DNA of 32,000 nucleotides, from assembly GCF_013177435.1 (NCBI RefSeq), contig NZ_CP053627.1:1590001-1622000 (forward strand), in the 5' to 3' direction. The notes under the pieces were generated by a model that had not been told where the DNA came from, did not search any database, and was given only the letters and a program-made list of their open reading frames with translations. Source of the DNA: Xylella taiwanensis. Its GTDB lineage: Bacteria > Pseudomonadota > Gammaproteobacteria > Xanthomonadales > Xanthomonadaceae. Positions 1 through 32,000 of this stretch are shown here, in pieces. How positions within the stretch are numbered: the stretch's first letter is position 1; each line of letters opens with the position of its first letter. The position numbers were made by a program, and so were the translations under genes.

Positions 1-301
1 CTAACCAAAGTCCTTCCTTTAGCGCTTCATCCGAATCAGGAAAACATTGTCTGAACCGCTCCACTAGCTCCTCGGTGGAACCCTTCATGATACGCTCGTC
101 TTTTCTGTTACCAAGCTTCAGCTTGCCCTCATCAAGTAATTTACCCACTAAAAAAAAGAAATCATTCATTCTTTCTTCAAAGGAGTCAGGATCTACTTGA
201 TCAATAGAAATTCCATGCGCATACCCCACTTTAAACCAAAGAAAATGAAAAGGATGAATTAAATCCTCATAAATAGTATCTATTTGCTCTTGACTTAACA
301 T
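1..301 (-). CDS. CDI immunity protein, family A (ImmA); 5' part only, gene runs off the left window edge
   Basis: The ATG at 299-301 lies 4 nt after the TGA (306-308) of the preceding toxin ORF. My translation MLSQEQIDTIYEDLIHPFHF... aligns with the six other ImmA paralogs (MLTQEQIDFI..LHFLW..SFEERKNDF..GKLLDEG.LKLG). Confidence 0.8.
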   Translation of the reverse strand, partial: MLSQEQIDTIYEDLIHPFHFLWFKVGYAHGISIDQVDPDSFEERMNDFFFLVGKLLDEGKLKLGNRKDERIMKGSTEELVERFRQCFPDSDEALKEGLWL

Positions 302-305
302 AAAA

Positions 306-1439
306 TCACCTGAATTTAATTTCAAAAGTTCTTTGATTTGCAATCTTCTGCAAAGATGGATTGTCTGTTATATCAATCGTCCACCTCGCTTTAGTCGCTG
401 CTTCTGAAGAAGACACAGACCTCAAACGCACACTGGTTCCATCACTGAGTTTAGCCAGATAAACCCCTGGGCTGACCTGCTTTAAAGGGACATCTCCGGC
501 CAATTGCTGTGCATAGTTTTTAATTTGATTATCAGTTAATGCCTGTGAATCAAACACCTTCACATTACCCATTCTATTACTTCCTCCTTCAGAGCCGCGC
601 GGTGTGGCTTTGAACTCCACGCCTCCAACCACTAAGCCATCCTTTGCATTGCCCTTACCAATCACGCCTTTTACGTTATCCAGGCGCTTTATGCGCTGTT
701 GCTCTAAAACACTGCCAATCGGCTTTGAGGTGAGATCAGGCCCTTTAGGATTGTGTGCAATTTGATCAAGGGCTTGTTTCTCGGCTTTGGCAATGTCATC
801 GGCTTTGCCGGAGATCCAGCGACCGCCGATTTTGGCCGCTCTCACGCCGTATTTGGCCAGGTTGCCGATCATCACCGAGGCGATGTATTCCTCGCCTTTT
901 TCTAGGGCCACTTGTTCTATGGTCTTTTCCCCTGAACGAATCGCTTTGATGTCTTGCCAGGCGTCATAGGCGGTCAGGCCTTTATCGGCTAACCAAAGGG
1001 CCCCAATAAGCACGGGGACGAAGACCGCGTTGTTTTCGGTTTCTAGGCGGGCTGCTGCACTGCTCACCGCCGCGTCGCCACCGGCGGCGGCGGTGATGCC
1101 GGCCACCAGGCTGGTGACGGTATCGGTGCGCTGTTGTTTTTCCGCGGCGCTCAGGCTGGCGACGTCGGCGCCGGTGGTGCGGTCTAGTAGGTTATTGATG
1201 ACCACGGCCGCCGCCGCGCCAGTCGCGCCGGCGCCGCACCCTTGGCCTTGGGCGGCAGCACCAGCGCAGCCCAGCAGGCCTTGCAGGGCGGCACGGGCCG
1301 GTTCGCTGTCTAGTTGGTCGGCCAGTGTTTTGACTTGGCTGGCGCCTAGGCTTTGCAGGTAGTTAACCGCAGCGCCTTGAAGCATTTGGGTGGCGCTACC
1401 GGTCACGTGGCTGCCAGCGGCCAGGTTCAGGGCGGTCAC
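306..1439 (-). CDS. Orphan cdiA-CT module: PT-VENN-like pretoxin region (motif ETENN), 74-aa shared post-ENN segment and family-A toxin domain
   Basis: The 377-aa ORF has the two-Cys pretoxin signature GCAGAAAQGQGCGAGATGAAA...LETENN and then a C-terminal domain ending ...ARWTIDI..NPSL...KFR. The track's initial M is a GTG that corresponds to V in the 982-aa paralog (..IVTALNLAAG). cdiA homology continues upstream to about 1519, with no secretion domain and no convincing start. Confidence 0.8.
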   Translation of the reverse strand: MTALNLAAGSHVTGSATQMLQGAAVNYLQSLGASQVKTLADQLDSEPARAALQGLLGCAGAAAQGQGCGAGATGAAAAVVINNLLDRTTGADVASLSAAEKQQRTDTVTSLVAGITAAAGGDAAVSSAAARLETENNAVFVPVLIGALWLADKGLTAYDAWQDIKAIRSGEKTIEQVALEKGEEYIASVMIGNLAKYGVRAAKIGGRWISGKADDIAKAEKQALDQIAHNPKGPDLTSKPIGSVLEQQRIKRLDNVKGVIGKGNAKDGLVVGGVEFKATPRGSEGGSNRMGNVKVFDSQALTDNQIKNYAQQLAGDVPLKQVSPGVYLAKLSDGTSVRLRSVSSSEAATKARWTIDITDNPSLQKIANQRTFEIKFR

Positions 1440-1526
1440 AATCGTTCTGCCGGTGCCGCCTACGTCCCAGGTGGCGTTGTCTTGGAGGCGTTGGTGTAGG
1501 GCCGCTCAGGGCCGGGTCAGGCTACC

Positions 1527-1547
1527 GCCGCCCTACCCTTGGGCGGC
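1527..1547. repeat. GC hairpin at a module junction (GCCGCCC-N7-GGGCGGC); an identical copy lies at 31968-31988
   Basis: A perfect 7-bp inverted repeat read directly from the sequence. The surrounding string ctaccgccgccctacccttgggcggcagcgcagctcag recurs at the right window edge. No U-tract follows on either strand. Confidence 0.6.
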
Positions 1548-1590
1548 AGCGCAGCTCAGATTTAGTTCTTTTACTCAATGCATGATTTTT

Positions 1591-2139
1591 CTAACGCACC
1601 TCACTTGGAATCTGCGTCTCTGGCTTGCGGTATGAATGCAGTTTTCTTTCAAATTCCCAGGGCTTTAAAGGCTTTAGTTCATCCTCCATTTCCATTTCTT
1701 TATAAACCCATTGTTGAGTTTTTTTAATAGCATCAAGAAATTCTTGATCTAATGTCCACGCCTTGGAGTGAATCACCCAGGGATTTTCTCGATATAAAGC
1801 AAGTGTGACGTCGAAGGACTGCTCTATAGTATCTTTACCTTCATACCGGGCGATGAGGCTGTCAATCTCTGGCAAAAAATAACACAGCGCTAATTCCTGT
1901 TCCGGCACCATCATCCGGGTGTCCGTATCAAGGGTTTGTCCATATGGCTCCTTCAGAAGCAGATCAACACCAATGACAAAAATGAAATGCTTTGATGAAA
2001 ACTCGGCTTCTTTAAGTCTTCCCCTTGGATCTACAGGATAACTTTCAACAAAACCAAATTCAGCAAGCTTACGATAGCATTGAACTACTCTTAACCAGTC
2101 TTTTTCCACTGTTTCCACTGTGAGGGATTGCTTACTCAT
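1591..2139 (-). CDS. Hypothetical 182-aa protein, candidate immunity partner of the upstream toxin stub
   Basis: An intact ATG-initiated ORF whose start overlaps the stop of ORF 2136-2474 (ATGA). It is AT-rich like the other toxin/immunity cassettes. It has no signal peptide and I recognise no family. Confidence 0.45.
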   Translation of the reverse strand: MSKQSLTVETVEKDWLRVVQCYRKLAEFGFVESYPVDPRGRLKEAEFSSKHFIFVIGVDLLLKEPYGQTLDTDTRMMVPEQELALCYFLPEIDSLIARYEGKDTIEQSFDVTLALYRENPWVIHSKAWTLDQEFLDAIKKTQQWVYKEMEMEDELKPLKPWEFERKLHSYRKPETQIPSEVR

Positions 2140-2474
2140 GGTTTCACCATTTTTCCTGTAGCTGCGTCATAAACATATCCATTCTTTTTGAGATACTCGA
2201 TTTCACGGCCAAAGCCGGTCAGGGTTCCATCTGCTCTAAGCATATTTCCTGATATCTTTGGATTTGGATTAAAAGGGGCTTTGTTTGGCGTTGTTGCCAG
2301 CACAATGTCATCTCCTCTTTTTATAGCGGCATCAAGGAAGGGTTTATTGACCTGTTGCCAGAATTTCTCTGGGCCTAATGCGGCGTACAGACTATCTGGG
2401 GTATTCAGTAAATTAAACGAGCCAGGTTGTGTGGGGCCATCAATAATCATTCGGGCGACGCTAATTAACAACAC
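2136..2474 (-). CDS. Unclassified toxin C-terminal stub ('toxin B'), truncated at its 5' end by the intergenic repeat
   Basis: The 112-aa frame opens (GTG) exactly where repeat copy R1 ends. It has no ENN motif or cdiA leader. It is translationally coupled to the following ORF. I do not recognise the motif ...FWQQVNKPFLDAAIKRGDDIVLATTP...GFGREIEYLKKNGY. Confidence 0.35.
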   Translation of the reverse strand: MLLISVARMIIDGPTQPGSFNLLNTPDSLYAALGPEKFWQQVNKPFLDAAIKRGDDIVLATTPNKAPFNPNPKISGNMLRADGTLTGFGREIEYLKKNGYVYDAATGKMVKP

Positions 2475-2608
2475 ACCCTATTTTATTCAACAGCCTTGAA
2501 TAAAGGTATTCACCGTCATACTCGCACCGGCGCCGCCCCCTTTAGGGACGCGGCACCCGTGGATTAACACAGCTCACCTCAAGAGGCAGTGCAATTACTG
2601 AGGCATCA
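2469..2608 (-). repeat. Intergenic repeat, copy R1 (partial, about 140 bp)
   Basis: It shares acacaccct..tttattcaacagccttgaataaa...cctcaagaggcagtgcaattactgaggcatcatcaaaaa with copies at 4581-4820, 25590-25830 and 29261-29500. It lacks the left about 90 bp. Confidence 0.85.
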
Positions 2609-2998
2609 TCAAAAACACCATCCGTAATCATCCTCATCAGGTTCTCCTTCTACTTCTCTTGTAAACAACCAGGCTGCAACGAATGGACAATCTGCAAAGA
2701 ACCAAAGTCCTGCCTCTAGCGCTTCATCCGAAGCAGGAAAACATTGCCTGAACCGCTCCACCAATTCCTCGGTAGGACCCTCTATGATAACCTCGTCCTT
2801 TCTATGACCAAGCTTAAGCTTGCCCTCATCAAGTAATTTCCCCAATGCAAAGAAGAAATCGTTTCTTCTTTCCTCAAACGAGTTCGGATCTACATCCACA
2901 GAAGAAACTCCATGGGCATTCCCTATATAACTCCAAACCAAATGAAACCCCCCCCCTAAATCCTCATAAATAAAATCTATTTGCTCTTGGGTTAACAT
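2609..2998 (-). CDS. CDI immunity protein, family A (ImmA)
   Basis: The ORF track gives 2609-3013 from a GTG. The ATG at 2996-2998 gives the conserved MLTQEQIDFIYEDLGGGFHLVW... It lies directly downstream of the toxin ORF 3010-4320. Confidence 0.8.
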   Translation of the reverse strand: MLTQEQIDFIYEDLGGGFHLVWSYIGNAHGVSSVDVDPNSFEERRNDFFFALGKLLDEGKLKLGHRKDEVIIEGPTEELVERFRQCFPASDEALEAGLWFFADCPFVAAWLFTREVEGEPDEDDYGWCF

Positions 2999-3009
2999 CA
3001 AATCACCTA

Positions 3010-4320
3010 TCACCTGAATTTAAGTTCAACTGTTTCTTTTGTGATGTCTCTCAAAGAAGGATTATTGTCTATATCAATCGTCCACCTTGCTTTAGTCACG
3101 TCTTGTGAAGTAGAAACAGACCTCAAATGCACAATGGTTCCATCACTCAAATCGGCCCTATAAATGCCTGGCCTCATCTCCTTTAAAGGTACATTTCCTG
3201 CCAATTCCTGCGCATAGTTTTTAATTTGCTGCTCGGTTAAAGCCTGAGAATCAAATACCTTCGCATTACCCGCTTTATTACTTCCCCCTTGCACTTTAGG
3301 GTCATACGGTATGGCTTTGAACTCCACGCCTCCAACGACTAAGCCATCCTTTGCATTGCCCTTACCAATTACGCCTTTTACGTTATCTAAGTAATTTTGC
3401 TGCTGCGCTACAACATTCCCAATCGGCTTTTGGATTAAATGTTGAGCATCCTGCGCAATCGCCTCCGCGCGGCCCAGCTGATAGGCCTTAGACGCGGCCA
3501 TGCCTTCCAAGACATCTTTACTCAGATTGATGCCTACGTTGGTAAGGGCCGCGCCGCCTTTGGCCACGCCGCCCACCCCCAAGACAACTGAACCAATATC
3601 CCAGACCAGGGTGCCAAGATCGCGACCGTATTGCTCGGCATGCTGATTACCTCCAACGGTCAGGGCCGTCTGCATGCGATCAATCTTGTGATCTATCTCC
3701 TGAAAAACGCTGTCGCTTAATTGCTGGCGTACTTCTGGGTTGGTGATCAGCTCCTTCAGGCCACGAAGGCCAGCCATGGGGTTGGAGAGAAATTGCACCA
3801 GTCCTTGAATATCGCTGAGGCCTGATTCGGCTAAGCCTTTGACTAATCCAACGCCCGTTAATCCTTCTTGTCTTGCATAAATGGAACCCCATTTGGCCGC
3901 CACTTGCAGTGATTCCAAGAGGCCATTGGCCGCTGCAAGCTCCTGATTCATTTGCGCGTTTTGCTGGGTGGCAAGCCAGTTGTTATCCAGCGCCGCAGTG
4001 GCTGCATGGGTGGCACTGGCTGCATGGGCATCGCCGGCGCTGGCAATGCCCGTGACCAGGGAAAGAATCAGGTTGCGTTTTGCTTCACGCTGCTGGGCGG
4101 TTTCATCGGGCGTGGTGGCGCTGAATAAACCGGTGAGTACGCTGGAGGCCGCCGCGCCCGTGGCCCCGCTGCCGCAGCCTTGCTGGCTGGCCGCGGCACC
4201 GGCGCACGCCACGATGGCATGCAAGGCCGCGTGTAAGGGCGTGCCTTCGGTGAGTTGCCCGTTGGCGACCAGGTGACCGATATAGGAGGCGCCTTGTTGC
4301 TGTACGTAGTTCACCAGCAT
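3010..4320 (-). CDS. Orphan cdiA-CT module with variant pretoxin motif (ALDNNWL), a distinct roughly 200-aa middle domain and a family-A toxin domain
   Basis: The 436-aa ORF contains ..ACAGAAASQQGCGSGATGAAA...ALDNNWLATQQ.. and ends ..KARWTIDIDNNPSLRDITKETVELKFR. The same frame stays open upstream to about 4571 (..VVSGLQREVGTFINNRAQEATQTQQALDSERAKPEH..). It is closed by a TAA inside repeat R2, so there is no start codon at the 5' end of the homology. Confidence 0.8.
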   Translation of the reverse strand: MLVNYVQQQGASYIGHLVANGQLTEGTPLHAALHAIVACAGAAASQQGCGSGATGAAASSVLTGLFSATTPDETAQQREAKRNLILSLVTGIASAGDAHAASATHAATAALDNNWLATQQNAQMNQELAAANGLLESLQVAAKWGSIYARQEGLTGVGLVKGLAESGLSDIQGLVQFLSNPMAGLRGLKELITNPEVRQQLSDSVFQEIDHKIDRMQTALTVGGNQHAEQYGRDLGTLVWDIGSVVLGVGGVAKGGAALTNVGINLSKDVLEGMAASKAYQLGRAEAIAQDAQHLIQKPIGNVVAQQQNYLDNVKGVIGKGNAKDGLVVGGVEFKAIPYDPKVQGGSNKAGNAKVFDSQALTEQQIKNYAQELAGNVPLKEMRPGIYRADLSDGTIVHLRSVSTSQDVTKARWTIDIDNNPSLRDITKETVELKFR

Positions 4321-4580
4321 GGTGTTAGCTACCTCGCGCGTGGCAGCGCTGGCATTGCCACTGATGCCGGCGGCTAAGGCGGTAGTGATTTGCCGATAGG
4401 TGCCGCCGGGGGCCCAAGTGGCGTTGTCTTGGAGGCGTTGGTGTAGGGCCGCGATTAGGGCCGGGTCACGTTGGTGTTCGGGTTTGGCGCGTTCGCTGTC
4501 TAGGGCCTGTTGGGTTTGGGTGGCTTCTTGAGCGCGGTTGTTAATAAAGGTGCCGACTTCGCGCTGTAGGCCGCTGACGA

Positions 4581-4820
4581 CGTTTTATGACTTCCCGCTT
4601 TATATCCCGGCAGGGTTGATTTTAGATTTAAACCAAAAATAACCCATTGATGATTTAGGCGAGGCGACCCAAACACACCCTACTTTATTCAACAGCCTTG
4701 AATAAAACACCTTGATGGGTATTCACCGTCACACCCGCACCGGCACCGCCCCCTTGGGGACGCGGTACCGGTGCAGCAACACCACTCACCTCAAGAGGCA
4801 GTGCAATTACTGAGGCATCA
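4581..4820 (-). repeat. Intergenic repeat, copy R2 (full length, about 240 bp)
   Basis: It starts exactly where cdiA homology (compare 7391-7410) stops. It contains the AT palindrome TTTATTCAA-CAGCC-TTGAATAAA (4684-4706) and an imperfect GC hairpin (4737-4774). Confidence 0.85.
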
Positions 4821-5213
4821 TCAAAAAGCCCACTCGTAATCATCCTCATCAGGTTCTCCTTCTATTTCGGTTTTAAACAACCAGGCTGCGACAAATGGAC
4901 ACTCCTCCATCACTAACCACAGTCCTTCCTTTAGTCCTTCATCCGACGCAGGAAAATATTGTCTGAACAGCTCCACTAGCTCCTCGGTGGGACCCTGCAT
5001 AATACGCTCGTCCTTTCTATGACCAAGCTTGAAACGACCTCCATCAAGTAATTTCCTGATGATAAACAGGAAATCGTTTTTTCTTTCCTCAAATGAGTCC
5101 GGATCTACTTGATCAGCAAAAACTCCATGCGCCTCCGTTACATAATCCCAAAGGAAATGCAAAGGCTCTCCTTCACTGTCACAAATAAAATCTATCTGCT
5201 CTTGGGTTAACAT
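4821..5213 (-). CDS. CDI immunity protein, family A (ImmA)
   Basis: The ATG at 5211-5213 gives MLTQEQIDFICDSEGEPLHFLW.... A GAGGTG-type Shine-Dalgarno-like sequence overlaps the stop of the upstream toxin stub. Confidence 0.8.
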   Translation of the reverse strand: MLTQEQIDFICDSEGEPLHFLWDYVTEAHGVFADQVDPDSFEERKNDFLFIIRKLLDGGRFKLGHRKDERIMQGPTEELVELFRQYFPASDEGLKEGLWLVMEECPFVAAWLFKTEIEGEPDEDDYEWAF

Positions 5214-5224
5214 CACATCACCTC

Positions 5225-5554
5225 TCACCTAAATTTAAGTTCAACTGTTTTATTTGTAATCTCCATCAAAGAAGGATTCTTCTCTATATCAATCGTCCAC
5301 CTCGCTCCGGTTTCTTTTTGTGAAGAAGAAACGGACCTCAAACGCACACTGGTTCCATCACTGAGTTTAGCCAGATAAACCCCTGGGCTGACCTGCTTTA
5401 AAGGCACATCTCCGGCCAATTGCTGCGCATAGTTTTTAATATCCTGATCAGTTAAGGCCTCTGATTTAAACACCTTCACATGACCCGCTTTATTACTTCC
5501 CCCTCTCACTTTGGGGTCATACGGGGTGGCTTTGAACTCCACGCCTGCAATCAC
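5225..5554 (-). pseudogene. Family-A toxin stub (last roughly 105 codons only)
   Basis: The frame opens immediately after an in-frame TGA (..TGA GTG ATT GCA GGC GTG GAG TTC AAA..). Homology to full-length family-A toxins begins at ..GVEFKATPYDPKV. No pretoxin or delivery region is present. Confidence 0.75.
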
Positions 5555-5618
5555 TCATTCATAATTAAGCTGATTTAACTAGCCGCTGGTAACATCATGT
5601 CATCAGCGGCCTTGATGC

Positions 5619-6044
5619 TCATCCAAACAAATTGCGCAAGGATTCATTAATCTCATCCCCGGTGATGACTTCATCGGACTCTTCGTAATCCTCGGGCTTG
5701 TTGTAGTCAAATTCGATATTGAACTTAACTTGACCGGATTCAGCATTGGGACGAATAGTACATGTCAAACCCCAGATACGATCTCCAGTGAACTTCATAA
5801 GTTCATCCCTAATATAAAAAACAGCATCGGCAGCACGACAACGAAAATCCTTAGACCCACCAATCCATTTCTCATCCACACGCCCGTCTTTTACTAACCA
5901 CCATTCAGATGAAACCATTTTAGAAAAAACACCATATTTACCCACCACTTCATCCCAAGCGCGCTCGCCTGGAAATGCCATCACATCATCTGCAATGGCC
6001 TGATACGCTTCTTCGACATTTTGAAATTCAAATTCGCTATTCAT
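5619..6044 (-). CDS. Immunity protein for the His-Me nuclease CT (ImmN, 141 aa)
   Basis: Its ATG overlaps the toxin stop (ATGA at 6041-6044). It is a small acidic protein with a paralog at 27457-27894 and a remnant at 24873-24939. The layout is reminiscent of YezG/EsaG-type nuclease immunity proteins, but I did not verify that. Confidence 0.7.
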   Translation of the reverse strand: MNSEFEFQNVEEAYQAIADDVMAFPGERAWDEVVGKYGVFSKMVSSEWWLVKDGRVDEKWIGGSKDFRCRAADAVFYIRDELMKFTGDRIWGLTCTIRPNAESGQVKFNIEFDYNKPEDYEESDEVITGDEINESLRNLFG

Positions 6045-8989
6045 TGATTAAATATCCTTACAAATTCTTTACCATCAATCGTTGCTTCAACGACAAACTT
6101 ATTCGGTCTCACGCCACCAGTGGCCGGATAACCCAGATCGATTTTGACACTCACGGACTTACCGTCATGCAATGCTTGATGAAAATGATGTTCCATTTTT
6201 CTCCAATCGGTTCTGTTCAAAATCTGTGCTTGGGGCACGAGATTGATCCTATCACCGGCTCCGCCTAGGCTGGAGGCAATCAAATGCCCGCCTTCATCGC
6301 CCAGTTCGCCACACTTACCCATACAGCGTTGCTGGTAGGTATTGCGATCCATCTTTTTTGAAATCAAATCTGCTTGCACATTTTTTACTCGGCCTGCTGT
6401 GTCTGTCACATACCCATGACCGTTATCCAACACATAGGCTGTCTTAGGTTCCAGAGAACCATTGACCGCTTTATCCCAACCAGTGTTCTTGCTGCCTGTG
6501 GTGATTTGTTTGACCTGGCTGACATCGGCCCGCTTGGCTAACTGATCAGTCAATGCCTGACGCCGGGCGACAACATCGGTTGCACCGGAGATCCAGCGAC
6601 CGCCGATTTTGGCCGCTCTCACGCCGTATTTGGCCAGGTTGCCGATCATCACCGAGGCGATGTATTCCTCGCCTTTTTCTAGGGCCACTTGTTCTATGGT
6701 CTTTTCCCCTGAACGAATCGCTTTGATGTCTTGCCAGGCGTCATAGGCGGTCAGGCCTTTATCGGCTAACCAAAGGGCACCAATGAGCACGGGGACGAAG
6801 ACCGCGTTGTTTTCGGTTTCCAGCCGGGCTGCTGCACTGCTCACCGCCGCTTCGCCACCGGCGGCGGCGGTGATGCCGGCCACCAGGCTGGTGACGGTAT
6901 CGGTGCGCTGTTGTTTTTCCGCGGCGCTCAGGCTGGCAACGTCGGCGCCGGTGGCGCGGTCTAGTAGGTTATTGATGACCACGGCCGCCGCCGCGCCAGT
7001 GGCGCCGGCGCCGCACCCTTGGCCTTGGGCGGCAGCACCAGCGCAGCCCAGCAGGCCTTGCAGGGCCGCACGGGCCGGTTCGCTGTCTAGTTGGTCGGCC
7101 AGTGTTTTGACTTGGCTGGCGCCTAGGCTTTGCAGGTAGTTAACCGCAGCGCCTTGAAGCATTTGGGTGGCGCTGCCGGTCACGTGGCTGCCTGCGGCCA
7201 GGTTCAGGGCGGTCACAATCGTTCTGCCGGTGCCGCCTACGTCCCAGGTGGCGTTGTCTTGGAGGCGCTGTTGTAGGGCCGCGATTAGGGCCGGGTCACG
7301 TTGGTGTTCGGGTTTGGCGCGTTCGCTGTCTAGGGCCTGTTGGGTTTGGGTGGCTTCTTGAGCGCGGTTGTTAATAAAGGTGCCGACTTCGCGCTGTAGG
7401 CCGCTGACGATGGTAAAGCCGGCTTTGATCTCTTGTTCGTTGAAGATCGGCTGCAGGGTGTGGCTGGTGTCTTGGCCGGTGAGCACGTCGTGGTTGAGGG
7501 CGGCGATGGTCTCGGCGGCGGTCTGCCCGGTGCGGGCCTGTTGGCCGGCTTGGTCACGGATGGTGATGGCGCCAGCGCTGATGCCGCTTTGGGTGGTGCT
7601 GTGGCTGGCGTCGCGGGCGTTGATGACGCCGGGGGGAGCCACGCTCACGCCGTGATAGCCCGGCAGTTGGGTGCCAGGCACCTGTTCTGCGGTGGCGGCG
7701 CGGCCTTGTTGGTCGGTCCCCACGCCGCCGGGGCCACGGCTGTAGCCGCCGCCTAGGCTCACGTGGCTGGCGCTGTAGGAGGCGTGGTTGTCCAGCGCTG
7801 TTTCGCTCAGGGTGGCGGTGTCCAGGGCGTTTAGGCCCGCTTGGGCGGCGGCGGCGCTGGAGGTGATCAGGCCACCCATCAGGGTGGTGTGCCCGCCCAC
7901 GGTCACTTGAAAGCCCCCATCACCAGCCAGCAGGCCGCTTTGTTCGGTAACGCTGCTGTAGTCGCTGCGGATGGTGTGATGGTTGAGGTGGGCGCTGCCA
8001 GAAACACCAACCCCAGCGGTGAAGCTGCCGCCGATGCTTTGATCTTTGCTGCGGTACTGGTGGGTGTCTTGGAGGCTTTCGATGTCTAGGTTGCCGCCAA
8101 TGGTGGCCATCAGCTGGGGGGCGCTGGCCACGGCGCCGCGTAGGATGGTGTTGCCCCCAGATTCCAGCACCAGCAAGCGACCGCCCTGCACGCGGGTGTT
8201 GGTCCAGGTGACATCGGTACTGGCGCCGCTGCCTTTGGAGGCGCTGCCCTGGACGGTGAGGCCGGCGCTGGCGCCGCCGGTGCCCAGGTTCACCGCCACT
8301 CCCACGCCGTGACCGCTGCCGCGGCTGTCGCGGGTCATCTGTTCGGTGTTTTTGGCCGCCGCCATGACAAGGTCGCCATCGGCTTTGAGGTGGGTGACGT
8401 TGCCAGCGCTGATCTGGGTGCCGCTCAGGGTCAGGGTGGACTGTTCACCGGCGCCAGTGGCGCTGATGGTGATGTTGCCGCCGGCGTGGAGGGTGGATGC
8501 AACGGCGCGGTCGCTGTGGGTGGTGGTGGTGCTGTGGTATTGGGTGGTGCCCAGGGTCGCCGTGAGGTTTACGCCGCCCAGGACCTTGGGGTCGCTGCCG
8601 ATGGCATCTACGGCGTTTCTGGCGGCCAGGGCGGCGGTGATTCCCGCTAGGGCCTGGAGGCGGGGGGTGGAGGTCCGCCCGGCGGCCGCTGTCATGTGCT
8701 GGGTGGTTTGGAAGGCCGCAATCGCTGGATTGCTCAGGCTCGCGGTCAGGCCGCTTTGGCGAAACTTAGTTTCCTGAGTGGTGTGCTCGGTCTCACGGGC
8801 TTCGACAATGGCTACTTTTTTGCCGTGGATGTCAATGTTGCCTTCCGGGGCAATCAGGTCGATGCCAGGGGCCTGGACGGCGCCTTTGCTGGAGGAGATG
8901 AAGATGTTGCCATTGAGGGCGGCCACGGTGTTGCCCGACCCTAGGGCGGCGGTGTTGGTTTCGCCCACGGCCACGGTGGCCATGTCCAT
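6041..8989 (-). CDS. Large orphan cdiA 3' fragment (982 codons): FHA-2-type repeats, pretoxin region (ETENN at 6806-6823) and a His-Me (EssD/YeeF-like, Endonuclease_NS_2-type) nuclease CT
   Basis: The N-terminus MDMATVAVGETNTAALGSGNTVAALNGNIFISSSKGAVQAPGIDLIA matches two separate stretches of the main cdiA. The C-terminus carries ..GDEGGHLIASSLGGAGDRINLVPQAQILNRTDW... (the DxGHLIA..GG....N..PQ...N motif). There is no signal peptide or TPS domain. Confidence 0.85.
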   Translation of the reverse strand: MDMATVAVGETNTAALGSGNTVAALNGNIFISSSKGAVQAPGIDLIAPEGNIDIHGKKVAIVEARETEHTTQETKFRQSGLTASLSNPAIAAFQTTQHMTAAAGRTSTPRLQALAGITAALAARNAVDAIGSDPKVLGGVNLTATLGTTQYHSTTTTHSDRAVASTLHAGGNITISATGAGEQSTLTLSGTQISAGNVTHLKADGDLVMAAAKNTEQMTRDSRGSGHGVGVAVNLGTGGASAGLTVQGSASKGSGASTDVTWTNTRVQGGRLLVLESGGNTILRGAVASAPQLMATIGGNLDIESLQDTHQYRSKDQSIGGSFTAGVGVSGSAHLNHHTIRSDYSSVTEQSGLLAGDGGFQVTVGGHTTLMGGLITSSAAAAQAGLNALDTATLSETALDNHASYSASHVSLGGGYSRGPGGVGTDQQGRAATAEQVPGTQLPGYHGVSVAPPGVINARDASHSTTQSGISAGAITIRDQAGQQARTGQTAAETIAALNHDVLTGQDTSHTLQPIFNEQEIKAGFTIVSGLQREVGTFINNRAQEATQTQQALDSERAKPEHQRDPALIAALQQRLQDNATWDVGGTGRTIVTALNLAAGSHVTGSATQMLQGAAVNYLQSLGASQVKTLADQLDSEPARAALQGLLGCAGAAAQGQGCGAGATGAAAAVVINNLLDRATGADVASLSAAEKQQRTDTVTSLVAGITAAAGGEAAVSSAAARLETENNAVFVPVLIGALWLADKGLTAYDAWQDIKAIRSGEKTIEQVALEKGEEYIASVMIGNLAKYGVRAAKIGGRWISGATDVVARRQALTDQLAKRADVSQVKQITTGSKNTGWDKAVNGSLEPKTAYVLDNGHGYVTDTAGRVKNVQADLISKKMDRNTYQQRCMGKCGELGDEGGHLIASSLGGAGDRINLVPQAQILNRTDWRKMEHHFHQALHDGKSVSVKIDLGYPATGGVRPNKFVVEATIDGKEFVRIFNQ

Positions 8990-9028
8990 ATCACTGTCAT
9001 CGCCCGGCCTAAGGCATCACACCGGCGC

Positions 9029-9844
9029 TCACTGCTTTTGGATGACCACCGATTGCAAGATGCCGTCCATCAGCTTGCGGGCGCGTTGGTAATCCTCGGT
9101 GTTCTGTTGCCGCGCGGCTTCAATAAAGTTGAAGTTGACGGTGATGTAGTAGCCGCTGTCGCCAATGGGGGTCATCCAGGTTTCTACGCCATCGCCGACC
9201 GGCGTTGGGATACGTGCCCGGTACCAGGTCCAGGCGTTACCCCAGCGGGTTTCGGTCCGCGGGGCCTCCAAGAAAGCGCGATTGGACGGGCGACCCTGAT
9301 AGGACTCATTGATCAAATCCGTCACCCTTTGAACCTTTGTCTGGATACTTTCGCTGGCCGTGCTACGGATCCCAAAGTTAATGTCGTTGCGCCCCGCAAA
9401 CTCTGCATCGCACAACGCATTGAACTCCACCCCGGCGACTTGCTTTTTGACCGTGCCATCGGGCTGGGGGGTGCTTCTGTAATACGGGTAGCCGATGAAA
9501 TGGGCATATTTTCTAGCAACCATTGGCGGACCATCTCCAATGCTGGCCACGATTCCTGGGACATCTTCTCCATTACTACGCCGCTCCATCACCATCTGGA
9601 CATTGTCCGGCGGCGAGCTGGGGTAACAGCGGAAGATATTGATGCCCTTGATAAAGGCGTGTTTGACCGTGTATTGGCCTAAAAAATCCACCTTGAAGGA
9701 TTCCAGGCTCAGGTCGCGGTTCTCCCAGGGGCCGGCCAGCATCGGTTTGCCGGTGCGGGAGTCGATACGGGGGCCGGGGCCGCTGCATGCCAGCAGTACG
9801 CTGCTGGCAAGTATCAGGACACCTAGCTTGATGCGGCGGTGCAT
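9029..9844 (-). CDS. Tandem lipoprotein paralog E (candidate lipase immunity protein)
   Basis: It has a signal peptide with a lipobox: MHRRIKLGVLILASSVLLAC|SG. The ORF track starts at GTG 9862, overlapping the previous stop. The ATG (MH..) start is conserved in all five copies. This is unit 5 of an 830-bp periodic array. Confidence 0.8.
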   Translation of the reverse strand: MHRRIKLGVLILASSVLLACSGPGPRIDSRTGKPMLAGPWENRDLSLESFKVDFLGQYTVKHAFIKGINIFRCYPSSPPDNVQMVMERRSNGEDVPGIVASIGDGPPMVARKYAHFIGYPYYRSTPQPDGTVKKQVAGVEFNALCDAEFAGRNDINFGIRSTASESIQTKVQRVTDLINESYQGRPSNRAFLEAPRTETRWGNAWTWYRARIPTPVGDGVETWMTPIGDSGYYITVNFNFIEAARQQNTEDYQRARKLMDGILQSVVIQKQ

Positions 9845-9858
9845 GGACATTACCGCGC

Positions 9859-10674
9859 TCACTGTTTTTGGATGAGCACCGATTGCAAGATGCCGTCCAT
9901 CAGCTTGCGGGCACGTTGGTAATCCTCGGTGTTCTGTTGCCGCGCGGCTTCGATAAAGTTGAAGTTGACGGTGATGTAATAGCCGCTGTCGCCAATGGGG
10001 GTCATCCAGGTTTCCACGCCATCGCCGACCGGCGTTGGGATACGTGCCCGGTACCAGGTCCAGGCGTTACCCCAGCGGGTTTCGGTGCGTGGGAGCTCCA
10101 AAAAATTCGAGTTGGAAGGGCGACCCTGATAGGACTCATTGATCAAATCCGTCACCCTTTGAACCTTTGTCTGGATACTTTCGCTGGCCGCGCTACGGAT
10201 ACCAAAGTTAATGTCGTTGCGCCCCGCAAACTCTGCATCGCACAACTCACTAAACCTCACTCCGGCGACTTGCTTTTTCACCGTGCCATCGGGCTGGGGG
10301 GTGCTTCTGTAATACGGGTAGCCGATGACATGGGCATATTTTCCAGCAACCATCGGTGGGCCACCTCCAATGCTGGCCACGATTCCTGGGTTACTGGAGC
10401 CATCTCGATATGACTTCATCACTACCTGCACATTGTCCGGCGGCGAGCCTTGGTAACAGCGGAAGATATTGATGCCATTGATAAAGGCGTGTTTGACCGT
10501 GTATTGGCCTAAAAAATCCACCTTAAAATATTCCAGGCTCAGGTCGCGGTTCTCCCAGGGGCCGGCCAGCATCGGTTTGCCGGTGCGGGAGTCGATGACG
10601 GGGCCGGGGCCGCTGCATGCCAGCAGCAGGCTGCTGGCAAGTATCAGGACACCTAGCTTGATGCATATGTGCAT
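9859..10674 (-). CDS. Tandem lipoprotein paralog D (candidate lipase immunity protein)
   Basis: It has the same architecture with lipobox LLLACSG. It differs from its neighbours in discrete patches (..KSYRDGSSNPGIVASIGGGPPMVAGKYAHV.., ..VRFSEL..). Confidence 0.8.
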   Translation of the reverse strand: MHICIKLGVLILASSLLLACSGPGPVIDSRTGKPMLAGPWENRDLSLEYFKVDFLGQYTVKHAFINGINIFRCYQGSPPDNVQVVMKSYRDGSSNPGIVASIGGGPPMVAGKYAHVIGYPYYRSTPQPDGTVKKQVAGVRFSELCDAEFAGRNDINFGIRSAASESIQTKVQRVTDLINESYQGRPSNSNFLELPRTETRWGNAWTWYRARIPTPVGDGVETWMTPIGDSGYYITVNFNFIEAARQQNTEDYQRARKLMDGILQSVLIQKQ

Positions 10675-10688
10675 GGGGATTACCGAGC

Positions 10689-11504
10689 TCACTGTTTTTG
10701 GATGAGCATCGATTGCAAGATGCCGTCCATCAGCTTGCGGGCGCGTTGGTAATCCTCGGTGTTTTGTTGCCGCGCGGCTTCAATAAAGTTGAAGTTGACG
10801 GTGATGTAGTAGCCGCTGTCGCCAATGGGGGTCATCCAGGTTTCCACGCCATCACCCACCGGCGTTGGCATATACGCTCGGTACCAGGTCCAGGCGTTGC
10901 CCCAGCGGGTTTCGGTGCGTGGGGGCTCTAAAAAACGATTGGACTTGTAAGCACGATCAGGAGCACTGACCCGTGCAACCATTCTTTGGACATGCGTCTG
11001 GATACTTTCGCTGGCCGTGCTACGGATCCCAAAGTTAATGTCGTTGCGCCCCGCAAACTCTGCATCGCACAACGCATTGAACTCCACCCCGGCGACTTGC
11101 TTTTTCACCGTGCCATCGGGCTGGGGGGTGCTTCTGTAATACGGGTAGCCGATGAAATAGGCATATTTATCAGCAGGACGAGGAGGTCGTTTACCGTAAC
11201 CGTCTGACACAATCCCCGGATTACTGGAACCATTGCGAAAAGACATCATCACTACCTGCACATTGTCCGGCGGCGAGCCGGGGTAACAGCGTTTGATATT
11301 GATGCCATTGATAAAGGCGTGTTTGACCGTGTATTGGCCTAAAAAATCCACCTTAAAATATTCCAGGCTCAGGTCGCGGTTCTCCCAGGGGCCGGCCAGC
11401 ATCGGTTTGCCGGTGCGGGAATCGATGACGGGGCCGGGGCCGCTGCATGCCAGCAGTACGCTGCTGGCAAGTATCAGGACACCTAGCTTGATGCGGCTGT
11501 GCAT
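10689..11504 (-). CDS. Tandem lipoprotein paralog C (candidate lipase immunity protein)
   Basis: It has the same architecture. Its variant patches are ..MSFRNGSSNPGIVSDGYGKRPPRPADKYAYF.. and ..THVQRMVARVSAPDRAYKSNRFLEPP... Confidence 0.8.
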   Translation of the reverse strand: MHSRIKLGVLILASSVLLACSGPGPVIDSRTGKPMLAGPWENRDLSLEYFKVDFLGQYTVKHAFINGINIKRCYPGSPPDNVQVVMMSFRNGSSNPGIVSDGYGKRPPRPADKYAYFIGYPYYRSTPQPDGTVKKQVAGVEFNALCDAEFAGRNDINFGIRSTASESIQTHVQRMVARVSAPDRAYKSNRFLEPPRTETRWGNAWTWYRAYMPTPVGDGVETWMTPIGDSGYYITVNFNFIEAARQQNTEDYQRARKLMDGILQSMLIQKQ

Positions 11505-11518
11505 GGGGATTACCGCGC

Positions 11519-12337
11519 TCACTGCTTTTGGATGACCACCGATTGCAAGATGCCGTCCATCAGCTTGCGGGCACGTTGGTAATCCTCGGTGTTCTGTTGC
11601 CGCGCGGCTTCAATAAAGTTGAAGTTGACGGTGATGTAATAGCCGCTGTCGCCAATGGGGGTCATCCAGGTTTCCACGCCATCACCCACCGGCGTTGGGA
11701 TACGTGCCCGGTACCAGGTCCAGGCGTTACCCCAGCGGGTTTCGGTCCGCGGGGCCTCCAAAAAAGCGCGATTGGACGGGCGACCCTGATAGGACTCATT
11801 GATCAAATCCGTCACCCTTTGAACCTTTGTCTGGATACTTTCGCTGGCCGTGCTACGGATCCCAAAGTTAATGTCGTTGCGCCCCGCAAACTCTGCATCG
11901 CACAACGCATTGAACTCCACCCCGGCGACTTGCTTTTTCACCGTGCCATCGGGCTGGGGGGTGCTTCTGTAATACGGGTAGCCGATGAAATGGGCATACA
12001 TTGGATATGCCTGAGGAGGCCGTTTACCGTAGCTGTCTGACACAATCGCCGGGACATCTTCGCCATTACTACGCCGATACATCACCACCTGCACATTGTC
12101 CGGCGGCGAGCCGGGGTAACAGCGGAAGATATTGATGCCATTGATAAAGGCGTGTTTGACCGTGTATTGGCCTAAAAAATCCACCTTGAAATATTCCAGG
12201 CTCAGGTCGCGGTTCTCCCAGGGGCCGGCCAGCATCGGTTTGCCGGTGCGGGAATCGATGACGGGGCCGGGGCCGCTGCATGCCAGCAGTACGCTGCTGG
12301 CAAGTATCAGGACACCTAGCTTGATGCGGCGGTGCAT
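11519..12337 (-). CDS. Tandem lipoprotein paralog B (candidate lipase immunity protein)
   Basis: It has the same architecture. Its variant patch ..YRRSNGEDVPAIVSDSYGKRPPQAYPMYAHF.. makes it one codon longer. Confidence 0.8.
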   Translation of the reverse strand: MHRRIKLGVLILASSVLLACSGPGPVIDSRTGKPMLAGPWENRDLSLEYFKVDFLGQYTVKHAFINGINIFRCYPGSPPDNVQVVMYRRSNGEDVPAIVSDSYGKRPPQAYPMYAHFIGYPYYRSTPQPDGTVKKQVAGVEFNALCDAEFAGRNDINFGIRSTASESIQTKVQRVTDLINESYQGRPSNRAFLEAPRTETRWGNAWTWYRARIPTPVGDGVETWMTPIGDSGYYITVNFNFIEAARQQNTEDYQRARKLMDGILQSVVIQKQ

Positions 12338-12351
12338 GGACATTACCGCGC

Positions 12352-13164
12352 TCACTGCTTTTGGATGAGCACCGATTGCAAGATGCCGTCCATCAGCTTG
12401 CGGGCACGTTGGTAATCCTCGGTGTTCTGTTGCCGCGCGGCTTCAATAAAGTTGAAGTTGACGGTGATGTAGTAGCCGCTGTCGCCGATGGGAGTCATCC
12501 AGGTTTCCACGCCATCACCCACCGGCGTTGGCATATACGCTCGGTACCAGGTCCAGGCGTTGCCCCAGCGGGTTTCGGTGCGTGGGGGCTCTAAAAAACG
12601 ATTGGACTTGTAAGCACGATCAGGAGCACTGACCCGTGCAACCATTCTTTGGACATGCGTCTGGATACTTTCGCTGGCGGCGCTACGGATCCCAAAGTTA
12701 ATGTCGTTGCGCCCCGCAAACTCTGCATCGCACAACTCACTAAACCTCACCCCGGCGACTTGCTTTTTCACCGTGCCATCGGGCTGGGGGGTGTTTCTGT
12801 AATACGGGTAGCCGATGAAATGGGCATATTTTCTAGCAACCATTGGCGGACCATCTCCAATGCTGGCCACGATTCCTGGGACATCTTCTCCATTACTACG
12901 CCGCTCCATCACCATCTGGACATTGTCCGGCGGCGAGCTGGGGTAACAGCGGAAGATATTGATGCCATTGATAAAGGCGTGTTTGACCGTGTATTGGCCT
13001 AAAAAATCCACCTTGAAGGATTCCAGGCTCAGGTCGCGGTTCTCCCAGGGGCCGGCCAGCATCGGTTTGCCGGTGCGGGAGTCGATACGGGGGCCGGGTC
13101 CGCTGCATGCCAGCAGTACGCTGCTGGCAAGTATCAGGACACCTATCTTGATGCGGCTGTGCAT
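12352..13164 (-). CDS. Tandem lipoprotein paralog A (candidate lipase immunity protein), first gene after cdiA
   Basis: The ATG at 13162-13164 (MHSRIKIGVLILASSVLLACSG) lies 5 nt after the cdiA TAA (13170-13172). The 71-codon upstream extension in the ORF track overlaps cdiA and is not conserved in the other copies. Confidence 0.8.
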   Translation of the reverse strand: MHSRIKIGVLILASSVLLACSGPGPRIDSRTGKPMLAGPWENRDLSLESFKVDFLGQYTVKHAFINGINIFRCYPSSPPDNVQMVMERRSNGEDVPGIVASIGDGPPMVARKYAHFIGYPYYRNTPQPDGTVKKQVAGVRFSELCDAEFAGRNDINFGIRSAASESIQTHVQRMVARVSAPDRAYKSNRFLEPPRTETRWGNAWTWYRAYMPTPVGDGVETWMTPIGDSGYYITVNFNFIEAARQQNTEDYQRARKLMDGILQSVLIQKQ

Positions 13165-13169
13165 GGGGA

Positions 13170-16100
13170 TTACTCCGCGGGGGTGAGCTGTTGGCGCAAC
13201 TGCTGCAGTTGCTGTTGGCGGGAGGTGCCGGTTGGGGGCGATGCAGGGGTGAAGGGTGTCAGCATGCCTGGGGTGCCATCGAGCTGCTGTTGCCAGTAGG
13301 CCGATTGATCCAGGAGGCGTTGCAACTGGGCCAGTTGGGTGGCGACGGGGTCCTCCGGACGCCGCACCGCCTGCCATTGCTGCAGCGCTGCCATGGTCTG
13401 ATCGTGACGCTTACGGTTCATCTCATCGATATCCAGGCCGGCATAGCTGAACACCCCTTCAGGATTGACGTTGTCCGGATGGCTGCCCAGGGCGGCGGTG
13501 CCGCCGCTGCTGTGCACCGAGTAGTTGGTCTCAAAGATCTCCCGCAGGTCCTTCAAACCCGCGGTCCCCGGATAGCCACCAATAATATGGGCGACAAAGT
13601 CATTGGGCGGTGACCAGAAGCCGGGTTTATTTTTAGTAACCTGCCCCGCGACCGCCGTCAGACGGCTCTCTTCAGCCGCGGGGTTGTTGACGAAGATCTT
13701 TAATTCATCGCTCTTCACCCCAAGTGCTGCGAGCACATTGAGCGCCCCGGTTTCAGTCATGGTGCCACGGCTATGACCCACAAAATTTACCGGGTTGGTG
13801 TACTGTTTATCCGCTTCGTTATACATCAACGTCTCCGCCACCTGGGCCTGGAGCCGTGAGGCCGGGCTGACCACGCGCCCATTGCTGACCTCCATCAGCT
13901 TCTCCAGGCCGGCCACGATCAGTTCCCCCACAGTATGGGTGGGCTGGGTATGCACCACGTAGGTGGTGTTAACGTAGGTTTCGCCGGTGTCCTGGATATT
14001 TCCCTTATTCCTGTCCCACGGCGTCATTTGCAAGCCTAGTTCCGCAGCGCGGCGCAACAAGTTGCTGATGCCGTTGCCGAACACGGTGCTGTTTTTCTTC
14101 TCTTCGTCCGCCAGGGCGCGCAGCGCATCCAAGGTCACCGGGATCGCTTGGATATTGGCTACGCCGCCGGTCAGGGCCCAGCGGCTTTGGTCGGTGAGCA
14201 GGTCATCGTTGGGGCCGCGGGTGCCGGCGATGAACTCGGCGACTTTGGTCGCGTCCAAGGTGCGGTTGGCGTCGTGGATGGTGTCTGTCAGGTCGTTGAC
14301 GGCCTGCTCGCGGAGGCGTTTGTCCGACCAGCCCGGATGGGCTTGCCGCAGGGCGGCGGTGCGTTCTTCCACCAATGTGTTGTTGGCTGCATGGTCGTTG
14401 GTGCAGGGTTGGCTGACGCAGAACACCTTCTCAAGGGTCGGGCTGAGGATGTTGCTGAGGCCTTGGTCAATCAGGATGCGGCCGCTGTCGGCCAGTAAGG
14501 CGCCGGCCTGGCTGCGGTGCTGTACGTCAGCCTGCAAGGTGCCCAGGTCGGTGGCCGCCAGAGGGGTGTGGGCCCCATCCGGGTCACGGCGCAGGGTCGC
14601 CAGGGGGGCGGGATCGCCGCCGCGCAGCACGATGTTAGCCGCGCTCACCACCGCTTCGGTAGTGCTGCGGTCGTTGACCTGACGATCAGCGCTGCCCATG
14701 TGTTGACCAATCAGGGTTCTGCCGAGGCTGTAGATCGGAAGCTGGCTGTTGCCCTGGGAGAGGCCGCTGACCAGGTCGCTGCTCAGGGTGAAGCCGGAGG
14801 CACTCGCACCGGCATTGTGGTGGTTGTCCACGGTGCTGTGGCCCATGCTCTGGGTGGAGAGCTTTTGCAATGCCTGAGGGGCGCTGCTGACGATGGCGCC
14901 GCCGTCCAGTTGGGTATGGCCGCCCACGTGGATGGTGTAGCCGCCGGCGCCGGCAAATAGGCCGCTTTGGTCACGCACGCTGGCGTAGTCCTGGGTGGCG
15001 TGTTGATTGGCATGGCTGAAGGTGGCGTTGCTGCCAAGCCCGCTCATGACCAAGGTGGCGCCGGCGCTGTTTTGGCGCTGTTGGGAGCTGGCACGCAGGG
15101 TGTCCTGGCGGCTTTCGATGTCTAGGTTGCCGCCAATGGTGCCGTTGATGCTATCGGCTAAGACATGGGCGCCACGCAGTTGCGCGTTGCCACCGGCGTT
15201 GAGGGTGGCATTGCCACTGACCCGGATGGCGGTGTCCACCTGGGTGACAGACTGCTGACTGGACTGGCCTCTGCCCCGGGCGCCGCCGGCGTTGAGACTG
15301 GGGCTGGAGGAGCCCACGTTCCATTGGGCACCCACGCTGCTGCTGCTGTAGCGTTGGCTGGAGGTGTGCTCTTGGGTGCTCTGGGCGCTGTGCAGAATGA
15401 GGTCACCAGCCGCATTGAAGGCCAGGCTACCGCTGCTAATCTGGGCACCAACGGCGCTGAGTTGCCCGGTGCCCTCTTGGCGCTCGCCTTTTTCATTGTG
15501 GATGCCAAAGGCGGTGACGGAGACTTTGCCGCCGGCGCGTAGTTGGGCACCGCGGGCCGTGGTGGCGGTCATGCTGGTCTGGCTTTGGCTGGTGGTGCTG
15601 CCGAAAGAGACGCCGCCGCCGAAGGTGTGGGGTATGCCGCCTTCGCGCAGGGTCTTGATTTCGTCCAGGGCACGATCACCGGCACTGAAGGCGCTGTTGA
15701 GGGCGCGTACGCCGTACAGCGTGCTGAGTTGTCCCGTCGGGGCATGGCGGGCGTTTCTAATGTCGGCGGGCACGGCCTGGGCGAAGGTGCCCAGGGCGCT
15801 GCTGAAGCCAACGCTAAAGCCGCTGTGTTTGCTGGCCTGCTGCTGTTGAGCGCTGGCGGTGTCGTACACCGGGTCCATGGTGACGTTGACGCCGCTGACG
15901 TTGATGTTGCCGGCGGCAATCAGGTCGATGCCAGGGGCCTGGACGGCGCCTTTGCTGGAGTGGATGAGGATGTTGCCATTGAGGGCGGCCACGGTGTTGC
16001 CGGTCAAGTAGGTGGCGTGGTGGCTGCCTTGTTGGCTGGCTTTTTGGGAGCCCACGGTGAAGCCGGCGCCAGAACCGAACACGCCGCTGCGGCGCTGGGT

Positions 16101-19100
16101 GGTGCTGTAGCTGGAGCTGTGGGTGTTTTGGGCGCCGAACATGCCCACGCCGTGGGTGCCTTCAATGTGGGGGTTGCCATCGGCTATAAAGTCGGTGCCA
16201 ACGCTGTAAACCTTGTCGCCTGTGACGGTGACCTTGGTGCCGCCCAGGACGCTGCCCAGGGCAATGGTGTCTTGGCTGCTGGCGGTGCTGTGGCTACGGC
16301 TGGAGCCCCATAGGCCGCTGCGCCGGCTGGTGCGTTCTTCTTGGCCGCTGCGCCGTTCTTGGCCGGCCACCAGGGCCACGGTGCCGTCAGCAGAACTGAT
16401 GTTCAGCTTGCCTTGGCGGCTGTCCAGGGTCACGGCACGCCCGATGACGCCACCCTCGCCTTTGATGGTGACGTTGCCAGTGCCAGTAATACGGGTGCCT
16501 ACTTCGCTGTCGCGGGTGCTGTGGATGCTGTTGCCCGGTCCTAGGGTGGCGGTGTTGGTTTCGCCCACGGCCACGGTGGCCATGTTGAGTTTGCCGGCGG
16601 CGGTGACGCTGCTGGTGCCGCCCGGGCCGGTGTTGCTGAAAGTGACGCCTTGCAGGGTCATGTCTTTGTCGGAAGTCACGTGCAGGGTGCCGCCGGGGCC
16701 GGTGACGCGAAAGGTCGATGGACGGTCGATTTCGGTGCGGCTGAAGTGACGTTGGCCTGAGGTACTGTAGCCGCGTGTGGTGCTGCGGGCTATCAGGCCG
16801 CCAGCGGCGGTGACATCCAGTGAACTGCGGGCGCTGAATGTGCCGCCAATGTCGGTGAGGGTGTCTTTGGTATGCACTTTGACGTGGTCGGCGTCCATCT
16901 GGCCGCCTTCTTGGTGGATGTTGTCCGCGTCAATCGTGAGGCGGTCGCGCCCGGTGAGGGTGCCGGTGTTGGTGAGGGTGCCCGATAGGTCCATGGTGAG
17001 GCGGGCACCGGCCATGAGGGCGCCGTCGGTCTTCAGGTCCCCGCGGCGCGGGCGTAGGTAGACACGGGGCACCAGGGCGGTGGTGCTGGTGCCGTTGGGC
17101 AGGGTGACGGGTTGTTCCACCAGCCAGACGATGTCGCTGGTGAGTTGGGCCATTTGGTCAGCGCTCAGGGCGATGCCGGGGCGTAGGCCGTAGTGCTGGG
17201 CAACGGTGACGCCGGCGTCCAGCAGGGCGCGGTATTGTTGGTCGTCGTTGGCGTAGCCGTCCAGCAAGCGCCGCCCGGTGAGTTGGGCGATTTGTTCGCG
17301 GATCAGGCGTTGTTCGTAAAAGCCGTCGCCAAGGCGTTTGTGCATGCTGGCCAGGGGGTCGTTCAGGGCCTGAAGTTGTCGGTCGGCGGTGGTCCGGTCG
17401 CTGCCGCCGCTAAAGTGTGGGTCGGTGACGATGAGGCTGGCGGCGTCGGGATGGACGGTAAACAGGCGGTTGTTGGGCAGGATCAGGGGGCCAGGAACGG
17501 TGGTCGCGGTGGCCCAGGACGGGGCAGCCACGCTGATCGGGGCGTTGTCGGTGTGCAGGGTCGGTAGGCGGGCGTCCGCCAGGTCCTGCAGGGTGGTGTC
17601 GGGGATGGTCAGCGGGAGCTGGCTCTCCACGGATAAGGCGGGCTCCTCGGCAGACTGGTCCGTGCTCGGAGCCGGGGTGAGCTCGGGCATCAGCGGCATC
17701 GGGGGGCTGGTGTGCAGGTCGCCCAGGGGCGGGTGTTCGACGTGGGTGGTGGTATGCAGGGATTGCAGGCGGTTGTTGACATCCACGGCGGCGATGTATT
17801 GGTGGCCGCCGCTGGTGATGCGCCCGCCAATTTGGCCGATGGTGTAGCGCTGGGACGGCATGGTCCAGGTCTCGGCGGCGCCGGCGTAGGTGTAGCTGAT
17901 GTTGTTGAACTGCGTGGTGCGCGACAGTTCAGCAGTGAGGTTGTCGATGAGGCTGGCTTTGCTGTACTCCGGGGCTTTTTCGGGGTCCTTGGGCGGGTGT
18001 GGCGGCAGGCCAACGATGGTCTGGTCGCCACCGGCAAGGATGTCGGCGTAGTGGTTGGCCAGGCGGTCGACCTGGACGAACATGGCGCCGCCAGATTGGA
18101 TCAGCGCCGCGGCGCCGACGCCCGGTTGCAGGATGTCGTCGACGGTGGTCTTGGTGGCGTGGCGGTACTGTTCGTTGGTTTTGACATCCGTGGGGCCGCG
18201 GCGCATGTGGGTCAGGGTGTGGTCCGGGTCGGTGTAGTCACGCCAGGTGATCAGCCGGACGCAGTCGGTACGGCAGGTGCCGTAGGCCGGGTCGTAGGTC
18301 AGGACTTCGTCTTGGTAGGTGATGTGGACGTCTTGTTGGCGTTCGTTTTTTTGGGGGGTGTCCAGGCCGGCCCAGGCGCTGCCCTGCCGGGCGGCGCTTT
18401 GGACTTGGTCGGGGTTGGGTTGTTGGTCTTGGCGGTCGGTGTAGTACAGCACGACGATGCCTTCGCGCTGGCTCAGGTCCAGGCGCTGGCGTTGGCCGCG
18501 GGCGGCATACAGGCCGCCGCGGGCATACAGGTAGGCGCTGGTCTGCGGGGTCAGGCGCACCACGGCGCGGTGGATGATGTAGCCGTCCGGGGTGGTATAG
18601 GGTTCGTCTTGGAGGATGTCGTTGGGGTTGAGGTAGTAGATCTCGTGGGCGTCGTAGTTGCTGGTGAGAGTGAAGTCCGCGTCATTGTTGCGTTGGTTGT
18701 CGCGCCAGGCCGGTTGGGACATGCGTACGGTGGTGCTCACGCCGGGCGCCTGGGTGAGGTGGACGTTGTCGCGGATGTTGTTGAGGGTGGTGGTGGTGAT
18801 GTCCAAGGCGCCGTCCACGTCAATGGTGGCGCTGCGGTTGTCCAGCAGGGTGGCGCTGCCGGTGGCGTGGCGATCGCTATCCAAGGTGCCGCCAATGGCG
18901 GCATCGCCGGCGCTGTAGATCAGGGCGGCGCCGCTGTTACGCACGGTGGCCGCGCCAATGTCCAGGCGTTCGCGGGCGGCAATGGTGGCGGCGTGGGTCT
19001 GGCCGGCGGTGGATTCATCGCGGTTGGTGAGGGTCTGGGCCTGGAGGGCGAGGTGGTCGCCGTAGAGGCGCGCGGTGCCAATGTTGTCGAGGGTGGCGGC

Positions 19101-22100
19101 CTGGAGGTGGGTGGTGGCCGCATCAATCAGGCCGCGGTTGCTCAGGGTCGCAGTGGCGGTCAGTTGGGCCTGGCCGCTGGCGGTGATTTGGCCGGTGGCA
19201 GCGTTGTCAATGGTGCGGGCCTGCAGGGTCAGGTCGCCGGTGTGCAGCAGGCCGGCGTTGCTGAAGGTGTCCGCGGCGCTGAGCTGGGCTTGGCCGCTGG
19301 CAAGGATCTGGGCGGCGGCAGCGTTATCGATGCGCTGGGCGTGCAGGGTCAGGTCACGGCCCTGAAGCAGGCCGCTGTTGCTCAGGGTCGCGGTGGCGGT
19401 GAGTTGGGCTTGGCCGCTGGCAGCCATCTGCCCGGTGGCCACGTTATCGATGCGCTGGGCCTGCAGGGTCAGGTCACGGCCCTGAAGCAGGCCGCTGTTG
19501 CTCAGGGTCTCGGTCGCGGTGAGTTGGGCCTGGCCGCTGGCAGCCATCTGCCCGGTGGCCACGTTATCGATGTTCTGGGCGTGCAGGGTCAGGTCACGGC
19601 CCTGAAGCAGGCCGCTGTTGGTGAGGGTCTCGGTCGCGGTGAGTTGGGCTTGGCCGCTGGCAGTCATCTGCCCGGTGGCAGCGTTGTCAATGGTGCGGGC
19701 CTGCAGGGTCAGGTCGCCGGTGTGCAGCAGGCCAGCGTTGCTGAAGGTGTCCGCGGCGCTGAGCTGGGCTTGGCCGCTGGCAGCCATCTGCCCGGTGGCA
19801 GCGTTGTCAATGCGCTGGGCGTGCAGGGTCAGGTCGCCGGTGTGCAGCAGGCCGGCGTTGCTGAAGGTGTCCGCGGCGCTGAGCTGGGCTTGGCCGCTGG
19901 CAGCCATCTGCCCGGTGGCCACGTTATCGATGCGCTGGGCGTGCAGGGTCAGGTCCGCCGCCTGGATAAGGCCGCGGTTGTGCAGGGCCCCGGCGGTACG
20001 CACGGTGAGCAGGCCGGCGGCGCTGAGGGTGCCGCCGTTGTCCAGACCTTCCTGCAGGGCCAGGGTCAGGGCGGTGCCAGCATGCAGCAGGCCGGCGCCG
20101 CTGAAGGCGCTCAGGTGCAGGCTTTGGGCGCCGCCACTCAGCAGGGTGCCGGCTTGGTTGGTCAGTTGGGCGGCACTCAGCTGTAGGGTGCCGCCGGCAG
20201 TGAGGCGTCCGGCGGTGTTCTGCAGGGCGCCGCGTAGGGTCAGGGCGATGTCTTGGGCAGCGCTGAGGTGGCCATCGCGGTTATCCAGGGTGGTGCTGTC
20301 GATCTGCAGGTGGGTGGCGTGCAGGCCGGTGGCCGGGGCGGCGGTGTCACGGGGGCGGGAGCCAGGGTCCGGGGCCGCAGGGGTCGTTCGGTTGTCCAGG
20401 GTGGTGGTGGTGATCGCCAGGGCCCCGGCGGCGCTGATCAGGCCGTCGTGGTTGTCCAGGCGGTTGTCTAGGTGCAGGCGCGCATCCGCGCCGCTGTGCA
20501 GGCGTCCGCCGGTGTTGCTCAGGGTGTGGGCGTCGATCTGGAGACCGTTGGCGCCGCCAAGTTGGCCGCCAGCGGTGTTGTCAATGTGGGTGCTGTGCAG
20601 CTGGGTGGCGGCTTGGGAGAATACTTGGCCGCCGTGGTTGTTTAGGGTGGCGCTGCGCAGGTCGAGGGCGCCGCCAGCCAGTAGGGCGCCGCCGGCGCTG
20701 TTGTCCAGAAGGTGCGGGCCGGTGTCGATGCGCAGGGCAGTGGCCGCTTGCACCAGGCCGGCACGGTTGTCTAGGACGCCGCTGTGCAGGGTCACGGTGC
20801 CGCTGGTGCTGCCCAGGCGGCCACCGCGGTTGTCCAAGGGTTGGTTTTGGGTGTACAGGGTCACTTGGGCGCCGCTCAGGGTGCCGGCGCGGTTGGTCAG
20901 GCCGGCGCTGCTGAGCCAGAGGGCTTCGCGACTCTGCAGCAGGCCGGCGCTGTTGTCCAGCAGGCCGCTCAGGTGCAGCTGCGCTGCGCCGGCCGCGTCC
21001 AGGGTGCCGTGTTGGTTGAACACGGTGGCCGCGCTCAGGCGCAGGTCTTGGCCGCTGGACAGGGTGCCGTTGTCTTGGTTGTTGAGGGTGCCAGTAACGT
21101 GCAGGTCCAGCAGACCGGTGGCGGTGTGCAGGACGCCGCCGCGGTTGTCCAGGGTGCTGGCGTGCAGGGTGCCAGGGCCGCTGAGCAGCAGCTGGCCTTG
21201 GGTGTTGTCCCAGGTGCCGGTGGTCAGGGTGGCCGGGCCAGTGAGCAATAGATGGCCGCCGCGGTTGTCTAGGGCTTGGGTGGCCTCCAGGCGGCTGGCG
21301 CCGGGGCCGGTGCTGTGCAGGGTGCCGCCGCGGTTATCCAGGGTGGCGGTGTGTAGGTCCAGCACGCCGTTGGTGGCGATGCTGCCGCCACGGTTGTCCA
21401 GGCGGGTGCGGGCCTCCAGTTGGAGGGCTTGGTCTGACTGGGCGGTAAGTTGGCCGCCGGCGGTGCTGAGGACGCCGGTACGGATGCTCACGTGCTGGGC
21501 CCAGGTGGTGCCTTGGCTCAGGTCGGTCTGGGTGCCGGTGATGCTCAGGGCGCCTTGGCTGCTCAGGGTGCCGCCGGGGCCGAAAAGGGTGGCGGCGTCG
21601 ATCTGCAGGGACCCCTGCCCGCTGTGCTGTACGGTGCCGCCGCTGTTATCCAGGGTGGTGGCGTTGAGGGTGAGGGCGCTGCCGGTGCTGGATAGGGTGC
21701 CAGTGGTGTTGTCTAGCAGGCCACCAATGCGCAGGTGGGCCGCCTGGGGGCCGGTGTGGAGGAGTTGGCCGCCACGGTTGTTGAGCTGGTGGGTCTGTAG
21801 GTCCAGGGCGCCGCTGGCCTGAAGTTGGCCGGCGTCATTAGTAAGTTGCCCGGTCTGCAGGGTCAGAGCGTTAGCCGCGCTGGCCAGCACGCCGTGTTGG
21901 TTGTCCAGTAGGCCATCAATGCGCAGGTGGGCCGCCTGGGGGCCGGTGTGGAGGAATTGGCCGCCACGGTTGCTGAACTGTTGGGTGTTCAGGGCCAGGG
22001 CGCCGCTGGCCTGAAGTTGGCCGGCGTCATTAGTAAGTTGCCCGGTCTGCAGGGTCAGAGCGTTAGCCGCGCTGGCCAGCACGCCGTGTTGGTTGTCCAG

Positions 22101-22535
22101 TAGGCCATCAATGCGCAGGTGGGCCGCCTGGGGGCCGGTGTGGAGGAATTGGCCGCCACGGTTGTTGAACTGTTGGGTGTTCAGGTCCAGGGCGCCGCTG
22201 GCTTGGAGTTGCCCAGCGGCGTTGTTGACCACTTGGCTGTGAATGAGGGCCTCTGCTGCAAGGTGCAGGATGCCGTGACGGTTATCCAACCCTTGGCCTT
22301 GCAGGGTCAGTTGGTTCAGGGCGGCGTGGCCGTGGCGGTTGTCCAGGCCGCTCAGGGTGGCGTTGATGGCGCCGCCAGCCGTGATGAGGCCGCCGCGGTT
22401 GTCAATGTCACTCTCTAGGGTCAGGCGACCGTCGGCCAGCAGGGAGATGGCAGGGGGGGACGCAGGCAGGGGGGAGGTGTCGTTGCCAGGAGGTTCAATG
22501 GCAACGGAAGGGGGGGGGGCTGCCAGGAGGCTCAA
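13170..22535 (-). CDS. cdiA: cdiA/tpsA-type exoprotein, distal 3121-codon frame (FHA-1 repeats, central region, FHA-2 repeats, lipase-like C-terminus); out of frame with the TPS part
   Basis: It contains hundreds of LDN(R/S)GG-type beta-helix repeats and the conserved ..KRLGDGFYEQRLIREQIAQLTGRR..LTSDIVWL.. block. The track start is a TTG inside the coding continuum. The frame joins 22495-23865 if the C-run is 9 nt instead of 10 nt. Confidence 0.9.
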   Translation of the reverse strand: MSLLAAPPPSVAIEPPGNDTSPLPASPPAISLLADGRLTLESDIDNRGGLITAGGAINATLSGLDNRHGHAALNQLTLQGQGLDNRHGILHLAAEALIHSQVVNNAAGQLQASGALDLNTQQFNNRGGQFLHTGPQAAHLRIDGLLDNQHGVLASAANALTLQTGQLTNDAGQLQASGALALNTQQFSNRGGQFLHTGPQAAHLRIDGLLDNQHGVLASAANALTLQTGQLTNDAGQLQASGALDLQTHQLNNRGGQLLHTGPQAAHLRIGGLLDNTTGTLSSTGSALTLNATTLDNSGGTVQHSGQGSLQIDAATLFGPGGTLSSQGALSITGTQTDLSQGTTWAQHVSIRTGVLSTAGGQLTAQSDQALQLEARTRLDNRGGSIATNGVLDLHTATLDNRGGTLHSTGPGASRLEATQALDNRGGHLLLTGPATLTTGTWDNTQGQLLLSGPGTLHASTLDNRGGVLHTATGLLDLHVTGTLNNQDNGTLSSGQDLRLSAATVFNQHGTLDAAGAAQLHLSGLLDNSAGLLQSREALWLSSAGLTNRAGTLSGAQVTLYTQNQPLDNRGGRLGSTSGTVTLHSGVLDNRAGLVQAATALRIDTGPHLLDNSAGGALLAGGALDLRSATLNNHGGQVFSQAATQLHSTHIDNTAGGQLGGANGLQIDAHTLSNTGGRLHSGADARLHLDNRLDNHDGLISAAGALAITTTTLDNRTTPAAPDPGSRPRDTAAPATGLHATHLQIDSTTLDNRDGHLSAAQDIALTLRGALQNTAGRLTAGGTLQLSAAQLTNQAGTLLSGGAQSLHLSAFSGAGLLHAGTALTLALQEGLDNGGTLSAAGLLTVRTAGALHNRGLIQAADLTLHAQRIDNVATGQMAASGQAQLSAADTFSNAGLLHTGDLTLHAQRIDNAATGQMAASGQAQLSAADTFSNAGLLHTGDLTLQARTIDNAATGQMTASGQAQLTATETLTNSGLLQGRDLTLHAQNIDNVATGQMAASGQAQLTATETLSNSGLLQGRDLTLQAQRIDNVATGQMAASGQAQLTATATLSNSGLLQGRDLTLHAQRIDNAAAAQILASGQAQLSAADTFSNAGLLHTGDLTLQARTIDNAATGQITASGQAQLTATATLSNRGLIDAATTHLQAATLDNIGTARLYGDHLALQAQTLTNRDESTAGQTHAATIAARERLDIGAATVRNSGAALIYSAGDAAIGGTLDSDRHATGSATLLDNRSATIDVDGALDITTTTLNNIRDNVHLTQAPGVSTTVRMSQPAWRDNQRNNDADFTLTSNYDAHEIYYLNPNDILQDEPYTTPDGYIIHRAVVRLTPQTSAYLYARGGLYAARGQRQRLDLSQREGIVVLYYTDRQDQQPNPDQVQSAARQGSAWAGLDTPQKNERQQDVHITYQDEVLTYDPAYGTCRTDCVRLITWRDYTDPDHTLTHMRRGPTDVKTNEQYRHATKTTVDDILQPGVGAAALIQSGGAMFVQVDRLANHYADILAGGDQTIVGLPPHPPKDPEKAPEYSKASLIDNLTAELSRTTQFNNISYTYAGAAETWTMPSQRYTIGQIGGRITSGGHQYIAAVDVNNRLQSLHTTTHVEHPPLGDLHTSPPMPLMPELTPAPSTDQSAEEPALSVESQLPLTIPDTTLQDLADARLPTLHTDNAPISVAAPSWATATTVPGPLILPNNRLFTVHPDAASLIVTDPHFSGGSDRTTADRQLQALNDPLASMHKRLGDGFYEQRLIREQIAQLTGRRLLDGYANDDQQYRALLDAGVTVAQHYGLRPGIALSADQMAQLTSDIVWLVEQPVTLPNGTSTTALVPRVYLRPRRGDLKTDGALMAGARLTMDLSGTLTNTGTLTGRDRLTIDADNIHQEGGQMDADHVKVHTKDTLTDIGGTFSARSSLDVTAAGGLIARSTTRGYSTSGQRHFSRTEIDRPSTFRVTGPGGTLHVTSDKDMTLQGVTFSNTGPGGTSSVTAAGKLNMATVAVGETNTATLGPGNSIHSTRDSEVGTRITGTGNVTIKGEGGVIGRAVTLDSRQGKLNISSADGTVALVAGQERRSGQEERTSRRSGLWGSSRSHSTASSQDTIALGSVLGGTKVTVTGDKVYSVGTDFIADGNPHIEGTHGVGMFGAQNTHSSSYSTTQRRSGVFGSGAGFTVGSQKASQQGSHHATYLTGNTVAALNGNILIHSSKGAVQAPGIDLIAAGNINVSGVNVTMDPVYDTASAQQQQASKHSGFSVGFSSALGTFAQAVPADIRNARHAPTGQLSTLYGVRALNSAFSAGDRALDEIKTLREGGIPHTFGGGVSFGSTTSQSQTSMTATTARGAQLRAGGKVSVTAFGIHNEKGERQEGTGQLSAVGAQISSGSLAFNAAGDLILHSAQSTQEHTSSQRYSSSSVGAQWNVGSSSPSLNAGGARGRGQSSQQSVTQVDTAIRVSGNATLNAGGNAQLRGAHVLADSINGTIGGNLDIESRQDTLRASSQQRQNSAGATLVMSGLGSNATFSHANQHATQDYASVRDQSGLFAGAGGYTIHVGGHTQLDGGAIVSSAPQALQKLSTQSMGHSTVDNHHNAGASASGFTLSSDLVSGLSQGNSQLPIYSLGRTLIGQHMGSADRQVNDRSTTEAVVSAANIVLRGGDPAPLATLRRDPDGAHTPLAATDLGTLQADVQHRSQAGALLADSGRILIDQGLSNILSPTLEKVFCVSQPCTNDHAANNTLVEERTAALRQAHPGWSDKRLREQAVNDLTDTIHDANRTLDATKVAEFIAGTRGPNDDLLTDQSRWALTGGVANIQAIPVTLDALRALADEEKKNSTVFGNGISNLLRRAAELGLQMTPWDRNKGNIQDTGETYVNTTYVVHTQPTHTVGELIVAGLEKLMEVSNGRVVSPASRLQAQVAETLMYNEADKQYTNPVNFVGHSRGTMTETGALNVLAALGVKSDELKIFVNNPAAEESRLTAVAGQVTKNKPGFWSPPNDFVAHIIGGYPGTAGLKDLREIFETNYSVHSSGGTAALGSHPDNVNPEGVFSYAGLDIDEMNRKRHDQTMAALQQWQAVRRPEDPVATQLAQLQRLLDQSAYWQQQLDGTPGMLTPFTPASPPTGTSRQQQLQQLRQQLTPAE
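13173..14368 (-). other. C-terminal roughly 400-aa effector region of cdiA: alpha/beta-hydrolase (lipase/esterase-like) domain with a Gln-rich tail
   Basis: The nucleophile-elbow motif is FVGHSRGT (Ser codon 13770-13772). Candidate acid/His residues lie downstream (..PPNDFVAHIIGG.., ..YSVHSSGG..). The region starts after ..FCVSQPCTNDHAANN (14369-14380). There is no two-Cys PT-VENN domain. Confidence 0.6.
19134..19973 (-). repeat. Seven tandem 120-nt (40-aa) near-identical repeats inside cdiA
   Basis: The units read GLL(H/Q)(T/G)(G/R)DLTL(H/Q)A(Q/R)(R/T/N)IDN(A/V)ATGQ(M/I)(A/T)ASGQAQL(S/T)A.... The nucleotide period is exactly 120, and several units are identical over most of their length. 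Confidence 0.9.
21639..22214 (-). repeat. Three tandem 192-nt (64-aa) repeats inside cdiA (first two nearly identical)
   Basis: GQLQASGAL.LNTQQF.NRGGQFLHTGPQAAHLRIDGLLDNQHGVLASAANALTLQTGQLTNDA occurs twice and is followed by a diverged third copy. Unit starts are at 22214, 22022 and 21830. Confidence 0.9.
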
Positions 22536-23865
22536 CGGCGACGGGAGGGGCGCTGGGGCCGGTGGGCAGGTCCGTGGAGGGAGGCTGCCCGATAGACGGC
22601 CCCTCCACAGCTCCCAGGCGGCCTTGGGCTTGGTTGTCGAACTGCTGGGCTTGGATGGATAGGGGTTGGGCGCCGGTTTGTTCCAGGCGACCGCCGCGGT
22701 TGTCCAGGGTGGCGCCGCTCAGGTCCAGTCGAGCGGCGTTGAGGGTGCCGCTGCGGTTGTCAATGTCGGCCTGAGTGTGCAGGTGCAGGGTCTGGGCAGC
22801 ACTGATCAGGCCGCTGTTGCCAACCCCCTGTGTCGCGTTCAGGTGCGTGTCTGTGGCCGCTTGCAGGCGACCACTGTTGTCTAGGCGGCCATCCACCGTG
22901 ACCACCAGTTCACCGGACTGGGCCGTCATGGCGCCAGCATGACGGACGCCTAAGCCGTGTTCGGTGCCTATCAGGGTGATCTTGCCGGCGTACATCCCGC
23001 CCAGGGCCGATACATCCAGGGCAAAGGCCGGAGGCGCCGCCGCGCCAGGCAGGGAGACAGCCGCGCTACCGTCAGCCGGCACGGAGGCAGCGCCAATGCT
23101 CCCCTGCAGTTGCTGGGCCCATAGGCCAGCGTTGAGCTGTATGGAGCGGGTGATCAGGGCGGTGTAGTCAGCCGTGCGGCTGTCCAGGCCAGCGCCGTCC
23201 AGGCGAATAGCACCGCCTTGAACGCGGTAGCTCTCTAAGGCGCCGCCAGCATCAAACTCGGGAGCTCCCGTGCTCAGGGTGAAACGGCTGGCGTTGAGCA
23301 CCCCGCAGCCGCTGCAGGTGATCCCAGAAGGGTTGGCAATGATCACTTGGGCGCGGGCGCCAGCCACTTCCACCATGCCATGCAATTGGCTGGGTTGGGC
23401 GCTGTTTACTTCGTTAAGAATCACCCGGGCGGTGCCGGTCGCCAGCCAGGGGTTGCCCGGTACCCAGCCGCCCAGGTGTGTTTGGGTTTGGGTGCGGGCG
23501 TTGTTGAGAATCGCGCCAGAGGCGCCCACGTCTAGCTGTTGGTAGGTGTTGCGCGATACTCCCGCCTGGCTGGGGGTTTGAATATTGATCAGGGCAACAC
23601 CAGGGGACGCTTCCAAAATCGTGGGGCGCTGCGTCCCGGGGGCCTGGGGATCGGCCACCACTTGGGCGCCAGCCAGGCTGCACACCCCAACCCAACCCAG
23701 GCTCAACCATAATCCAAAGGACACTGCACGCACTTGCGCGGTCTGTCGGCGCGCTAGCTGCGGTGAGGTGCCCGCGGCGCTACCGCGTGGAACAGCCAGT
23801 TCTGAAGCCACTTGCCATAGGCGCAGGGCGCGGTTGTAGATCAGGCGGTACAGGTCCTTGTTCAT
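22495..23865 (-). CDS. cdiA: cdiA/tpsA-type exoprotein, proximal part: extended signal peptide (ESPR) and TPS secretion domain, terminated by a frameshift
   Basis: The ATG at 23863-23865 is preceded by AAGGA. The ESPR is MNKDLYRLIYNRALRLWQVASELA. TPS hallmarks are ..AGVSRNTYQQLDV.., ..ILNN.., ..GNPWL.., ..ILNEV.. and ..VIIANPSGITCSGCGVLN... The frame ends ..EPPGSPPPFRCH* just after the homopolymer. Confidence 0.9.
   Translation of the reverse strand: MNKDLYRLIYNRALRLWQVASELAVPRGSAAGTSPQLARRQTAQVRAVSFGLWLSLGWVGVCSLAGAQVVADPQAPGTQRPTILEASPGVALINIQTPSQAGVSRNTYQQLDVGASGAILNNARTQTQTHLGGWVPGNPWLATGTARVILNEVNSAQPSQLHGMVEVAGARAQVIIANPSGITCSGCGVLNASRFTLSTGAPEFDAGGALESYRVQGGAIRLDGAGLDSRTADYTALITRSIQLNAGLWAQQLQGSIGAASVPADGSAAVSLPGAAAPPAFALDVSALGGMYAGKITLIGTEHGLGVRHAGAMTAQSGELVVTVDGRLDNSGRLQAATDTHLNATQGVGNSGLISAAQTLHLHTQADIDNRSGTLNAARLDLSGATLDNRGGRLEQTGAQPLSIQAQQFDNQAQGRLGAVEGPSIGQPPSTDLPTGPSAPPVAVEPPGSPPPFRCH
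22510..22519. repeat. G10 (coding-strand C10) homopolymer at the cdiA frameshift
   Basis: I counted 10 consecutive G at 22510-22519. With 9 (or 12) the frames fuse to read ..VAVEPPGSPPPSVAIEPPGNDTSPL... Confidence 0.9.
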
Positions 23866-23932
23866 CCATAGTCCTTGTGATGAGGGAGGATCCCGAACGC
23901 CCAGGTCAGGTGAGGGATGCTCCATGAGATAA

Positions 23933-23948
23933 GGTGATATTTATCACA
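23933..23948. promoter_or_regulatory. CRP/Vfr/Clp-like palindrome GGTGA-N6-TCACA upstream of cdiA
   Basis: TAAGGTGATATTTATCACATTT matches the 22-bp CRP consensus AAATGTGATCTAGATCACATTT at 17 positions by my count. Its centre lies about 75 nt upstream of the cdiA ATG. I found no convincing -10/-35 pair. Confidence 0.3.
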
Positions 23949-24227
23949 TTTTAATCCGGCCAGCGTAAAAATGTGCTAAGCCGTGCGCGGACATTCCACT
24001 CACGCCAACTTCAGAAAAACACTCAGGCTCAGTTCGAAAAGTACAGCACACACTCCACATCCACTCGAAACTACTACGGAAAAAAATGGCCAACACCACA
24101 TGCCCCCCTGACAACAGCCAACGAGTCACCGAACAAGCCAACCATATAGCGGAATACACATGCTCCACAGAGATACATCCCAATGAGGAGTCATTTGCGC
24201 AAATCGGGTAAGGTTTTGGGATGGTGA

Positions 24228-24242
24228 TAGGATTGAATCCTA
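24228..24242. promoter_or_regulatory. Perfect 15-bp palindrome TAGGATTGAATCCTA, candidate ParD operator (a second palindrome ATTTGCGCAAAT lies at 24193-24204)
   Basis: Both palindromes were read directly from the sequence. They lie 20-70 nt upstream of the parD ATG. Ribbon-helix-helix antitoxins typically autoregulate through such sites. Confidence 0.35.
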
Positions 24243-24263
24243 CTGAACCGATTGGAGGCCGGC

Positions 24264-24533
24264 ATGCGAACCACTCAACAAATGAGCATCACTTTGCCAA
24301 ATGACATGGCCAACGTGGTGAGAACGAAGGTGAAAACAGGAGAATACGCGAACGAAAGCGAGGTCATCCATGACGGCCTGCGCGCGCTTCTTGCACGTGA
24401 CCTTGCCGTCGAAGCTTGGCTTCACAACCAAGCAGGTGCAGCGTATGACGCGCTGAAAGCCGATCCCGCCCGAGCTATCACCCCTGACCAAGTACGCACA
24501 CGCCTCGCCGCAGAACATACGAAGGCCCGATGA
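24264..24533 (+). CDS. parD: ParD-family (ribbon-helix-helix, COG3609-type) antitoxin
   Basis: The ATG at 24264 is preceded by GGAGG with a 5-nt spacer. The motif ..MSITLPNDMANVVRTKVKTGEYANESEVIHDGLRALLARD.. is typical of ParD-type antitoxins. Its stop overlaps the parE start (ATGA). Confidence 0.8.
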   Translation: MRTTQQMSITLPNDMANVVRTKVKTGEYANESEVIHDGLRALLARDLAVEAWLHNQAGAAYDALKADPARAITPDQVRTRLAAEHTKAR

Positions 24534-24850
24534 GCTACAAGGTTGTTTTCTCACCTGAGACCGAAGAGCAGCTTGCCAAGCTATACCGCTACATCGCGGC
24601 AGCGGCCTCACCTGACATTGCAGCTCACTACACCGAAGCAATCGTCTCCTACTGTGAAAGTCTTGGCACGTTCCCCCTGCGCGGCACCATGCGCAACGAT
24701 GTACGACCTGGCTTGCGCATCACGCACTACCGCAAGCGCGTCGTGATCGCCTTCGATGTGGTTGACAATCTGGTTTCCATCATAGGCGTGTTCTACGGCG
24801 GCCAGGATTACGAAACAATCCTGCACGATCACGATGACGCGGACGAATGA
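24530..24850 (+). CDS. parE: ParE/RelE-superfamily toxin
   Basis: The 106-aa protein MSYKVVFSPETEEQLAKLYRYIA...RITHYRKRVVIAFDVVDNLVSIIGVFYGGQDYE has a typical ParE layout and is translationally coupled to parD. Confidence 0.8.
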   Translation: MSYKVVFSPETEEQLAKLYRYIAAAASPDIAAHYTEAIVSYCESLGTFPLRGTMRNDVRPGLRITHYRKRVVIAFDVVDNLVSIIGVFYGGQDYETILHDHDDADE

Positions 24851-24872
24851 TCCAAATTCTTGACCATTGTTG

Positions 24873-24939
24873 AATAAACCTCATATTTACCCACCACCGC
24901 GTGATAAGCCTCTTCCACATTTTGAAATTCATGATTCAT
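24873..24939 (-). pseudogene. Remnant of an ImmN immunity gene (N-terminal codons with an internal deletion)
   Basis: It translates as MNHEFQNVEEAYHA|VVGKYEVY.., compared with the intact MNTEFEFQNVEEAYHAIAEDLMAFPGERAWDEVVGKYEVY (27457-27894). Homology ends about 25 nt from the parE stop. Confidence 0.7.
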
Positions 24940-25197
24940 TGGTTAAATGTCCTTGAAATTTTTTCCCCGTTAATCTCTCTGCTTTAACCACAAACTTATT
25001 CGGCCTCACGCCCCCATTGACTGGATAATACACATCAATGTTGACATTGACGGACTTACCGTCCTGCAAGGCTTGACGAAACATATTTTCCATTTCCTTC
25101 CAATCGCTTCGATTCAAAATCTTTGCTTGCGGCACGAGATTGATCTTATCACCGGCTCCGCCGAGGCTGGATGCAATCAAATGTCCGCCTTCATCGC
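24929..25197 (-). pseudogene. 3' fragment of a third His-Me nuclease CT allele
   Basis: It translates as ..(GDEGGH)LIASSLGGAGDKINLVPQAKILNRSDWKEMENMFRQALQDGKSVNVNIDVYYPVNGGVRPNKFVV... It is out of frame with the upstream piece. A 1-nt deletion near the end shifts the stop. Confidence 0.8.
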
Positions 25198-25210
25198 CCG
25201 GTAGACCACT

Positions 25211-25589
25211 GTGACATCCAGTGAACCGCGGGCGCTGAATGTGCCGCCAATGTCGGTGAGGGTGTCTTTGGTATGCACTTTGACGTGGTCGGCGTCCATC
25301 TGGCCGCCTTCTTGGTGGATGTTGTCCGCGTCAATCGTGAGGCGGTCGCGCCCGGTGAGGGTGCCGGTGTTGCTGAGGGTGCCCGATAGGTCCATGGTGA
25401 GGCGGGCACCGGCCATGAGGGCGCCGTCGGTCTTCAGGTCCCCGCGGCGCGGGCGTAGGTAGACACGGGGTACCAGGGCGGTGGTGCTGGTGCCGTTGGG
25501 CAGGGTGTCTAGGGCCTGTTGGGTTTGGGTGGCTTCTTGAGCGCGGTTGTTAATAAAGGTGCCGACTTCGCGCTGCAGGCCGCTGCCGA
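25211..25589 (-). pseudogene. Scrambled cdiA fragments: a copy of main-gene region about 16815-17106 fused in frame to a copy of the pretoxin-leader region (compare 7328-7410)
   Basis: 25211-25506 encodes TLPNGTSTTALVPRVYLRPRRGDLKTDGALMAGARLTMDLSGTL.NTGTLTGRDRLTIDADNIHQEGG.., as in the main cdiA. 25507-25589 encodes ..GLQREVGTFINNRAQEATQTQQALD. The junction at 25506/25507 has TG microhomology. Confidence 0.8.
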
Positions 25590-25830
25590 CGTTTTATGAC
25601 TTCCCGCTTTATATTCGGATGAGGTTGGTTTTAGATTTAAACCAAAAATAACCCATTGATGATTTAGGCAATGCTACCCAAACACACCCTACTTTATTCA
25701 ATAGCCTTTAAATAAAACACCACGATTTATATTAGCAATCATACCCGCACCGGCACCCCCCCTTTAGGGACGCGGCACCCGTGGATTAACACCACTCACC
25801 TCAAGAGGCAGTGCAATTACTGAGGCATCA
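25590..25830 (-). repeat. Intergenic repeat, copy R3 (full length, most diverged)
   Basis: It has the same left breakpoint (..ccgctgccga|cgttttatgac..). Its AT palindrome is degenerate (tttattcaatagcctttaaataaa). Its GC-hairpin arm is of the R1 subtype. Confidence 0.85.
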
Positions 25831-26223
25831 TCAAAAACACCAATCGTAATCATCCTCACCATGTTCTCCTACGCCTTTTAATACCCAGACGGCGACGAAT
25901 GGACACTCCTCAAACACCAACCAAGTTCCTTTCTCTAGTGCTTCATCCGAAGCAGGAAAACAGCTTCTAAACATCTCCACCAACACCTCGGTGGAACCCT
26001 CCATGATAAGTCCGTCCTTTCTATTACCAAGCTTGAAACGACCCTCATCAAGGAATTTCCCGATGATAAACAGAAAATCGTTTTTTCTTTCTTCAAATGA
26101 ATCCTGAGCTATCTGCTGAGGCCCAATTCCATGCGCCCTCCCTACATACCCCCAAAGAAAATGCAAAGGCTCCCCTGCCCTGTCAGGGTCACAAATAGAA
26201 TCTATCTGCTCTTGGGTTAACAT
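25831..26223 (-). CDS. CDI immunity protein, family A (ImmA)
   Basis: The ATG at 26221-26223 gives MLTQEQIDSICDPDRAGEPLHFLW... It lies directly after toxin stub 26235-26597. Confidence 0.8.
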   Translation of the reverse strand: MLTQEQIDSICDPDRAGEPLHFLWGYVGRAHGIGPQQIAQDSFEERKNDFLFIIGKFLDEGRFKLGNRKDGLIMEGSTEVLVEMFRSCFPASDEALEKGTWLVFEECPFVAVWVLKGVGEHGEDDYDWCF

Positions 26224-26234
26224 CCAATCACCTC

Positions 26235-26597
26235 TCACCTAAATTTAAGTTCAACTGTTTCTTTTGTAATGTCTCGCAAAGAAGGATTATTTTCTATATC
26301 AATCGTCCACCTCGCTCCGGTTTCTTTTTGTGAAGAAGAAACAGACCTCAAACGCACACTGGTTCCATCACTGAGTTTAGCCAGATAAATACCTGGGCTG
26401 ACCTGCTTTAAAGGCACATCTCCGGCTAATTTTTGCGCATAGTTTTTAATATCTTGATCAGTTAAGGCCTCTGATTTAAACACCTTCACATGACCCGCTT
26501 TATTACTTCCCCCTTGCACTTTGGGATCATACGGGATGGCTTTGACATTGACATTGCTTCGATTCAACAGCGATGCTTGCAGCAACATCGCATGCAA
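26235..26597 (-). pseudogene. Family-A toxin stub fused to a short scar of a nuclease CT gene
   Basis: Family-A homology starts at ..KAIPYDPKVQGGSNKAGHVKVF... The preceding codons ..LLNRSNVNV.. resemble ..ILNRSDW...SVNVNI.. of the nuclease allele at 24929-25197. Confidence 0.7.
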
Positions 26598-26667
26598 GCA
26601 CCTAAAAGAAGAAAATCCATCGCGTTTAATGATTTCACTGACGCAGTGTCAAGCCAATCAAACAACC

Positions 26668-27054
26668 TCACGTCCACTCATAATAATCTTCTCCATTTTC
26701 ACCTTCTCCTTTAAACACCCATACCGCTCCAGCGGGACACTCATCCATAAAAAACCAGAGTCCTGCTCCTTCCATATCCACATCTTCATCCGAAACAGGA
26801 AACGATTTTCTAAATAGATCAACCAATTCTTCGGTCGTCCCCGTAATAAATTCACCTTTTTTGGCAAGCTTAAGCTTGCCCTCATCAAGTAATTTCTCCA
26901 ATAAAAACAGAAAATCATTTTTTCTTTCTTCAAACGAATCATTATTTACTTTCCTAGTATCAATTCCATGTGCATCACATATGCCAAACCAAAGAAAATG
27001 CAAAGGATGGATTAAATCCTCACAAATAAAATCTATTTGTTCTTGCGTTAACAT
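26668..27054 (-). CDS. CDI immunity protein, family A (ImmA), divergent allele
   Basis: The ATG at 27052-27054 lies 4 nt after the TAA of the toxin stub (the same TTTT spacer as at 301-306). It translates as MLTQEQIDFICEDLIHPLHFLW... Confidence 0.8.
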   Translation of the reverse strand: MLTQEQIDFICEDLIHPLHFLWFGICDAHGIDTRKVNNDSFEERKNDFLFLLEKLLDEGKLKLAKKGEFITGTTEELVDLFRKSFPVSDEDVDMEGAGLWFFMDECPAGAVWVFKGEGENGEDYYEWT

Positions 27055-27058
27055 AAAA

Positions 27059-27391
27059 TTACCTGAATTTAAGTTCAACTTTTTGTTGATTTACAACATC
27101 TTTCAAGGCCGGACTATTTCTTATATCAATCGTCCACCTCGCTCCAGTTTCTTTTTGTGAAGAAGAAACAGACCTAAAATTCAAAATAGTTCCATCACTG
27201 AGTTTAGCCAGATAAACCCCTGGGCTGACCTGCTTTAAAGGCACATCTCCGGCCAATTGCTGTGCATAGTTTTTAATATCCTGATCCGTTAAGACCTGGG
27301 AATCAAACACCTTCACATGACCCGCTTTATTACTTCCCCCTCTCACTTTGGGATCATACGGGATGGCTTTGACCTCCACGCCTGAAATCAC
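27059..27391 (-). pseudogene. Family-A toxin stub (last roughly 105 codons only)
   Basis: It has the same junction type as 5225-5554 (..TGA GTG ATT TCA GGC GTG GAG GTC AAA GCC ATC CCG TAT GAT..). Confidence 0.75.
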
Positions 27392-27456
27392 TCATTCATG
27401 ATTGAGCTTATTTAACTAGCCGCTGGCGGCACCATTATCACCAGCAGCCTTGATGC

Positions 27457-27894
27457 TCATCCAAACAAATTACGTAAAGATTGATTGGCCTCTTCGCCCG
27501 TGATGAACTCATCAGACTCATCGTAATCCTCGGGCTTGTTGTAGTCATATTCAATATTAAATTTAACTTTACAGAATTCATCACCAAGGTCACCGTTGGG
27601 ACGAATAGTACACGTCAAACCCCATATTCGATCTCCACCTGACTTTATAAGATCATCTTTAAGATATAAAACAGCAGCGAAAGCACGAGAATGGAATTCA
27701 TCAGAACCACCAATCCATTTCCTATCCACACACCCTTCTTTTACTAACCACCATCTACATGAAACCATTTTTGGATAAACCTCATATTTACCCACCACTT
27801 CATCCCAAGCGCGCTCGCCTGGAAATGCCATAAGATCTTCTGCAATGGCATGATACGCTTCTTCGACATTTTGAAATTCGAATTCGGTATTCAT
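27457..27894 (-). CDS. Immunity protein for the His-Me nuclease CT (ImmN, 145 aa)
   Basis: It is a paralog of 5619-6044, and its ATG overlaps the toxin stop (ATGA). Confidence 0.7.
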   Translation of the reverse strand: MNTEFEFQNVEEAYHAIAEDLMAFPGERAWDEVVGKYEVYPKMVSCRWWLVKEGCVDRKWIGGSDEFHSRAFAAVLYLKDDLIKSGGDRIWGLTCTIRPNGDLGDEFCKVKFNIEYDYNKPEDYDESDEFITGEEANQSLRNLFG

Positions 27895-29066
27895 TGATAA
27901 AACTCCTTTAAAATCTTTTCCCCGTCAATCGTTGCTTCAACCACAAACTTATTCGGTCTCACGCCACCAGTGGCTGGATAACCCAGATCGATCTTGACAC
28001 TGACGGACTTGCCGTCCTGTAACGCTTGATTAAACTGTTGTTCCATTTTTCTCCACCCGCTTCGGTTCAAAATCTCTGCTTGCGGCACGAGATTGATCCT
28101 ATCACCAGCTCCACCGAGGCTGGAGGCAATCAAATGTCCGCCTTCATCGCCCAGTTCGCCACACTTACCCATACAACGTTGCTGGTAGGTGTTGCGGTCC
28201 ATCTTTTTTAAAGTCAAATCCGCTTCGACACTTTTTACTAATCCTCTCGTGTCTGTCACATACCCATGACCGTTATCCAACACATAGGCTGTCTTAGGCT
28301 CCAGAGAACCATTGACCGCTTTATCCCAACCAGTGTTCTTGCTGCCTGTGGTGATTTGTTTGACCTGGCTGACATCGGCCCGCTTGGCTAACTGATCAGT
28401 CAATGCCTGACGCCGGGCGACAACATCGGTTGCACCGGAGATCCAGCGGCCACCAATTTTGGCCGCTCTCACGCCGTATTTGGCCAGGTTGCCGATCATC
28501 ACCGAGGCGATGTATTCCTCGCCTTTTTCTAGGGCCACTTGTTCTATGGTCTTTTCCCCTGAACGAATCGCTTTGATGTCTTGCCAGGCGTCATAGGCGG
28601 TCAGGCCTTTATCGGCTAACCAAAGGGCACCAATGAGCACGGGGACGAAGACCGCGTTGTTTTCGGTTTCCAGCCGGGCTGCTGCACTGCTCACCGCCGC
28701 TTCGCCACCGGCGGCGGCGGTGATGCCGGCCACCAGGCTGGTGACGGTATCGGTGCGCTGTTGTTTTTCCGCGGCGCTCAGGCTGGCAACGTCGGCGCCG
28801 GTGGCGCGGTCTAGTAGGTTATTGATGACCACGGCCGCCGCCGCGCCAGTGGCGCCGGCGCCGCACCCTTGGCCTTGGGCGGCAGCACCAGCGCAGCCCA
28901 GCAGGCCTTGCAGGGCCGCACGGGCTGGTTCGCTGTCTAGTTGGTCGGCCAGTGTTTTGACTTGGCTGGCGCCTAGGCTTTGCAGGTAGTTGATCGCAGC
29001 GCCTTGAAGCATTTGGGTGGCGCTGCCGGTCACGTGGCTGCCGGCGGCCAGGTTCAGGGCGGTCAC
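27891..29066 (-). CDS. Orphan cdiA-CT module: pretoxin (ETENN), shared 74-aa segment and His-Me nuclease CT (second allele)
   Basis: It is collinear with 6041-7216 at a constant offset of 21850 nt. cdiA homology continues to 29260 and then meets repeat R4. It contains the motif ..GDEGGHLIASSLGGAGDRINLVPQAEILNRSGW... Confidence 0.85.
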   Translation of the reverse strand: MTALNLAAGSHVTGSATQMLQGAAINYLQSLGASQVKTLADQLDSEPARAALQGLLGCAGAAAQGQGCGAGATGAAAAVVINNLLDRATGADVASLSAAEKQQRTDTVTSLVAGITAAAGGEAAVSSAAARLETENNAVFVPVLIGALWLADKGLTAYDAWQDIKAIRSGEKTIEQVALEKGEEYIASVMIGNLAKYGVRAAKIGGRWISGATDVVARRQALTDQLAKRADVSQVKQITTGSKNTGWDKAVNGSLEPKTAYVLDNGHGYVTDTRGLVKSVEADLTLKKMDRNTYQQRCMGKCGELGDEGGHLIASSLGGAGDRINLVPQAEILNRSGWRKMEQQFNQALQDGKSVSVKIDLGYPATGGVRPNKFVVEATIDGEKILKEFYQ

Positions 29067-29260
29067 AATCGTTCTGCCGGTGCCGCCTACGTCCCAGGTG
29101 GCGTTGTCTTGGAGGCGTTGGTGTAGGGCCGCGATTAGGGCCGGGTCACGTTGGTGTTCGGGTTTGGCGCGTTCGCTGTCTAGGGCCTGTTGGGTTTGGG
29201 TGGCTTCTTGAGCGCGGTTGTTAATAAAGGTGCCGACTTCGCGCTGTAGGCCGCTGACGA

Positions 29261-29500
29261 CGTTTTGTGACTTCCCGCTTTATATCCGGATAGGGTTGAT
29301 TTTAGATTTAAACCAAAAATAATCCATTGATGATTTAGGCGACGCGACCCAAACACACCCTACTTTATTCAACAGCCTTGAATAAAACCCCAAGATGGGT
29401 ATTCACCGTCACACCCGCACCGGCACCGCCCCCTTGGGGATGCGGCACCGGTGCAGCAACGCCGCTCACCTCAAGAGGCAGTGCAATTACTGAGGCATCA
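29261..29500 (-). repeat. Intergenic repeat, copy R4 (full length)
   Basis: It has the same left breakpoint as R2. The AT palindrome is at 29364-29386. The GC hairpin is at 29417-29454, with two mismatches. Confidence 0.85.
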
Positions 29501-29908
29501 TCAAAAACACCAATCGTAATAATCCTCACCATGTTCTCCTACTCCTTTCGATACCCAGACGGCGACGAATGGACAATCTGTAAAGAACCAGAGTCCTCCC
29601 ACTTCCTGATCAATCTCTTCATCTGAAGCAGGAAAACATTGCCTGAATCGCTCCACTAGCTCCTCGATGGAACCCTCCAAGATACGCTCGTCCTTTCTAT
29701 GACCAAGCTTAAGATGACCCTCATCCATTAATTTCCCGATGATAAACAGGAAATCGTTTTTTCTTTCCTCAAAGGAGTGCGGATCCGCTTGATCATGAGA
29801 CAGTCCATGCGCATCCCCTATATAACTCCAAAGAAAATGCAAAGGATCCGCTAAATGCTCATAAAAATAATCTATCTGCTCTTGGGTTAACACAAAATCA
29901 CCTATCAT
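29501..29908 (-). CDS. CDI immunity protein, family A (ImmA)
   Basis: The ATG at 29906-29908 overlaps the toxin-stub stop (ATGA). It translates as MIGDFVLTQEQIDYFYEHLADPLHFLW... Confidence 0.8.
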   Translation of the reverse strand: MIGDFVLTQEQIDYFYEHLADPLHFLWSYIGDAHGLSHDQADPHSFEERKNDFLFIIGKLMDEGHLKLGHRKDERILEGSIEELVERFRQCFPASDEEIDQEVGGLWFFTDCPFVAVWVSKGVGEHGEDYYDWCF

Positions 29909-30267
29909 CTAAATTTAAGTTCAACTTTTTCATTTGTAACCTCCCTCAAAGAAGGATTCTTATCTATATCAATCGTCCACCTTGCTTTGGTCACGTTTTG
30001 TGAAGTAGAAACCGACCTCAACGTCACCTTCGTTCCATCAGTCAGCGTAGCTAGATAAACGCCTGGTTTCATTTCTTTTAAAGGGACATCTCCGGCCAAT
30101 TGCTGTGCATAGTTTTTAATATCCTGATCAGTTAAGGCCTCTGATTTAAACACCTTCACATTACCTGCCTTATTACTTCCCCCTTTCACTTTGGGGTCAT
30201 ACGGGATGGCTTTGACATTGACATTGCTTCGATTCAACAGCGATGCTTGCAGCAACATCGCATGCAA
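29905..30267 (-). pseudogene. Family-A toxin stub fused to the same nuclease-gene scar as 26235-26597
   Basis: The N-terminal 20 codons (MHAMLLQASLLNRSNVNVKAIPYDPKV) and about 70 nt upstream are identical to the 26.5-kb copy. The toxin part then diverges (..LATLTDGTKVTLRSVSTSQNVTKARWTIDIDKNPSL..). Confidence 0.7.
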
Positions 30268-30337
30268 GCACCTAAAAGAAGAAAATCCATCGCGTTTAAT
30301 GATTTCACTGACGCAGTGTCAAGCCAATCAAACAACC

Positions 30338-30730
30338 TCACGTCCACTCATAATAATCTTCTCCATTTTCGCCTTCTCCTTTAAACACCCAGACTGCTAG
30401 GAATGGACACTCATTTATCAGAACAAACCAAAGTCCTACCGCTCCCAGATCCACTTCTTCATCGGAAGCAGGAAAAGATGTTCTGAACATCTCTACTAGT
30501 TCCTCAGTGGTACCCTCGATAAATTCTCCCTTTGTATTGCAAATTTTGAGCCGTCCCTCATCAAGTAATTTCCCGATGATCAACAAGAAATCGTTTTTTC
30601 TTTCCTCAAACGAGTCAGGATCCACTTCTCCAGCAGGAATTCCATAGGCATTCCCTATATCACTCCAAAGAAAATGAAACCCCCCCCCTAAATCCTTACA
30701 AATAAAATCTATTTGTTCTTGAGTTAACAT
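30338..30730 (-). CDS. CDI immunity protein, family A (ImmA)
   Basis: The ATG at 30728-30730 is preceded by GAGGTGA. It translates as MLTQEQIDFICKDLGGGFHFLW... Confidence 0.8.
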   Translation of the reverse strand: MLTQEQIDFICKDLGGGFHFLWSDIGNAYGIPAGEVDPDSFEERKNDFLLIIGKLLDEGRLKICNTKGEFIEGTTEELVEMFRTSFPASDEEVDLGAVGLWFVLINECPFLAVWVFKGEGENGEDYYEWT

Positions 30731-30741
30731 CCAATCACCTC

Positions 30742-31878
30742 TCACCTAAATTTAAGTTCAACTTTTTTATTTGTAATTTCTCTTAAAGAAGGATTATTGT
30801 CTATATCAATCGTCCATCTTGCTTTAGTCAATTCATTTGAAGAAGAAGCAGACCTCAAGGTCACCTTCGTTCCATCACTCAGCGTAGCCAGATAAACCCC
30901 TGGCCTCACCTGGTTTAAAGGCACATCTCCGGCTAATTGCTGCGCATAGTTTTTAATATCCTGATCCGTTAAGGCCTCTGATTTAAACACCTTCACATGA
31001 CCCGCTTTATTACTTCCCCCTTGCACTTTGGGGTCATACGGGATGGCTTTGAACTCCACGCCTCCAACCACTAAGCCATCCTTTGCATTGCCCTTCCCAA
31101 TCACGCCTTTTACGTTATCCAGGCGCTTTATGCGCTGTTGCTCTAAAACACTGCCAATCGGCTTTGAGGTTAAATCAGGCCCTTTAGGATTGTGTGCAAT
31201 TTGATCAAGGGCTTGTTTCTCGGCTTTGGCAATGTCATCGGCTTTGCCGGAGATCCAGCGGCCTCCGATTTTGGCCGCTCTCACACCGTATTTGGCCAGG
31301 TTGCCGATCATCACCGAGGCGATGTATTCCTCGCCTTTTTCTAGGGCCACTTGTTCTATGGTCTTTTCCCCTGAACGAATCGCTTTGATGTCTTGCCAGG
31401 CGTCATAGGCGGTCAGGCCTTTATCGGCTAACCAAAGGGCCCCAATGAGCACGGGGACGAAGACCGCGTTGTTTTCGGTTTCCAGCCGGGCTGCTGCACT
31501 GCTCACCGCCGCTTCGCCACCGGCGGCGGCGGTGATGCCGGCCACCAGGCTGGTGACGGTATCGGTGCGCTGTTGTTTTTCCGCGGCGCTCAGGCTGGCG
31601 ACGTCGGCGCCGGTGGTGCGGTCTAGTAGGTTATTGATGACCACGGCCGCCGCCGCGCCAGTCGCGCCGGCGCCGCACCCTTGGCCTTGGGCGGCAGCAC
31701 CAGCGCAGCCCAGCAGGCCTTGCAGGGCGGCACGGGCCGGTTCGCTGTCTAGTTGGTCGGCCAGTGTTTTGACTTGGCTGGCGCCTAGGCTTTGCAGGTA
31801 GTTGACCGCGGCGCCTTGAAGCATTTGGGTGGCGCTGCCGGTCACGTGGCTGCCGGCGGCCAGGTTCAGGGCGGTCAC
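30742..31878 (-). CDS. Orphan cdiA-CT module: pretoxin (ETENN), shared 74-aa segment and family-A toxin domain
   Basis: It is a paralog of 306-1439. Homology to cdiA continues to about 31959, where an in-frame TAG closes the frame. It is followed by the same junction hairpin as at 1527-1547. Confidence 0.8.
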   Translation of the reverse strand: MTALNLAAGSHVTGSATQMLQGAAVNYLQSLGASQVKTLADQLDSEPARAALQGLLGCAGAAAQGQGCGAGATGAAAAVVINNLLDRTTGADVASLSAAEKQQRTDTVTSLVAGITAAAGGEAAVSSAAARLETENNAVFVPVLIGALWLADKGLTAYDAWQDIKAIRSGEKTIEQVALEKGEEYIASVMIGNLAKYGVRAAKIGGRWISGKADDIAKAEKQALDQIAHNPKGPDLTSKPIGSVLEQQRIKRLDNVKGVIGKGNAKDGLVVGGVEFKAIPYDPKVQGGSNKAGHVKVFKSEALTDQDIKNYAQQLAGDVPLNQVRPGVYLATLSDGTKVTLRSASSSNELTKARWTIDIDNNPSLREITNKKVELKFR

Positions 31879-31967
31879 AATCGTTCTGCCGGTGCCGCCT
31901 ACGTCCCAGGTGGCGTTGTCTTGGAGGCGCTGCTGGAGGGCCGCGATTAGGGCCGGGTCGCACTACC

Positions 31968-31988
31968 GCCGCCCTACCCTTGGGCGGC
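31968..31988. repeat. Second copy of the junction GC hairpin (GCCGCCC-N7-GGGCGGC)
   Basis: 31962-32000 is identical in sequence to 1520-1558. Confidence 0.6.
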
Positions 31989-32000
31989 AGCGCAGCTCAG

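Follow-up and report, generated by a model that had tools for sequence, protein, structure and literature searches.

Silent toxin/immunity cassettes, and orphan cdiA-CT/cdiI modules as a class, are already known. Such orphans lie downstream of cdiBAI in E. coli EC93 and EC869, Y. pseudotuberculosis PB1 and others (Poole et al. 2011, PMC3150448; Ruhe et al. 2016, PMC4927057), and both 'fossil record' and 'silent repository' models have been published for them. For orphan Rhs genes of Salmonella Typhimurium, it was shown experimentally that recombination, with or without duplication, can deploy the orphan toxin (Koskiniemi et al. 2014, PMC3967940).

Here, we describe an orphan of this kind in a 32,000-nt stretch of the Xylella taiwanensis genome (NZ_CP053627.1:1590001-1622000, GCF_013177435.1; the window, whose coordinates are used below). 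Like the cdiA-CT/cdiI orphans (PMC3150448, PMC4927057), it is an apparently promoter-less cdiA 3' fragment in the orientation of the full-length gene, followed by its own small putative immunity gene within a tandem array, retaining upstream cdiA homology of variable length and carrying a candidate VENN-type motif (ETENN) before a variable toxin; both published models fit it. Unlike those orphans, it keeps an unusually long upstream part, with a whole FHA-2 region and ~2.2 kb before the toxin (178 codons being missing relative to the paralogue), its close partner is a tandem paralogue rather than the adjacent gene, the gene tables list no transposase or integrase genes between the modules, and the locus has no adjacent cdiB gene. 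As in the Salmonella orphan Rhs (PMC3967940), a putatively silent toxin/immunity pair is homologous to a main gene. The delivery family there is a different one (Rhs/T6SS), and recombination in Xylella is read from sequence patterns. In Neisseria meningitidis, the 3' end of the two-partner-secretion exoprotein gene tpsA is reportedly exchangeable with downstream silent cassettes sharing a conserved handle; the exchangeable 3' end is alike, while organism and toxin set differ.

The same gene family includes X. fastidiosa HxfA and HxfB (PD2118, PD1792), described as adhesins and antivirulence factors (Guilhabert & Kirkpatrick 2005, as cited in PMC8176220), and the X. fastidiosa genes compared here share a trunk, two classes of 3' end, and downstream DUF769 and DUF596 genes. 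Twelve 'hemagglutinin' copies have been counted in X. taiwanensis in a paper from which the term 'contact-dependent' is absent (PMC8176220); at the X. taiwanensis locus, most hemagglutinin-family pieces are orphan toxin modules. On balance, the orphan studied here is probably a truncated, cdiA-1-like 3' module that serves as a silent cassette and gene-conversion partner, the lipase-type end being the older one at the locus.

A truncated cdiA 3' module with a predicted nuclease toxin

The orphan and its neighbouring gene comprise the following features.

6041-8989, minus strand: orphan cdiA 3' module, a 982-codon ORF (ORF list and Pfam)
7411-8848, minus strand: o-type (orphan-type) FHA-2 region; 99.6% to cdiA-1, 73% (DNA) to X. 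fastidiosa o-type cdiA, 38% (protein) to lipase-type FHA-2
7299-7410, minus strand: pre-pretoxin 'handle', 112 nt, 100% identity among its five copies, one in cdiA-1 and four in orphans
6585-7298, minus strand: pretoxin region, ETENN and the shared 70-aa segment after it; 97.8-98.7% identity among five copies
6041-6584, minus strand: Endonuclea_NS_2 toxin domain, containing DEGGHLIASSLGG (Pfam)
5619-6044, minus strand: putative cognate immunity gene, 141 aa, overlapping the orphan stop codon by 4 nt (ORF list)

The orphan start codon lies 43 nt beyond the stop of the fifth DUF769 gene (9029) on the same strand, directly after the lipoprotein array, where the initial annotation had placed it. 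Twenty X. taiwanensis contigs carry the identical orphan protein in an unchanged context. Only two Pfam families matched the orphan, Fil_haemagg_2 (aa 147-318, E 1e-38) and Endonuclea_NS_2 (PF13930; aa 853-973, E 1.2e-24 at 87 bits, the cut-off being 27); the ESPR signal and the TPS secretion domain were both absent from the Pfam matches. The toxin is therefore a nuclease by prediction from sequence, and the catalytic His motif of the family, DEGGHLIASSLGG, is readable in it. The ETENN motif reads RLETENNAV, although no pretoxin model, including PT-VENN, matched at E<=0.01. The ETENN motif and nuclease C-terminus (CT) reported at first were both recovered. The variable part starts ~70 aa past ETENN, sequence downstream of 6585 differing between modules, and the shared 70-aa segment is presumed to be the entry domain. 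The FHA-2-like region, initially described as complete, is present as the Fil_haemagg_2 match but lacks 178 codons just upstream of patch B (below) in comparison with the full-length paralogue.

The 141-aa protein matched no Pfam family; its ORF and the nuclease occur together in both arrays of the region, and we presume it to be the cognate immunity gene. The orphan is a 5'-truncated cdiA 3' module with its own putative immunity gene.

The adjacent gene and its lipoprotein array

Upstream of the orphan lie a lipase-type cdiA and a tandem gene array.

13170-23925, minus strand: main gene cdiA-2, with ESPR, TPS, FHA-1, lipase-type FHA-2 and a putative alpha/beta-hydrolase CT (Pfam)
9029-13173, minus strand: five tandem DUF769 lipoprotein genes, 87-94% mutual identity (Pfam DUF769, E 3e-107; lipobox LLACSG visible)
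8990-9028, minus strand: spacer between array and orphan, whose first ~20 nt resemble the beginning of a further, truncated DUF769 copy, the sixth (MSAGVMP* versus MSAVMSMH)

Pfam matched ESPR, TPS, Fil_haemagg and Fil_haemagg_2 in cdiA-2. A C10 tract (22510-22519) splits the gene here into ORFs of 476 and 3121 aa, whereas in CP087985.1 the tract is C9 and cdiA-2 is intact at 3557 aa. Both full-length genes of this genome, cdiA-1 and cdiA-2, are broken at a poly-C tract, which may be a sequencing artefact or may mean that the CDI system is off. The gene tables list no ShlB/POTRA-type gene (cdiB, TpsB), either in the 46-kb region or beside the X. fastidiosa genes; the transporter for CdiA would have to be encoded elsewhere.

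The putative hydrolase CT has a GHSRG motif, and S281, D338 and H367, candidates for a Ser-Asp-His triad, do not vary across 8 sequences. Its match to the Pfam Tle3 model (E 0.13) falls below threshold, a PDB sequence search gave no match, and an AF2 model (mean pLDDT 47) had a best Foldseek E-value of 0.05, with cutinases and lipases among unrelated folds. T6SS Tle phospholipases are reportedly accompanied by arrays of periplasmic lipoprotein Tli immunity genes, and tandem lipoprotein genes after a toxin are common in Tle/Tli pairs. The cdiA-2 end is similar in its GHSRG nucleophile-elbow motif and in the tandem lipoprotein genes next to it, but differs in that delivery would be by CdiA rather than T6SS and that no Tle Pfam model scored above threshold. 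We presume that the DUF769 genes, present in X. fastidiosa as 1-3 copies at the corresponding location, form an immunity array against the hydrolase toxin; to our knowledge, the function of DUF769 has nowhere been described. The spacer is suggestive of an illegitimate junction, with its left breakpoint inside the sixth DUF769 copy.

Trunk-derived patches and an in-frame deletion

Three patches connect the orphan with the main gene.

8929-8985, minus strand: patch A, trunk-derived, matching main-gene 16529-16585; 54/57 identical to cdiA-1 and to cdiA-2 (BLAST E 3e-20)
8845-8935, minus strand: patch B, at which the shared trunk ends, matching main-gene 15910-16001; 88/92 identical (BLAST E 2e-37)
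8062-8105, minus strand: patch C, coding for the conserved FHA-2 motif TIGGNLDIESLQDT, matching main-gene 15098-15141; 42/44 identical
8929-8935, minus strand: deletion junction with the 7-nt microhomology GGCAACA; 534 nt missing, in frame
15910-16585, minus strand: A-B interval of the main gene, bracketed by patches A and B; the orphan lacks 534 nt in between

The first 48 codons of the orphan are a join of two stretches also found in the adjacent cdiA-2, close to the ~50-codon composite first proposed. The match at patch B is likewise real, with main-gene positions shifted by 5-16 nt and an identical run of 46 rather than 44 nt, and the missing ~550 nt amount to exactly 534 nt (178 codons), which both full-length paralogues possess. 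Patch B of the orphan is identical to that of cdiA-1 of the same genome, which has the orphan's SNPs there. Outside the patches, the orphan and main-gene FHA-2 regions are colinear at 38% identity over 410 aa, in keeping with the distant similarity noted at the outset.

Patch C had been counted as a further link between the two genes; its near-identity stands, but it encodes a universally conserved FHA-2 motif. Since X. fastidiosa genes match the orphan almost equally there (40-41/48 nt, against 42/48 nt for the main gene), it reflects motif conservation rather than a retained recombination patch. The longest runs identical between orphan and cdiA-2 are 38 nt (patch A), 46 nt (patch B) and 32 nt (patch C), and simulated crossovers in patch A, B or C gave in-frame fusions every time.

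The closest relative of the orphan is cdiA-1

A further full-length gene, the paralogue cdiA-1, is situated ~15 kb further upstream, immediately outside the window, and consists of trunk, patch B and an o-type FHA-2/pretoxin region, with a toxin different from the orphan's. In the retrieved fragment of this gene, positions 1-4286 correspond to window 20196-15910 at 99.9% (4228 nt identical), and positions 4196-6546 correspond to window 8935-6585 at 99.4%, with 15 mismatches in 2351 nt and a longest identical run of 479 nt. This strongly suggests that the orphan's sister is the 3' half of cdiA-1 and not the adjacent lipase-armed cdiA-2, contrary to the initial annotation, which had assigned the orphan to the neighbouring gene. 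Far greater closeness to another cdiA locus than to the adjacent one is an outcome that the annotation had itself named as refuting its reading. The fused configuration sought in that annotation exists in cdiA-1 as far as trunk, patch B and orphan-type FHA-2/pretoxin are concerned, but ends in a different toxin, and database searches found no full-length nuclease-armed Xylella gene. Set against 2351 nt shared with cdiA-1, the short runs in patches A-C make these weak substrates for recombination. The proposal that recombination at the patches restores a nuclease-armed CdiA thus holds in so far as the orphan is homologous to full-length cdiA and simulated fusions are in frame; it is weakened by the brevity of the runs and by the missing full-length nuclease-armed gene.

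The array trailing cdiA-1 contains a paralogous nuclease orphan and immunity gene, listed here with a scrambled remnant.

27457-29260, minus strand: paralogous nuclease orphan (391 aa) and immunity gene (145 aa), 90% identical to 5038-7410
24929-25589, minus strand: scrambled remnant of a pre-pretoxin piece, a trunk piece (25211-25507, matching 16810-17106 at 99%) and a nuclease tail

The Endonuclea_NS_2 toxin is 91.4% identical to its copy at 27891-28434 (dN/dS 0.22), and the 141-aa putative immunity gene is 82.9% identical to its paralogue at 27457-27894 (dN/dS 0.41).

The lipase-type end is not a recent arrival

The orphan had been interpreted as an ancestral 3' end that was displaced from the neighbouring cdiA. 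On this reading, that gene would once have been o-type and nuclease-ended, until lipase FHA-2, toxin and DUF769 DNA integrated, for instance through homology at one end and an illegitimate join at the other, and pushed the old end downstream, from where recombination at the patches would restore the nuclease-armed gene. The same idea has been published for orphan modules as the 'fossil record' model (PMC4927057), and natural competence is known for Xylella fastidiosa (PMC12700405). The position of the orphan directly behind the array in shared orientation, its arbitrary trunk start beside a truncated DUF769 copy (the expected trace of a one-sided illegitimate join), its duplication of trunk sequence also present in the main gene and the in-frame simulated crossovers all agree with such an event.

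Comparison with X. fastidiosa argues otherwise. Between the two species, colinearity extends through the lipase-type end and the DUF769 array, and identity to the X. fastidiosa gene is 72.2% in the trunk, 69.2% in the A-B interval, 71.7% in FHA-2, 69.9% in the CT and 73.8% in DUF769. This uniform 69-74% identity speaks against a recent arrival and places the lipase end at the locus before the species split; lipase-type end and array thus appear to be the older, orthologous occupant. The case for orthology of the lipase locus draws on colinearity and on the presence, in either species, of DUF596-type orphans upstream of the gene; the downstream flanks differ.

X. fastidiosa has both 3'-end classes as well, and over 7044 nt their trunk is 99.4% identical. 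The A-B interval and patch B are 69% identical to its lipase-type gene and 56% to its orphan-type gene, and the cdiA-1 A-B interval, compared with the o-type gene of X. fastidiosa, reaches 55.6% identity against 72.5% in the flanks, which indicates that interval and patch B derive from the lipase lineage. The orphan's 5' end would accordingly stem from a gene with an earlier history of recombination with the lipase-type gene, so that the o-type gene met the lipase-type one before the orphan acquired its current shape. In patch A, the orphan agrees with the X. taiwanensis trunk at 95%, where the X. fastidiosa trunk reads LGTLNTHRSDTTQWDPRN versus MATVAVGETNTATLGPGN, which makes the 5' end of the orphan young or homogenised. 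With patch C a conserved motif, and runs of 38 and 46 nt poor beside the 2.35 kb shared with cdiA-1, we consider displacement of a nuclease end by a lipase cassette, and likewise its proposed mode of entry, unlikely. Patches A and B instead appear to be the tail of a trunk common to all X. taiwanensis cdiA copies through concerted evolution, which erases locus-specific history and could hide an ancient displacement that was later homogenised.

Signs of exchange between orphan and cdiA-1

A comparison of two strains gives SNP densities of 6.0/kb for the cdiA-1 trunk, 5.5/kb for patch B with the o-type region and 0.26/kb for 11.35 kb of unique array sequence, a ~20-fold excess in cdiA-1 regions with paralogues, and the site patterns of the paralogues fail the four-gamete test. 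In the coding sequence, dS is 0.038 in the pretoxin region (6585-7298) but 0.26 in the adjoining toxin and 0.34 in the immunity gene. We read these patterns, together with the five identical copies of the 112-nt handle, as indirect evidence that gene conversion keeps the orphan similar to cdiA-1; the direction and frequency of exchange are inferred.

These data also bear on whether the orphan is simply decaying, exchanging with no full-length gene and kept only through its useful neighbouring immunity gene. Its 5' truncation and internal 534-nt deletion would be in line with decay, as would its stability: the structure is constant across all ~27 assemblies, and none of these shows a fusion to a full-length gene. 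However, the 2351 nt in common with cdiA-1 are 99.4% identical while neighbouring toxin and immunity paralogues stand at 83-91%, its 2.9 kb contain no stop codon, and the elevated SNP density and incompatible polymorphisms common to paralogues point to exchange, making an inert fossil very improbable.

Expression of the orphan

An intact 2.9-kb frame starting with ATG (8989), 43 nt after a same-strand gene, could also mark a working gene, read through from the cdiA-2 operon into an intracellular FHA-2/nuclease protein that is held in check by the immunity protein and has a role other than that of a cassette. Public annotations list the orphan as a CDS of 884-982 aa (the 884-aa NCBI version starting at an internal Met), and the dN/dS of 0.22 indicates purifying selection on the toxin domain. 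Such a role is nevertheless very improbable: secretion signal and TPS domain are lacking, a scan found no promoter-like or terminator-like site at the array/orphan junction (weak evidence; sites in the region are no more frequent than chance expects), and no AGGAG-like ribosome-binding sequence was seen in the 43-nt spacer. The start Met is inherited from the trunk, where it is an internal residue within NMATVAV, so that the ORF start appears to be an accident of the deletion junction, and recent exchange with cdiA-1 accounts for the intact frame. Translation off read-through transcripts is possible.

A probable silent cassette that could re-arm CdiA

We therefore return to the orphan as a probable silent cassette and gene-conversion partner, and propose an origin for it. 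The back half of an o-type cdiA, with FHA-2, ETENN pretoxin, post-ETENN segment and Endonuclea_NS_2 toxin, would have been copied, and the secretion-competent front lost, with the left breakpoint in the sixth DUF769 copy and the right one at trunk position 16585; a further 534 nt would also have been lost in frame at the 7-nt microhomology. The downstream 141-aa gene would confer constant immunity to the nuclease toxin. By homologous recombination or conversion along the 2.35 kb that it shares with cdiA-1, the orphan could pass its nuclease to a secreted CdiA; the 112-826-nt pretoxin handles common to all modules would offer an alternative route. Patches A and B would also permit a crossover with cdiA-2, though one expected to be rare, at the cost of the hydrolase toxin together with the five DUF769 genes. 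Re-arming via the orphan is plausible, mainly through cdiA-1.

Layout of the cdi locus

The corresponding locus of CP087686.1 (L002/L003) matches the window at 99.995-100% identity, and its cdi genes are arranged as follows around cdiA-2, the main gene, whose 3' end is of the lipase type.

Features of the locus, in window coordinates
31992-24900, minus strand: orphan-module array, with immunity genes mostly of DUF596 type
24252-24850, plus strand: ParD/ParE pair (ParD-like antitoxin, E 0.0016, below cut-off; ParE toxin, E 6e-12)
23925-13170, minus strand: cdiA-2 main gene
13173-9029, minus strand: five tandem DUF769 lipoprotein genes
8989-6041, minus strand: orphan, 982 codons
6044-5619, minus strand: 141-aa ORF
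from the 141-aa ORF down to position 306, minus strand: further orphan modules

The ParD/ParE pair separates the upstream orphan array from the cdiA-2 promoter, and a ParE-type pair also follows the array of L008, an X. fastidiosa locus with an orphan-type (o-type) FHA-2 region. Just upstream of the pair lies a scrambled remnant (24929-25589) in which a pre-pretoxin piece, a 297-nt piece of the trunk, the 5' part common to cdiA copies (99% to 16810-17106), and the 3'-terminal ~265 nt of a nuclease toxin sequence (82%) are joined, a composition that we read as evidence of earlier illegitimate deletions in the array. The five DUF769 genes share 87-94% mutual identity with mosaic variable blocks (e.g. 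VQRVTDLINESYQGRPSNRAF vs VQRMVARVSAPDRAYKSNRF); X. fastidiosa carries 1-3 copies, and the array may be a diversified immunity set. Two DUF596 immunity genes contain, close to their 5' ends, nine-base C runs (2948-2956 and 30680-30688; G9 in the gene) that encode ...DLGGGFH... and are possible slippage sites. In the gene tables of the window, the L002/L003 flanks, L006 and L008, no cdiB/TpsB gene was found adjoining any Xylella cdiA examined; the CdiA transporter must be encoded elsewhere in the genome.

Within cdiA-2, a C10 tract (22510-22519; G10 on the plus strand) in the Pro-rich linker after the TPS domain divides the gene into ORFs of 476 and 3121 aa. CP087985.1 has C9 at the same tract and an intact cdiA-2 of 3557 aa, and X. 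fastidiosa has C7 at the equivalent place. The second full-length paralogue, cdiA-1, is likewise split in this genome and intact in CP087985.1 (3525 aa). The C10/C9 difference could reflect phase variation or a homopolymer sequencing error. The FHA-1 part of the trunk (19125-19987 and 20947-20967) contains 120-nt tandem repeats, whose copy number in cdiA-1 varies between strains; cdiA-2 has a 21-nt between-strain indel.

In the C-terminal toxin part (CT) of cdiA-2, GHSRG is present and a Ser, an Asp and a His residue are invariant. Clear support for a lipase came from none of Pfam (Tle3 at E 0.13), a sequence search of the PDB (no hit), AlphaFold2 (mean pLDDT 47) and Foldseek (best E 0.05), and we treat the CT as a putative alpha/beta-hydrolase.

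The orphan resembles cdiA-1 more closely than the adjacent gene

The anatomy and shared patches described in the initial annotation were borne out, with small coordinate corrections; BLAST of the orphan against the main gene gave three hits.

Stretches common to the orphan and cdiA-2 (orphan = cdiA-2; identity; BLAST E; longest identical run)
Patch A: 8929-8985 = 16529-16585; 94.7%; 3e-20; 38 nt
Patch B: 8845-8935 = 15910-16001; 95.7%; 2e-37; 46 nt
Patch C: 8062-8105 = 15098-15141; 95.5%; 1e-14; 32 nt

A base-by-base alignment showed that patches A and B abut in the orphan at a common GGCAACA. The stretch reported as missing there is indeed absent from the orphan, but measures 534 nt (178 codons, in frame) rather than about 550 nt; since both full-length paralogues contain it, its absence from the orphan is a deletion. 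Outside the patches, the FHA-2 regions of the orphan and cdiA-2 are homologous and colinear, at 38% identity across 410 aa. Pfam recognised Fil_haemagg_2 and Endonuclea_NS_2 in the orphan; ETENN is visible, and no pretoxin model scored. Patch C, proposed as a further retained link to the main gene, encodes TIGGNLDIESLQDT, a motif kept from Xylella to betaproteobacterial homologues, and of 48 nucleotide positions there the orphan has 42 in common with the main gene and 40-41 with the X. fastidiosa genes, indicating motif conservation instead. A micro-conversion tract was ruled out for this patch, the orphan being nearly as close to the X. fastidiosa genes there.

Beyond the upstream window edge, 10 kb of additional sequence (L003-L005) holds the 3' end of cdiA-1. 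This gene consists of the common trunk, patch B, the FHA-2 and pretoxin region of the orphan and a different toxin; a DUF596 gene comes next. L003:1-4286 and window 20196-15910 are 99.9% identical, the first 4228 bases agreeing throughout and three SNPs following within patch B, and L003:4196-6546 corresponds to orphan 8935-6585 at 99.4% (15 mismatches; longest identical run 479 nt). In this genome, patch B of cdiA-1 shares the SNPs of the orphan (NIFISSS), and NILIHSS is encoded in cdiA-2 and in the CP087985 allele of cdiA-1. The orphan had been tied to the gene next to it; it is in fact closer to this other cdiA locus.

The database protein P0002 (WP_425521253.1) corresponds to the C-terminal part of cdiA-1 in a CP087985-like strain, with 3 aa different in a comparison with L004. 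A chimeric short-read assembly was ruled out as its source, the same junction being present in three complete genomes; exact-match look-ups of P0002 and P0001 returned no contigs. X. taiwanensis has a third CDI locus at positions 1-1930 of L001 (GCA_021206355.1), where the contig ends; fucosidase and TonB-receptor genes flank it. Here an o-type region with 98.7% identity to the orphan leads into the pretoxin/toxin type seen in the 436-aa orphan of the window (3010-4320).

Both 3'-end classes predate the split of the two Xylella species

Every X. fastidiosa subspecies has proteins matching the last 913 aa of the main gene, with full coverage and 55-58% identity. In subspecies sandyi and multiplex, the lipase-type part forms the 3' end of a cdiA, with three or one DUF769 genes downstream. 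Colinearity of the sandyi gene with cdiA-2 runs from the promoter region to the DUF769 array inclusive, and identity hardly changes along it: 72.2% in the trunk, 69.2% in the A-B interval (cdiA-2 15910-16585), 71.7% in the lipase-type FHA-2 region, 69.9% in the CT and 73.8% in DUF769. At the distant locus L008, a second sandyi cdiA has a trunk 99.4% identical to the first over 7044 nt, and its 3' end is of the orphan type, 73% identical to the orphan of the window, with DUF596 genes next. With both 3'-end classes present in the sandyi genome, both therefore predate the split of the two Xylella species, and the trunks evolve in concert within each species.

The A-B interval of cdiA-1 is 55.6% identical to the X. 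fastidiosa o-type gene, against 72.5% for the flanking trunk and FHA-2 region, and 69% identical to the lipase-type gene; similarly, the patch B protein alignment matches the lipase-type gene at 19 of 29 positions and the o-type gene at 9 of 29. Patch B and its junction with PEGNIDIHG, a junction common to the orphan, cdiA-1 and P0002, are thus best read as the product of lipase-lineage sequence overwriting an o-type gene, and the orphan would descend from such a chimeric gene.

These comparisons bear on the proposal that a lipase cassette arrived as a newcomer and pushed an older nuclease end downstream. Homogenisation of the trunk could hide an ancient displacement of this kind; however, the uniform colinearity with X. 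fastidiosa, the lipase-lineage origin of patch B, the age of both 3'-end classes and the chimeric ancestry of the orphan speak against it, and we consider it improbable. The closer match of the orphan to another cdiA locus is, moreover, an outcome that the initial annotation had named as refuting its reading.

The junction between the array and the orphan was also inspected. The 43-nt spacer after the fifth DUF769 stop opens GTG AGC GCC GGT GTG ATG CCT TAG, resembling a DUF769 start (MSAGVMP-stop vs MSAVMSMH), and one breakpoint seems to lie inside a sixth DUF769 copy, the other at trunk position 16585. A deletion decapitating a third tandem paralogue, the insertion of a duplicated segment or a one-sided illegitimate join, as displacement by an incoming lipase cassette could involve, would each explain this junction. 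Cross-species colinearity favours paralogue decapitation or segment insertion over the one-sided join, and the signal separating these two has been lost because the trunk is homogenised.

In X. fastidiosa the DUF769 genes are directly followed by ~280 nt of that species' lipase-type FHA-2 region (L006:16481-16767, L007:14954-15229), 71-73% identical to window 15601-15327, and then by CAG/CCAAAG simple repeats; the equivalent position is thus occupied by another kind of orphan. A scan of genome contigs with the o-type FHA-2 region yielded, among the matches listed, loci from betaproteobacteria and other distant sources, none of them Xylella.

Signs of exchange between paralogues and cassettes

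Comparison of strain CP087686 with CP087985 gave SNP densities of 6.0/kb for the cdiA-1 trunk and 5.5/kb for patch B plus the o-type region, against 0.26/kb, or 3 SNPs, for 11.35 kb made up of toxin, array and ParDE sequence. The two cdiA-1 alleles are 13 sites apart, and each differs from the orphan at 14-15 sites. When four copies are grouped, L001 included, site 5640 conflicts with sites 5860 and 5863. A 112-nt pre-pretoxin segment is 100% identical in five copies.

Copies of the 112-nt segment
window 7299-7410
window 4469-4580
window 29149-29260
L003:5721-5832
L003:7696-7807

The 714-nt ETENN segment is 97.8-98.7% identical, and toxin and immunity parts across modules are only 72-91% identical. 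The 112-nt segment, which precedes differing pretoxin types, looks like a recombination handle common to all cassettes. For the two nuclease modules compared, dS rose from 0.038 in the handle to 0.256 in the toxin and 0.340 in the immunity gene, with a toxin dN/dS of 0.22. A dN/dS of 1.2 for the o-type FHA-2 region between X. taiwanensis and X. fastidiosa was set aside, the calculation having probably been out of frame. Together, the SNP densities, the site conflict, the handle identity and the dS pattern point to gene conversion among paralogues and cassettes.

Potential for re-arming

Re-arming of the main gene by recombination at the patches, as initially suggested, would be compatible with the reading frame, simulated crossovers in A, B and C all giving single open frames. 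A patch B crossover would produce the cdiA-1 architecture carrying the nuclease toxin, but the hydrolase toxin and the whole set of five DUF769 genes would be lost in the process, a cost described in PMC4927057. The better partner, however, would be cdiA-1 rather than the adjacent cdiA-2, either via 2.35 kb at 99.4% or via the pretoxin handles common to all modules. Database searches found no full-length nuclease-armed Xylella protein, and a search with the nuclease domain only returned just short proteins and remnants, in a word-index search that may miss long cluster representatives. Nor did related strains show the predicted fusion of the nuclease end to the main gene: the 5' junction is the same in every orphan variant across about 27 assemblies. 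The initial reading thus identified the kind of element and its potential, but its polarity and main recombination partner were wrong or unproven.

More broadly, Xylella CDI might be a conversion-driven cassette system, like pilE/pilS-type variation, in which the FHA-2 class is matched to the toxin destination, a reading to which we assign a low probability. Its premises, as judged from the copies compared, are a homogenised trunk in all cdiA copies of a genome and near-identical 112-826-nt handles in all silent modules; a further one is natural competence of the cells (X. fastidiosa, PMC12700405). With trunk, handles and competence combined, toxin ends could be swapped at appreciable frequency. 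The variable unit starts upstream of FHA-2, which could be because the FHA-2 class must match the toxin destination: a hydrolase lacking a pretoxin or entry domain would act in the envelope, and ETENN/entry-domain toxins would be directed to the cytoplasm. Such a match, if true, would explain the whole FHA-2 region in the orphan.

Relation to known systems

The arrangement of the orphan is that of the orphan cdiA-CT/cdiI pairs described by Poole et al. 2011 (PMC3150448), and the re-arming idea corresponds to the fossil or silent-repository model of Ruhe et al. 2016 (PMC4927057), with experimental precedent in the Salmonella Rhs system (PMC3967940). That CDI loci contain orphan toxin/immunity modules which recombination may redeploy is already well established, and this locus adds an example, not a principle. 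Unusually for the class, the Xylella orphan retains a long segment with a whole FHA-2 region, its close partner is a tandem paralogue and not the adjacent gene, and the trunk evolves in concert in both Xylella species. In the genome paper on X. taiwanensis (PMC8176220), 12 'hemagglutinin' copies are counted and the term 'contact-dependent' does not occur; as at this locus, much of this hemagglutinin-adhesin 'expansion' is probably made up of tandem cdiA paralogues and silent toxin cassettes.

The comparison reveals strong concerted evolution of the trunk in both species, with 99.4-100% identity within species vs about 72% between them, and identifies two FHA-2/toxin classes kept distinct across the genus. 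Toxin switching, if shown experimentally, would bear on strain competition in xylem and insect vectors and on the interpretation of Hxf mutant phenotypes.

Follow-up and report, generated by a model that had tools for sequence, protein, structure and literature searches.

Canonical E. coli-type CdiA/CdiI systems combine ESPR, TPS, FHA-1 and FHA-2 regions with a variable C-terminal (CT) domain, an immunity gene directly downstream and orphan modules, and all of these have counterparts in the Xylella taiwanensis locus described here, analyzed in a window (the whole stretch of DNA under analysis) of 32,000 nt. E. coli-type systems also have a VENN pretoxin, a cytoplasm-entry domain, a nuclease or ionophore CT, and a small cytosolic or membrane CdiI. 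The X. taiwanensis locus departs from this plan in lacking a VENN/DUF637 pretoxin, in its C-x4-C junction and divergent FHA-2, in a five-copy array of putative lipoprotein immunity genes, and in having no cdiB within the window.

The T6SS lipases Tle1-Tle4 and their Tli immunity proteins provide a second comparison: a GxSxG serine hydrolase with predicted periplasmic action, and immunity proteins, either exported or lipoproteins, that are often encoded as tandem paralogues. To our knowledge, the Tle phospholipases are the only family-level GxSxG analogues with periplasmic lipoprotein immunity. The X. taiwanensis CT differs from Tle1-Tle4 in its apparent delivery by a TPS/CdiA filament and in its much smaller putative catalytic core (~215 aa), and its lipoprotein partners, of family DUF769, are unrelated to known Tli families within the comparisons run.

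Classical polymorphic toxins can carry at their C-termini Tox-ABhydrolase-2 or -3, both predicted alpha/beta-hydrolase toxin domains, the latter reported as nearest to the fungal lipases of class 3 (1lgy) (Zhang et al. 2012, PMC3482391). That is the lipase class of the best PDB match to our CT (1TIA), a likeness drawn by description only. Both domains are listed with the cytoplasmic immunities SUKH, Imm66 and Imm69, and Imm65 is the sole lipoprotein immunity in that survey (Zhang et al. 2012, PMC3482391), a description that sets them apart from a CT accompanied by lipoprotein DUF769. Hemagglutinins of X. fastidiosa (3277-3480 aa; HxfA/HxfB-type) are also followed by DUF769 arrays, but there the arrays are mostly interleaved with orphan CTs, whereas in X. 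taiwanensis the five putative immunity genes are contiguous and the orphan CTs are missing.

On balance we consider it probable that this region is the toxin/immunity end of an X. taiwanensis CDI locus, in which a lipase-like CT acts on the envelope and DUF769 lipoproteins serve as immunity.

The exoprotein and its neighboring orphan module

The exoprotein is a giant surface hemagglutinin of a plant pathogen. Its features, and those of the adjacent orphan module, are as follows.

22495..23925, minus strand: N-terminal exoprotein ORF with ESPR (Pfam, E 1.6e-11) and TPS (Pfam, E 1.6e-47); NCBIfam adhes_NPXG
22510..22519, no strand assigned: G10 homopolymer (C10 on the coding strand), the frame-shift site between TPS ORF and body ORF (three-frame translation)
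13170..22535, minus strand: CdiA-type exoprotein body, 3121 aa, with FHA-1 repeats, FHA-2 and C-terminal toxin region (Pfam Fil_haemagg in seven stretches, plus Fil_haemagg_2)
15078..15602, minus strand: FHA-2 (Fil_haemagg_2) repeat region that accompanies this CT type (PF13332, E 2.7e-25)
14379..14423, minus strand: junction motif FCVSQPCTNDHAANN (C-x4-C), replacing the VENN pretoxin; C-x(4-6)-C lies just upstream of the domain in 29 of 32 diverse members
14109..14378, minus strand: CT residues 1-90, helical linker or N-terminal subdomain (helices predicted; kept in the Xylella/Roseateles subfamily)
13449..14108, minus strand: CT residues 91-310, putative compact Ser-Asp-His hydrolase core (invariant residues, PDB profile matches)
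13173..13448, minus strand: CT residues 311-402, Gln-rich helical tail
6041..8989, minus strand: displaced orphan with FHA-2, VENN-type pretoxin (..ETENN) and Endonuclease_NS_2 toxin (Pfam)
5619..6044, minus strand: small gene of cytoplasmic type at the orphan nuclease's immunity position, 141 aa (translation)

A sequence-only reading had described this as the only full-length TPS exoprotein of the window. The ESPR/TPS part and the 3121-aa body are both there, but the gene is not intact as assembled: the two parts lie in different frames, the translation running to ..VEPPGSPPP at the G10 tract and resuming in the other frame as SVAIEPPGND.., and one C fewer would restore the frame. Since the gene is frameshifted in the assembly, this copy may not be expressed. 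The same reading held that the protein does not end in a VENN/ENN-delimited toxin, and a motif scan of the 3121-aa ORF bears this out, with no VENN, ENN or LYN. Its statement that the two-Cys pretoxin is absent applies to the VENN-type version of the orphans (..LLGCAGAAAQGQGCGAG..ETENN, with weak DUF637 matches) but not to the exoprotein's own junction, where a two-Cys motif reads FCVSQPC and is kept in 29 of 32 family members.

The displaced orphan begins with a MATVAVGETNTA segment common to the main exoprotein gene (BLASTP against the main protein), and its FHA-2 is only 38% identical to that of the exoprotein. The 141-aa product beside it has no signal peptide in its translation and no Pfam match; as a putative immunity partner, this small gene contrasts with the lipoprotein array.

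The frameshift and the missing VENN cleavage motif, along with the characterization of Xylella hemagglutinins as adhesins affecting aggregation and virulence, would suit a hydrolase that is a host- or surface-directed esterase or an adhesin processing domain (for plant or insect interaction) rather than antibacterial, in a locus that is a decaying pseudogene. We regard this as highly improbable. Environmental bacteria have members of the CT family in cdiBA operons, with a dedicated lipoprotein gene after each, orphan CT/immunity modules are a hallmark of polymorphic antibacterial toxins, and effectors aimed at eukaryotes require no immunity genes.

A candidate serine hydrolase at the C-terminus

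The region after ..FCVSQPCTNDHAANN, put at about 400 aa in the sequence-only reading, is exactly 402 aa (13173-14378) to the exoprotein end, and it has the reported FVGHSRGT motif (containing Ser203), downstream Asp and His candidates, and Gln-rich tail (18 Q in 92 aa). The tail is conserved in the DUF769-linked Xylella/Roseateles subfamily. Relatives form a family of 67 representative clusters, mostly C-terminal in ESPR/TPS proteins (the extreme C-termini of proteins of 1400-3900 aa), with distant members in cdiB-cdiA and cdiB-OMP-cdiC-cdiA operons. Together with the ESPR, TPS, FHA-1 and FHA-2 regions of the window protein, these operons strongly support the proposed delivery of the CT by a CDI/TPS exoprotein.

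Across sets of 32, 22 and 26 diverse sequences, the family keeps invariant an Asn-Gly (Asn102-Gly103, 14070-14075), a Gln, a His-Ser-Arg-Gly (Ser203; 13764-13775, Ser codon 13770-13772), an Asp (Asp260, 13599-13601) and a His (His289, 13512-13514). This motif conservation, like the tandem repeat structure downstream, is far above chance. The candidate triad runs in the order Ser, Asp, His, with strand-Ser-helix predicted at residues 197-218. The CT has no significant match to any Pfam or NCBIfam model, those of the Tle families included; there is a weak Pfam Tle3 match at the nucleophile elbow. In two PDB profile searches with the family, alpha/beta hydrolases made up nine of nine and seven of seven matches (E 0.04-1.9, each non-significant alone). 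The best, at E = 0.047, is the fungal class-3 lipase of P. camembertii (1TIA/5CH8), whose GHSLG (Ser145) and NDPVP (Asp199) align with GHSRG and NDPV of the CT. The two share the GHS-x-G elbow and an NDPV(P) with the catalytic Asp ~55 residues on, but the CT His falls 29 residues past the Asp rather than ~60, and the lid and N-terminal strands are not evident in the CT; the CT is at most a candidate member of class 3.

AlphaFold failed on the CT (AF2 model pLDDT 41.6, only the first ~30 residues above 70, a model on which Foldseek is meaningless), so the alpha/beta-hydrolase fold implied by the sequence-only reading is one that we only infer, from invariant motifs and profile matches. These point indirectly to a Ser203-Asp260-His289 serine hydrolase with a core of ~215 aa and a GHSRG nucleophile elbow. 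Cys residues at His+2 and His+10 co-vary in the family (C/C 34, S/S 36, mixed 2); the pair, which argues for an oxidizing compartment in the other members, has been lost from the Xylella CT, a point against that site of action here.

By analogy with T6SS Tle/Tli pairs, the CT may be a lipase or phospholipase that targets the membrane. The module could be the same and its substrate instead peptidoglycan-linked esters or amides, lipoprotein acyl chains/Lpp, or LPS/lipid A acyl chains. The hydrolase assignment comes from motifs only, the PDB matches are not limited to lipases but take in a thioesterase, a phthalate monoester hydrolase and a CE5 carbohydrate esterase, and Tox-ABhydrolase-2 is without specific affinity to lipases (Zhang et al. 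2012, PMC3482391). We nevertheless think a non-phospholipid substrate rather unlikely, as class-3 lipases give the best alignment, one that spans both Ser and Asp, and the known analogues with periplasmic lipoprotein immunity are phospholipases.

The DUF769 array and its linkage to the CT

The five tandem lipoprotein genes said to occupy the cdiI position are confirmed as DNA repeats at 9025-13206 (period 827-833 bp), each coding for a lipoprotein of 270-272 aa (counted from the Met of MHxRIK) whose signal peptide has the lipobox LLAC/SG at its end. Not recognized in the sequence-only reading, they belong to Pfam DUF769/PF05590 (E 1e-107 to 1e-118), to which Pfam assigns no function.

12352..13164, minus strand: DUF769 lipoprotein gene 1 (cdiI position), 270 aa (PF05590, E 4e-118)
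11519..12337, minus strand: DUF769 lipoprotein gene 2, 272 aa (alignment, tandem repeat)
10689..11504, minus strand: DUF769 lipoprotein gene 3, 271 aa (alignment, tandem repeat)
9859..10674, minus strand: DUF769 lipoprotein gene 4, 271 aa (alignment, tandem repeat)
9029..9844, minus strand: DUF769 lipoprotein gene 5, 271 aa (Pfam, E 3e-107)

The ATG of gene 1 (13164) lies 5 nt past the exoprotein stop (13170-13172), with GGAG upstream, and an annotated DUF769 protein of X. taiwanensis matches the gene 5 product at 100% identity (99% query cover). The paralogues vary mainly in two cassettes (pN 0.26-0.27, versus 0.02-0.05 elsewhere), and DUF769 has two invariant Cys in alignment, a feature that we count in favor of an envelope location.

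A DUF769-type lipoprotein gene directly follows the CT in X. fastidiosa, two Roseateles species, Zoogloea and four MAG/metagenome loci. In one X. fastidiosa protein of 3277 aa, the terminal region is a CT that shares 59% identity with that of X. taiwanensis, and DUF769 genes in that species alternate 1:1 with polymorphic 5'-truncated orphan CTs. Roseateles has five tandem copies downstream of its CT; in free-living Burkholderiales DUF769 sits in the cdiI position, start/stop coupled to the CT gene; a MAG orphan module consists of a CT with DUF769 directly downstream; and three distant loci (L036, L038, L039) have a DUF769-type lipoprotein after the CT (for L036, hhalign probability 96%, E 4e-9). 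Ralstonia retains DUF769 beside a CT remnant of which only the Gln-rich tail is kept, and in Bartonella an unrelated small lipoprotein takes the DUF769 position; both types of partner, the DUF769 superfamily as well as the small family of Bartonella, are lipoproteins. Comparative genomics thus strongly supports the idea that the array is a periplasmic, multi-allelic lipoprotein immunity, and the linkage points to a contact-delivered toxin that would act in the cell envelope, not the cytoplasm.

Structure prediction, proposed earlier for one lipoprotein and for the CT, was usable only for the former. The AF2 model of the gene 5 product (pLDDT 82) matches PsbP (E 1e-4), SciW/EagT6 (E 3e-3 to 1e-2) and Tsi3 (E 3e-2), with low TM-scores (0.25-0.31 on query). 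We propose a PsbP/Mog1-like fold, although DUF769 is ~100 aa larger than PsbP/Mog1/DUF1795 (Eag chaperone) proteins and Tsi3 and is without sequence relationship to them. The resemblance to PsbP/Mog1 and, more weakly, to the Eag-type T6SS chaperones could indicate accessory factors (a periplasmic chaperone, activator or CT export helper), and the mosaic cassettes, which recall surface-antigen families, could indicate variable surface lipoproteins for adhesion or antigenic variation, Hxf hemagglutinins being known adhesins (PMC5422565). We judge either role improbable, given the 1:1 alternation with polymorphic orphan CTs, the persistence beside a degraded CT in Ralstonia, the coupled cdiI position in Burkholderiales and the substitution in Bartonella; a general chaperone, moreover, need not diversify alongside its client.

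A proposed periplasmic toxin and its immunity

In the toxin/immunity interpretation, receptor binding would be followed by FHA-2-mediated movement of the CT across the target outer membrane. The CT would remain in the periplasm and hydrolyze an ester in the envelope; as for T6SS Tle lipases, membrane phospholipid would be the most probable substrate. The five DUF769 lipoproteins, presumably anchored on the periplasmic side, would bind and block it; the gene adjoining cdiA would encode the cognate immunity, and the other four may be mosaic orphan immunity alleles against CT variants from other strains. Before delivery, the producer stores the C-terminal half of CdiA in its periplasm, so a lipoprotein would also shield the producer from its own toxin.

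This CdiA-CT family, unannotated yet widespread, brings an FHA-2 of its own and has C-x4-C at the junction in place of the VENN pretoxin.

The exoprotein gene and the lipoprotein array behind it

All relevant genes lie on the minus strand, and the exoprotein carries the Pfam domain set of a CDI-type TpsA (ESPR, TPS, Fil_haemagg and Fil_haemagg_2), with its TPS domain and its body frameshifted relative to each other.

Principal features of the exoprotein locus and its flanks (window positions)
22495-23925, minus: exoprotein ORF 1, extended signal peptide and TPS domain (Pfam ESPR E 1.6e-11, TPS E 1.6e-47)
22510-22519: G10 homopolymer (C10 on the coding strand), frame-switch site between the TPS ORF and the 3121-aa body
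13170-22535, minus: exoprotein ORF 2, 3121 aa, FHA-1 and FHA-2 repeats (Pfam Fil_haemagg, Fil_haemagg_2)
6041-8989: Endonuclease_NS_2 toxin ORF, 982 aa, complete FHA-2, MATVAVGETNTA start
27891-29066: second Endonuclease_NS_2 toxin ORF

A sequence-only reading had located and described this locus accurately but had taken the exoprotein as full-length, while it is in fact read in two frames that switch at the G10 tract. One base fewer there gives a continuous reading ..VEPPGSPPPSVAIEPPGND.. across the two ORFs; the break could come from slipped-strand phase variation of the hemagglutinin, from decay or from an assembly error. No ShlB/POTRA ORF that might represent cdiB/TpsB is present anywhere in the 32-kb window. 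In distant relatives of the exoprotein's C-terminal domain (CT), cdiB adjoins cdiA in compact cdiB-cdiA operons (homologous loci L036 and L038).

Five direct DNA repeats with a spacing of 827-833 bp (9025-13206) lie 3' of the exoprotein gene. They were found by a direct-repeat search, the 830-bp period being beyond the limit of Tandem Repeats Finder, which missed them. Each codes for a protein of 270-272 aa that opens with a conserved MHxRIK and has a positively charged n-region, then a hydrophobic core and LLAC↓SG; the first ATG lies 5 nt beyond the exoprotein stop, with GGAG ahead of it. By sequence inspection the lipobox region is MHRRIK-LGVLILASSVLL-AC↓SG in the window copies, LLLAGC↓SS in X. 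fastidiosa and AGC↓A in Roseateles and Zoogloea copies. The five tandem SPII lipoproteins of about 271 aa read earlier in the cdiI position are therefore the repeats described here, and the HMM check puts a name to a family that had gone unrecognised: all five match Pfam DUF769 (PF05590) over its full length (358-394 bits against a cut-off of 21, profile positions 1-259). Pfam assigns DUF769 no function. An annotated X. taiwanensis DUF769 protein is 100% identical to the last gene's product, with 99% of the query covered.

Pairwise identity among the five copies is 84-94%. The differences sit in two cassettes (residues ~91-123 and ~177-201), for each of which a few alternative versions are shuffled among the copies. 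Because both pS (0.36-0.47) and pN (0.26-0.27) are high within the cassettes, with the remainder low (pN 0.02-0.05), the pattern indicates that these would be old alleles exchanged by recombination, not products of recent point mutation. Two Cys residues are invariant across the DUF769 family. An AlphaFold model from 21 sequences (pLDDT 82, pTM 0.77) has PsbP and Mog1 as its best PDB matches (E ~1e-4), followed by weaker matches to the T6SS Eag chaperones SciW/EagT6 and the immunity protein Tsi3, all at TM-scores that are low because DUF769 is larger. The predicted fold alone points to no function.

The label DUF769 has two other uses in the literature, both for E. coli proteins and both inconsistent with PF05590 as found here. 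Table 2 of PMC11630599 applies it to an E. coli CdiA-CT toxin type, a use we did not reproduce: in searches of 5.8 billion proteins, DUF769 was seen only in proteins of at most 344 aa, from Xylella, Roseateles, Ralstonia and metagenomes and never from E. coli. PMC5536347 applies it to the N-terminus of E. coli Usp, probably a slip for DUF796 (Hcp).

Both flanks of the window (300-6044 and 24240-31878) hold repeated orphan modules, in which a DUF637-like pretoxin ending in ETENN precedes a variable CT, with DUF596 immunity genes of ~135 aa following. Segments are up to 97-99% identical from one flank to the other (e.g. 797-1096, 6574-6873, 28424-28723 and 31236-31535). C9 tracts (G9 on the coding strand) at 2948-2956 and 30680-30688, within two DUF596 genes, encode Gly-Gly-Gly and are potential further slippage sites. 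The upstream orphan array is presumably part of another CDI locus beyond the window.

The main exoprotein is joined to its CT differently. VENN, ENN and LYN are all absent from the 3121-aa ORF, and Pfam finds no DUF637 pretoxin there; the window's orphan toxins have a DUF637-like pretoxin with ..GCAGAAAQGQGCGAG.. and ETENN. The earlier observation that the orphans' two-Cys pretoxin is missing holds, but another conserved two-Cys junction takes its place: a C-x(4-6)-C motif (FCxQxPCTND or TCPAxxxC) stands ahead of the domain in 29 of 32 CT family members, and in the main protein a C-x4-C junction occupies the position of the VENN pretoxin. A (D/N)PNR motif considered as a cleavage site was dropped, being present in only ~13 of the 32 and degenerate in Xylella. 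Between the FHA-2 region of the main protein and its counterpart in the 982-aa orphan beyond the lipoprotein array, identity is just 38%, and the MATVAVGETNTA segment with which that orphan starts is also found inside the main gene. Together these fit an exchange in which an incoming FHA-2/CT/DUF769 cassette took the place of an older 3' end of the FHA-2/VENN/Endonuclease_NS_2 type, which survives as the displaced orphan; the MATVAVGETNTA segment looks like the recombination point.

A CT family with a candidate catalytic triad

The CT comprises the 402 residues after FCVSQPCTNDHAANN (13173-14378) and contains FVGHSRGT, then NDFVAH and SVHSSGG, ending in a tail of 92 residues, 18 of them Gln; the domain of about 400 aa, the GHSRG elbow, the downstream Asp and His and the Gln-rich tail were all as the sequence-only reading had them. 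The HMM check it proposed for the CT yielded no family, since neither the CT nor 17 diverse relatives matched one in Pfam or NCBIfam scans. A tblastn search of plasmids gave no match, and phmmer against the PDB returned spurious cytochrome b5 matches to the N-terminal linker only. In a collection of 5.8 billion proteins, the close homologues of the CT form 30 clusters from Xylella fastidiosa, with ~60% identity and for the most part fragments of 292 aa. A HMMER search of 1.84 billion representatives with a Xylella CT profile defines a family of 67 proteins at E <= 1e-3, representative clusters spread across beta-, gamma- and alpha-proteobacteria and matched by no Pfam or NCBIfam model. About half are proteins of 700-3900 aa in which the match is the extreme C-terminus, many with the N-terminal ESPR motif MNKxLYRxxFN, so that the CT is, as judged from these architectures, a widespread CdiA-CT family.

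When 22-32 diverse members are aligned, a conserved core of ~215 residues emerges in which Asn102-Gly103, Gln117, His202-Ser203-Arg204-Gly205, Asp260, His289 and Gly293 are invariant. GHSRG, invariant in the family, conforms to the nucleophile elbow pattern Sm-x-Ser-x-Sm, and a candidate triad in the order Ser, acid, His (Ser203, Asp260, His289) is present in 32 of 32 members. The conserved blocks run strand-NGIxN-helix, IYLxH-strand, ELxVAGYEK-helix, strand-GHSRGT-helix, strand, NDPV and NSxHS, an order that may be read as beta3 to beta8 of a minimal alpha/beta hydrolase in which the nucleophile follows beta5, the acid beta7 and the His beta8. The residues at His+2 and His+10 co-vary (C/C in 34, S/S in 36, mixed in 2 of the family alignment, sequences P0120-P0183). 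The pattern suggests a disulfide-stapled loop after the candidate catalytic His that has been lost in the Xylella lineage, where the pair is Ser/Ser (the window's His289 is at 13512-13514).

Structural searches bear on the same assignment. PDB searches with two family profiles gave weak matches (E 0.04-1.9), all of them alpha/beta hydrolases aligned at the nucleophile elbow: Burkholderia/Chromobacterium lipases, fungal lipases, a putative lipase, phthalate monoester hydrolases, a CE5 esterase, the YbtT thioesterase and a putative serine hydrolase. Of these, Penicillium camembertii lipase (1TIA/5CH8) aligns best: its GHSLG (residue 145) lies opposite GHSRG and its NDPVP (residue 199) opposite NDPV, at the catalytic Ser and Asp of that enzyme. 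The structure prediction proposed with the earlier reading, run with AF2 on a shallow alignment of 12 Xylella-type sequences, gave a low-confidence model (pLDDT 41.6) with a strand at 197-202, Ser203 and a helix at 205-218; Foldseek returned nothing for it at E <= 1e-3, only random Rossmann-like folds, and was discarded. An hhalign comparison of the family with one Abhydrolase_1 protein (probability 1%, topology consistent) is not evidence. The T6SS Tle families (Tle1/DUF2235, Tle3 and others) gave no significant HMM match, PF24322 Tle3 appearing sub-threshold at the CT elbow (E 0.07-0.08, 12.8 bits against a cut-off of 27). A Ser-Asp-His alpha/beta hydrolase is thus a well supported but not demonstrated assignment for the CT. 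Lipase is its most likely specificity, which is not a finding, and the enzymatic claim of the sequence-only reading is plausible but unproven.

Full-text literature searches found no characterised CdiA-CT with lipase or phospholipase activity. Zhang et al. 2012 (PMC3482391) predicted toxin domains of the alpha/beta-hydrolase type in polymorphic toxins (Tox-ABhydrolase-1/DUF2235, -2 and -3), pairing -2 and -3 with cytoplasmic immunity families and giving Imm65 as the only lipoprotein immunity. Tox-ABhydrolase-2 and -3 have no model in Pfam or NCBIfam, and their likeness to the CT is by published description.

Linkage of the CT to lipoprotein genes in other genomes

The strongest evidence comes from the company that the CT keeps in other genomes. 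An X. fastidiosa hemagglutinin of 3277 aa carries a complete CT at its end (59% identical over 415 residues), and 3' of it lie a DUF769 gene, three pairs of orphan CT plus DUF769 (the first of these orphans 5'-truncated) and then DUF596 immunity genes; another strain has the same alternation after a 3480-aa hemagglutinin, with two adjacent DUF769 genes at the end. One MAG has a CdiA carrying a different toxin and, behind it, an orphan that joins an FHA-2 fragment to the distal CT, then one DUF769; a metagenome contig has at least three tandem DUF769 genes beside an FHA-2 fragment. Outside Xylella, Roseateles and Zoogloea have CTs 45-49% identical to that of the window. Behind these CTs, one Roseateles species has five tandem DUF769 genes, a second has a single complete gene accompanied by DUF769-like fragments, and Zoogloea oryzae has one; those complete genes that were scanned match Pfam at E 1e-27 to 1e-30. 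In Ralstonia solanacearum a DUF769 gene at the far end of a CDI locus is directly preceded by a remnant consisting of the CT tail only. It is improbable that DUF769 is instead an accessory factor or surface antigen, as its Eag-like fold and mosaic variation might suggest, given the 1:1 alternation with polymorphic orphan CTs and the retention of DUF769 beside a degraded CT.

A distant CT subfamily (23-32% identity) is encoded in cdiB-cdiA and cdiB-OMP-cdiC-cdiA operons, and the gene next after its CT specifies a lipoprotein of 273-318 aa. Profile comparison identifies one of these lipoproteins as a remote homologue of DUF769 (probability 96%, E 4e-9), and its motifs recur in the other two. The operon at L036 (869-10315) is of the cdiB-OMP-cdiC(HlyC acyltransferase)-cdiA type, the architecture described for lipidated class IV CdiA, so the CT family is not tied to one CdiA class. 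These cdiBA operons in environmental bacteria and the dedicated partner genes make it very improbable that the CT is a host-directed esterase or plain adhesin domain. In Bartonella, the CT is followed by lipoproteins of ~135 aa unrelated to DUF769, in multiple copies and with orphan modules. Several Bartonella spp. (loci L008, L009, L013, L016 and L025) hold many copies of a divergent GHSRG CT; their lipoproteins, with an LxxGC lipobox and a conserved ..KALLECGMP..ACMxQAGF.. and no Pfam match, look like an uncharacterised immunity family.

By position, coupling and linkage, the locus appears to combine a polymorphic CT, an immunity-position gene directly 3' and orphan modules, and comparative genomics supports the central idea of the sequence-only reading, a CDI-delivered toxin with a lipoprotein immunity array. 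Two unrelated partner families that are both lipoproteins, and the co-varying Cys pair flanking the candidate catalytic His, point to an extracytoplasmic site of action.

Proposed action and meaning

Most CDI toxins characterised so far are nucleases or ionophores and require a step of entry at the inner membrane. In the mechanism proposed here, the exoprotein would be a CdiA whose FHA-2 takes the CT through the target outer membrane upon contact. This step is borrowed from the CdiA model of PMC11630599, in which FHA-2 carries the CT over that membrane and the C-terminal half of CdiA is held in the producer's periplasm until delivery. With neither a VENN pretoxin nor a recognisable cytoplasm-entry domain, the CT would remain in the target periplasm and cleave an envelope ester, most probably phospholipid; a hydrolase with another envelope substrate is an unlikely alternative to that choice. 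The DUF769 lipoproteins would bind the CT in the periplasm, the cdiA-adjacent copy being the cognate immunity and the other four orphan immunity alleles whose partner toxins were lost. X. fastidiosa, with orphan CTs still interleaved, may preserve the intermediate state. As CdiA is held with its C-terminal half in the producer's periplasm, the lipoprotein would also shield the producer from its own stored toxin.

Taken jointly, at somewhat less than even confidence, these proposals describe a CT family that is absent from Pfam and NCBIfam and was not found described in the literature searched (Tox-ABhydrolase-2/-3 being comparable by description only), and that would be a periplasm-acting lipolytic toxin. 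It would have its own translocation module (a divergent FHA-2 and a C-x4-C junction of disulfide type, and neither VENN cleavage nor cytoplasm entry) and be neutralised, also in the producer's periplasm, by DUF769-superfamily outer-membrane lipoproteins. The Hxf-type "antivirulence adhesins" would then be inter-bacterial lipase weapons too, and contiguous immunity-only arrays a heritable resistance library against neighbours' alleles.

The CDI and polymorphic-toxin systems to which the locus belongs are already known. What is new, as far as sequence comparison goes, is an unannotated putative hydrolase CT family with its own junction module and with DUF769-superfamily lipoproteins, often array-amplified, as its likely immunity. 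Reviews (including PMC5422565) treat Xylella HxfA/HxfB as CdiA-like adhesins and do not mention a CT activity; the large Xylella hemagglutinins have so far been discussed as adhesins only.

A serine-hydrolase CT kept in check by lipoproteins would give CDI a class that acts on the envelope, and it prompts the question how a producer copes with a toxin kept in the compartment of its activity. It also offers, for a genus that is a quarantine plant pathogen, a testable function for Pfam DUF769 and for the C-termini of the large Xylella hemagglutinins.

Follow-up and report, generated by a model that had tools for sequence, protein, structure and literature searches.

The window analysed here is a 32,000-nucleotide stretch of Xylella taiwanensis DNA. 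It carries five genes for DUF769 (PF05590) lipoproteins, arranged head to tail on the minus strand directly after the toxin module of a CdiA-like gene (Table 1). All five copies are full-length DUF769 proteins (358-417 bits against a cutoff of 21) with intact reading frames and in-frame indels only, and the N-terminus of each, as read from the sequences, consists of a basic segment, a hydrophobic core and a lipobox, LLAC followed by S. The c1 protein is 100% identical to the X. taiwanensis protein P0001. An initial annotation had given the spacing of the units as 830, 830, 830 and 833 nt, and the stop codons of the five open reading frames (9029, 9859, 10689, 11519 and 12352) lie at exactly these distances. 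Taking the conserved ATG (MH..) as the start, c1 to c5 have coding sequences of 816, 816, 816, 819 and 813 nt, with spacers of 14 nt. The exact spacing of 830 for c3 is in part a coincidence of allele lengths, since c3 has one extra codon in patch 1b and one codon fewer in patch 3. A GGAG sequence lies 9 nt before the ATG of c5, within the 3' end of cdiA, and no promoter-like or minus-strand terminator-like sites were found inside the array.

The CdiA-like gene is split at a C10 run, the N-terminal ORF with its two-partner-secretion and extended signal peptide domains being in a different frame from the body; frame 2 ends with VAVEPPGSPPPFRCH and a stop codon, and frame 0 goes on with SVAIEPPGNDTS. 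The run may mark a phase-variable tract or a pseudogene lesion, or it may be a sequencing error, and because the resident cdiA is split there, toxin delivery may be lacking altogether in this strain. Fil_haemagg and Fil_haemagg_2 domains are recorded for the identical gene in L001, and no CdiB gene was found in the window. The homology between the cdiA body and an orphan cdiA fragment downstream of the array stops ~540 aa short of the C-terminus. DUF596 genes also occur among the orphan modules after the array in the same window.

Homologues of the toxin module were found in Xylella only, and their alignment contains the invariant elements GHSRGTMT, NPAAE, D201 and VHSSGG. Searches of Pfam, NCBIfam and PDB gave no match to the toxin except for a sub-threshold hit to Tle3 (E = 0.076, 12.9 bits, cutoff 27), and its AlphaFold model has a pLDDT of 40. 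A putative lipase-like activity is suggested by the GHSRG motif, the conserved Asp and His and the sub-threshold Tle3 match.

Table 1. Positions of the genes, spacers and allele blocks in the window. Haplotypes give the alleles of patches 1a, 1b, 2 and 3 in that order.
Feature	Position	Strand	Description
CdiA-like exoprotein, N-terminal ORF	22495-23925	-	Pfam ESPR, E = 1.6e-11; TPS, E = 1.6e-47
C10 run	22510-22519	-	Frame change between N-terminal and body ORFs
CdiA-like body ORF	13170-22535	-	3121 aa; haemagglutinin repeats and C-terminal variable region
Toxin module (T), putative serine hydrolase	13170-13997	-	C-terminal part of CdiA-like gene; invariant GHSRG
c5, DUF769 lipoprotein	12352-13164	-	First after toxin; haplotype aabb
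Variant codon in c5	12952-12954	-	TTC in window, AAA in genome CP087983
c4, DUF769 lipoprotein	11519-12337	-	Haplotype abaa; +1 codon
c3, DUF769 lipoprotein	10689-11504	-	Haplotype bbab; Pfam DUF769, E = 3.3e-125
c2, DUF769 lipoprotein	9859-10674	-	Haplotype baba
c1, DUF769 lipoprotein	9029-9844	-	Last in array; haplotype aaaa; Pfam DUF769, E = 3.2e-107
14-nt spacers	12338-12351; 11505-11518; 10675-10688; 9845-9858	-	Between copies
Patch 1a	c1 9561-9593; c2 10391-10423; c3 11221-11253; c4 12054-12086; c5 12881-12913	-	
Patch 1b	c1 9509-9557; c2 10339-10387; c3 11166-11217; c4 11999-12050; c5 12829-12877	-	
Patch 2	c1 9417-9431; c2 10247-10261; c3 11074-11088; c4 11907-11921; c5 12737-12751	-	VEFNAL / VRFSEL
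Patch 3 and tail	c1 9209-9338; c2 10039-10168; c3 10869-10995; c4 11699-11828; c5 12532-12658	-	RARIPTP / RAYMPTP
Orphan cdiA fragment	6041-8989	-	982 aa; downstream of array; homologous to cdiA body; Endonuclease_NS_2 toxin, PF13930, E = 5e-25
Presumed immunity gene of orphan fragment	5619-6044		

Pairwise nucleotide identity between the copies is 87-94%, and the 163 variable columns are strongly clustered (variance-to-mean ratio of ~6.7 per 30-nt bin). The initial annotation had described three independently reassorting patches, the first with at least four alleles. Clustering and reassortment held, but the count did not: there are really four to five two-allele blocks, and the four alleles of patch 1 are the four combinations of two adjacent two-allele blocks (2 x 2), here called 1a and 1b. 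The allele strings quoted there are all present, each in the right copy, and the example chosen was correct in that the first and last copies are alike in patch 1 and unlike in patches 2 and 3, with the first and third alike in patch 3. Patch 1a separates c2 and c3 from c1, c4 and c5 (alignment columns 272-304; pS 0.51, pN 0.39), patch 1b separates c3 and c4 from c1, c2 and c5 (columns 308-349; pS 0.48, pN 0.24), patch 2 separates c2 and c5 from c1, c3 and c4, and patch 3 separates c3 and c5 from c1, c2 and c4 (pS 0.38, pN 0.25). A further N-terminal block of low divergence groups c1 with c5 and c2 with c3 and c4. All five four-patch haplotypes are distinct.

The recombination-breakpoint and four-gamete checks proposed at the outset both gave a clear signal. 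Of 3916 pairs among the 89 biallelic informative sites, 2209 failed the four-gamete test, the Hudson-Kaplan minimum was 8 recombination events, none of 2000 shuffles in a PHI-like permutation test was as extreme as the observed value, and single-breakpoint tests gave p values as low as 9e-20. Patch alleles are identical at synonymous sites in copies that differ in other blocks. The five genes are recombinant mosaics of old allele blocks, and the incompatible block groupings, the breakpoint statistics and the synonymous-site identity of the patch alleles strongly support the gene conversion or segmental shuffling that had been suggested.

A caveat raised at the outset was that the array is a collapsed or over-expanded repeat; chimeric copies made by the assembler are a related concern. 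Short reads resolve 830-bp repeats of 87-94% identity poorly, and one older genome shows a 1-nt homopolymer difference in c4. We regard such an artefact as having a next to negligible probability, since three independent complete X. taiwanensis genomes agree in all five copies and their order, at 99.93-100% identity, with 21 further similar places reported, the copies differ by 6-13%, enough for unique placement, and comparable arrays occur in many complete genomes of X. fastidiosa. Genome CP087983 differs from the window across 4.5 kb of array only by the 3-nt replacement of TTC with AAA in c5, AAA being the codon of c3 (possible conversion tract 3-75 nt). Copy-to-copy conversion is thus ongoing, with a 3-nt event separating two strains. 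No copy-number variation was seen among the X. taiwanensis genomes compared, and hence nothing points to turnover of the repertoire in this species.

Comparison with X. fastidiosa suggested different histories for the patches and the framework between them. The patches have pS values of 0.38-0.51 and pN/pS of ~0.5-1, the framework pS values of 0.05-0.13 and pN/pS of ~0.05-0.15. Nearest neighbours of the framework lie within the species, and those of the patch 1a-b and patch 3 alleles lie in X. fastidiosa. The b allele of patch 1a is 0.10 from X. fastidiosa L014_3I as against 0.63 from the a allele, and for both alleles of patch 3 some X. fastidiosa allele is a closer match than the alternative allele within X. 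taiwanensis; the patch 2 alleles are only 0.19-0.22 apart and both are distant from X. fastidiosa. These distances indicate that the patch alleles are old, with some common to X. fastidiosa, and that the framework between them is species-specific. As several patch alleles are common to both species, part of the shuffling is older than the present array. Genus-wide, 83 unique proteins fall into 53 five-patch haplotypes that include many four-gamete quartets.

In X. fastidiosa, DUF769 genes (I) alternate with mosaic orphan toxin modules (T) of ~292 aa homologous to the toxin module of the window, joined by 4-nt GTGA overlaps; gene orders include CdiA-I-T-I-T-I-T-I-I in L008 and CdiA-I-I-I-T-I-I-T in L014, and a distant relative has a single overlapping T-I pair at ~50% identity. 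This alternation supports a pairing of toxin and DUF769 genes, as judged from gene order and overlap. Toxin patches T4 and T5 show an association (p ~0.0005-0.03) with patches 1a, 1b and 2 of the immunity gene downstream, for 18 non-independent pairs in 20 uncorrected tests confounded by physical proximity; with the upstream immunity gene the association is weaker. Our literature search found no paper characterising DUF769 and no functional or binding evidence for any member.

The pairing raises the question of what the lipoprotein does for the toxin. Lipases frequently depend on a partner whose gene lies directly downstream, such as the Lif foldases, and DUF769 could analogously be an accessory factor rather than an inhibitor, i.e., a periplasmic steric chaperone or activator like the lipase-specific foldases, or an adaptor, whose variability tracks the toxin variant to be folded or loaded. 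This habit of lipases, the tight gene order, in which the stop codon of the toxin overlaps the start codon of the lipoprotein, and Foldseek matches to the PsbP/Mog1/DcrB/EagT6 class, which includes effector chaperones, with the chaperone-like EagT6 and DcrB among the nearest matches, would fit such a role; the TM-scores of these matches are low, however (0.27-0.50), two to five DUF769 genes in a row with no toxin gene are hard to reconcile with a dedicated chaperone, and hypervariable blocks in an otherwise conserved protein beside a polymorphic toxin are typical of an immunity protein, making the accessory role quite improbable. We give still less weight, as very improbable, to the view that DUF769 proteins have no part in toxin defence and are envelope lipoproteins whose variability helps, for instance, in surface or antigenic variation or in escaping recognition by phage or host, with an incidental position in haemagglutinin loci. 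Tandem, recombining arrays of variable lipoproteins would suit it, and staphylococcal DUF576 proteins were first read in this way until an immunity role was found (PMC10730906), but the DUF769 genes strictly alternate with toxin modules and overlap them in translation, both at two separate loci and in a distant relative, which speaks against it, as does the tiny size of the family, which has only 53 of 1.84 billion cluster representatives and hardly occurs outside the haemagglutinin loci of Xylella.

The junctions between copies bear on the origin of the array. The copies join as CAGTGA followed by GCGCGGTAAT(GT/CC)CCATG, and the corresponding end of cdiA reads CCGCGGAGTAA followed by TCCCCATG, from which it can be seen that the spacer retains the last bases of a toxin gene. 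At I-to-I junctions of both species, the 3' end of T is kept together with its ribosome-binding spacer. Because these bases are kept, the array units look like toxin-immunity modules from which the toxin has been removed.

Such junctions, with their visible loss of toxin, would also be expected if the genes were relics under neutral concerted evolution, in which conversion homogenises the similar parts and stalls at blocks diverged by ~40%; the cassettes would then be a by-product of mismatch-limited conversion rather than a selected repertoire, and the extra copies might give little or no protection. The framework is indeed homogenised within the species and the patches are not, the resident cdiA is disrupted, X. 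taiwanensis genomes show next to no variation in copy number or sequence, and a patch pN/pS of no more than ~1 means that positive selection is not demonstrated. We nevertheless consider this explanation unlikely, as all five reading frames have survived without frameshifting indels, the framework is under strong purifying selection, no two of the five haplotypes coincide, and patch allele lineages have outlasted the species split, which is unexpected for dead relics.

We consider it probable that the array consists of same-family immunity lipoproteins downstream of a Xylella-specific, polymorphic CdiA-type C-terminal toxin, and an immunity repertoire is a plausible reading of its diversity. 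Protection against foreign CDI toxins is the role proposed for orphan immunity genes (PMC9086364), immunity proteins against lipases are as a rule periplasmic proteins or lipoproteins (PMC9860674), and tandem immunity paralogues recombine via conserved blocks (PMC9484751). The putative GHSRG serine hydrolase would act on the cell envelope, and each DUF769 protein, exported and lipid-anchored in the periplasm, would bind and block an incoming toxin of the matching variant. As the presumed cognate partner, c5 would pair with the resident toxin, and c1-c4 may be toxin-less remnants of toxin-immunity modules retained against the toxin variants of other Xylella. The conserved framework at the 5' end, middle and 3' end of the gene would supply the substrate for homologous recombination and gene conversion, both among adjacent copies and across Xylella lineages; such exchange would homogenise the framework within a species and reshuffle the four to five old, highly diverged blocks. 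These blocks are probably the specificity determinants, and the patches may form the toxin contact surface.

The pattern is known already from other bacterial toxin systems. Its closest precedent is the type VII esaG and tipC strings (Garrett et al. 2022, PMC9484751), where non-identical immunity genes likewise lie beside a polymorphic toxin, conserved in-gene blocks serve as recombination sites, and recombination between paralogues yields mosaics and copy gain or loss. Those systems occur in Gram-positive bacteria, and their immunity proteins, which come from unrelated families, reside in the cytoplasm or the membrane, whereas the Xylella array belongs to a Gram-negative plant pathogen with type Vb secretion (CDI) and periplasmic lipoproteins, its toxin modules are also arrayed and mosaic, and its immunity-only units carry a remnant of the deleted toxin gene. 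In Staphylococcus aureus, the lipase-type antibacterial toxin TslA is countered by TilA lipoproteins, as we propose here, and these too form multi-copy tandem clusters variable in number and sequence (PMC10730906); the family (DUF576) and secretion route (T7SS) differ, and the immunity function of TilA was shown experimentally, whereas we infer that of DUF769.

Orphan cdiA-CT/cdiI arrays also place toxin-immunity modules downstream of the main cdiA gene, and their extra immunity genes are thought to guard against foreign toxins (PMC9086364). Classical orphan arrays draw on unrelated families of toxins and immunity proteins and begin at a VENN-type motif with no start codon, whereas the Xylella modules are all of one family, each X. 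fastidiosa orphan has a GTG start of its own that overlaps the stop codon before it, and the toxin is absent altogether from the X. taiwanensis units. That CDI review covers neither CdiI proteins that are lipoproteins nor CdiA toxins of the hydrolase type, and the word 'lipase' does not occur in it. Pairs of a Tle phospholipase and its Tli immunity protein in type VI secretion share a GxSxG-type motif in the toxin and a periplasmic protein or lipoprotein encoded beside the effector (PMC9860674), but the Xylella toxin passes no Tle family model and would travel on a two-partner-secretion exoprotein instead of the T6SS. Finally, polyimmunity loci (Zhang et al. 2012, PMC3482391) resemble the array in having at least four tandem immunity genes without adjacent toxins and in drawing diversity from recombination with stand-alone cassettes. 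They usually mix immunity families, and only one lipoprotein immunity family (Imm65) was found in that survey, whereas the Xylella array comprises a single family diversified block by block within the gene.

Five minus-strand DUF769 genes, c5 to c1, lie directly downstream of cdiA, with c5 adjoining its toxin end. The unit spacing of 830, 830, 830 and 833 nt claimed in the initial annotation was reproduced from the positions of their stop codons. Measured from a conserved ATG, the coding sequences are 816, 816, 816, 819 and 813 nt long and are separated by 14-nt spacers; c3 stays on the 830-nt period only through compensation between an extra codon in its patch 1b allele and a missing one in its patch 3 allele. 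The two copies scanned matched Pfam DUF769 (PF05590) along the whole profile (positions 1-259 of 259) with scores of 358 and 417 bits (cutoff 21), all close homologues are annotated as DUF769, and the c1 protein is 100% identical to a Xylella taiwanensis database protein. On inspection, the N-terminus of each copy is basic and then hydrophobic, forming a signal that ends in LLAC before S and that we read as a lipobox. Its invariant Cys is found in MHRRIKLGVLILASSVLLAC followed by SGPGP in X. taiwanensis, in LLLAGC followed by SS in X. fastidiosa (again by inspection), and in ALAGC or ISGC in distant homologues, and the DUF769 proteins are accordingly predicted to be bacterial lipoproteins.

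Features of the cdiA locus, the DUF769 array and the related loci (window coordinates unless a locus or alignment is named)
Feature	Position	Strand	Remarks
Upstream ORF, separate from cdiA body	22495-23925	minus	ESPR signal and TPS secretion domain (domain matches)
Run of ten C	22510-22519	minus	meeting point of N-terminal ORF frame and body ORF frame
CdiA-type two-partner-secretion exoprotein, body ORF	13170-22535	minus	3121 aa; Fil_haemagg and Fil_haemagg_2
Toxin module of CdiA	13170-13997	minus	C-terminal part of body ORF; GHSRG motif
DUF769 genes c5, c4, c3, c2, c1	stop codons 12352, 11519, 10689, 9859, 9029	minus	directly downstream of cdiA
Orphan cdiA fragment, after c1	6041-8989	minus	Endonuclease_NS_2 toxin; further orphan modules follow
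Second Endonuclease_NS_2 orphan	27891-29066		within flanking repeats
Direct repeat pair	5038-7410 and 26880-29260
Direct repeat pair	25-1559 and 30457-32000
Direct repeat pair	25506-27383 and 29177-31063
Array alignment	columns 96-270		grouping c1, c5 / c2, c3, c4
Array alignment	columns 272-304		grouping c2, c3 / rest
Array alignment	columns 308-349		grouping c3, c4 / rest
Array alignment	columns 441-507		grouping c2, c5 / rest
Array alignment	columns 530-659		grouping c3, c5 / rest
Single toxin-DUF769 pair, locus L015	2646-4243		GCA_037189345.1, JBBCKJ010030168
Chimeric last DUF769 gene, locus L005	10892-11875		X. fastidiosa
Chimeric last DUF769 gene, locus L013	14358-15395		X. fastidiosa
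Chimeric last DUF769 gene, locus L006	~1783-2458		X. fastidiosa
Toxin module with internal duplication, locus L005	6265-7404		X. fastidiosa; 379 aa; P0090

The five genes share 87-94% pairwise identity, and their 163 variable columns are clustered. The initial annotation had described three patches of differences, the first with at least four alleles; the clustering holds and every allele string quoted there is correct, but patch 1 consists of two adjacent sub-patches, 1a and 1b, whose sites group the copies differently and which occur in all four combinations, so that the supposed four alleles are two blocks of two alleles each. Informative sites form contiguous runs with mutually incompatible groupings. 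At least eight recombination events are required, 2209 of the 3916 pairs among 89 biallelic informative sites failed the four-gamete test, and the compatibility of neighbouring sites was far above that in all of 2000 permutations. In single-breakpoint tests, c5 is c1-like at its 5' end and c3-like at its 3' end, with the breakpoint between columns 366 and 419 (p ~9e-20), and c1 relative to c4 and c5 gave p ~7e-18. Altogether, the incompatible blocks and the four-gamete, permutation and breakpoint tests demonstrate recombination among the array copies, which had been proposed as gene conversion or shuffling.

Synonymous and nonsynonymous differences are both high in the patches (pS 0.51 and pN 0.39 in patch 1a, 0.48 and 0.24 in patch 1b, 0.38 and 0.25 in patch 3), as opposed to pS of 0.05-0.13 (0.23 in one short block) and pN of 0.00-0.04 in the framework blocks, which indicates that the patch alleles are old lineages rather than recent bursts of substitution. 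The nearest neighbours of the framework are other X. taiwanensis copies (0.01-0.08), with X. fastidiosa genes at 0.10-0.26. The b allele of patch 1a, on the other hand, lies 0.10 from an X. fastidiosa allele and 0.63 from the other X. taiwanensis allele, and for patch 3, too, each allele has its closer match in X. fastidiosa rather than in the alternative X. taiwanensis allele. The pattern does not extend to patch 2, whose two alleles differ by ~0.2 and look species-specific. Copies with a common patch allele show zero or near-zero differences there while their other blocks differ, which places at least some exchanges in the recent past and within this array.

Collapse or expansion of the array during assembly, raised as a concern in the initial annotation, is ruled out as its explanation: over its 4.5 kb, the array matches three complete X. 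taiwanensis genomes at 100%, 99.98% and 99.93% identity, and copy number is constant among these (21 further similar places were found). Across the array, CP087983 departs from the window solely in three adjacent bases of c5, where TTC at 12952-12954 is replaced by AAA. In c3 this site has the codon AAA, with flanks identical up to 75 nt, and since three adjacent substitutions reproduce the codon of a paralogue, the difference is best explained as a short gene-conversion tract; exchange among the array copies is ongoing. CP011800 has five C instead of six at 11951-11956 inside c4, a one-base difference that breaks the frame and accounts for the missing gene call in that genome; the probable cause is an error in this homopolymer in the older assembly. 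A second toxin/DUF769 locus also seems to exist in X. taiwanensis: a draft contig encodes a toxin allele 86% identical to that of the window and a sixth DUF769 gene with a patch combination absent from the window (proteins P0005 and P0167, locus tags AF72_02795 and AF72_02785).

The cdiA gene itself is split, with its ESPR and TPS domains in one frame and the body with the haemagglutinin repeats in another. The C10 run at which the frames meet could be explained by phase variation through slipped-strand mispairing, by a frameshift that is fixed or by a sequencing error in the homopolymer. The gene has a variable C-terminal toxin region exchangeable with orphan modules, and homology between the body and the downstream orphan fragment ends ~540 aa before the C-terminus; the boundary of the resident toxin showed no VENN motif. 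Up- or downstream of cdiA, the window holds no suitably sized ORF for CdiB (TpsB), those of at least 150 aa in 24000-32000 being orphan toxin fragments, and the transporter may be encoded elsewhere. With the reading frame of the resident cdiA broken at the C10 run and cdiB absent from the window, the five-gene array may here be purely defensive. Direct repeats of orphan toxin/immunity modules, up to 2.4 kb long and 83-98% identical, flank cdiA and the array on both sides, and recombination between them could delete or duplicate the whole locus.

Homologue searches with the last ~275 aa of CdiA returned sequences from Xylella alone, and in X. fastidiosa these are mostly stand-alone genes of ~292 aa. 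In the X. fastidiosa loci that we fetched, such toxin modules (T) and DUF769 genes (I) strictly alternate downstream of the main gene, in the orders CdiA-I-T-I-T-I-T-I-I, CdiA-I-T-I-T-I-T-I, CdiA-I-I-T and CdiA-I-I-I-T-I-I-T. Each toxin is accompanied by one to three immunity genes, the number of modules also varies, and T begins at a GTG that shares bases with the stop of the I before it (GTGA). The single T-I pair of L015, with a 4-nt overlap and ~50% identity to the Xylella proteins, indicates that the pair exists outside the sampled Xylella species; it adjoins ordinary housekeeping genes. The position of DUF769 genes beside the toxin gene and their alternation with toxin modules make an immunity role of DUF769 plausible.

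Mosaicism is a property of the entire DUF769 family and not peculiar to this array, given that 83 unique proteins carry 9-14 allele classes per patch in 53 distinct five-patch haplotypes, with all four combinations present in many allele quartets. Mosaicism extends to the T modules, in which five variable blocks surround the invariant elements GHSRGTMT, NPAAE, an Asp and VHSSGG. Associations with patches 1a, 1b and 2 of the downstream immunity gene were found for toxin blocks T4 and T5 (p <0.001 to 0.03, in 20 tests on 18 unique, non-independent pairs and confounded by distance), and values were weaker in the control comparison with the immunity gene ahead of the toxin; this block co-variation is suggestive. 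In three X. fastidiosa loci, the last DUF769 gene of the array is chimeric, with ~115 N-terminal DUF769 residues fused to unrelated orphan-module sequence; the fusion marks where the array recombined with the orphan toxin that follows it. One toxin module of L005 contains an internal duplication of ~100 aa with a second GHSRG, probably produced by unequal recombination between neighbouring toxin modules.

The junctions between genes bear on how units with no toxin gene arose. In X. taiwanensis, copies are joined by CAGTGA followed by GCGCGGTAAT(CC/GT)CCATG, and cdiA ends in CCGCGGAGTAA followed by TCCCCATG; in X. fastidiosa, I-to-I junctions read AAATAA and then AGGAGCCTTCTCCATG, and T-to-I junctions ACATTAA and then GGAGCCTTCTCCATG. 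Immunity-only units of both species still carry the terminal bases of a toxin gene along with its ribosome-binding spacer. We infer from these junction sequences that such units descend from T-I modules that lost T by separate deletions in the two species and were then propagated.

In the toxin alignment, the Ser of GHSRG, D201 and H230 (in VHSSGG) are invariant and follow the order expected for the Ser-Asp-His triad of an alpha/beta-hydrolase lipase. The sole family match was to Tle3 (E = 0.076), with a score of 12.9 bits that falls short of the cutoff of 27, and searches of Pfam (single sequence and all alignment members), NCBIfam and the PDB (sequence and profile) gave no usable match. An AlphaFold model from an 18-sequence alignment was unusable (pLDDT 39.9). 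On the strength of GHSRG, the invariant Asp and His residues and the sub-threshold Tle3 match, the toxin is a putative lipase. The DUF769 protein, which had no sequence match in the PDB, gave a better model (pLDDT 80.4, pTM 0.74). On comparison with PsbP, Mog1, DcrB and DUF1795 proteins, Foldseek gave a probability of 1.0, but TM-scores of 0.27-0.50 and an rmsd of ~10 Å, and the predicted fold has only a loose resemblance to PsbP, Mog1, DcrB and EagT6-type proteins. In this 277-residue model, patches 1a and 2 lie on hairpin turns, patch 1b spans a strand, a loop and a short helix, and patch 3 spans helix 173-186 and a lower-confidence loop (187-201).

The most likely mechanism is a same-family immunity array, whose function is plausible from gene context. 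DUF769 lipoproteins would reside in the periplasm, where they would inhibit an envelope-acting toxin, and the additional copies would protect against toxin variants of other strains. Conserved framework blocks permit homologous exchange and diverged blocks travel as units; we also infer that the patches determine specificity. Xylella is a naturally competent genus, and its strains are found in mixed infections of plants and insect vectors, where DNA passes between them. It is tempting to speculate further that the Xylella haemagglutinin loci are a self-diversifying combinatorial immunity repertoire and hold the first CDI toxin shown to be a periplasmic lipase countered by lipoprotein immunity, a proposal that we regard as unlikely. 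Under it, segmental conversion among DUF769 copies and with incoming DNA would continually rearrange four to five specificity blocks into new sets, matching a toxin that is itself reshuffled block-wise, and a strain would gain protection against recombinant toxins that it had never met.

Our literature search found no paper characterising DUF769, only passing labels on E. coli proteins. The label has been applied to toxin-side domains there, namely CdiA-CT toxin type 1 (DEC9E) and the N-terminus of Usp (PMC11630599 Table 2; PMC5536347). When 1.84 billion cluster representatives were searched exhaustively with the profile, only stand-alone lipoproteins of ~270 aa and no protein of CdiA length were returned; two long profile matches considered as CdiA fusions (P0134, P0136) were rejected as repeat proteins. 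The E. coli labels thus look inconsistent with the Pfam family, though clustering could hide such a fusion.

The same-family immunity array would give DUF769, 'unknown' since the first Xylella genome, a testable function in toxin immunity, and the many short 'hypothetical' genes beside DUF769 would be orphan toxin modules. Polymorphic toxins and immunity proteins at haemagglutinin loci could shape strain exclusion and co-existence in Xylella, and the few discrete blocks would offer a natural chimera panel for mapping toxin-immunity specificity. Block-wise recombination as in Gram-positive type VII immunity genes would, moreover, operate in a Gram-negative contact-dependent system too.

Several features have counterparts in known systems. 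[quoted passage not shown] Polyimmunity loci and orphan modules have long been known (PMC3482391, PMC9086364), and orphan immunity genes at CDI loci have been proposed to protect against the toxins of other strains (PMC9086364). The closest precedent is the type VII immunity genes, the tandem esaG/tipC paralogues (PMC9484751), with which the array shares strings of non-identical paralogues, conserved blocks flanking variable ones and a statistical recombination signal. In contrast to these systems, the present array belongs to a type Vb/CDI setting in a plant pathogen and to a presumed lipoprotein immunity family without published function; there are arrays with block mosaics on both the toxin and the immunity side, and a deletion scar shows how immunity-only units would have arisen.

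Follow-up and report, generated by a model that had tools for sequence, protein, structure and literature searches.

A CdiA C-terminal toxin/DUF596 immunity array with 5'-truncated toxin copies in Xylella taiwanensis

Positions 25831-31878 of the 32,000-nucleotide stretch of Xylella taiwanensis DNA analysed here (the window) carry a repeated gene pair whose toxin members are often truncated at the 5' end, which raises the question of what the pair is and whether the truncated copies are functional units. An earlier note had read it as an unclassified polymorphic toxin/immunity pair with three toxins, four stubs and seven immunity alleles. This inventory was borne out: all of the listed open reading frames are present on the minus strand, where they make up three complete copies of the toxin, four stubs truncated at the 5' end and seven genes for immunity proteins, and a profile of the toxin domain matches all seven toxin copies (E 1e-58 to 1e-69). 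The reading as a polymorphic toxin/immunity pair is likewise supported; both gene families, however, are already catalogued.

A search with the toxin gave a 100% match in X. taiwanensis, and the window maps to CP087686.1. There, just past window coordinate 32000, lies the gene for a 3525 amino acid TPS+ESPR hemagglutinin/CdiA, the C-terminus of which reads '...ETENN...KAIPYDPKVKGGSNKMG...ELKFR*' and is followed by a MLTQEQID... protein; between ETENN and the terminal family-A toxin of this main cdiA is a presumed cytoplasm-entry segment, and the DUF596 immunity gene starts 11 nt after the toxin. Since this adjacent full-length CdiA ends in the same type of toxin and immunity protein, 25831-31878 is very probably an orphan array trailing a genuine full-length CDI effector gene of X. 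taiwanensis. A second orphan array is made up of the copies at 1-5554. Three full copies do exist in the window, but none of them is armed as had been supposed: all lack the TPS secretion domain, and the armed copy lies outside the window. The modules have about 41% GC versus 58-70% in the hemagglutinin. No TpsB/CdiB gene was visible in the sequence examined.

All of the features described below are on the minus strand. The orphan cdiA-CT nearest to the main gene (30742..31878) comprises pre-toxin homology, an ETENN motif, a presumed entry segment of about 75 amino acids and the full family-A domain (profile positions 2-140 at 30745-31158). Its DUF596/Imm-NMB0513 immunity gene (30338..30730) has its ATG at 30730, 11 nt past the toxin stop. 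Then follow a type-2 toxin stub (29905..30267), with homology from profile position 28 (29908-30243), and a DUF596 immunity gene with a GTG start (29501..29893). The context is provided by an orphan cdiA-CT with an Endonuclease_NS_2 (DNase-type) toxin (27891..29066) and its putative immunity gene (27457..27894), the 145 amino acid product of which had no family match in our scan. A type-1 stub (27059..27391; homology from profile position ~27-31) lies 63 nt past the latter gene, and precedes a DUF596-type immunity gene of the EWT-ending subclass (26668..27054). The last pair consists of a type-2 stub (26235..26597), whose junction and upstream spacer (26536-26715) match the 29905 copy at 100% identity, and a DUF596-type immunity gene (25831..26223) with a conserved palindromic element after it (25759-25783).

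In the second array, outside 25831-31878, a type-1 stub (5225..5554) comes after the immunity gene (5619-6044) of a 982 amino acid Endonuclease_NS_2 CdiA fragment, and is followed by a DUF596-type immunity gene (4821..5213). Next are an orphan cdiA-CT (3010..4320) that has LDNN as its motif, an entry region of another kind and a complete family-A domain (3013-3420), and a DUF596 immunity gene (2609..2998) followed by the same palindromic element (2537-2561), which is also found in X. fastidiosa arrays. An ETENN-type orphan cdiA-CT (306..1439) with a full domain (309-719) precedes the seventh DUF596-type gene (1..301), which is cut by the window edge and represented by its first 100 codons. This last toxin is a TPRGSEGG variant, so that the domain pattern KA(I/T)PYDPKV.GG described previously needs amending: this copy reads KATPRGSEGG instead of KAIPYDPKV.GG. 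The toxin stop and the immunity start are separated by 4 or 11 nt rather than 0-10 nt, and the AGGTGA-type Shine-Dalgarno sequence of the immunity gene overlaps the toxin stop codon.

The immunity protein, also thought to be unclassified, is DUF596, i.e. Imm-NMB0513, with the fold of PDB 2O5H. The Pfam DUF596 threshold was passed by the four window alleles scanned (4/4) and by each of the 24 ORFs that follow the toxin in other genera. The protein matches 2O5H by sequence, and its AlphaFold model matches the same fold (E 2e-5, TM 0.61). It is acidic (pI 4.1-4.7), with a winged-helix-like fold.

An exhaustive profile search for the toxin domain returned 171 family representatives (clusters), in which it sits at the C-termini of TPS, Fil_haemagg_2, DUF637, PT-VENN, PT-TG or PT-HINT proteins. 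The next ORF was DUF596 in 24/24 toxin loci examined, these being from Salmonella, Erwinia, Enterobacter, Xenorhabdus, Gilliamella, Serratia, Rhizobium, Cupriavidus and other genera. Among E. coli genomes the pair occurs in 146 of 5426, and in E. coli BH100N it is an orphan downstream of cdiA. The domain is basic (pI about 9.7), and its family-invariant residues, R104, W117, T118, E136 and K138, are all in its C-terminal half. The toxin belongs to a widespread, catalogued CdiA C-terminal family, labelled 'hemagglutinin / DUF769 domain-containing' at NCBI. It is probably Ntox20, to which it is likened by description, partner and context: Imm-NMB0513 (DUF596 = PDB 2O5H) has been paired with Ntox20 and Ntox7 (Zhang et al. 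2012, PMC3482391), and Ntox20 shares with our family a T5SS/FilH context, a range including α, β and γ proteobacteria, and a 'conserved R' comparable to invariant R104. Ntox7, a predicted BECR RNase, has a DGx+xhR motif which fits the Xylella toxin inexactly. The toxin is probably also E. coli CdiA-CT type 1 (labelled DUF769), by description rather than by comparison with the EHW54111.1 sequence; the activity of this type is listed as 'unknown' (Halvorsen et al. 2024, PMC11630599).

Structural comparison of AlphaFold models, recommended in the earlier note, was informative for the immunity protein as given above; the toxin model is confident (pTM 0.86) and had no significant neighbour in the PDB (best E 0.19) and none in BFVD. 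A PDB sequence search with the toxin domain also gave no match. A nucleic-acid target is our best guess, at somewhat less than even odds, and these searches lend a nuclease no fold support. The first 211 amino acids of the 30742..31878 orphan are 95% identical to the Endonuclease_NS_2 orphan, and the two diverge thereafter; the DNase-type orphan and the family-A orphans have their ENN motif and entry segment in common. Because this segment is common to both toxins, sequence comparison suggests that the family-A toxin acts in the cytoplasm.

All four stubs had been said to begin within a few codons of one point, perhaps the true boundary of a domain of about 105 amino acids. Their junctions do lie together, at profile positions ~27-31 of 140, but there are only two types, each present twice through segmental duplication: type 1 (5225 and 27059) after an Endonuclease_NS_2 immunity gene, and type 2 (26235 and 29905) after a DUF596 gene. 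Nor is the junction a domain boundary. The conserved domain is ~135 amino acids long (140 profile positions) and starts 15-25 residues upstream of the junctions; 74 proteins from homology searches match the profile from position 2-12 through at least 138, and the N-terminal consensus Q..R.DEL..LFDK......L...G is kept across the family. The self-cleaving PT-HINT domain found in Rhizobium stops 1-2 residues short of profile position 15, so that cleavage would free a domain beginning at ~13-15; the Gly-rich linker of Enterobacteriaceae extends to about position 5-8. In the AlphaFold model, helix 6-21 and strand 30-33 are part of a single compact body. As the domain begins upstream of the junctions, the stubs lack ~27 of its positions, among them those of helix α1 and the LFDK motif. 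The breakpoints of stubs lie elsewhere in other genera (profile positions 45-107) and in X. fastidiosa (20-21 and 53), which argues that stubs do not define a functional unit.

All four stubs keep an open frame to the native stop codon, with pairwise dN/dS of 0.22-0.64 (26235 vs 29905, 0.27). This is unlike long-dead pseudogenes, and could reflect variation imported by gene conversion.

The immunity proteins had been judged by eye to diverge more than the toxins, and this holds: the seven pairs in the window average 64% amino-acid identity for immunity versus 77% for toxin, and immunity is the more diverged partner in 26/28 pairs once the main cdiA pair is added as an eighth. The suggested dN/dS analysis of toxin-immunity pairs gave no value above 1. 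The divergences of toxin and immunity are uncorrelated (r = -0.08, Mantel p 0.63), so a toxin and the gene after it may not have co-evolved as partners. Recombination has made mosaics of the modules. Between 25506-27392 and 29177-31072 identity is 100% across spacer and junction, 92% and 70-80% in the 5' and 3' halves of the toxin, 57-88% in the immunity gene and 93-97% downstream.

From the family membership, gene architecture, domain limits, mosaic structure and divergence statistics, which we regard as established, we infer that the domain is toxic and that DUF596 neutralises it, presumably through direct binding. Since the orphans retain pre-toxin homology, they could be grafted onto the main gene via homologous recombination. 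The stubs may be read as 5'-truncated remains of displaced toxins, whose retention is probably explained by their supplying an immunity gene that is still useful with its ribosome-binding site and its upstream homology. The outcome would be an immunity repertoire against neighbours' toxins, and the array does look like the accumulated repertoire proposed in the earlier note. In E. coli EC93 and EC869 and in Rhs loci, Poole and colleagues reportedly described in 2011 promoter-less orphan CT/immunity pairs that keep homology upstream of VENN, earlier toxins having been displaced and left behind as fragments; their toxin families differ from family A.

Might the stubs instead be complete toxic domains lacking delivery parts, which act inside the cell with their immunity proteins as addiction modules of toxin-antitoxin type and so stabilise the array? 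Their intact frames and dN/dS below 1 would fit, all five invariant residues are kept, the type-2 stubs have AGGTG 10 nt upstream of an in-frame ATG (seen in 26235-26597, the 29905..30267 junction being identical), and the immunity start is coupled to the stub stop codon. Yet the domain limits, including the start of the PT-HINT-released domain and the integral helix and strand, speak against completeness, as do the scattered breakpoints elsewhere; no Shine-Dalgarno sequence can be recognised for the type-1 stubs, directly upstream of which an in-frame TGA replaces the Leu codon of the full copies, and mosaic gene conversion could account for the low dN/dS. We consider this quite improbable. 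A domain that is no toxin at all, being a C-terminal adhesin or maturation module of hemagglutinins with DUF596 as chaperone or regulator, is more improbable still, to a degree that makes it hardly credible. Hemagglutinins of Xylella are known to act as adhesins (PMC8176220), the fold of DUF596 is winged-helix-like and the toxin-domain family is biochemically uncharacterised, but in many phyla the domain comes after PT-VENN, PT-TG or PT-HINT pre-toxin modules, a DNase-type toxin occupies the same scaffold slot, and CDI is typically marked by orphan arrays and low-GC cassettes.

Less remote, although still on the unlikely side, is that the stubs are selected silent cassettes like Neisseria tpsC or pilS, the 5' half and the post-immunity element serving as homology arms to swap the toxin 3' half and immunity gene into expressed copies. 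Conserved arms around a variable core, the repeated palindromic element, the decoupled divergences and the Neisseria precedent (PMC3848433) all agree with it. However, recombinants were not directly observed and exchange is rare in Neisseria (PMC3848433); the clustering of junctions amounts to only two independent events in this genome, with a probability by chance of ~5% by our own estimate; and silent cassettes are compatible with the reading of stubs as remains of displaced toxins rather than exclusive of it.

Several known systems resemble the array. The main and orphan E. coli CdiA-CT modules annotated 'VENN motif pre-toxin domain-containing protein' and 'DUF596 domain-containing protein' encode a homologous toxin with DUF596 directly after it and, as in Xylella, the orphan adjoins an Endonuclease_NS orphan downstream of cdiA; the toxins are ~40-50% identical to those of Xylella, whereas the pre-toxin motif is VENN rather than ETENN/LDNN and the entry domains differ. 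In Neisseria meningitidis, the source of the DUF596 protein NMB0513, 5'-truncated tpsC cassettes lie among immunity ORFs (IORFs) downstream of a TPS effector (tpsA), as here, and recombination has been proposed as the means of collecting immunity genes (Arenas et al. 2013, PMC3848433). The toxin alleles differ, and Xylella also has stubs that are far shorter, being truncated within the toxin domain. In the Xanthomonadales relative Stenotrophomonas maltophilia, the CdiI proteins of CdiA groups 'Unknown/Other E and F' contain DUF596, the comparison being one of immunity proteins, and genomes carry many non-cognate cdiI genes (PMC11893273).

All toxin- and immunity-related genes in the window lie on the minus strand. 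Family A, a C-terminal toxin domain, occurs in seven copies, each scored by the domain profile at E-values of 1e-58 to 1e-69. Three of these are full copies (orphans), in which the domain closes ORFs of 377-436 amino acids (306-1439, 3010-4320 and 30742-31878), and four are stubs, 5'-truncated copies in short ORFs (5225-5554, 26235-26597, 27059-27391 and 29905-30267). A gene for an acidic immunity protein of about 130 amino acids directly follows each copy, starting 4 or 11 nt past the toxin stop codon in 7/7 pairs, with an AGGTGA or GAGGTGA ribosome-binding site overlapping that stop; the seventh immunity gene (1-301) is truncated by the window edge. The toxin/immunity modules have a GC content of approximately 41% versus 58-70% in the adjoining hemagglutinin sequence. 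A TPS domain is absent from all of the window's own family-A toxin ORFs, which begin within the pre-toxin region and carry an ETENN or LDNN motif; the window copies give no match to PT-VENN in Pfam, and homologues from other taxa do match. No CdiB/TpsB transporter gene was located within the window, and the ORF at 22495-23925 is no TpsB but the ESPR+TPS N-terminus of a hemagglutinin.

A search with the toxin retrieved a 100% identical X. taiwanensis protein, and CP087686.1 contains the window. The sequence beyond coordinate 32000 was obtained from X. taiwanensis contigs L030/L031. Just past the window, at L030/L031 1-7455, lies a full-length TPS hemagglutinin/CdiA gene whose product in GCA_021044525.1 has 3525 amino acids with ESPR, TPS and Fil_haemagg domains, and whose C-terminus is a family-A toxin ('...ETENNAVFVPVLIGALW...GGRWISGKADD...KPIGSVLEQQRIKRLDNVKGVIGKGNAKDGLVVGGVEFKAIPYDPKVKGGSNKMG...ELKFR*'). 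A DUF596 gene starting MLTQEQID is found 11 nt downstream. The two genes form an eighth pair of alleles, and no other copy is armed. The orphan modules are homologous to this main gene upstream of the toxin, and the homology extends upstream up to a stop codon. Since the main gene ends in a family-A domain, this domain is the toxin tip of a genuine CdiA-type effector that is secreted by the two-partner route, and 25831-31878 is the orphan array located behind it. Judged from its sequence, the locus is a textbook CDI orphan array built of families already catalogued.

The immunity protein could not be assigned to a known immunity fold in an earlier note. It belongs to DUF596 (PF04591): the four window alleles scanned scored 27-45 bits, above the Pfam gathering threshold of 25, and 26/26 members scanned in a further set also match the family. 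A sequence search retrieved the Neisseria meningitidis structure 2O5H from the PDB (E 1.5e-4), and the AlphaFold model (pLDDT 80) submitted to Foldseek identified 2o5h_A (E 2.2e-5, probability 1.00, TM 0.61) as the sole match at E <= 0.001, with the second chain, 2o5h_B, at E 7.4e-3. This fold is winged helix-turn-helix-like, α+β. Among the tryptophans, W101 never varies, and W22, W114 and W129 are almost invariant; in the cross-genus comparison W97 never varies, and W109 and W118 are almost invariant. The family has been named Imm-NMB0513, with a conserved 'W, W' and the partners Ntox20 and Ntox7 (Zhang et al. 2012, PMC3482391). DUF596 proteins form at least 78 clusters at 90% identity in Xylella alone.

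Neither Pfam nor NCBIfam has a family for the toxin. Its Xylella homologues are named 'hemagglutinin' or 'DUF769 domain-containing' by NCBI, and DUF769 (PF05590) was rejected because the toxin copies show no match to it at E <= 1; PF05590 instead matches the 277-amino acid lipoprotein genes at 9029-13377 (E 1e-107). The label that NCBI/CDD puts on family-A toxins has likely survived from an earlier and broader model. Exhaustive profile searching yielded 171 representatives at 50% clustering, the long ones bearing TPS, Fil_haemagg_2, DUF637, PT-VENN, PT-TG or PT-HINT domains, and DUF596 is the next ORF in 24/24 family-A loci of other genera. In E. coli the pair is present in 146 of 5426 complete genomes, annotated as 'VENN motif pre-toxin domain-containing protein' and 'DUF596 domain-containing protein'; one strain carries the pair as an orphan downstream of cdiA, adjoining an Endonuclease_NS orphan. 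In Halvorsen et al. 2024 (PMC11630599), a CdiA-CT of E. coli appears under 'type 1, DUF769, activity unknown'; it is probably the same family. Compared by descriptive features only, family A also fits Ntox20, which Zhang et al. 2012 describe as mostly β with a conserved R, an Imm-NMB0513 partner and a T5SS/FilH context: structure, R104, partner and context all agree. The literature on Ntox20 and NMB0513 yielded nothing beyond Zhang et al. 2012. Two Firmicutes records, L001 (Vagococcus sp.) and L023 (a Veillonella parvula MAG), carry loci near-identical to enterobacterial ones, resembling Salmonella L002 and Serratia L016, respectively; they probably reflect contamination or mis-binning and not true distribution.

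The 140-amino acid toxin segment was modelled by AlphaFold with good confidence (pLDDT 88.9, pTM 0.86) with eight strands and four helices, two of them long and two short, and R104 is invariant across the family. Comparison with BECR/RNase-like folds had been suggested previously. Foldseek found nothing significant for this model in PDB (best E 0.19, EspG) or in BFVD, so that BECR and other nuclease folds are unsupported; among the BECR-fold RNases (barnase, EndoU, colicin E5/D, RelE) there was no structural support, HigB2 appearing at rank 45 (E 2.8, TM 0.2). PDB sequence searches with a single toxin sequence and a 27-member profile returned nothing below E 0.2.

The ETENN orphans and the Endonuclease_NS_2 orphan are 95% identical over their first 211 residues and divergent afterwards, and the shared part takes in a hydrophobic stretch and some 75 residues past ENN. 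To act, a DNase has to enter the cytoplasm, and the entry part which the DNase-type orphan has in common with the family-A orphans suggests that the family-A toxin is probably delivered there as well. In E. coli, type 1 and an RNase toxin have entry domain #11 in common (PMC11630599). In addition, the toxin is basic (pI 9-10) and the immunity protein acidic (pI 4.1-4.7). From the shared entry segment, entry domain #11 and these opposite charges, rather than from the fold, our best guess is that the toxin may be a nucleic-acid-directed enzyme, perhaps an RNase, which would be blocked by direct binding of DUF596; we would put this at somewhat less than an even chance.

The four stubs raise the question of where the toxin domain begins. 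All had been thought to share one breakpoint, which might be the true domain boundary. The N-terminal limit of the domain lies, on four lines of evidence, well upstream of the stub junctions. Of the proteins from the homology searches, 74 match the 140-position profile from position 2-12 to at least 138, and the N-terminal consensus of the family, Q..R.DEL..LFDK......L...G, is conserved as well as the mid-domain. In two Rhizobium proteins a self-cleaving PT-HINT domain ends 1-2 residues ahead of profile position 15, and the Gly-rich linker (ELGGAGAGTPGGWGP...) of the Enterobacteriaceae stops at about position 5-8. In the toxin model, a helix (6-21) and a strand (30-33) are within one compact body. 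The junctions are thus not the domain boundary. The observation of a common breakpoint was roughly right as to position, but it rests on two independent events, for the stubs represent two junction types, each present twice because of segmental duplications. Type 1 stubs (5225 and 27059, minus strand) follow an Endonuclease_NS_2 immunity gene; their DNA homology reaches 'YE*VIAGVEFKA', where an in-frame TGA replaces a Leu codon of the full copies, at about profile positions 27-31. Type 2 stubs (26235 and 29905, minus strand) follow a DUF596 gene and a spacer of approximately 110 nt, with a profile match from position 28. By our estimate, two independent junctions would cluster in this manner by chance in about 5% of cases.

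Identity is not evenly distributed along the array. The paralogous segments 25506-27392 and 29177-31072 form a mosaic in which the spacer and junction are 100% identical, the toxin 5' half 92%, the toxin 3' half 70-80%, the immunity gene 57-88% and the stretch just downstream 93-97%. Such a pattern is the signature of cassette recombination. Just downstream of the 93-97% stretch is a palindromic element, CACGGGTGCCGCGTCCCTAAAGGGG, found on the minus strand at 2537-2561 and 25759-25783. It lies about 50-70 nt past some DUF596 genes and recurs in X. fastidiosa arrays (L025/L027), with a related element ahead of X. fastidiosa stubs; by chance no occurrence is expected. The element may serve as a terminator or as an arm for recombination.

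The stubs can be viewed as leftovers of displaced toxins or as maintained units. On the latter explanation the truncated cores would be open, constrained ORFs of a toxin fold lacking a solved relative, cut at a preferred module boundary (about 27-28, with two independent junctions), and either expressed inside the cell together with the immunity gene, as modules for addiction or regulation, or held as a programmed cassette library which switches toxin and immunity specificity. The stubs do keep every family-invariant residue (R104, W117, T118, E136 and K138), and their two junction types fall close together. They are without helix α1 and the LFDK motif; stubs in X. fastidiosa start at profile positions 20-21 and 53, and those in other genera at 45, 70, 82, 90 and 107. 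Moreover, cassette recombination explains why a stub ORF may appear under constraint even if it has no function. We consider maintained units very improbable and treat the stubs as leftovers.

The impression recorded earlier that the immunity proteins diverge more than the toxin domains was borne out. In the seven pairs of the window the toxin core averages 77% identity and the immunity protein 64%, and when the main pair (L030) is added as the eighth, the immunity side shows the greater divergence in 26/28 pairs. Pairwise Nei-Gojobori dN/dS, proposed in the same note as a check, ranges from 0.22 to 0.64 for the toxin and from 0.24 to 0.62 for immunity (on mean dN and dS, about 0.40 versus 0.36), and gave no sign of positive selection, no pair exceeding 0.65, let alone 1. 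Toxin and immunity distances are not correlated (r = -0.08, Mantel p 0.63).

A 'hemagglutinin copy-number expansion' of 12 copies has been reported for X. taiwanensis (PMC8176220). Many of these may be CDI orphan toxin fragments and not adhesin genes, and at least one Xylella hemagglutinin is a toxin-tipped CdiA; in the searchable literature Xylella hemagglutinins are treated solely as adhesins. The CDI field gains a well-populated series of alleles, eight for the toxin and eight for immunity, within a single genome. Since family A has no structural neighbour in PDB or BFVD, it is a reasonable target for biochemistry. The architecture of the array is textbook, and current models are not overturned.

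Further toxin-related genes adjoin the family-A copies. A hemagglutinin gene running from 23925 to 13170 on the minus strand is split at a homopolymer into a 476-amino acid ESPR+TPS ORF and a 3121-amino acid ORF. The split site is a plus-strand G10 (22510-22519), and removal of one base gives a single ORF of 3584 codons; another X. taiwanensis assembly (L031 19360-19368) has nine bases and an intact gene of 3557 amino acids. The difference reflects either phase variation or an error in sequencing the homopolymer. After the hemagglutinin stop, a unit of about 830 nt is repeated five times in tandem with 80-98% identity (9029-13377, minus strand), a period above the limit of Tandem Repeats Finder which was recovered by a separate repeat search. 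Each unit is a separate gene for a lipoprotein of about 271 amino acids with the signal MHRRIKLGVLILASSVLLAC followed by SGPGP. The last 630 or so amino acids of the hemagglutinin have no Pfam match, and together with the diverged lipoproteins in tandem this C-terminus could make up a second toxin/immunity-repertoire arrangement.

Beyond the lipoproteins, a 982-amino acid ORF (6041-8989, minus strand) combines Fil_haemagg_2 with a C-terminal Endonuclease_NS_2 toxin, lacks TPS, and is followed by a putative immunity gene of 141 amino acids (5619-6044, minus strand). Because the lipoprotein array separates it from the hemagglutinin, this ORF presumably cannot be exported in its present form. A third toxin family is represented by a 112-amino acid stub ending ...GFGREIEYLKKNGYVYDAATGKMVKP (2136-2474, minus strand) and a putative 182-amino acid immunity gene (1591-2139, minus strand); neither family nor partner matched Pfam or NCBIfam. 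The full version, a 453-amino acid LDNN orphan with a 177-amino acid partner, is at L030 7956-9847, upstream of the window. The distal end of the orphan array contains a 3' fragment of Endonuclease_NS_2 (83 amino acids) and a hemagglutinin-repeat fragment (24929-25416, minus strand), and between the array and the next hemagglutinin gene is a pair comprising a ParD-like antitoxin and a ParE toxin (24252-24850, plus strand).

Rfam gave no match over the whole window, and a promoter/terminator scan of 25400-32000 was uninformative since it found fewer sites than in shuffled sequence. Plus-strand C9 tracts at 2948-2956 and 30680-30688 correspond to nine-G runs on the coding strand of two immunity genes, where they encode the GGG of 'DLGGGFH'. 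The tract length is nine in a second strain too, and these runs are possible slippage sites.
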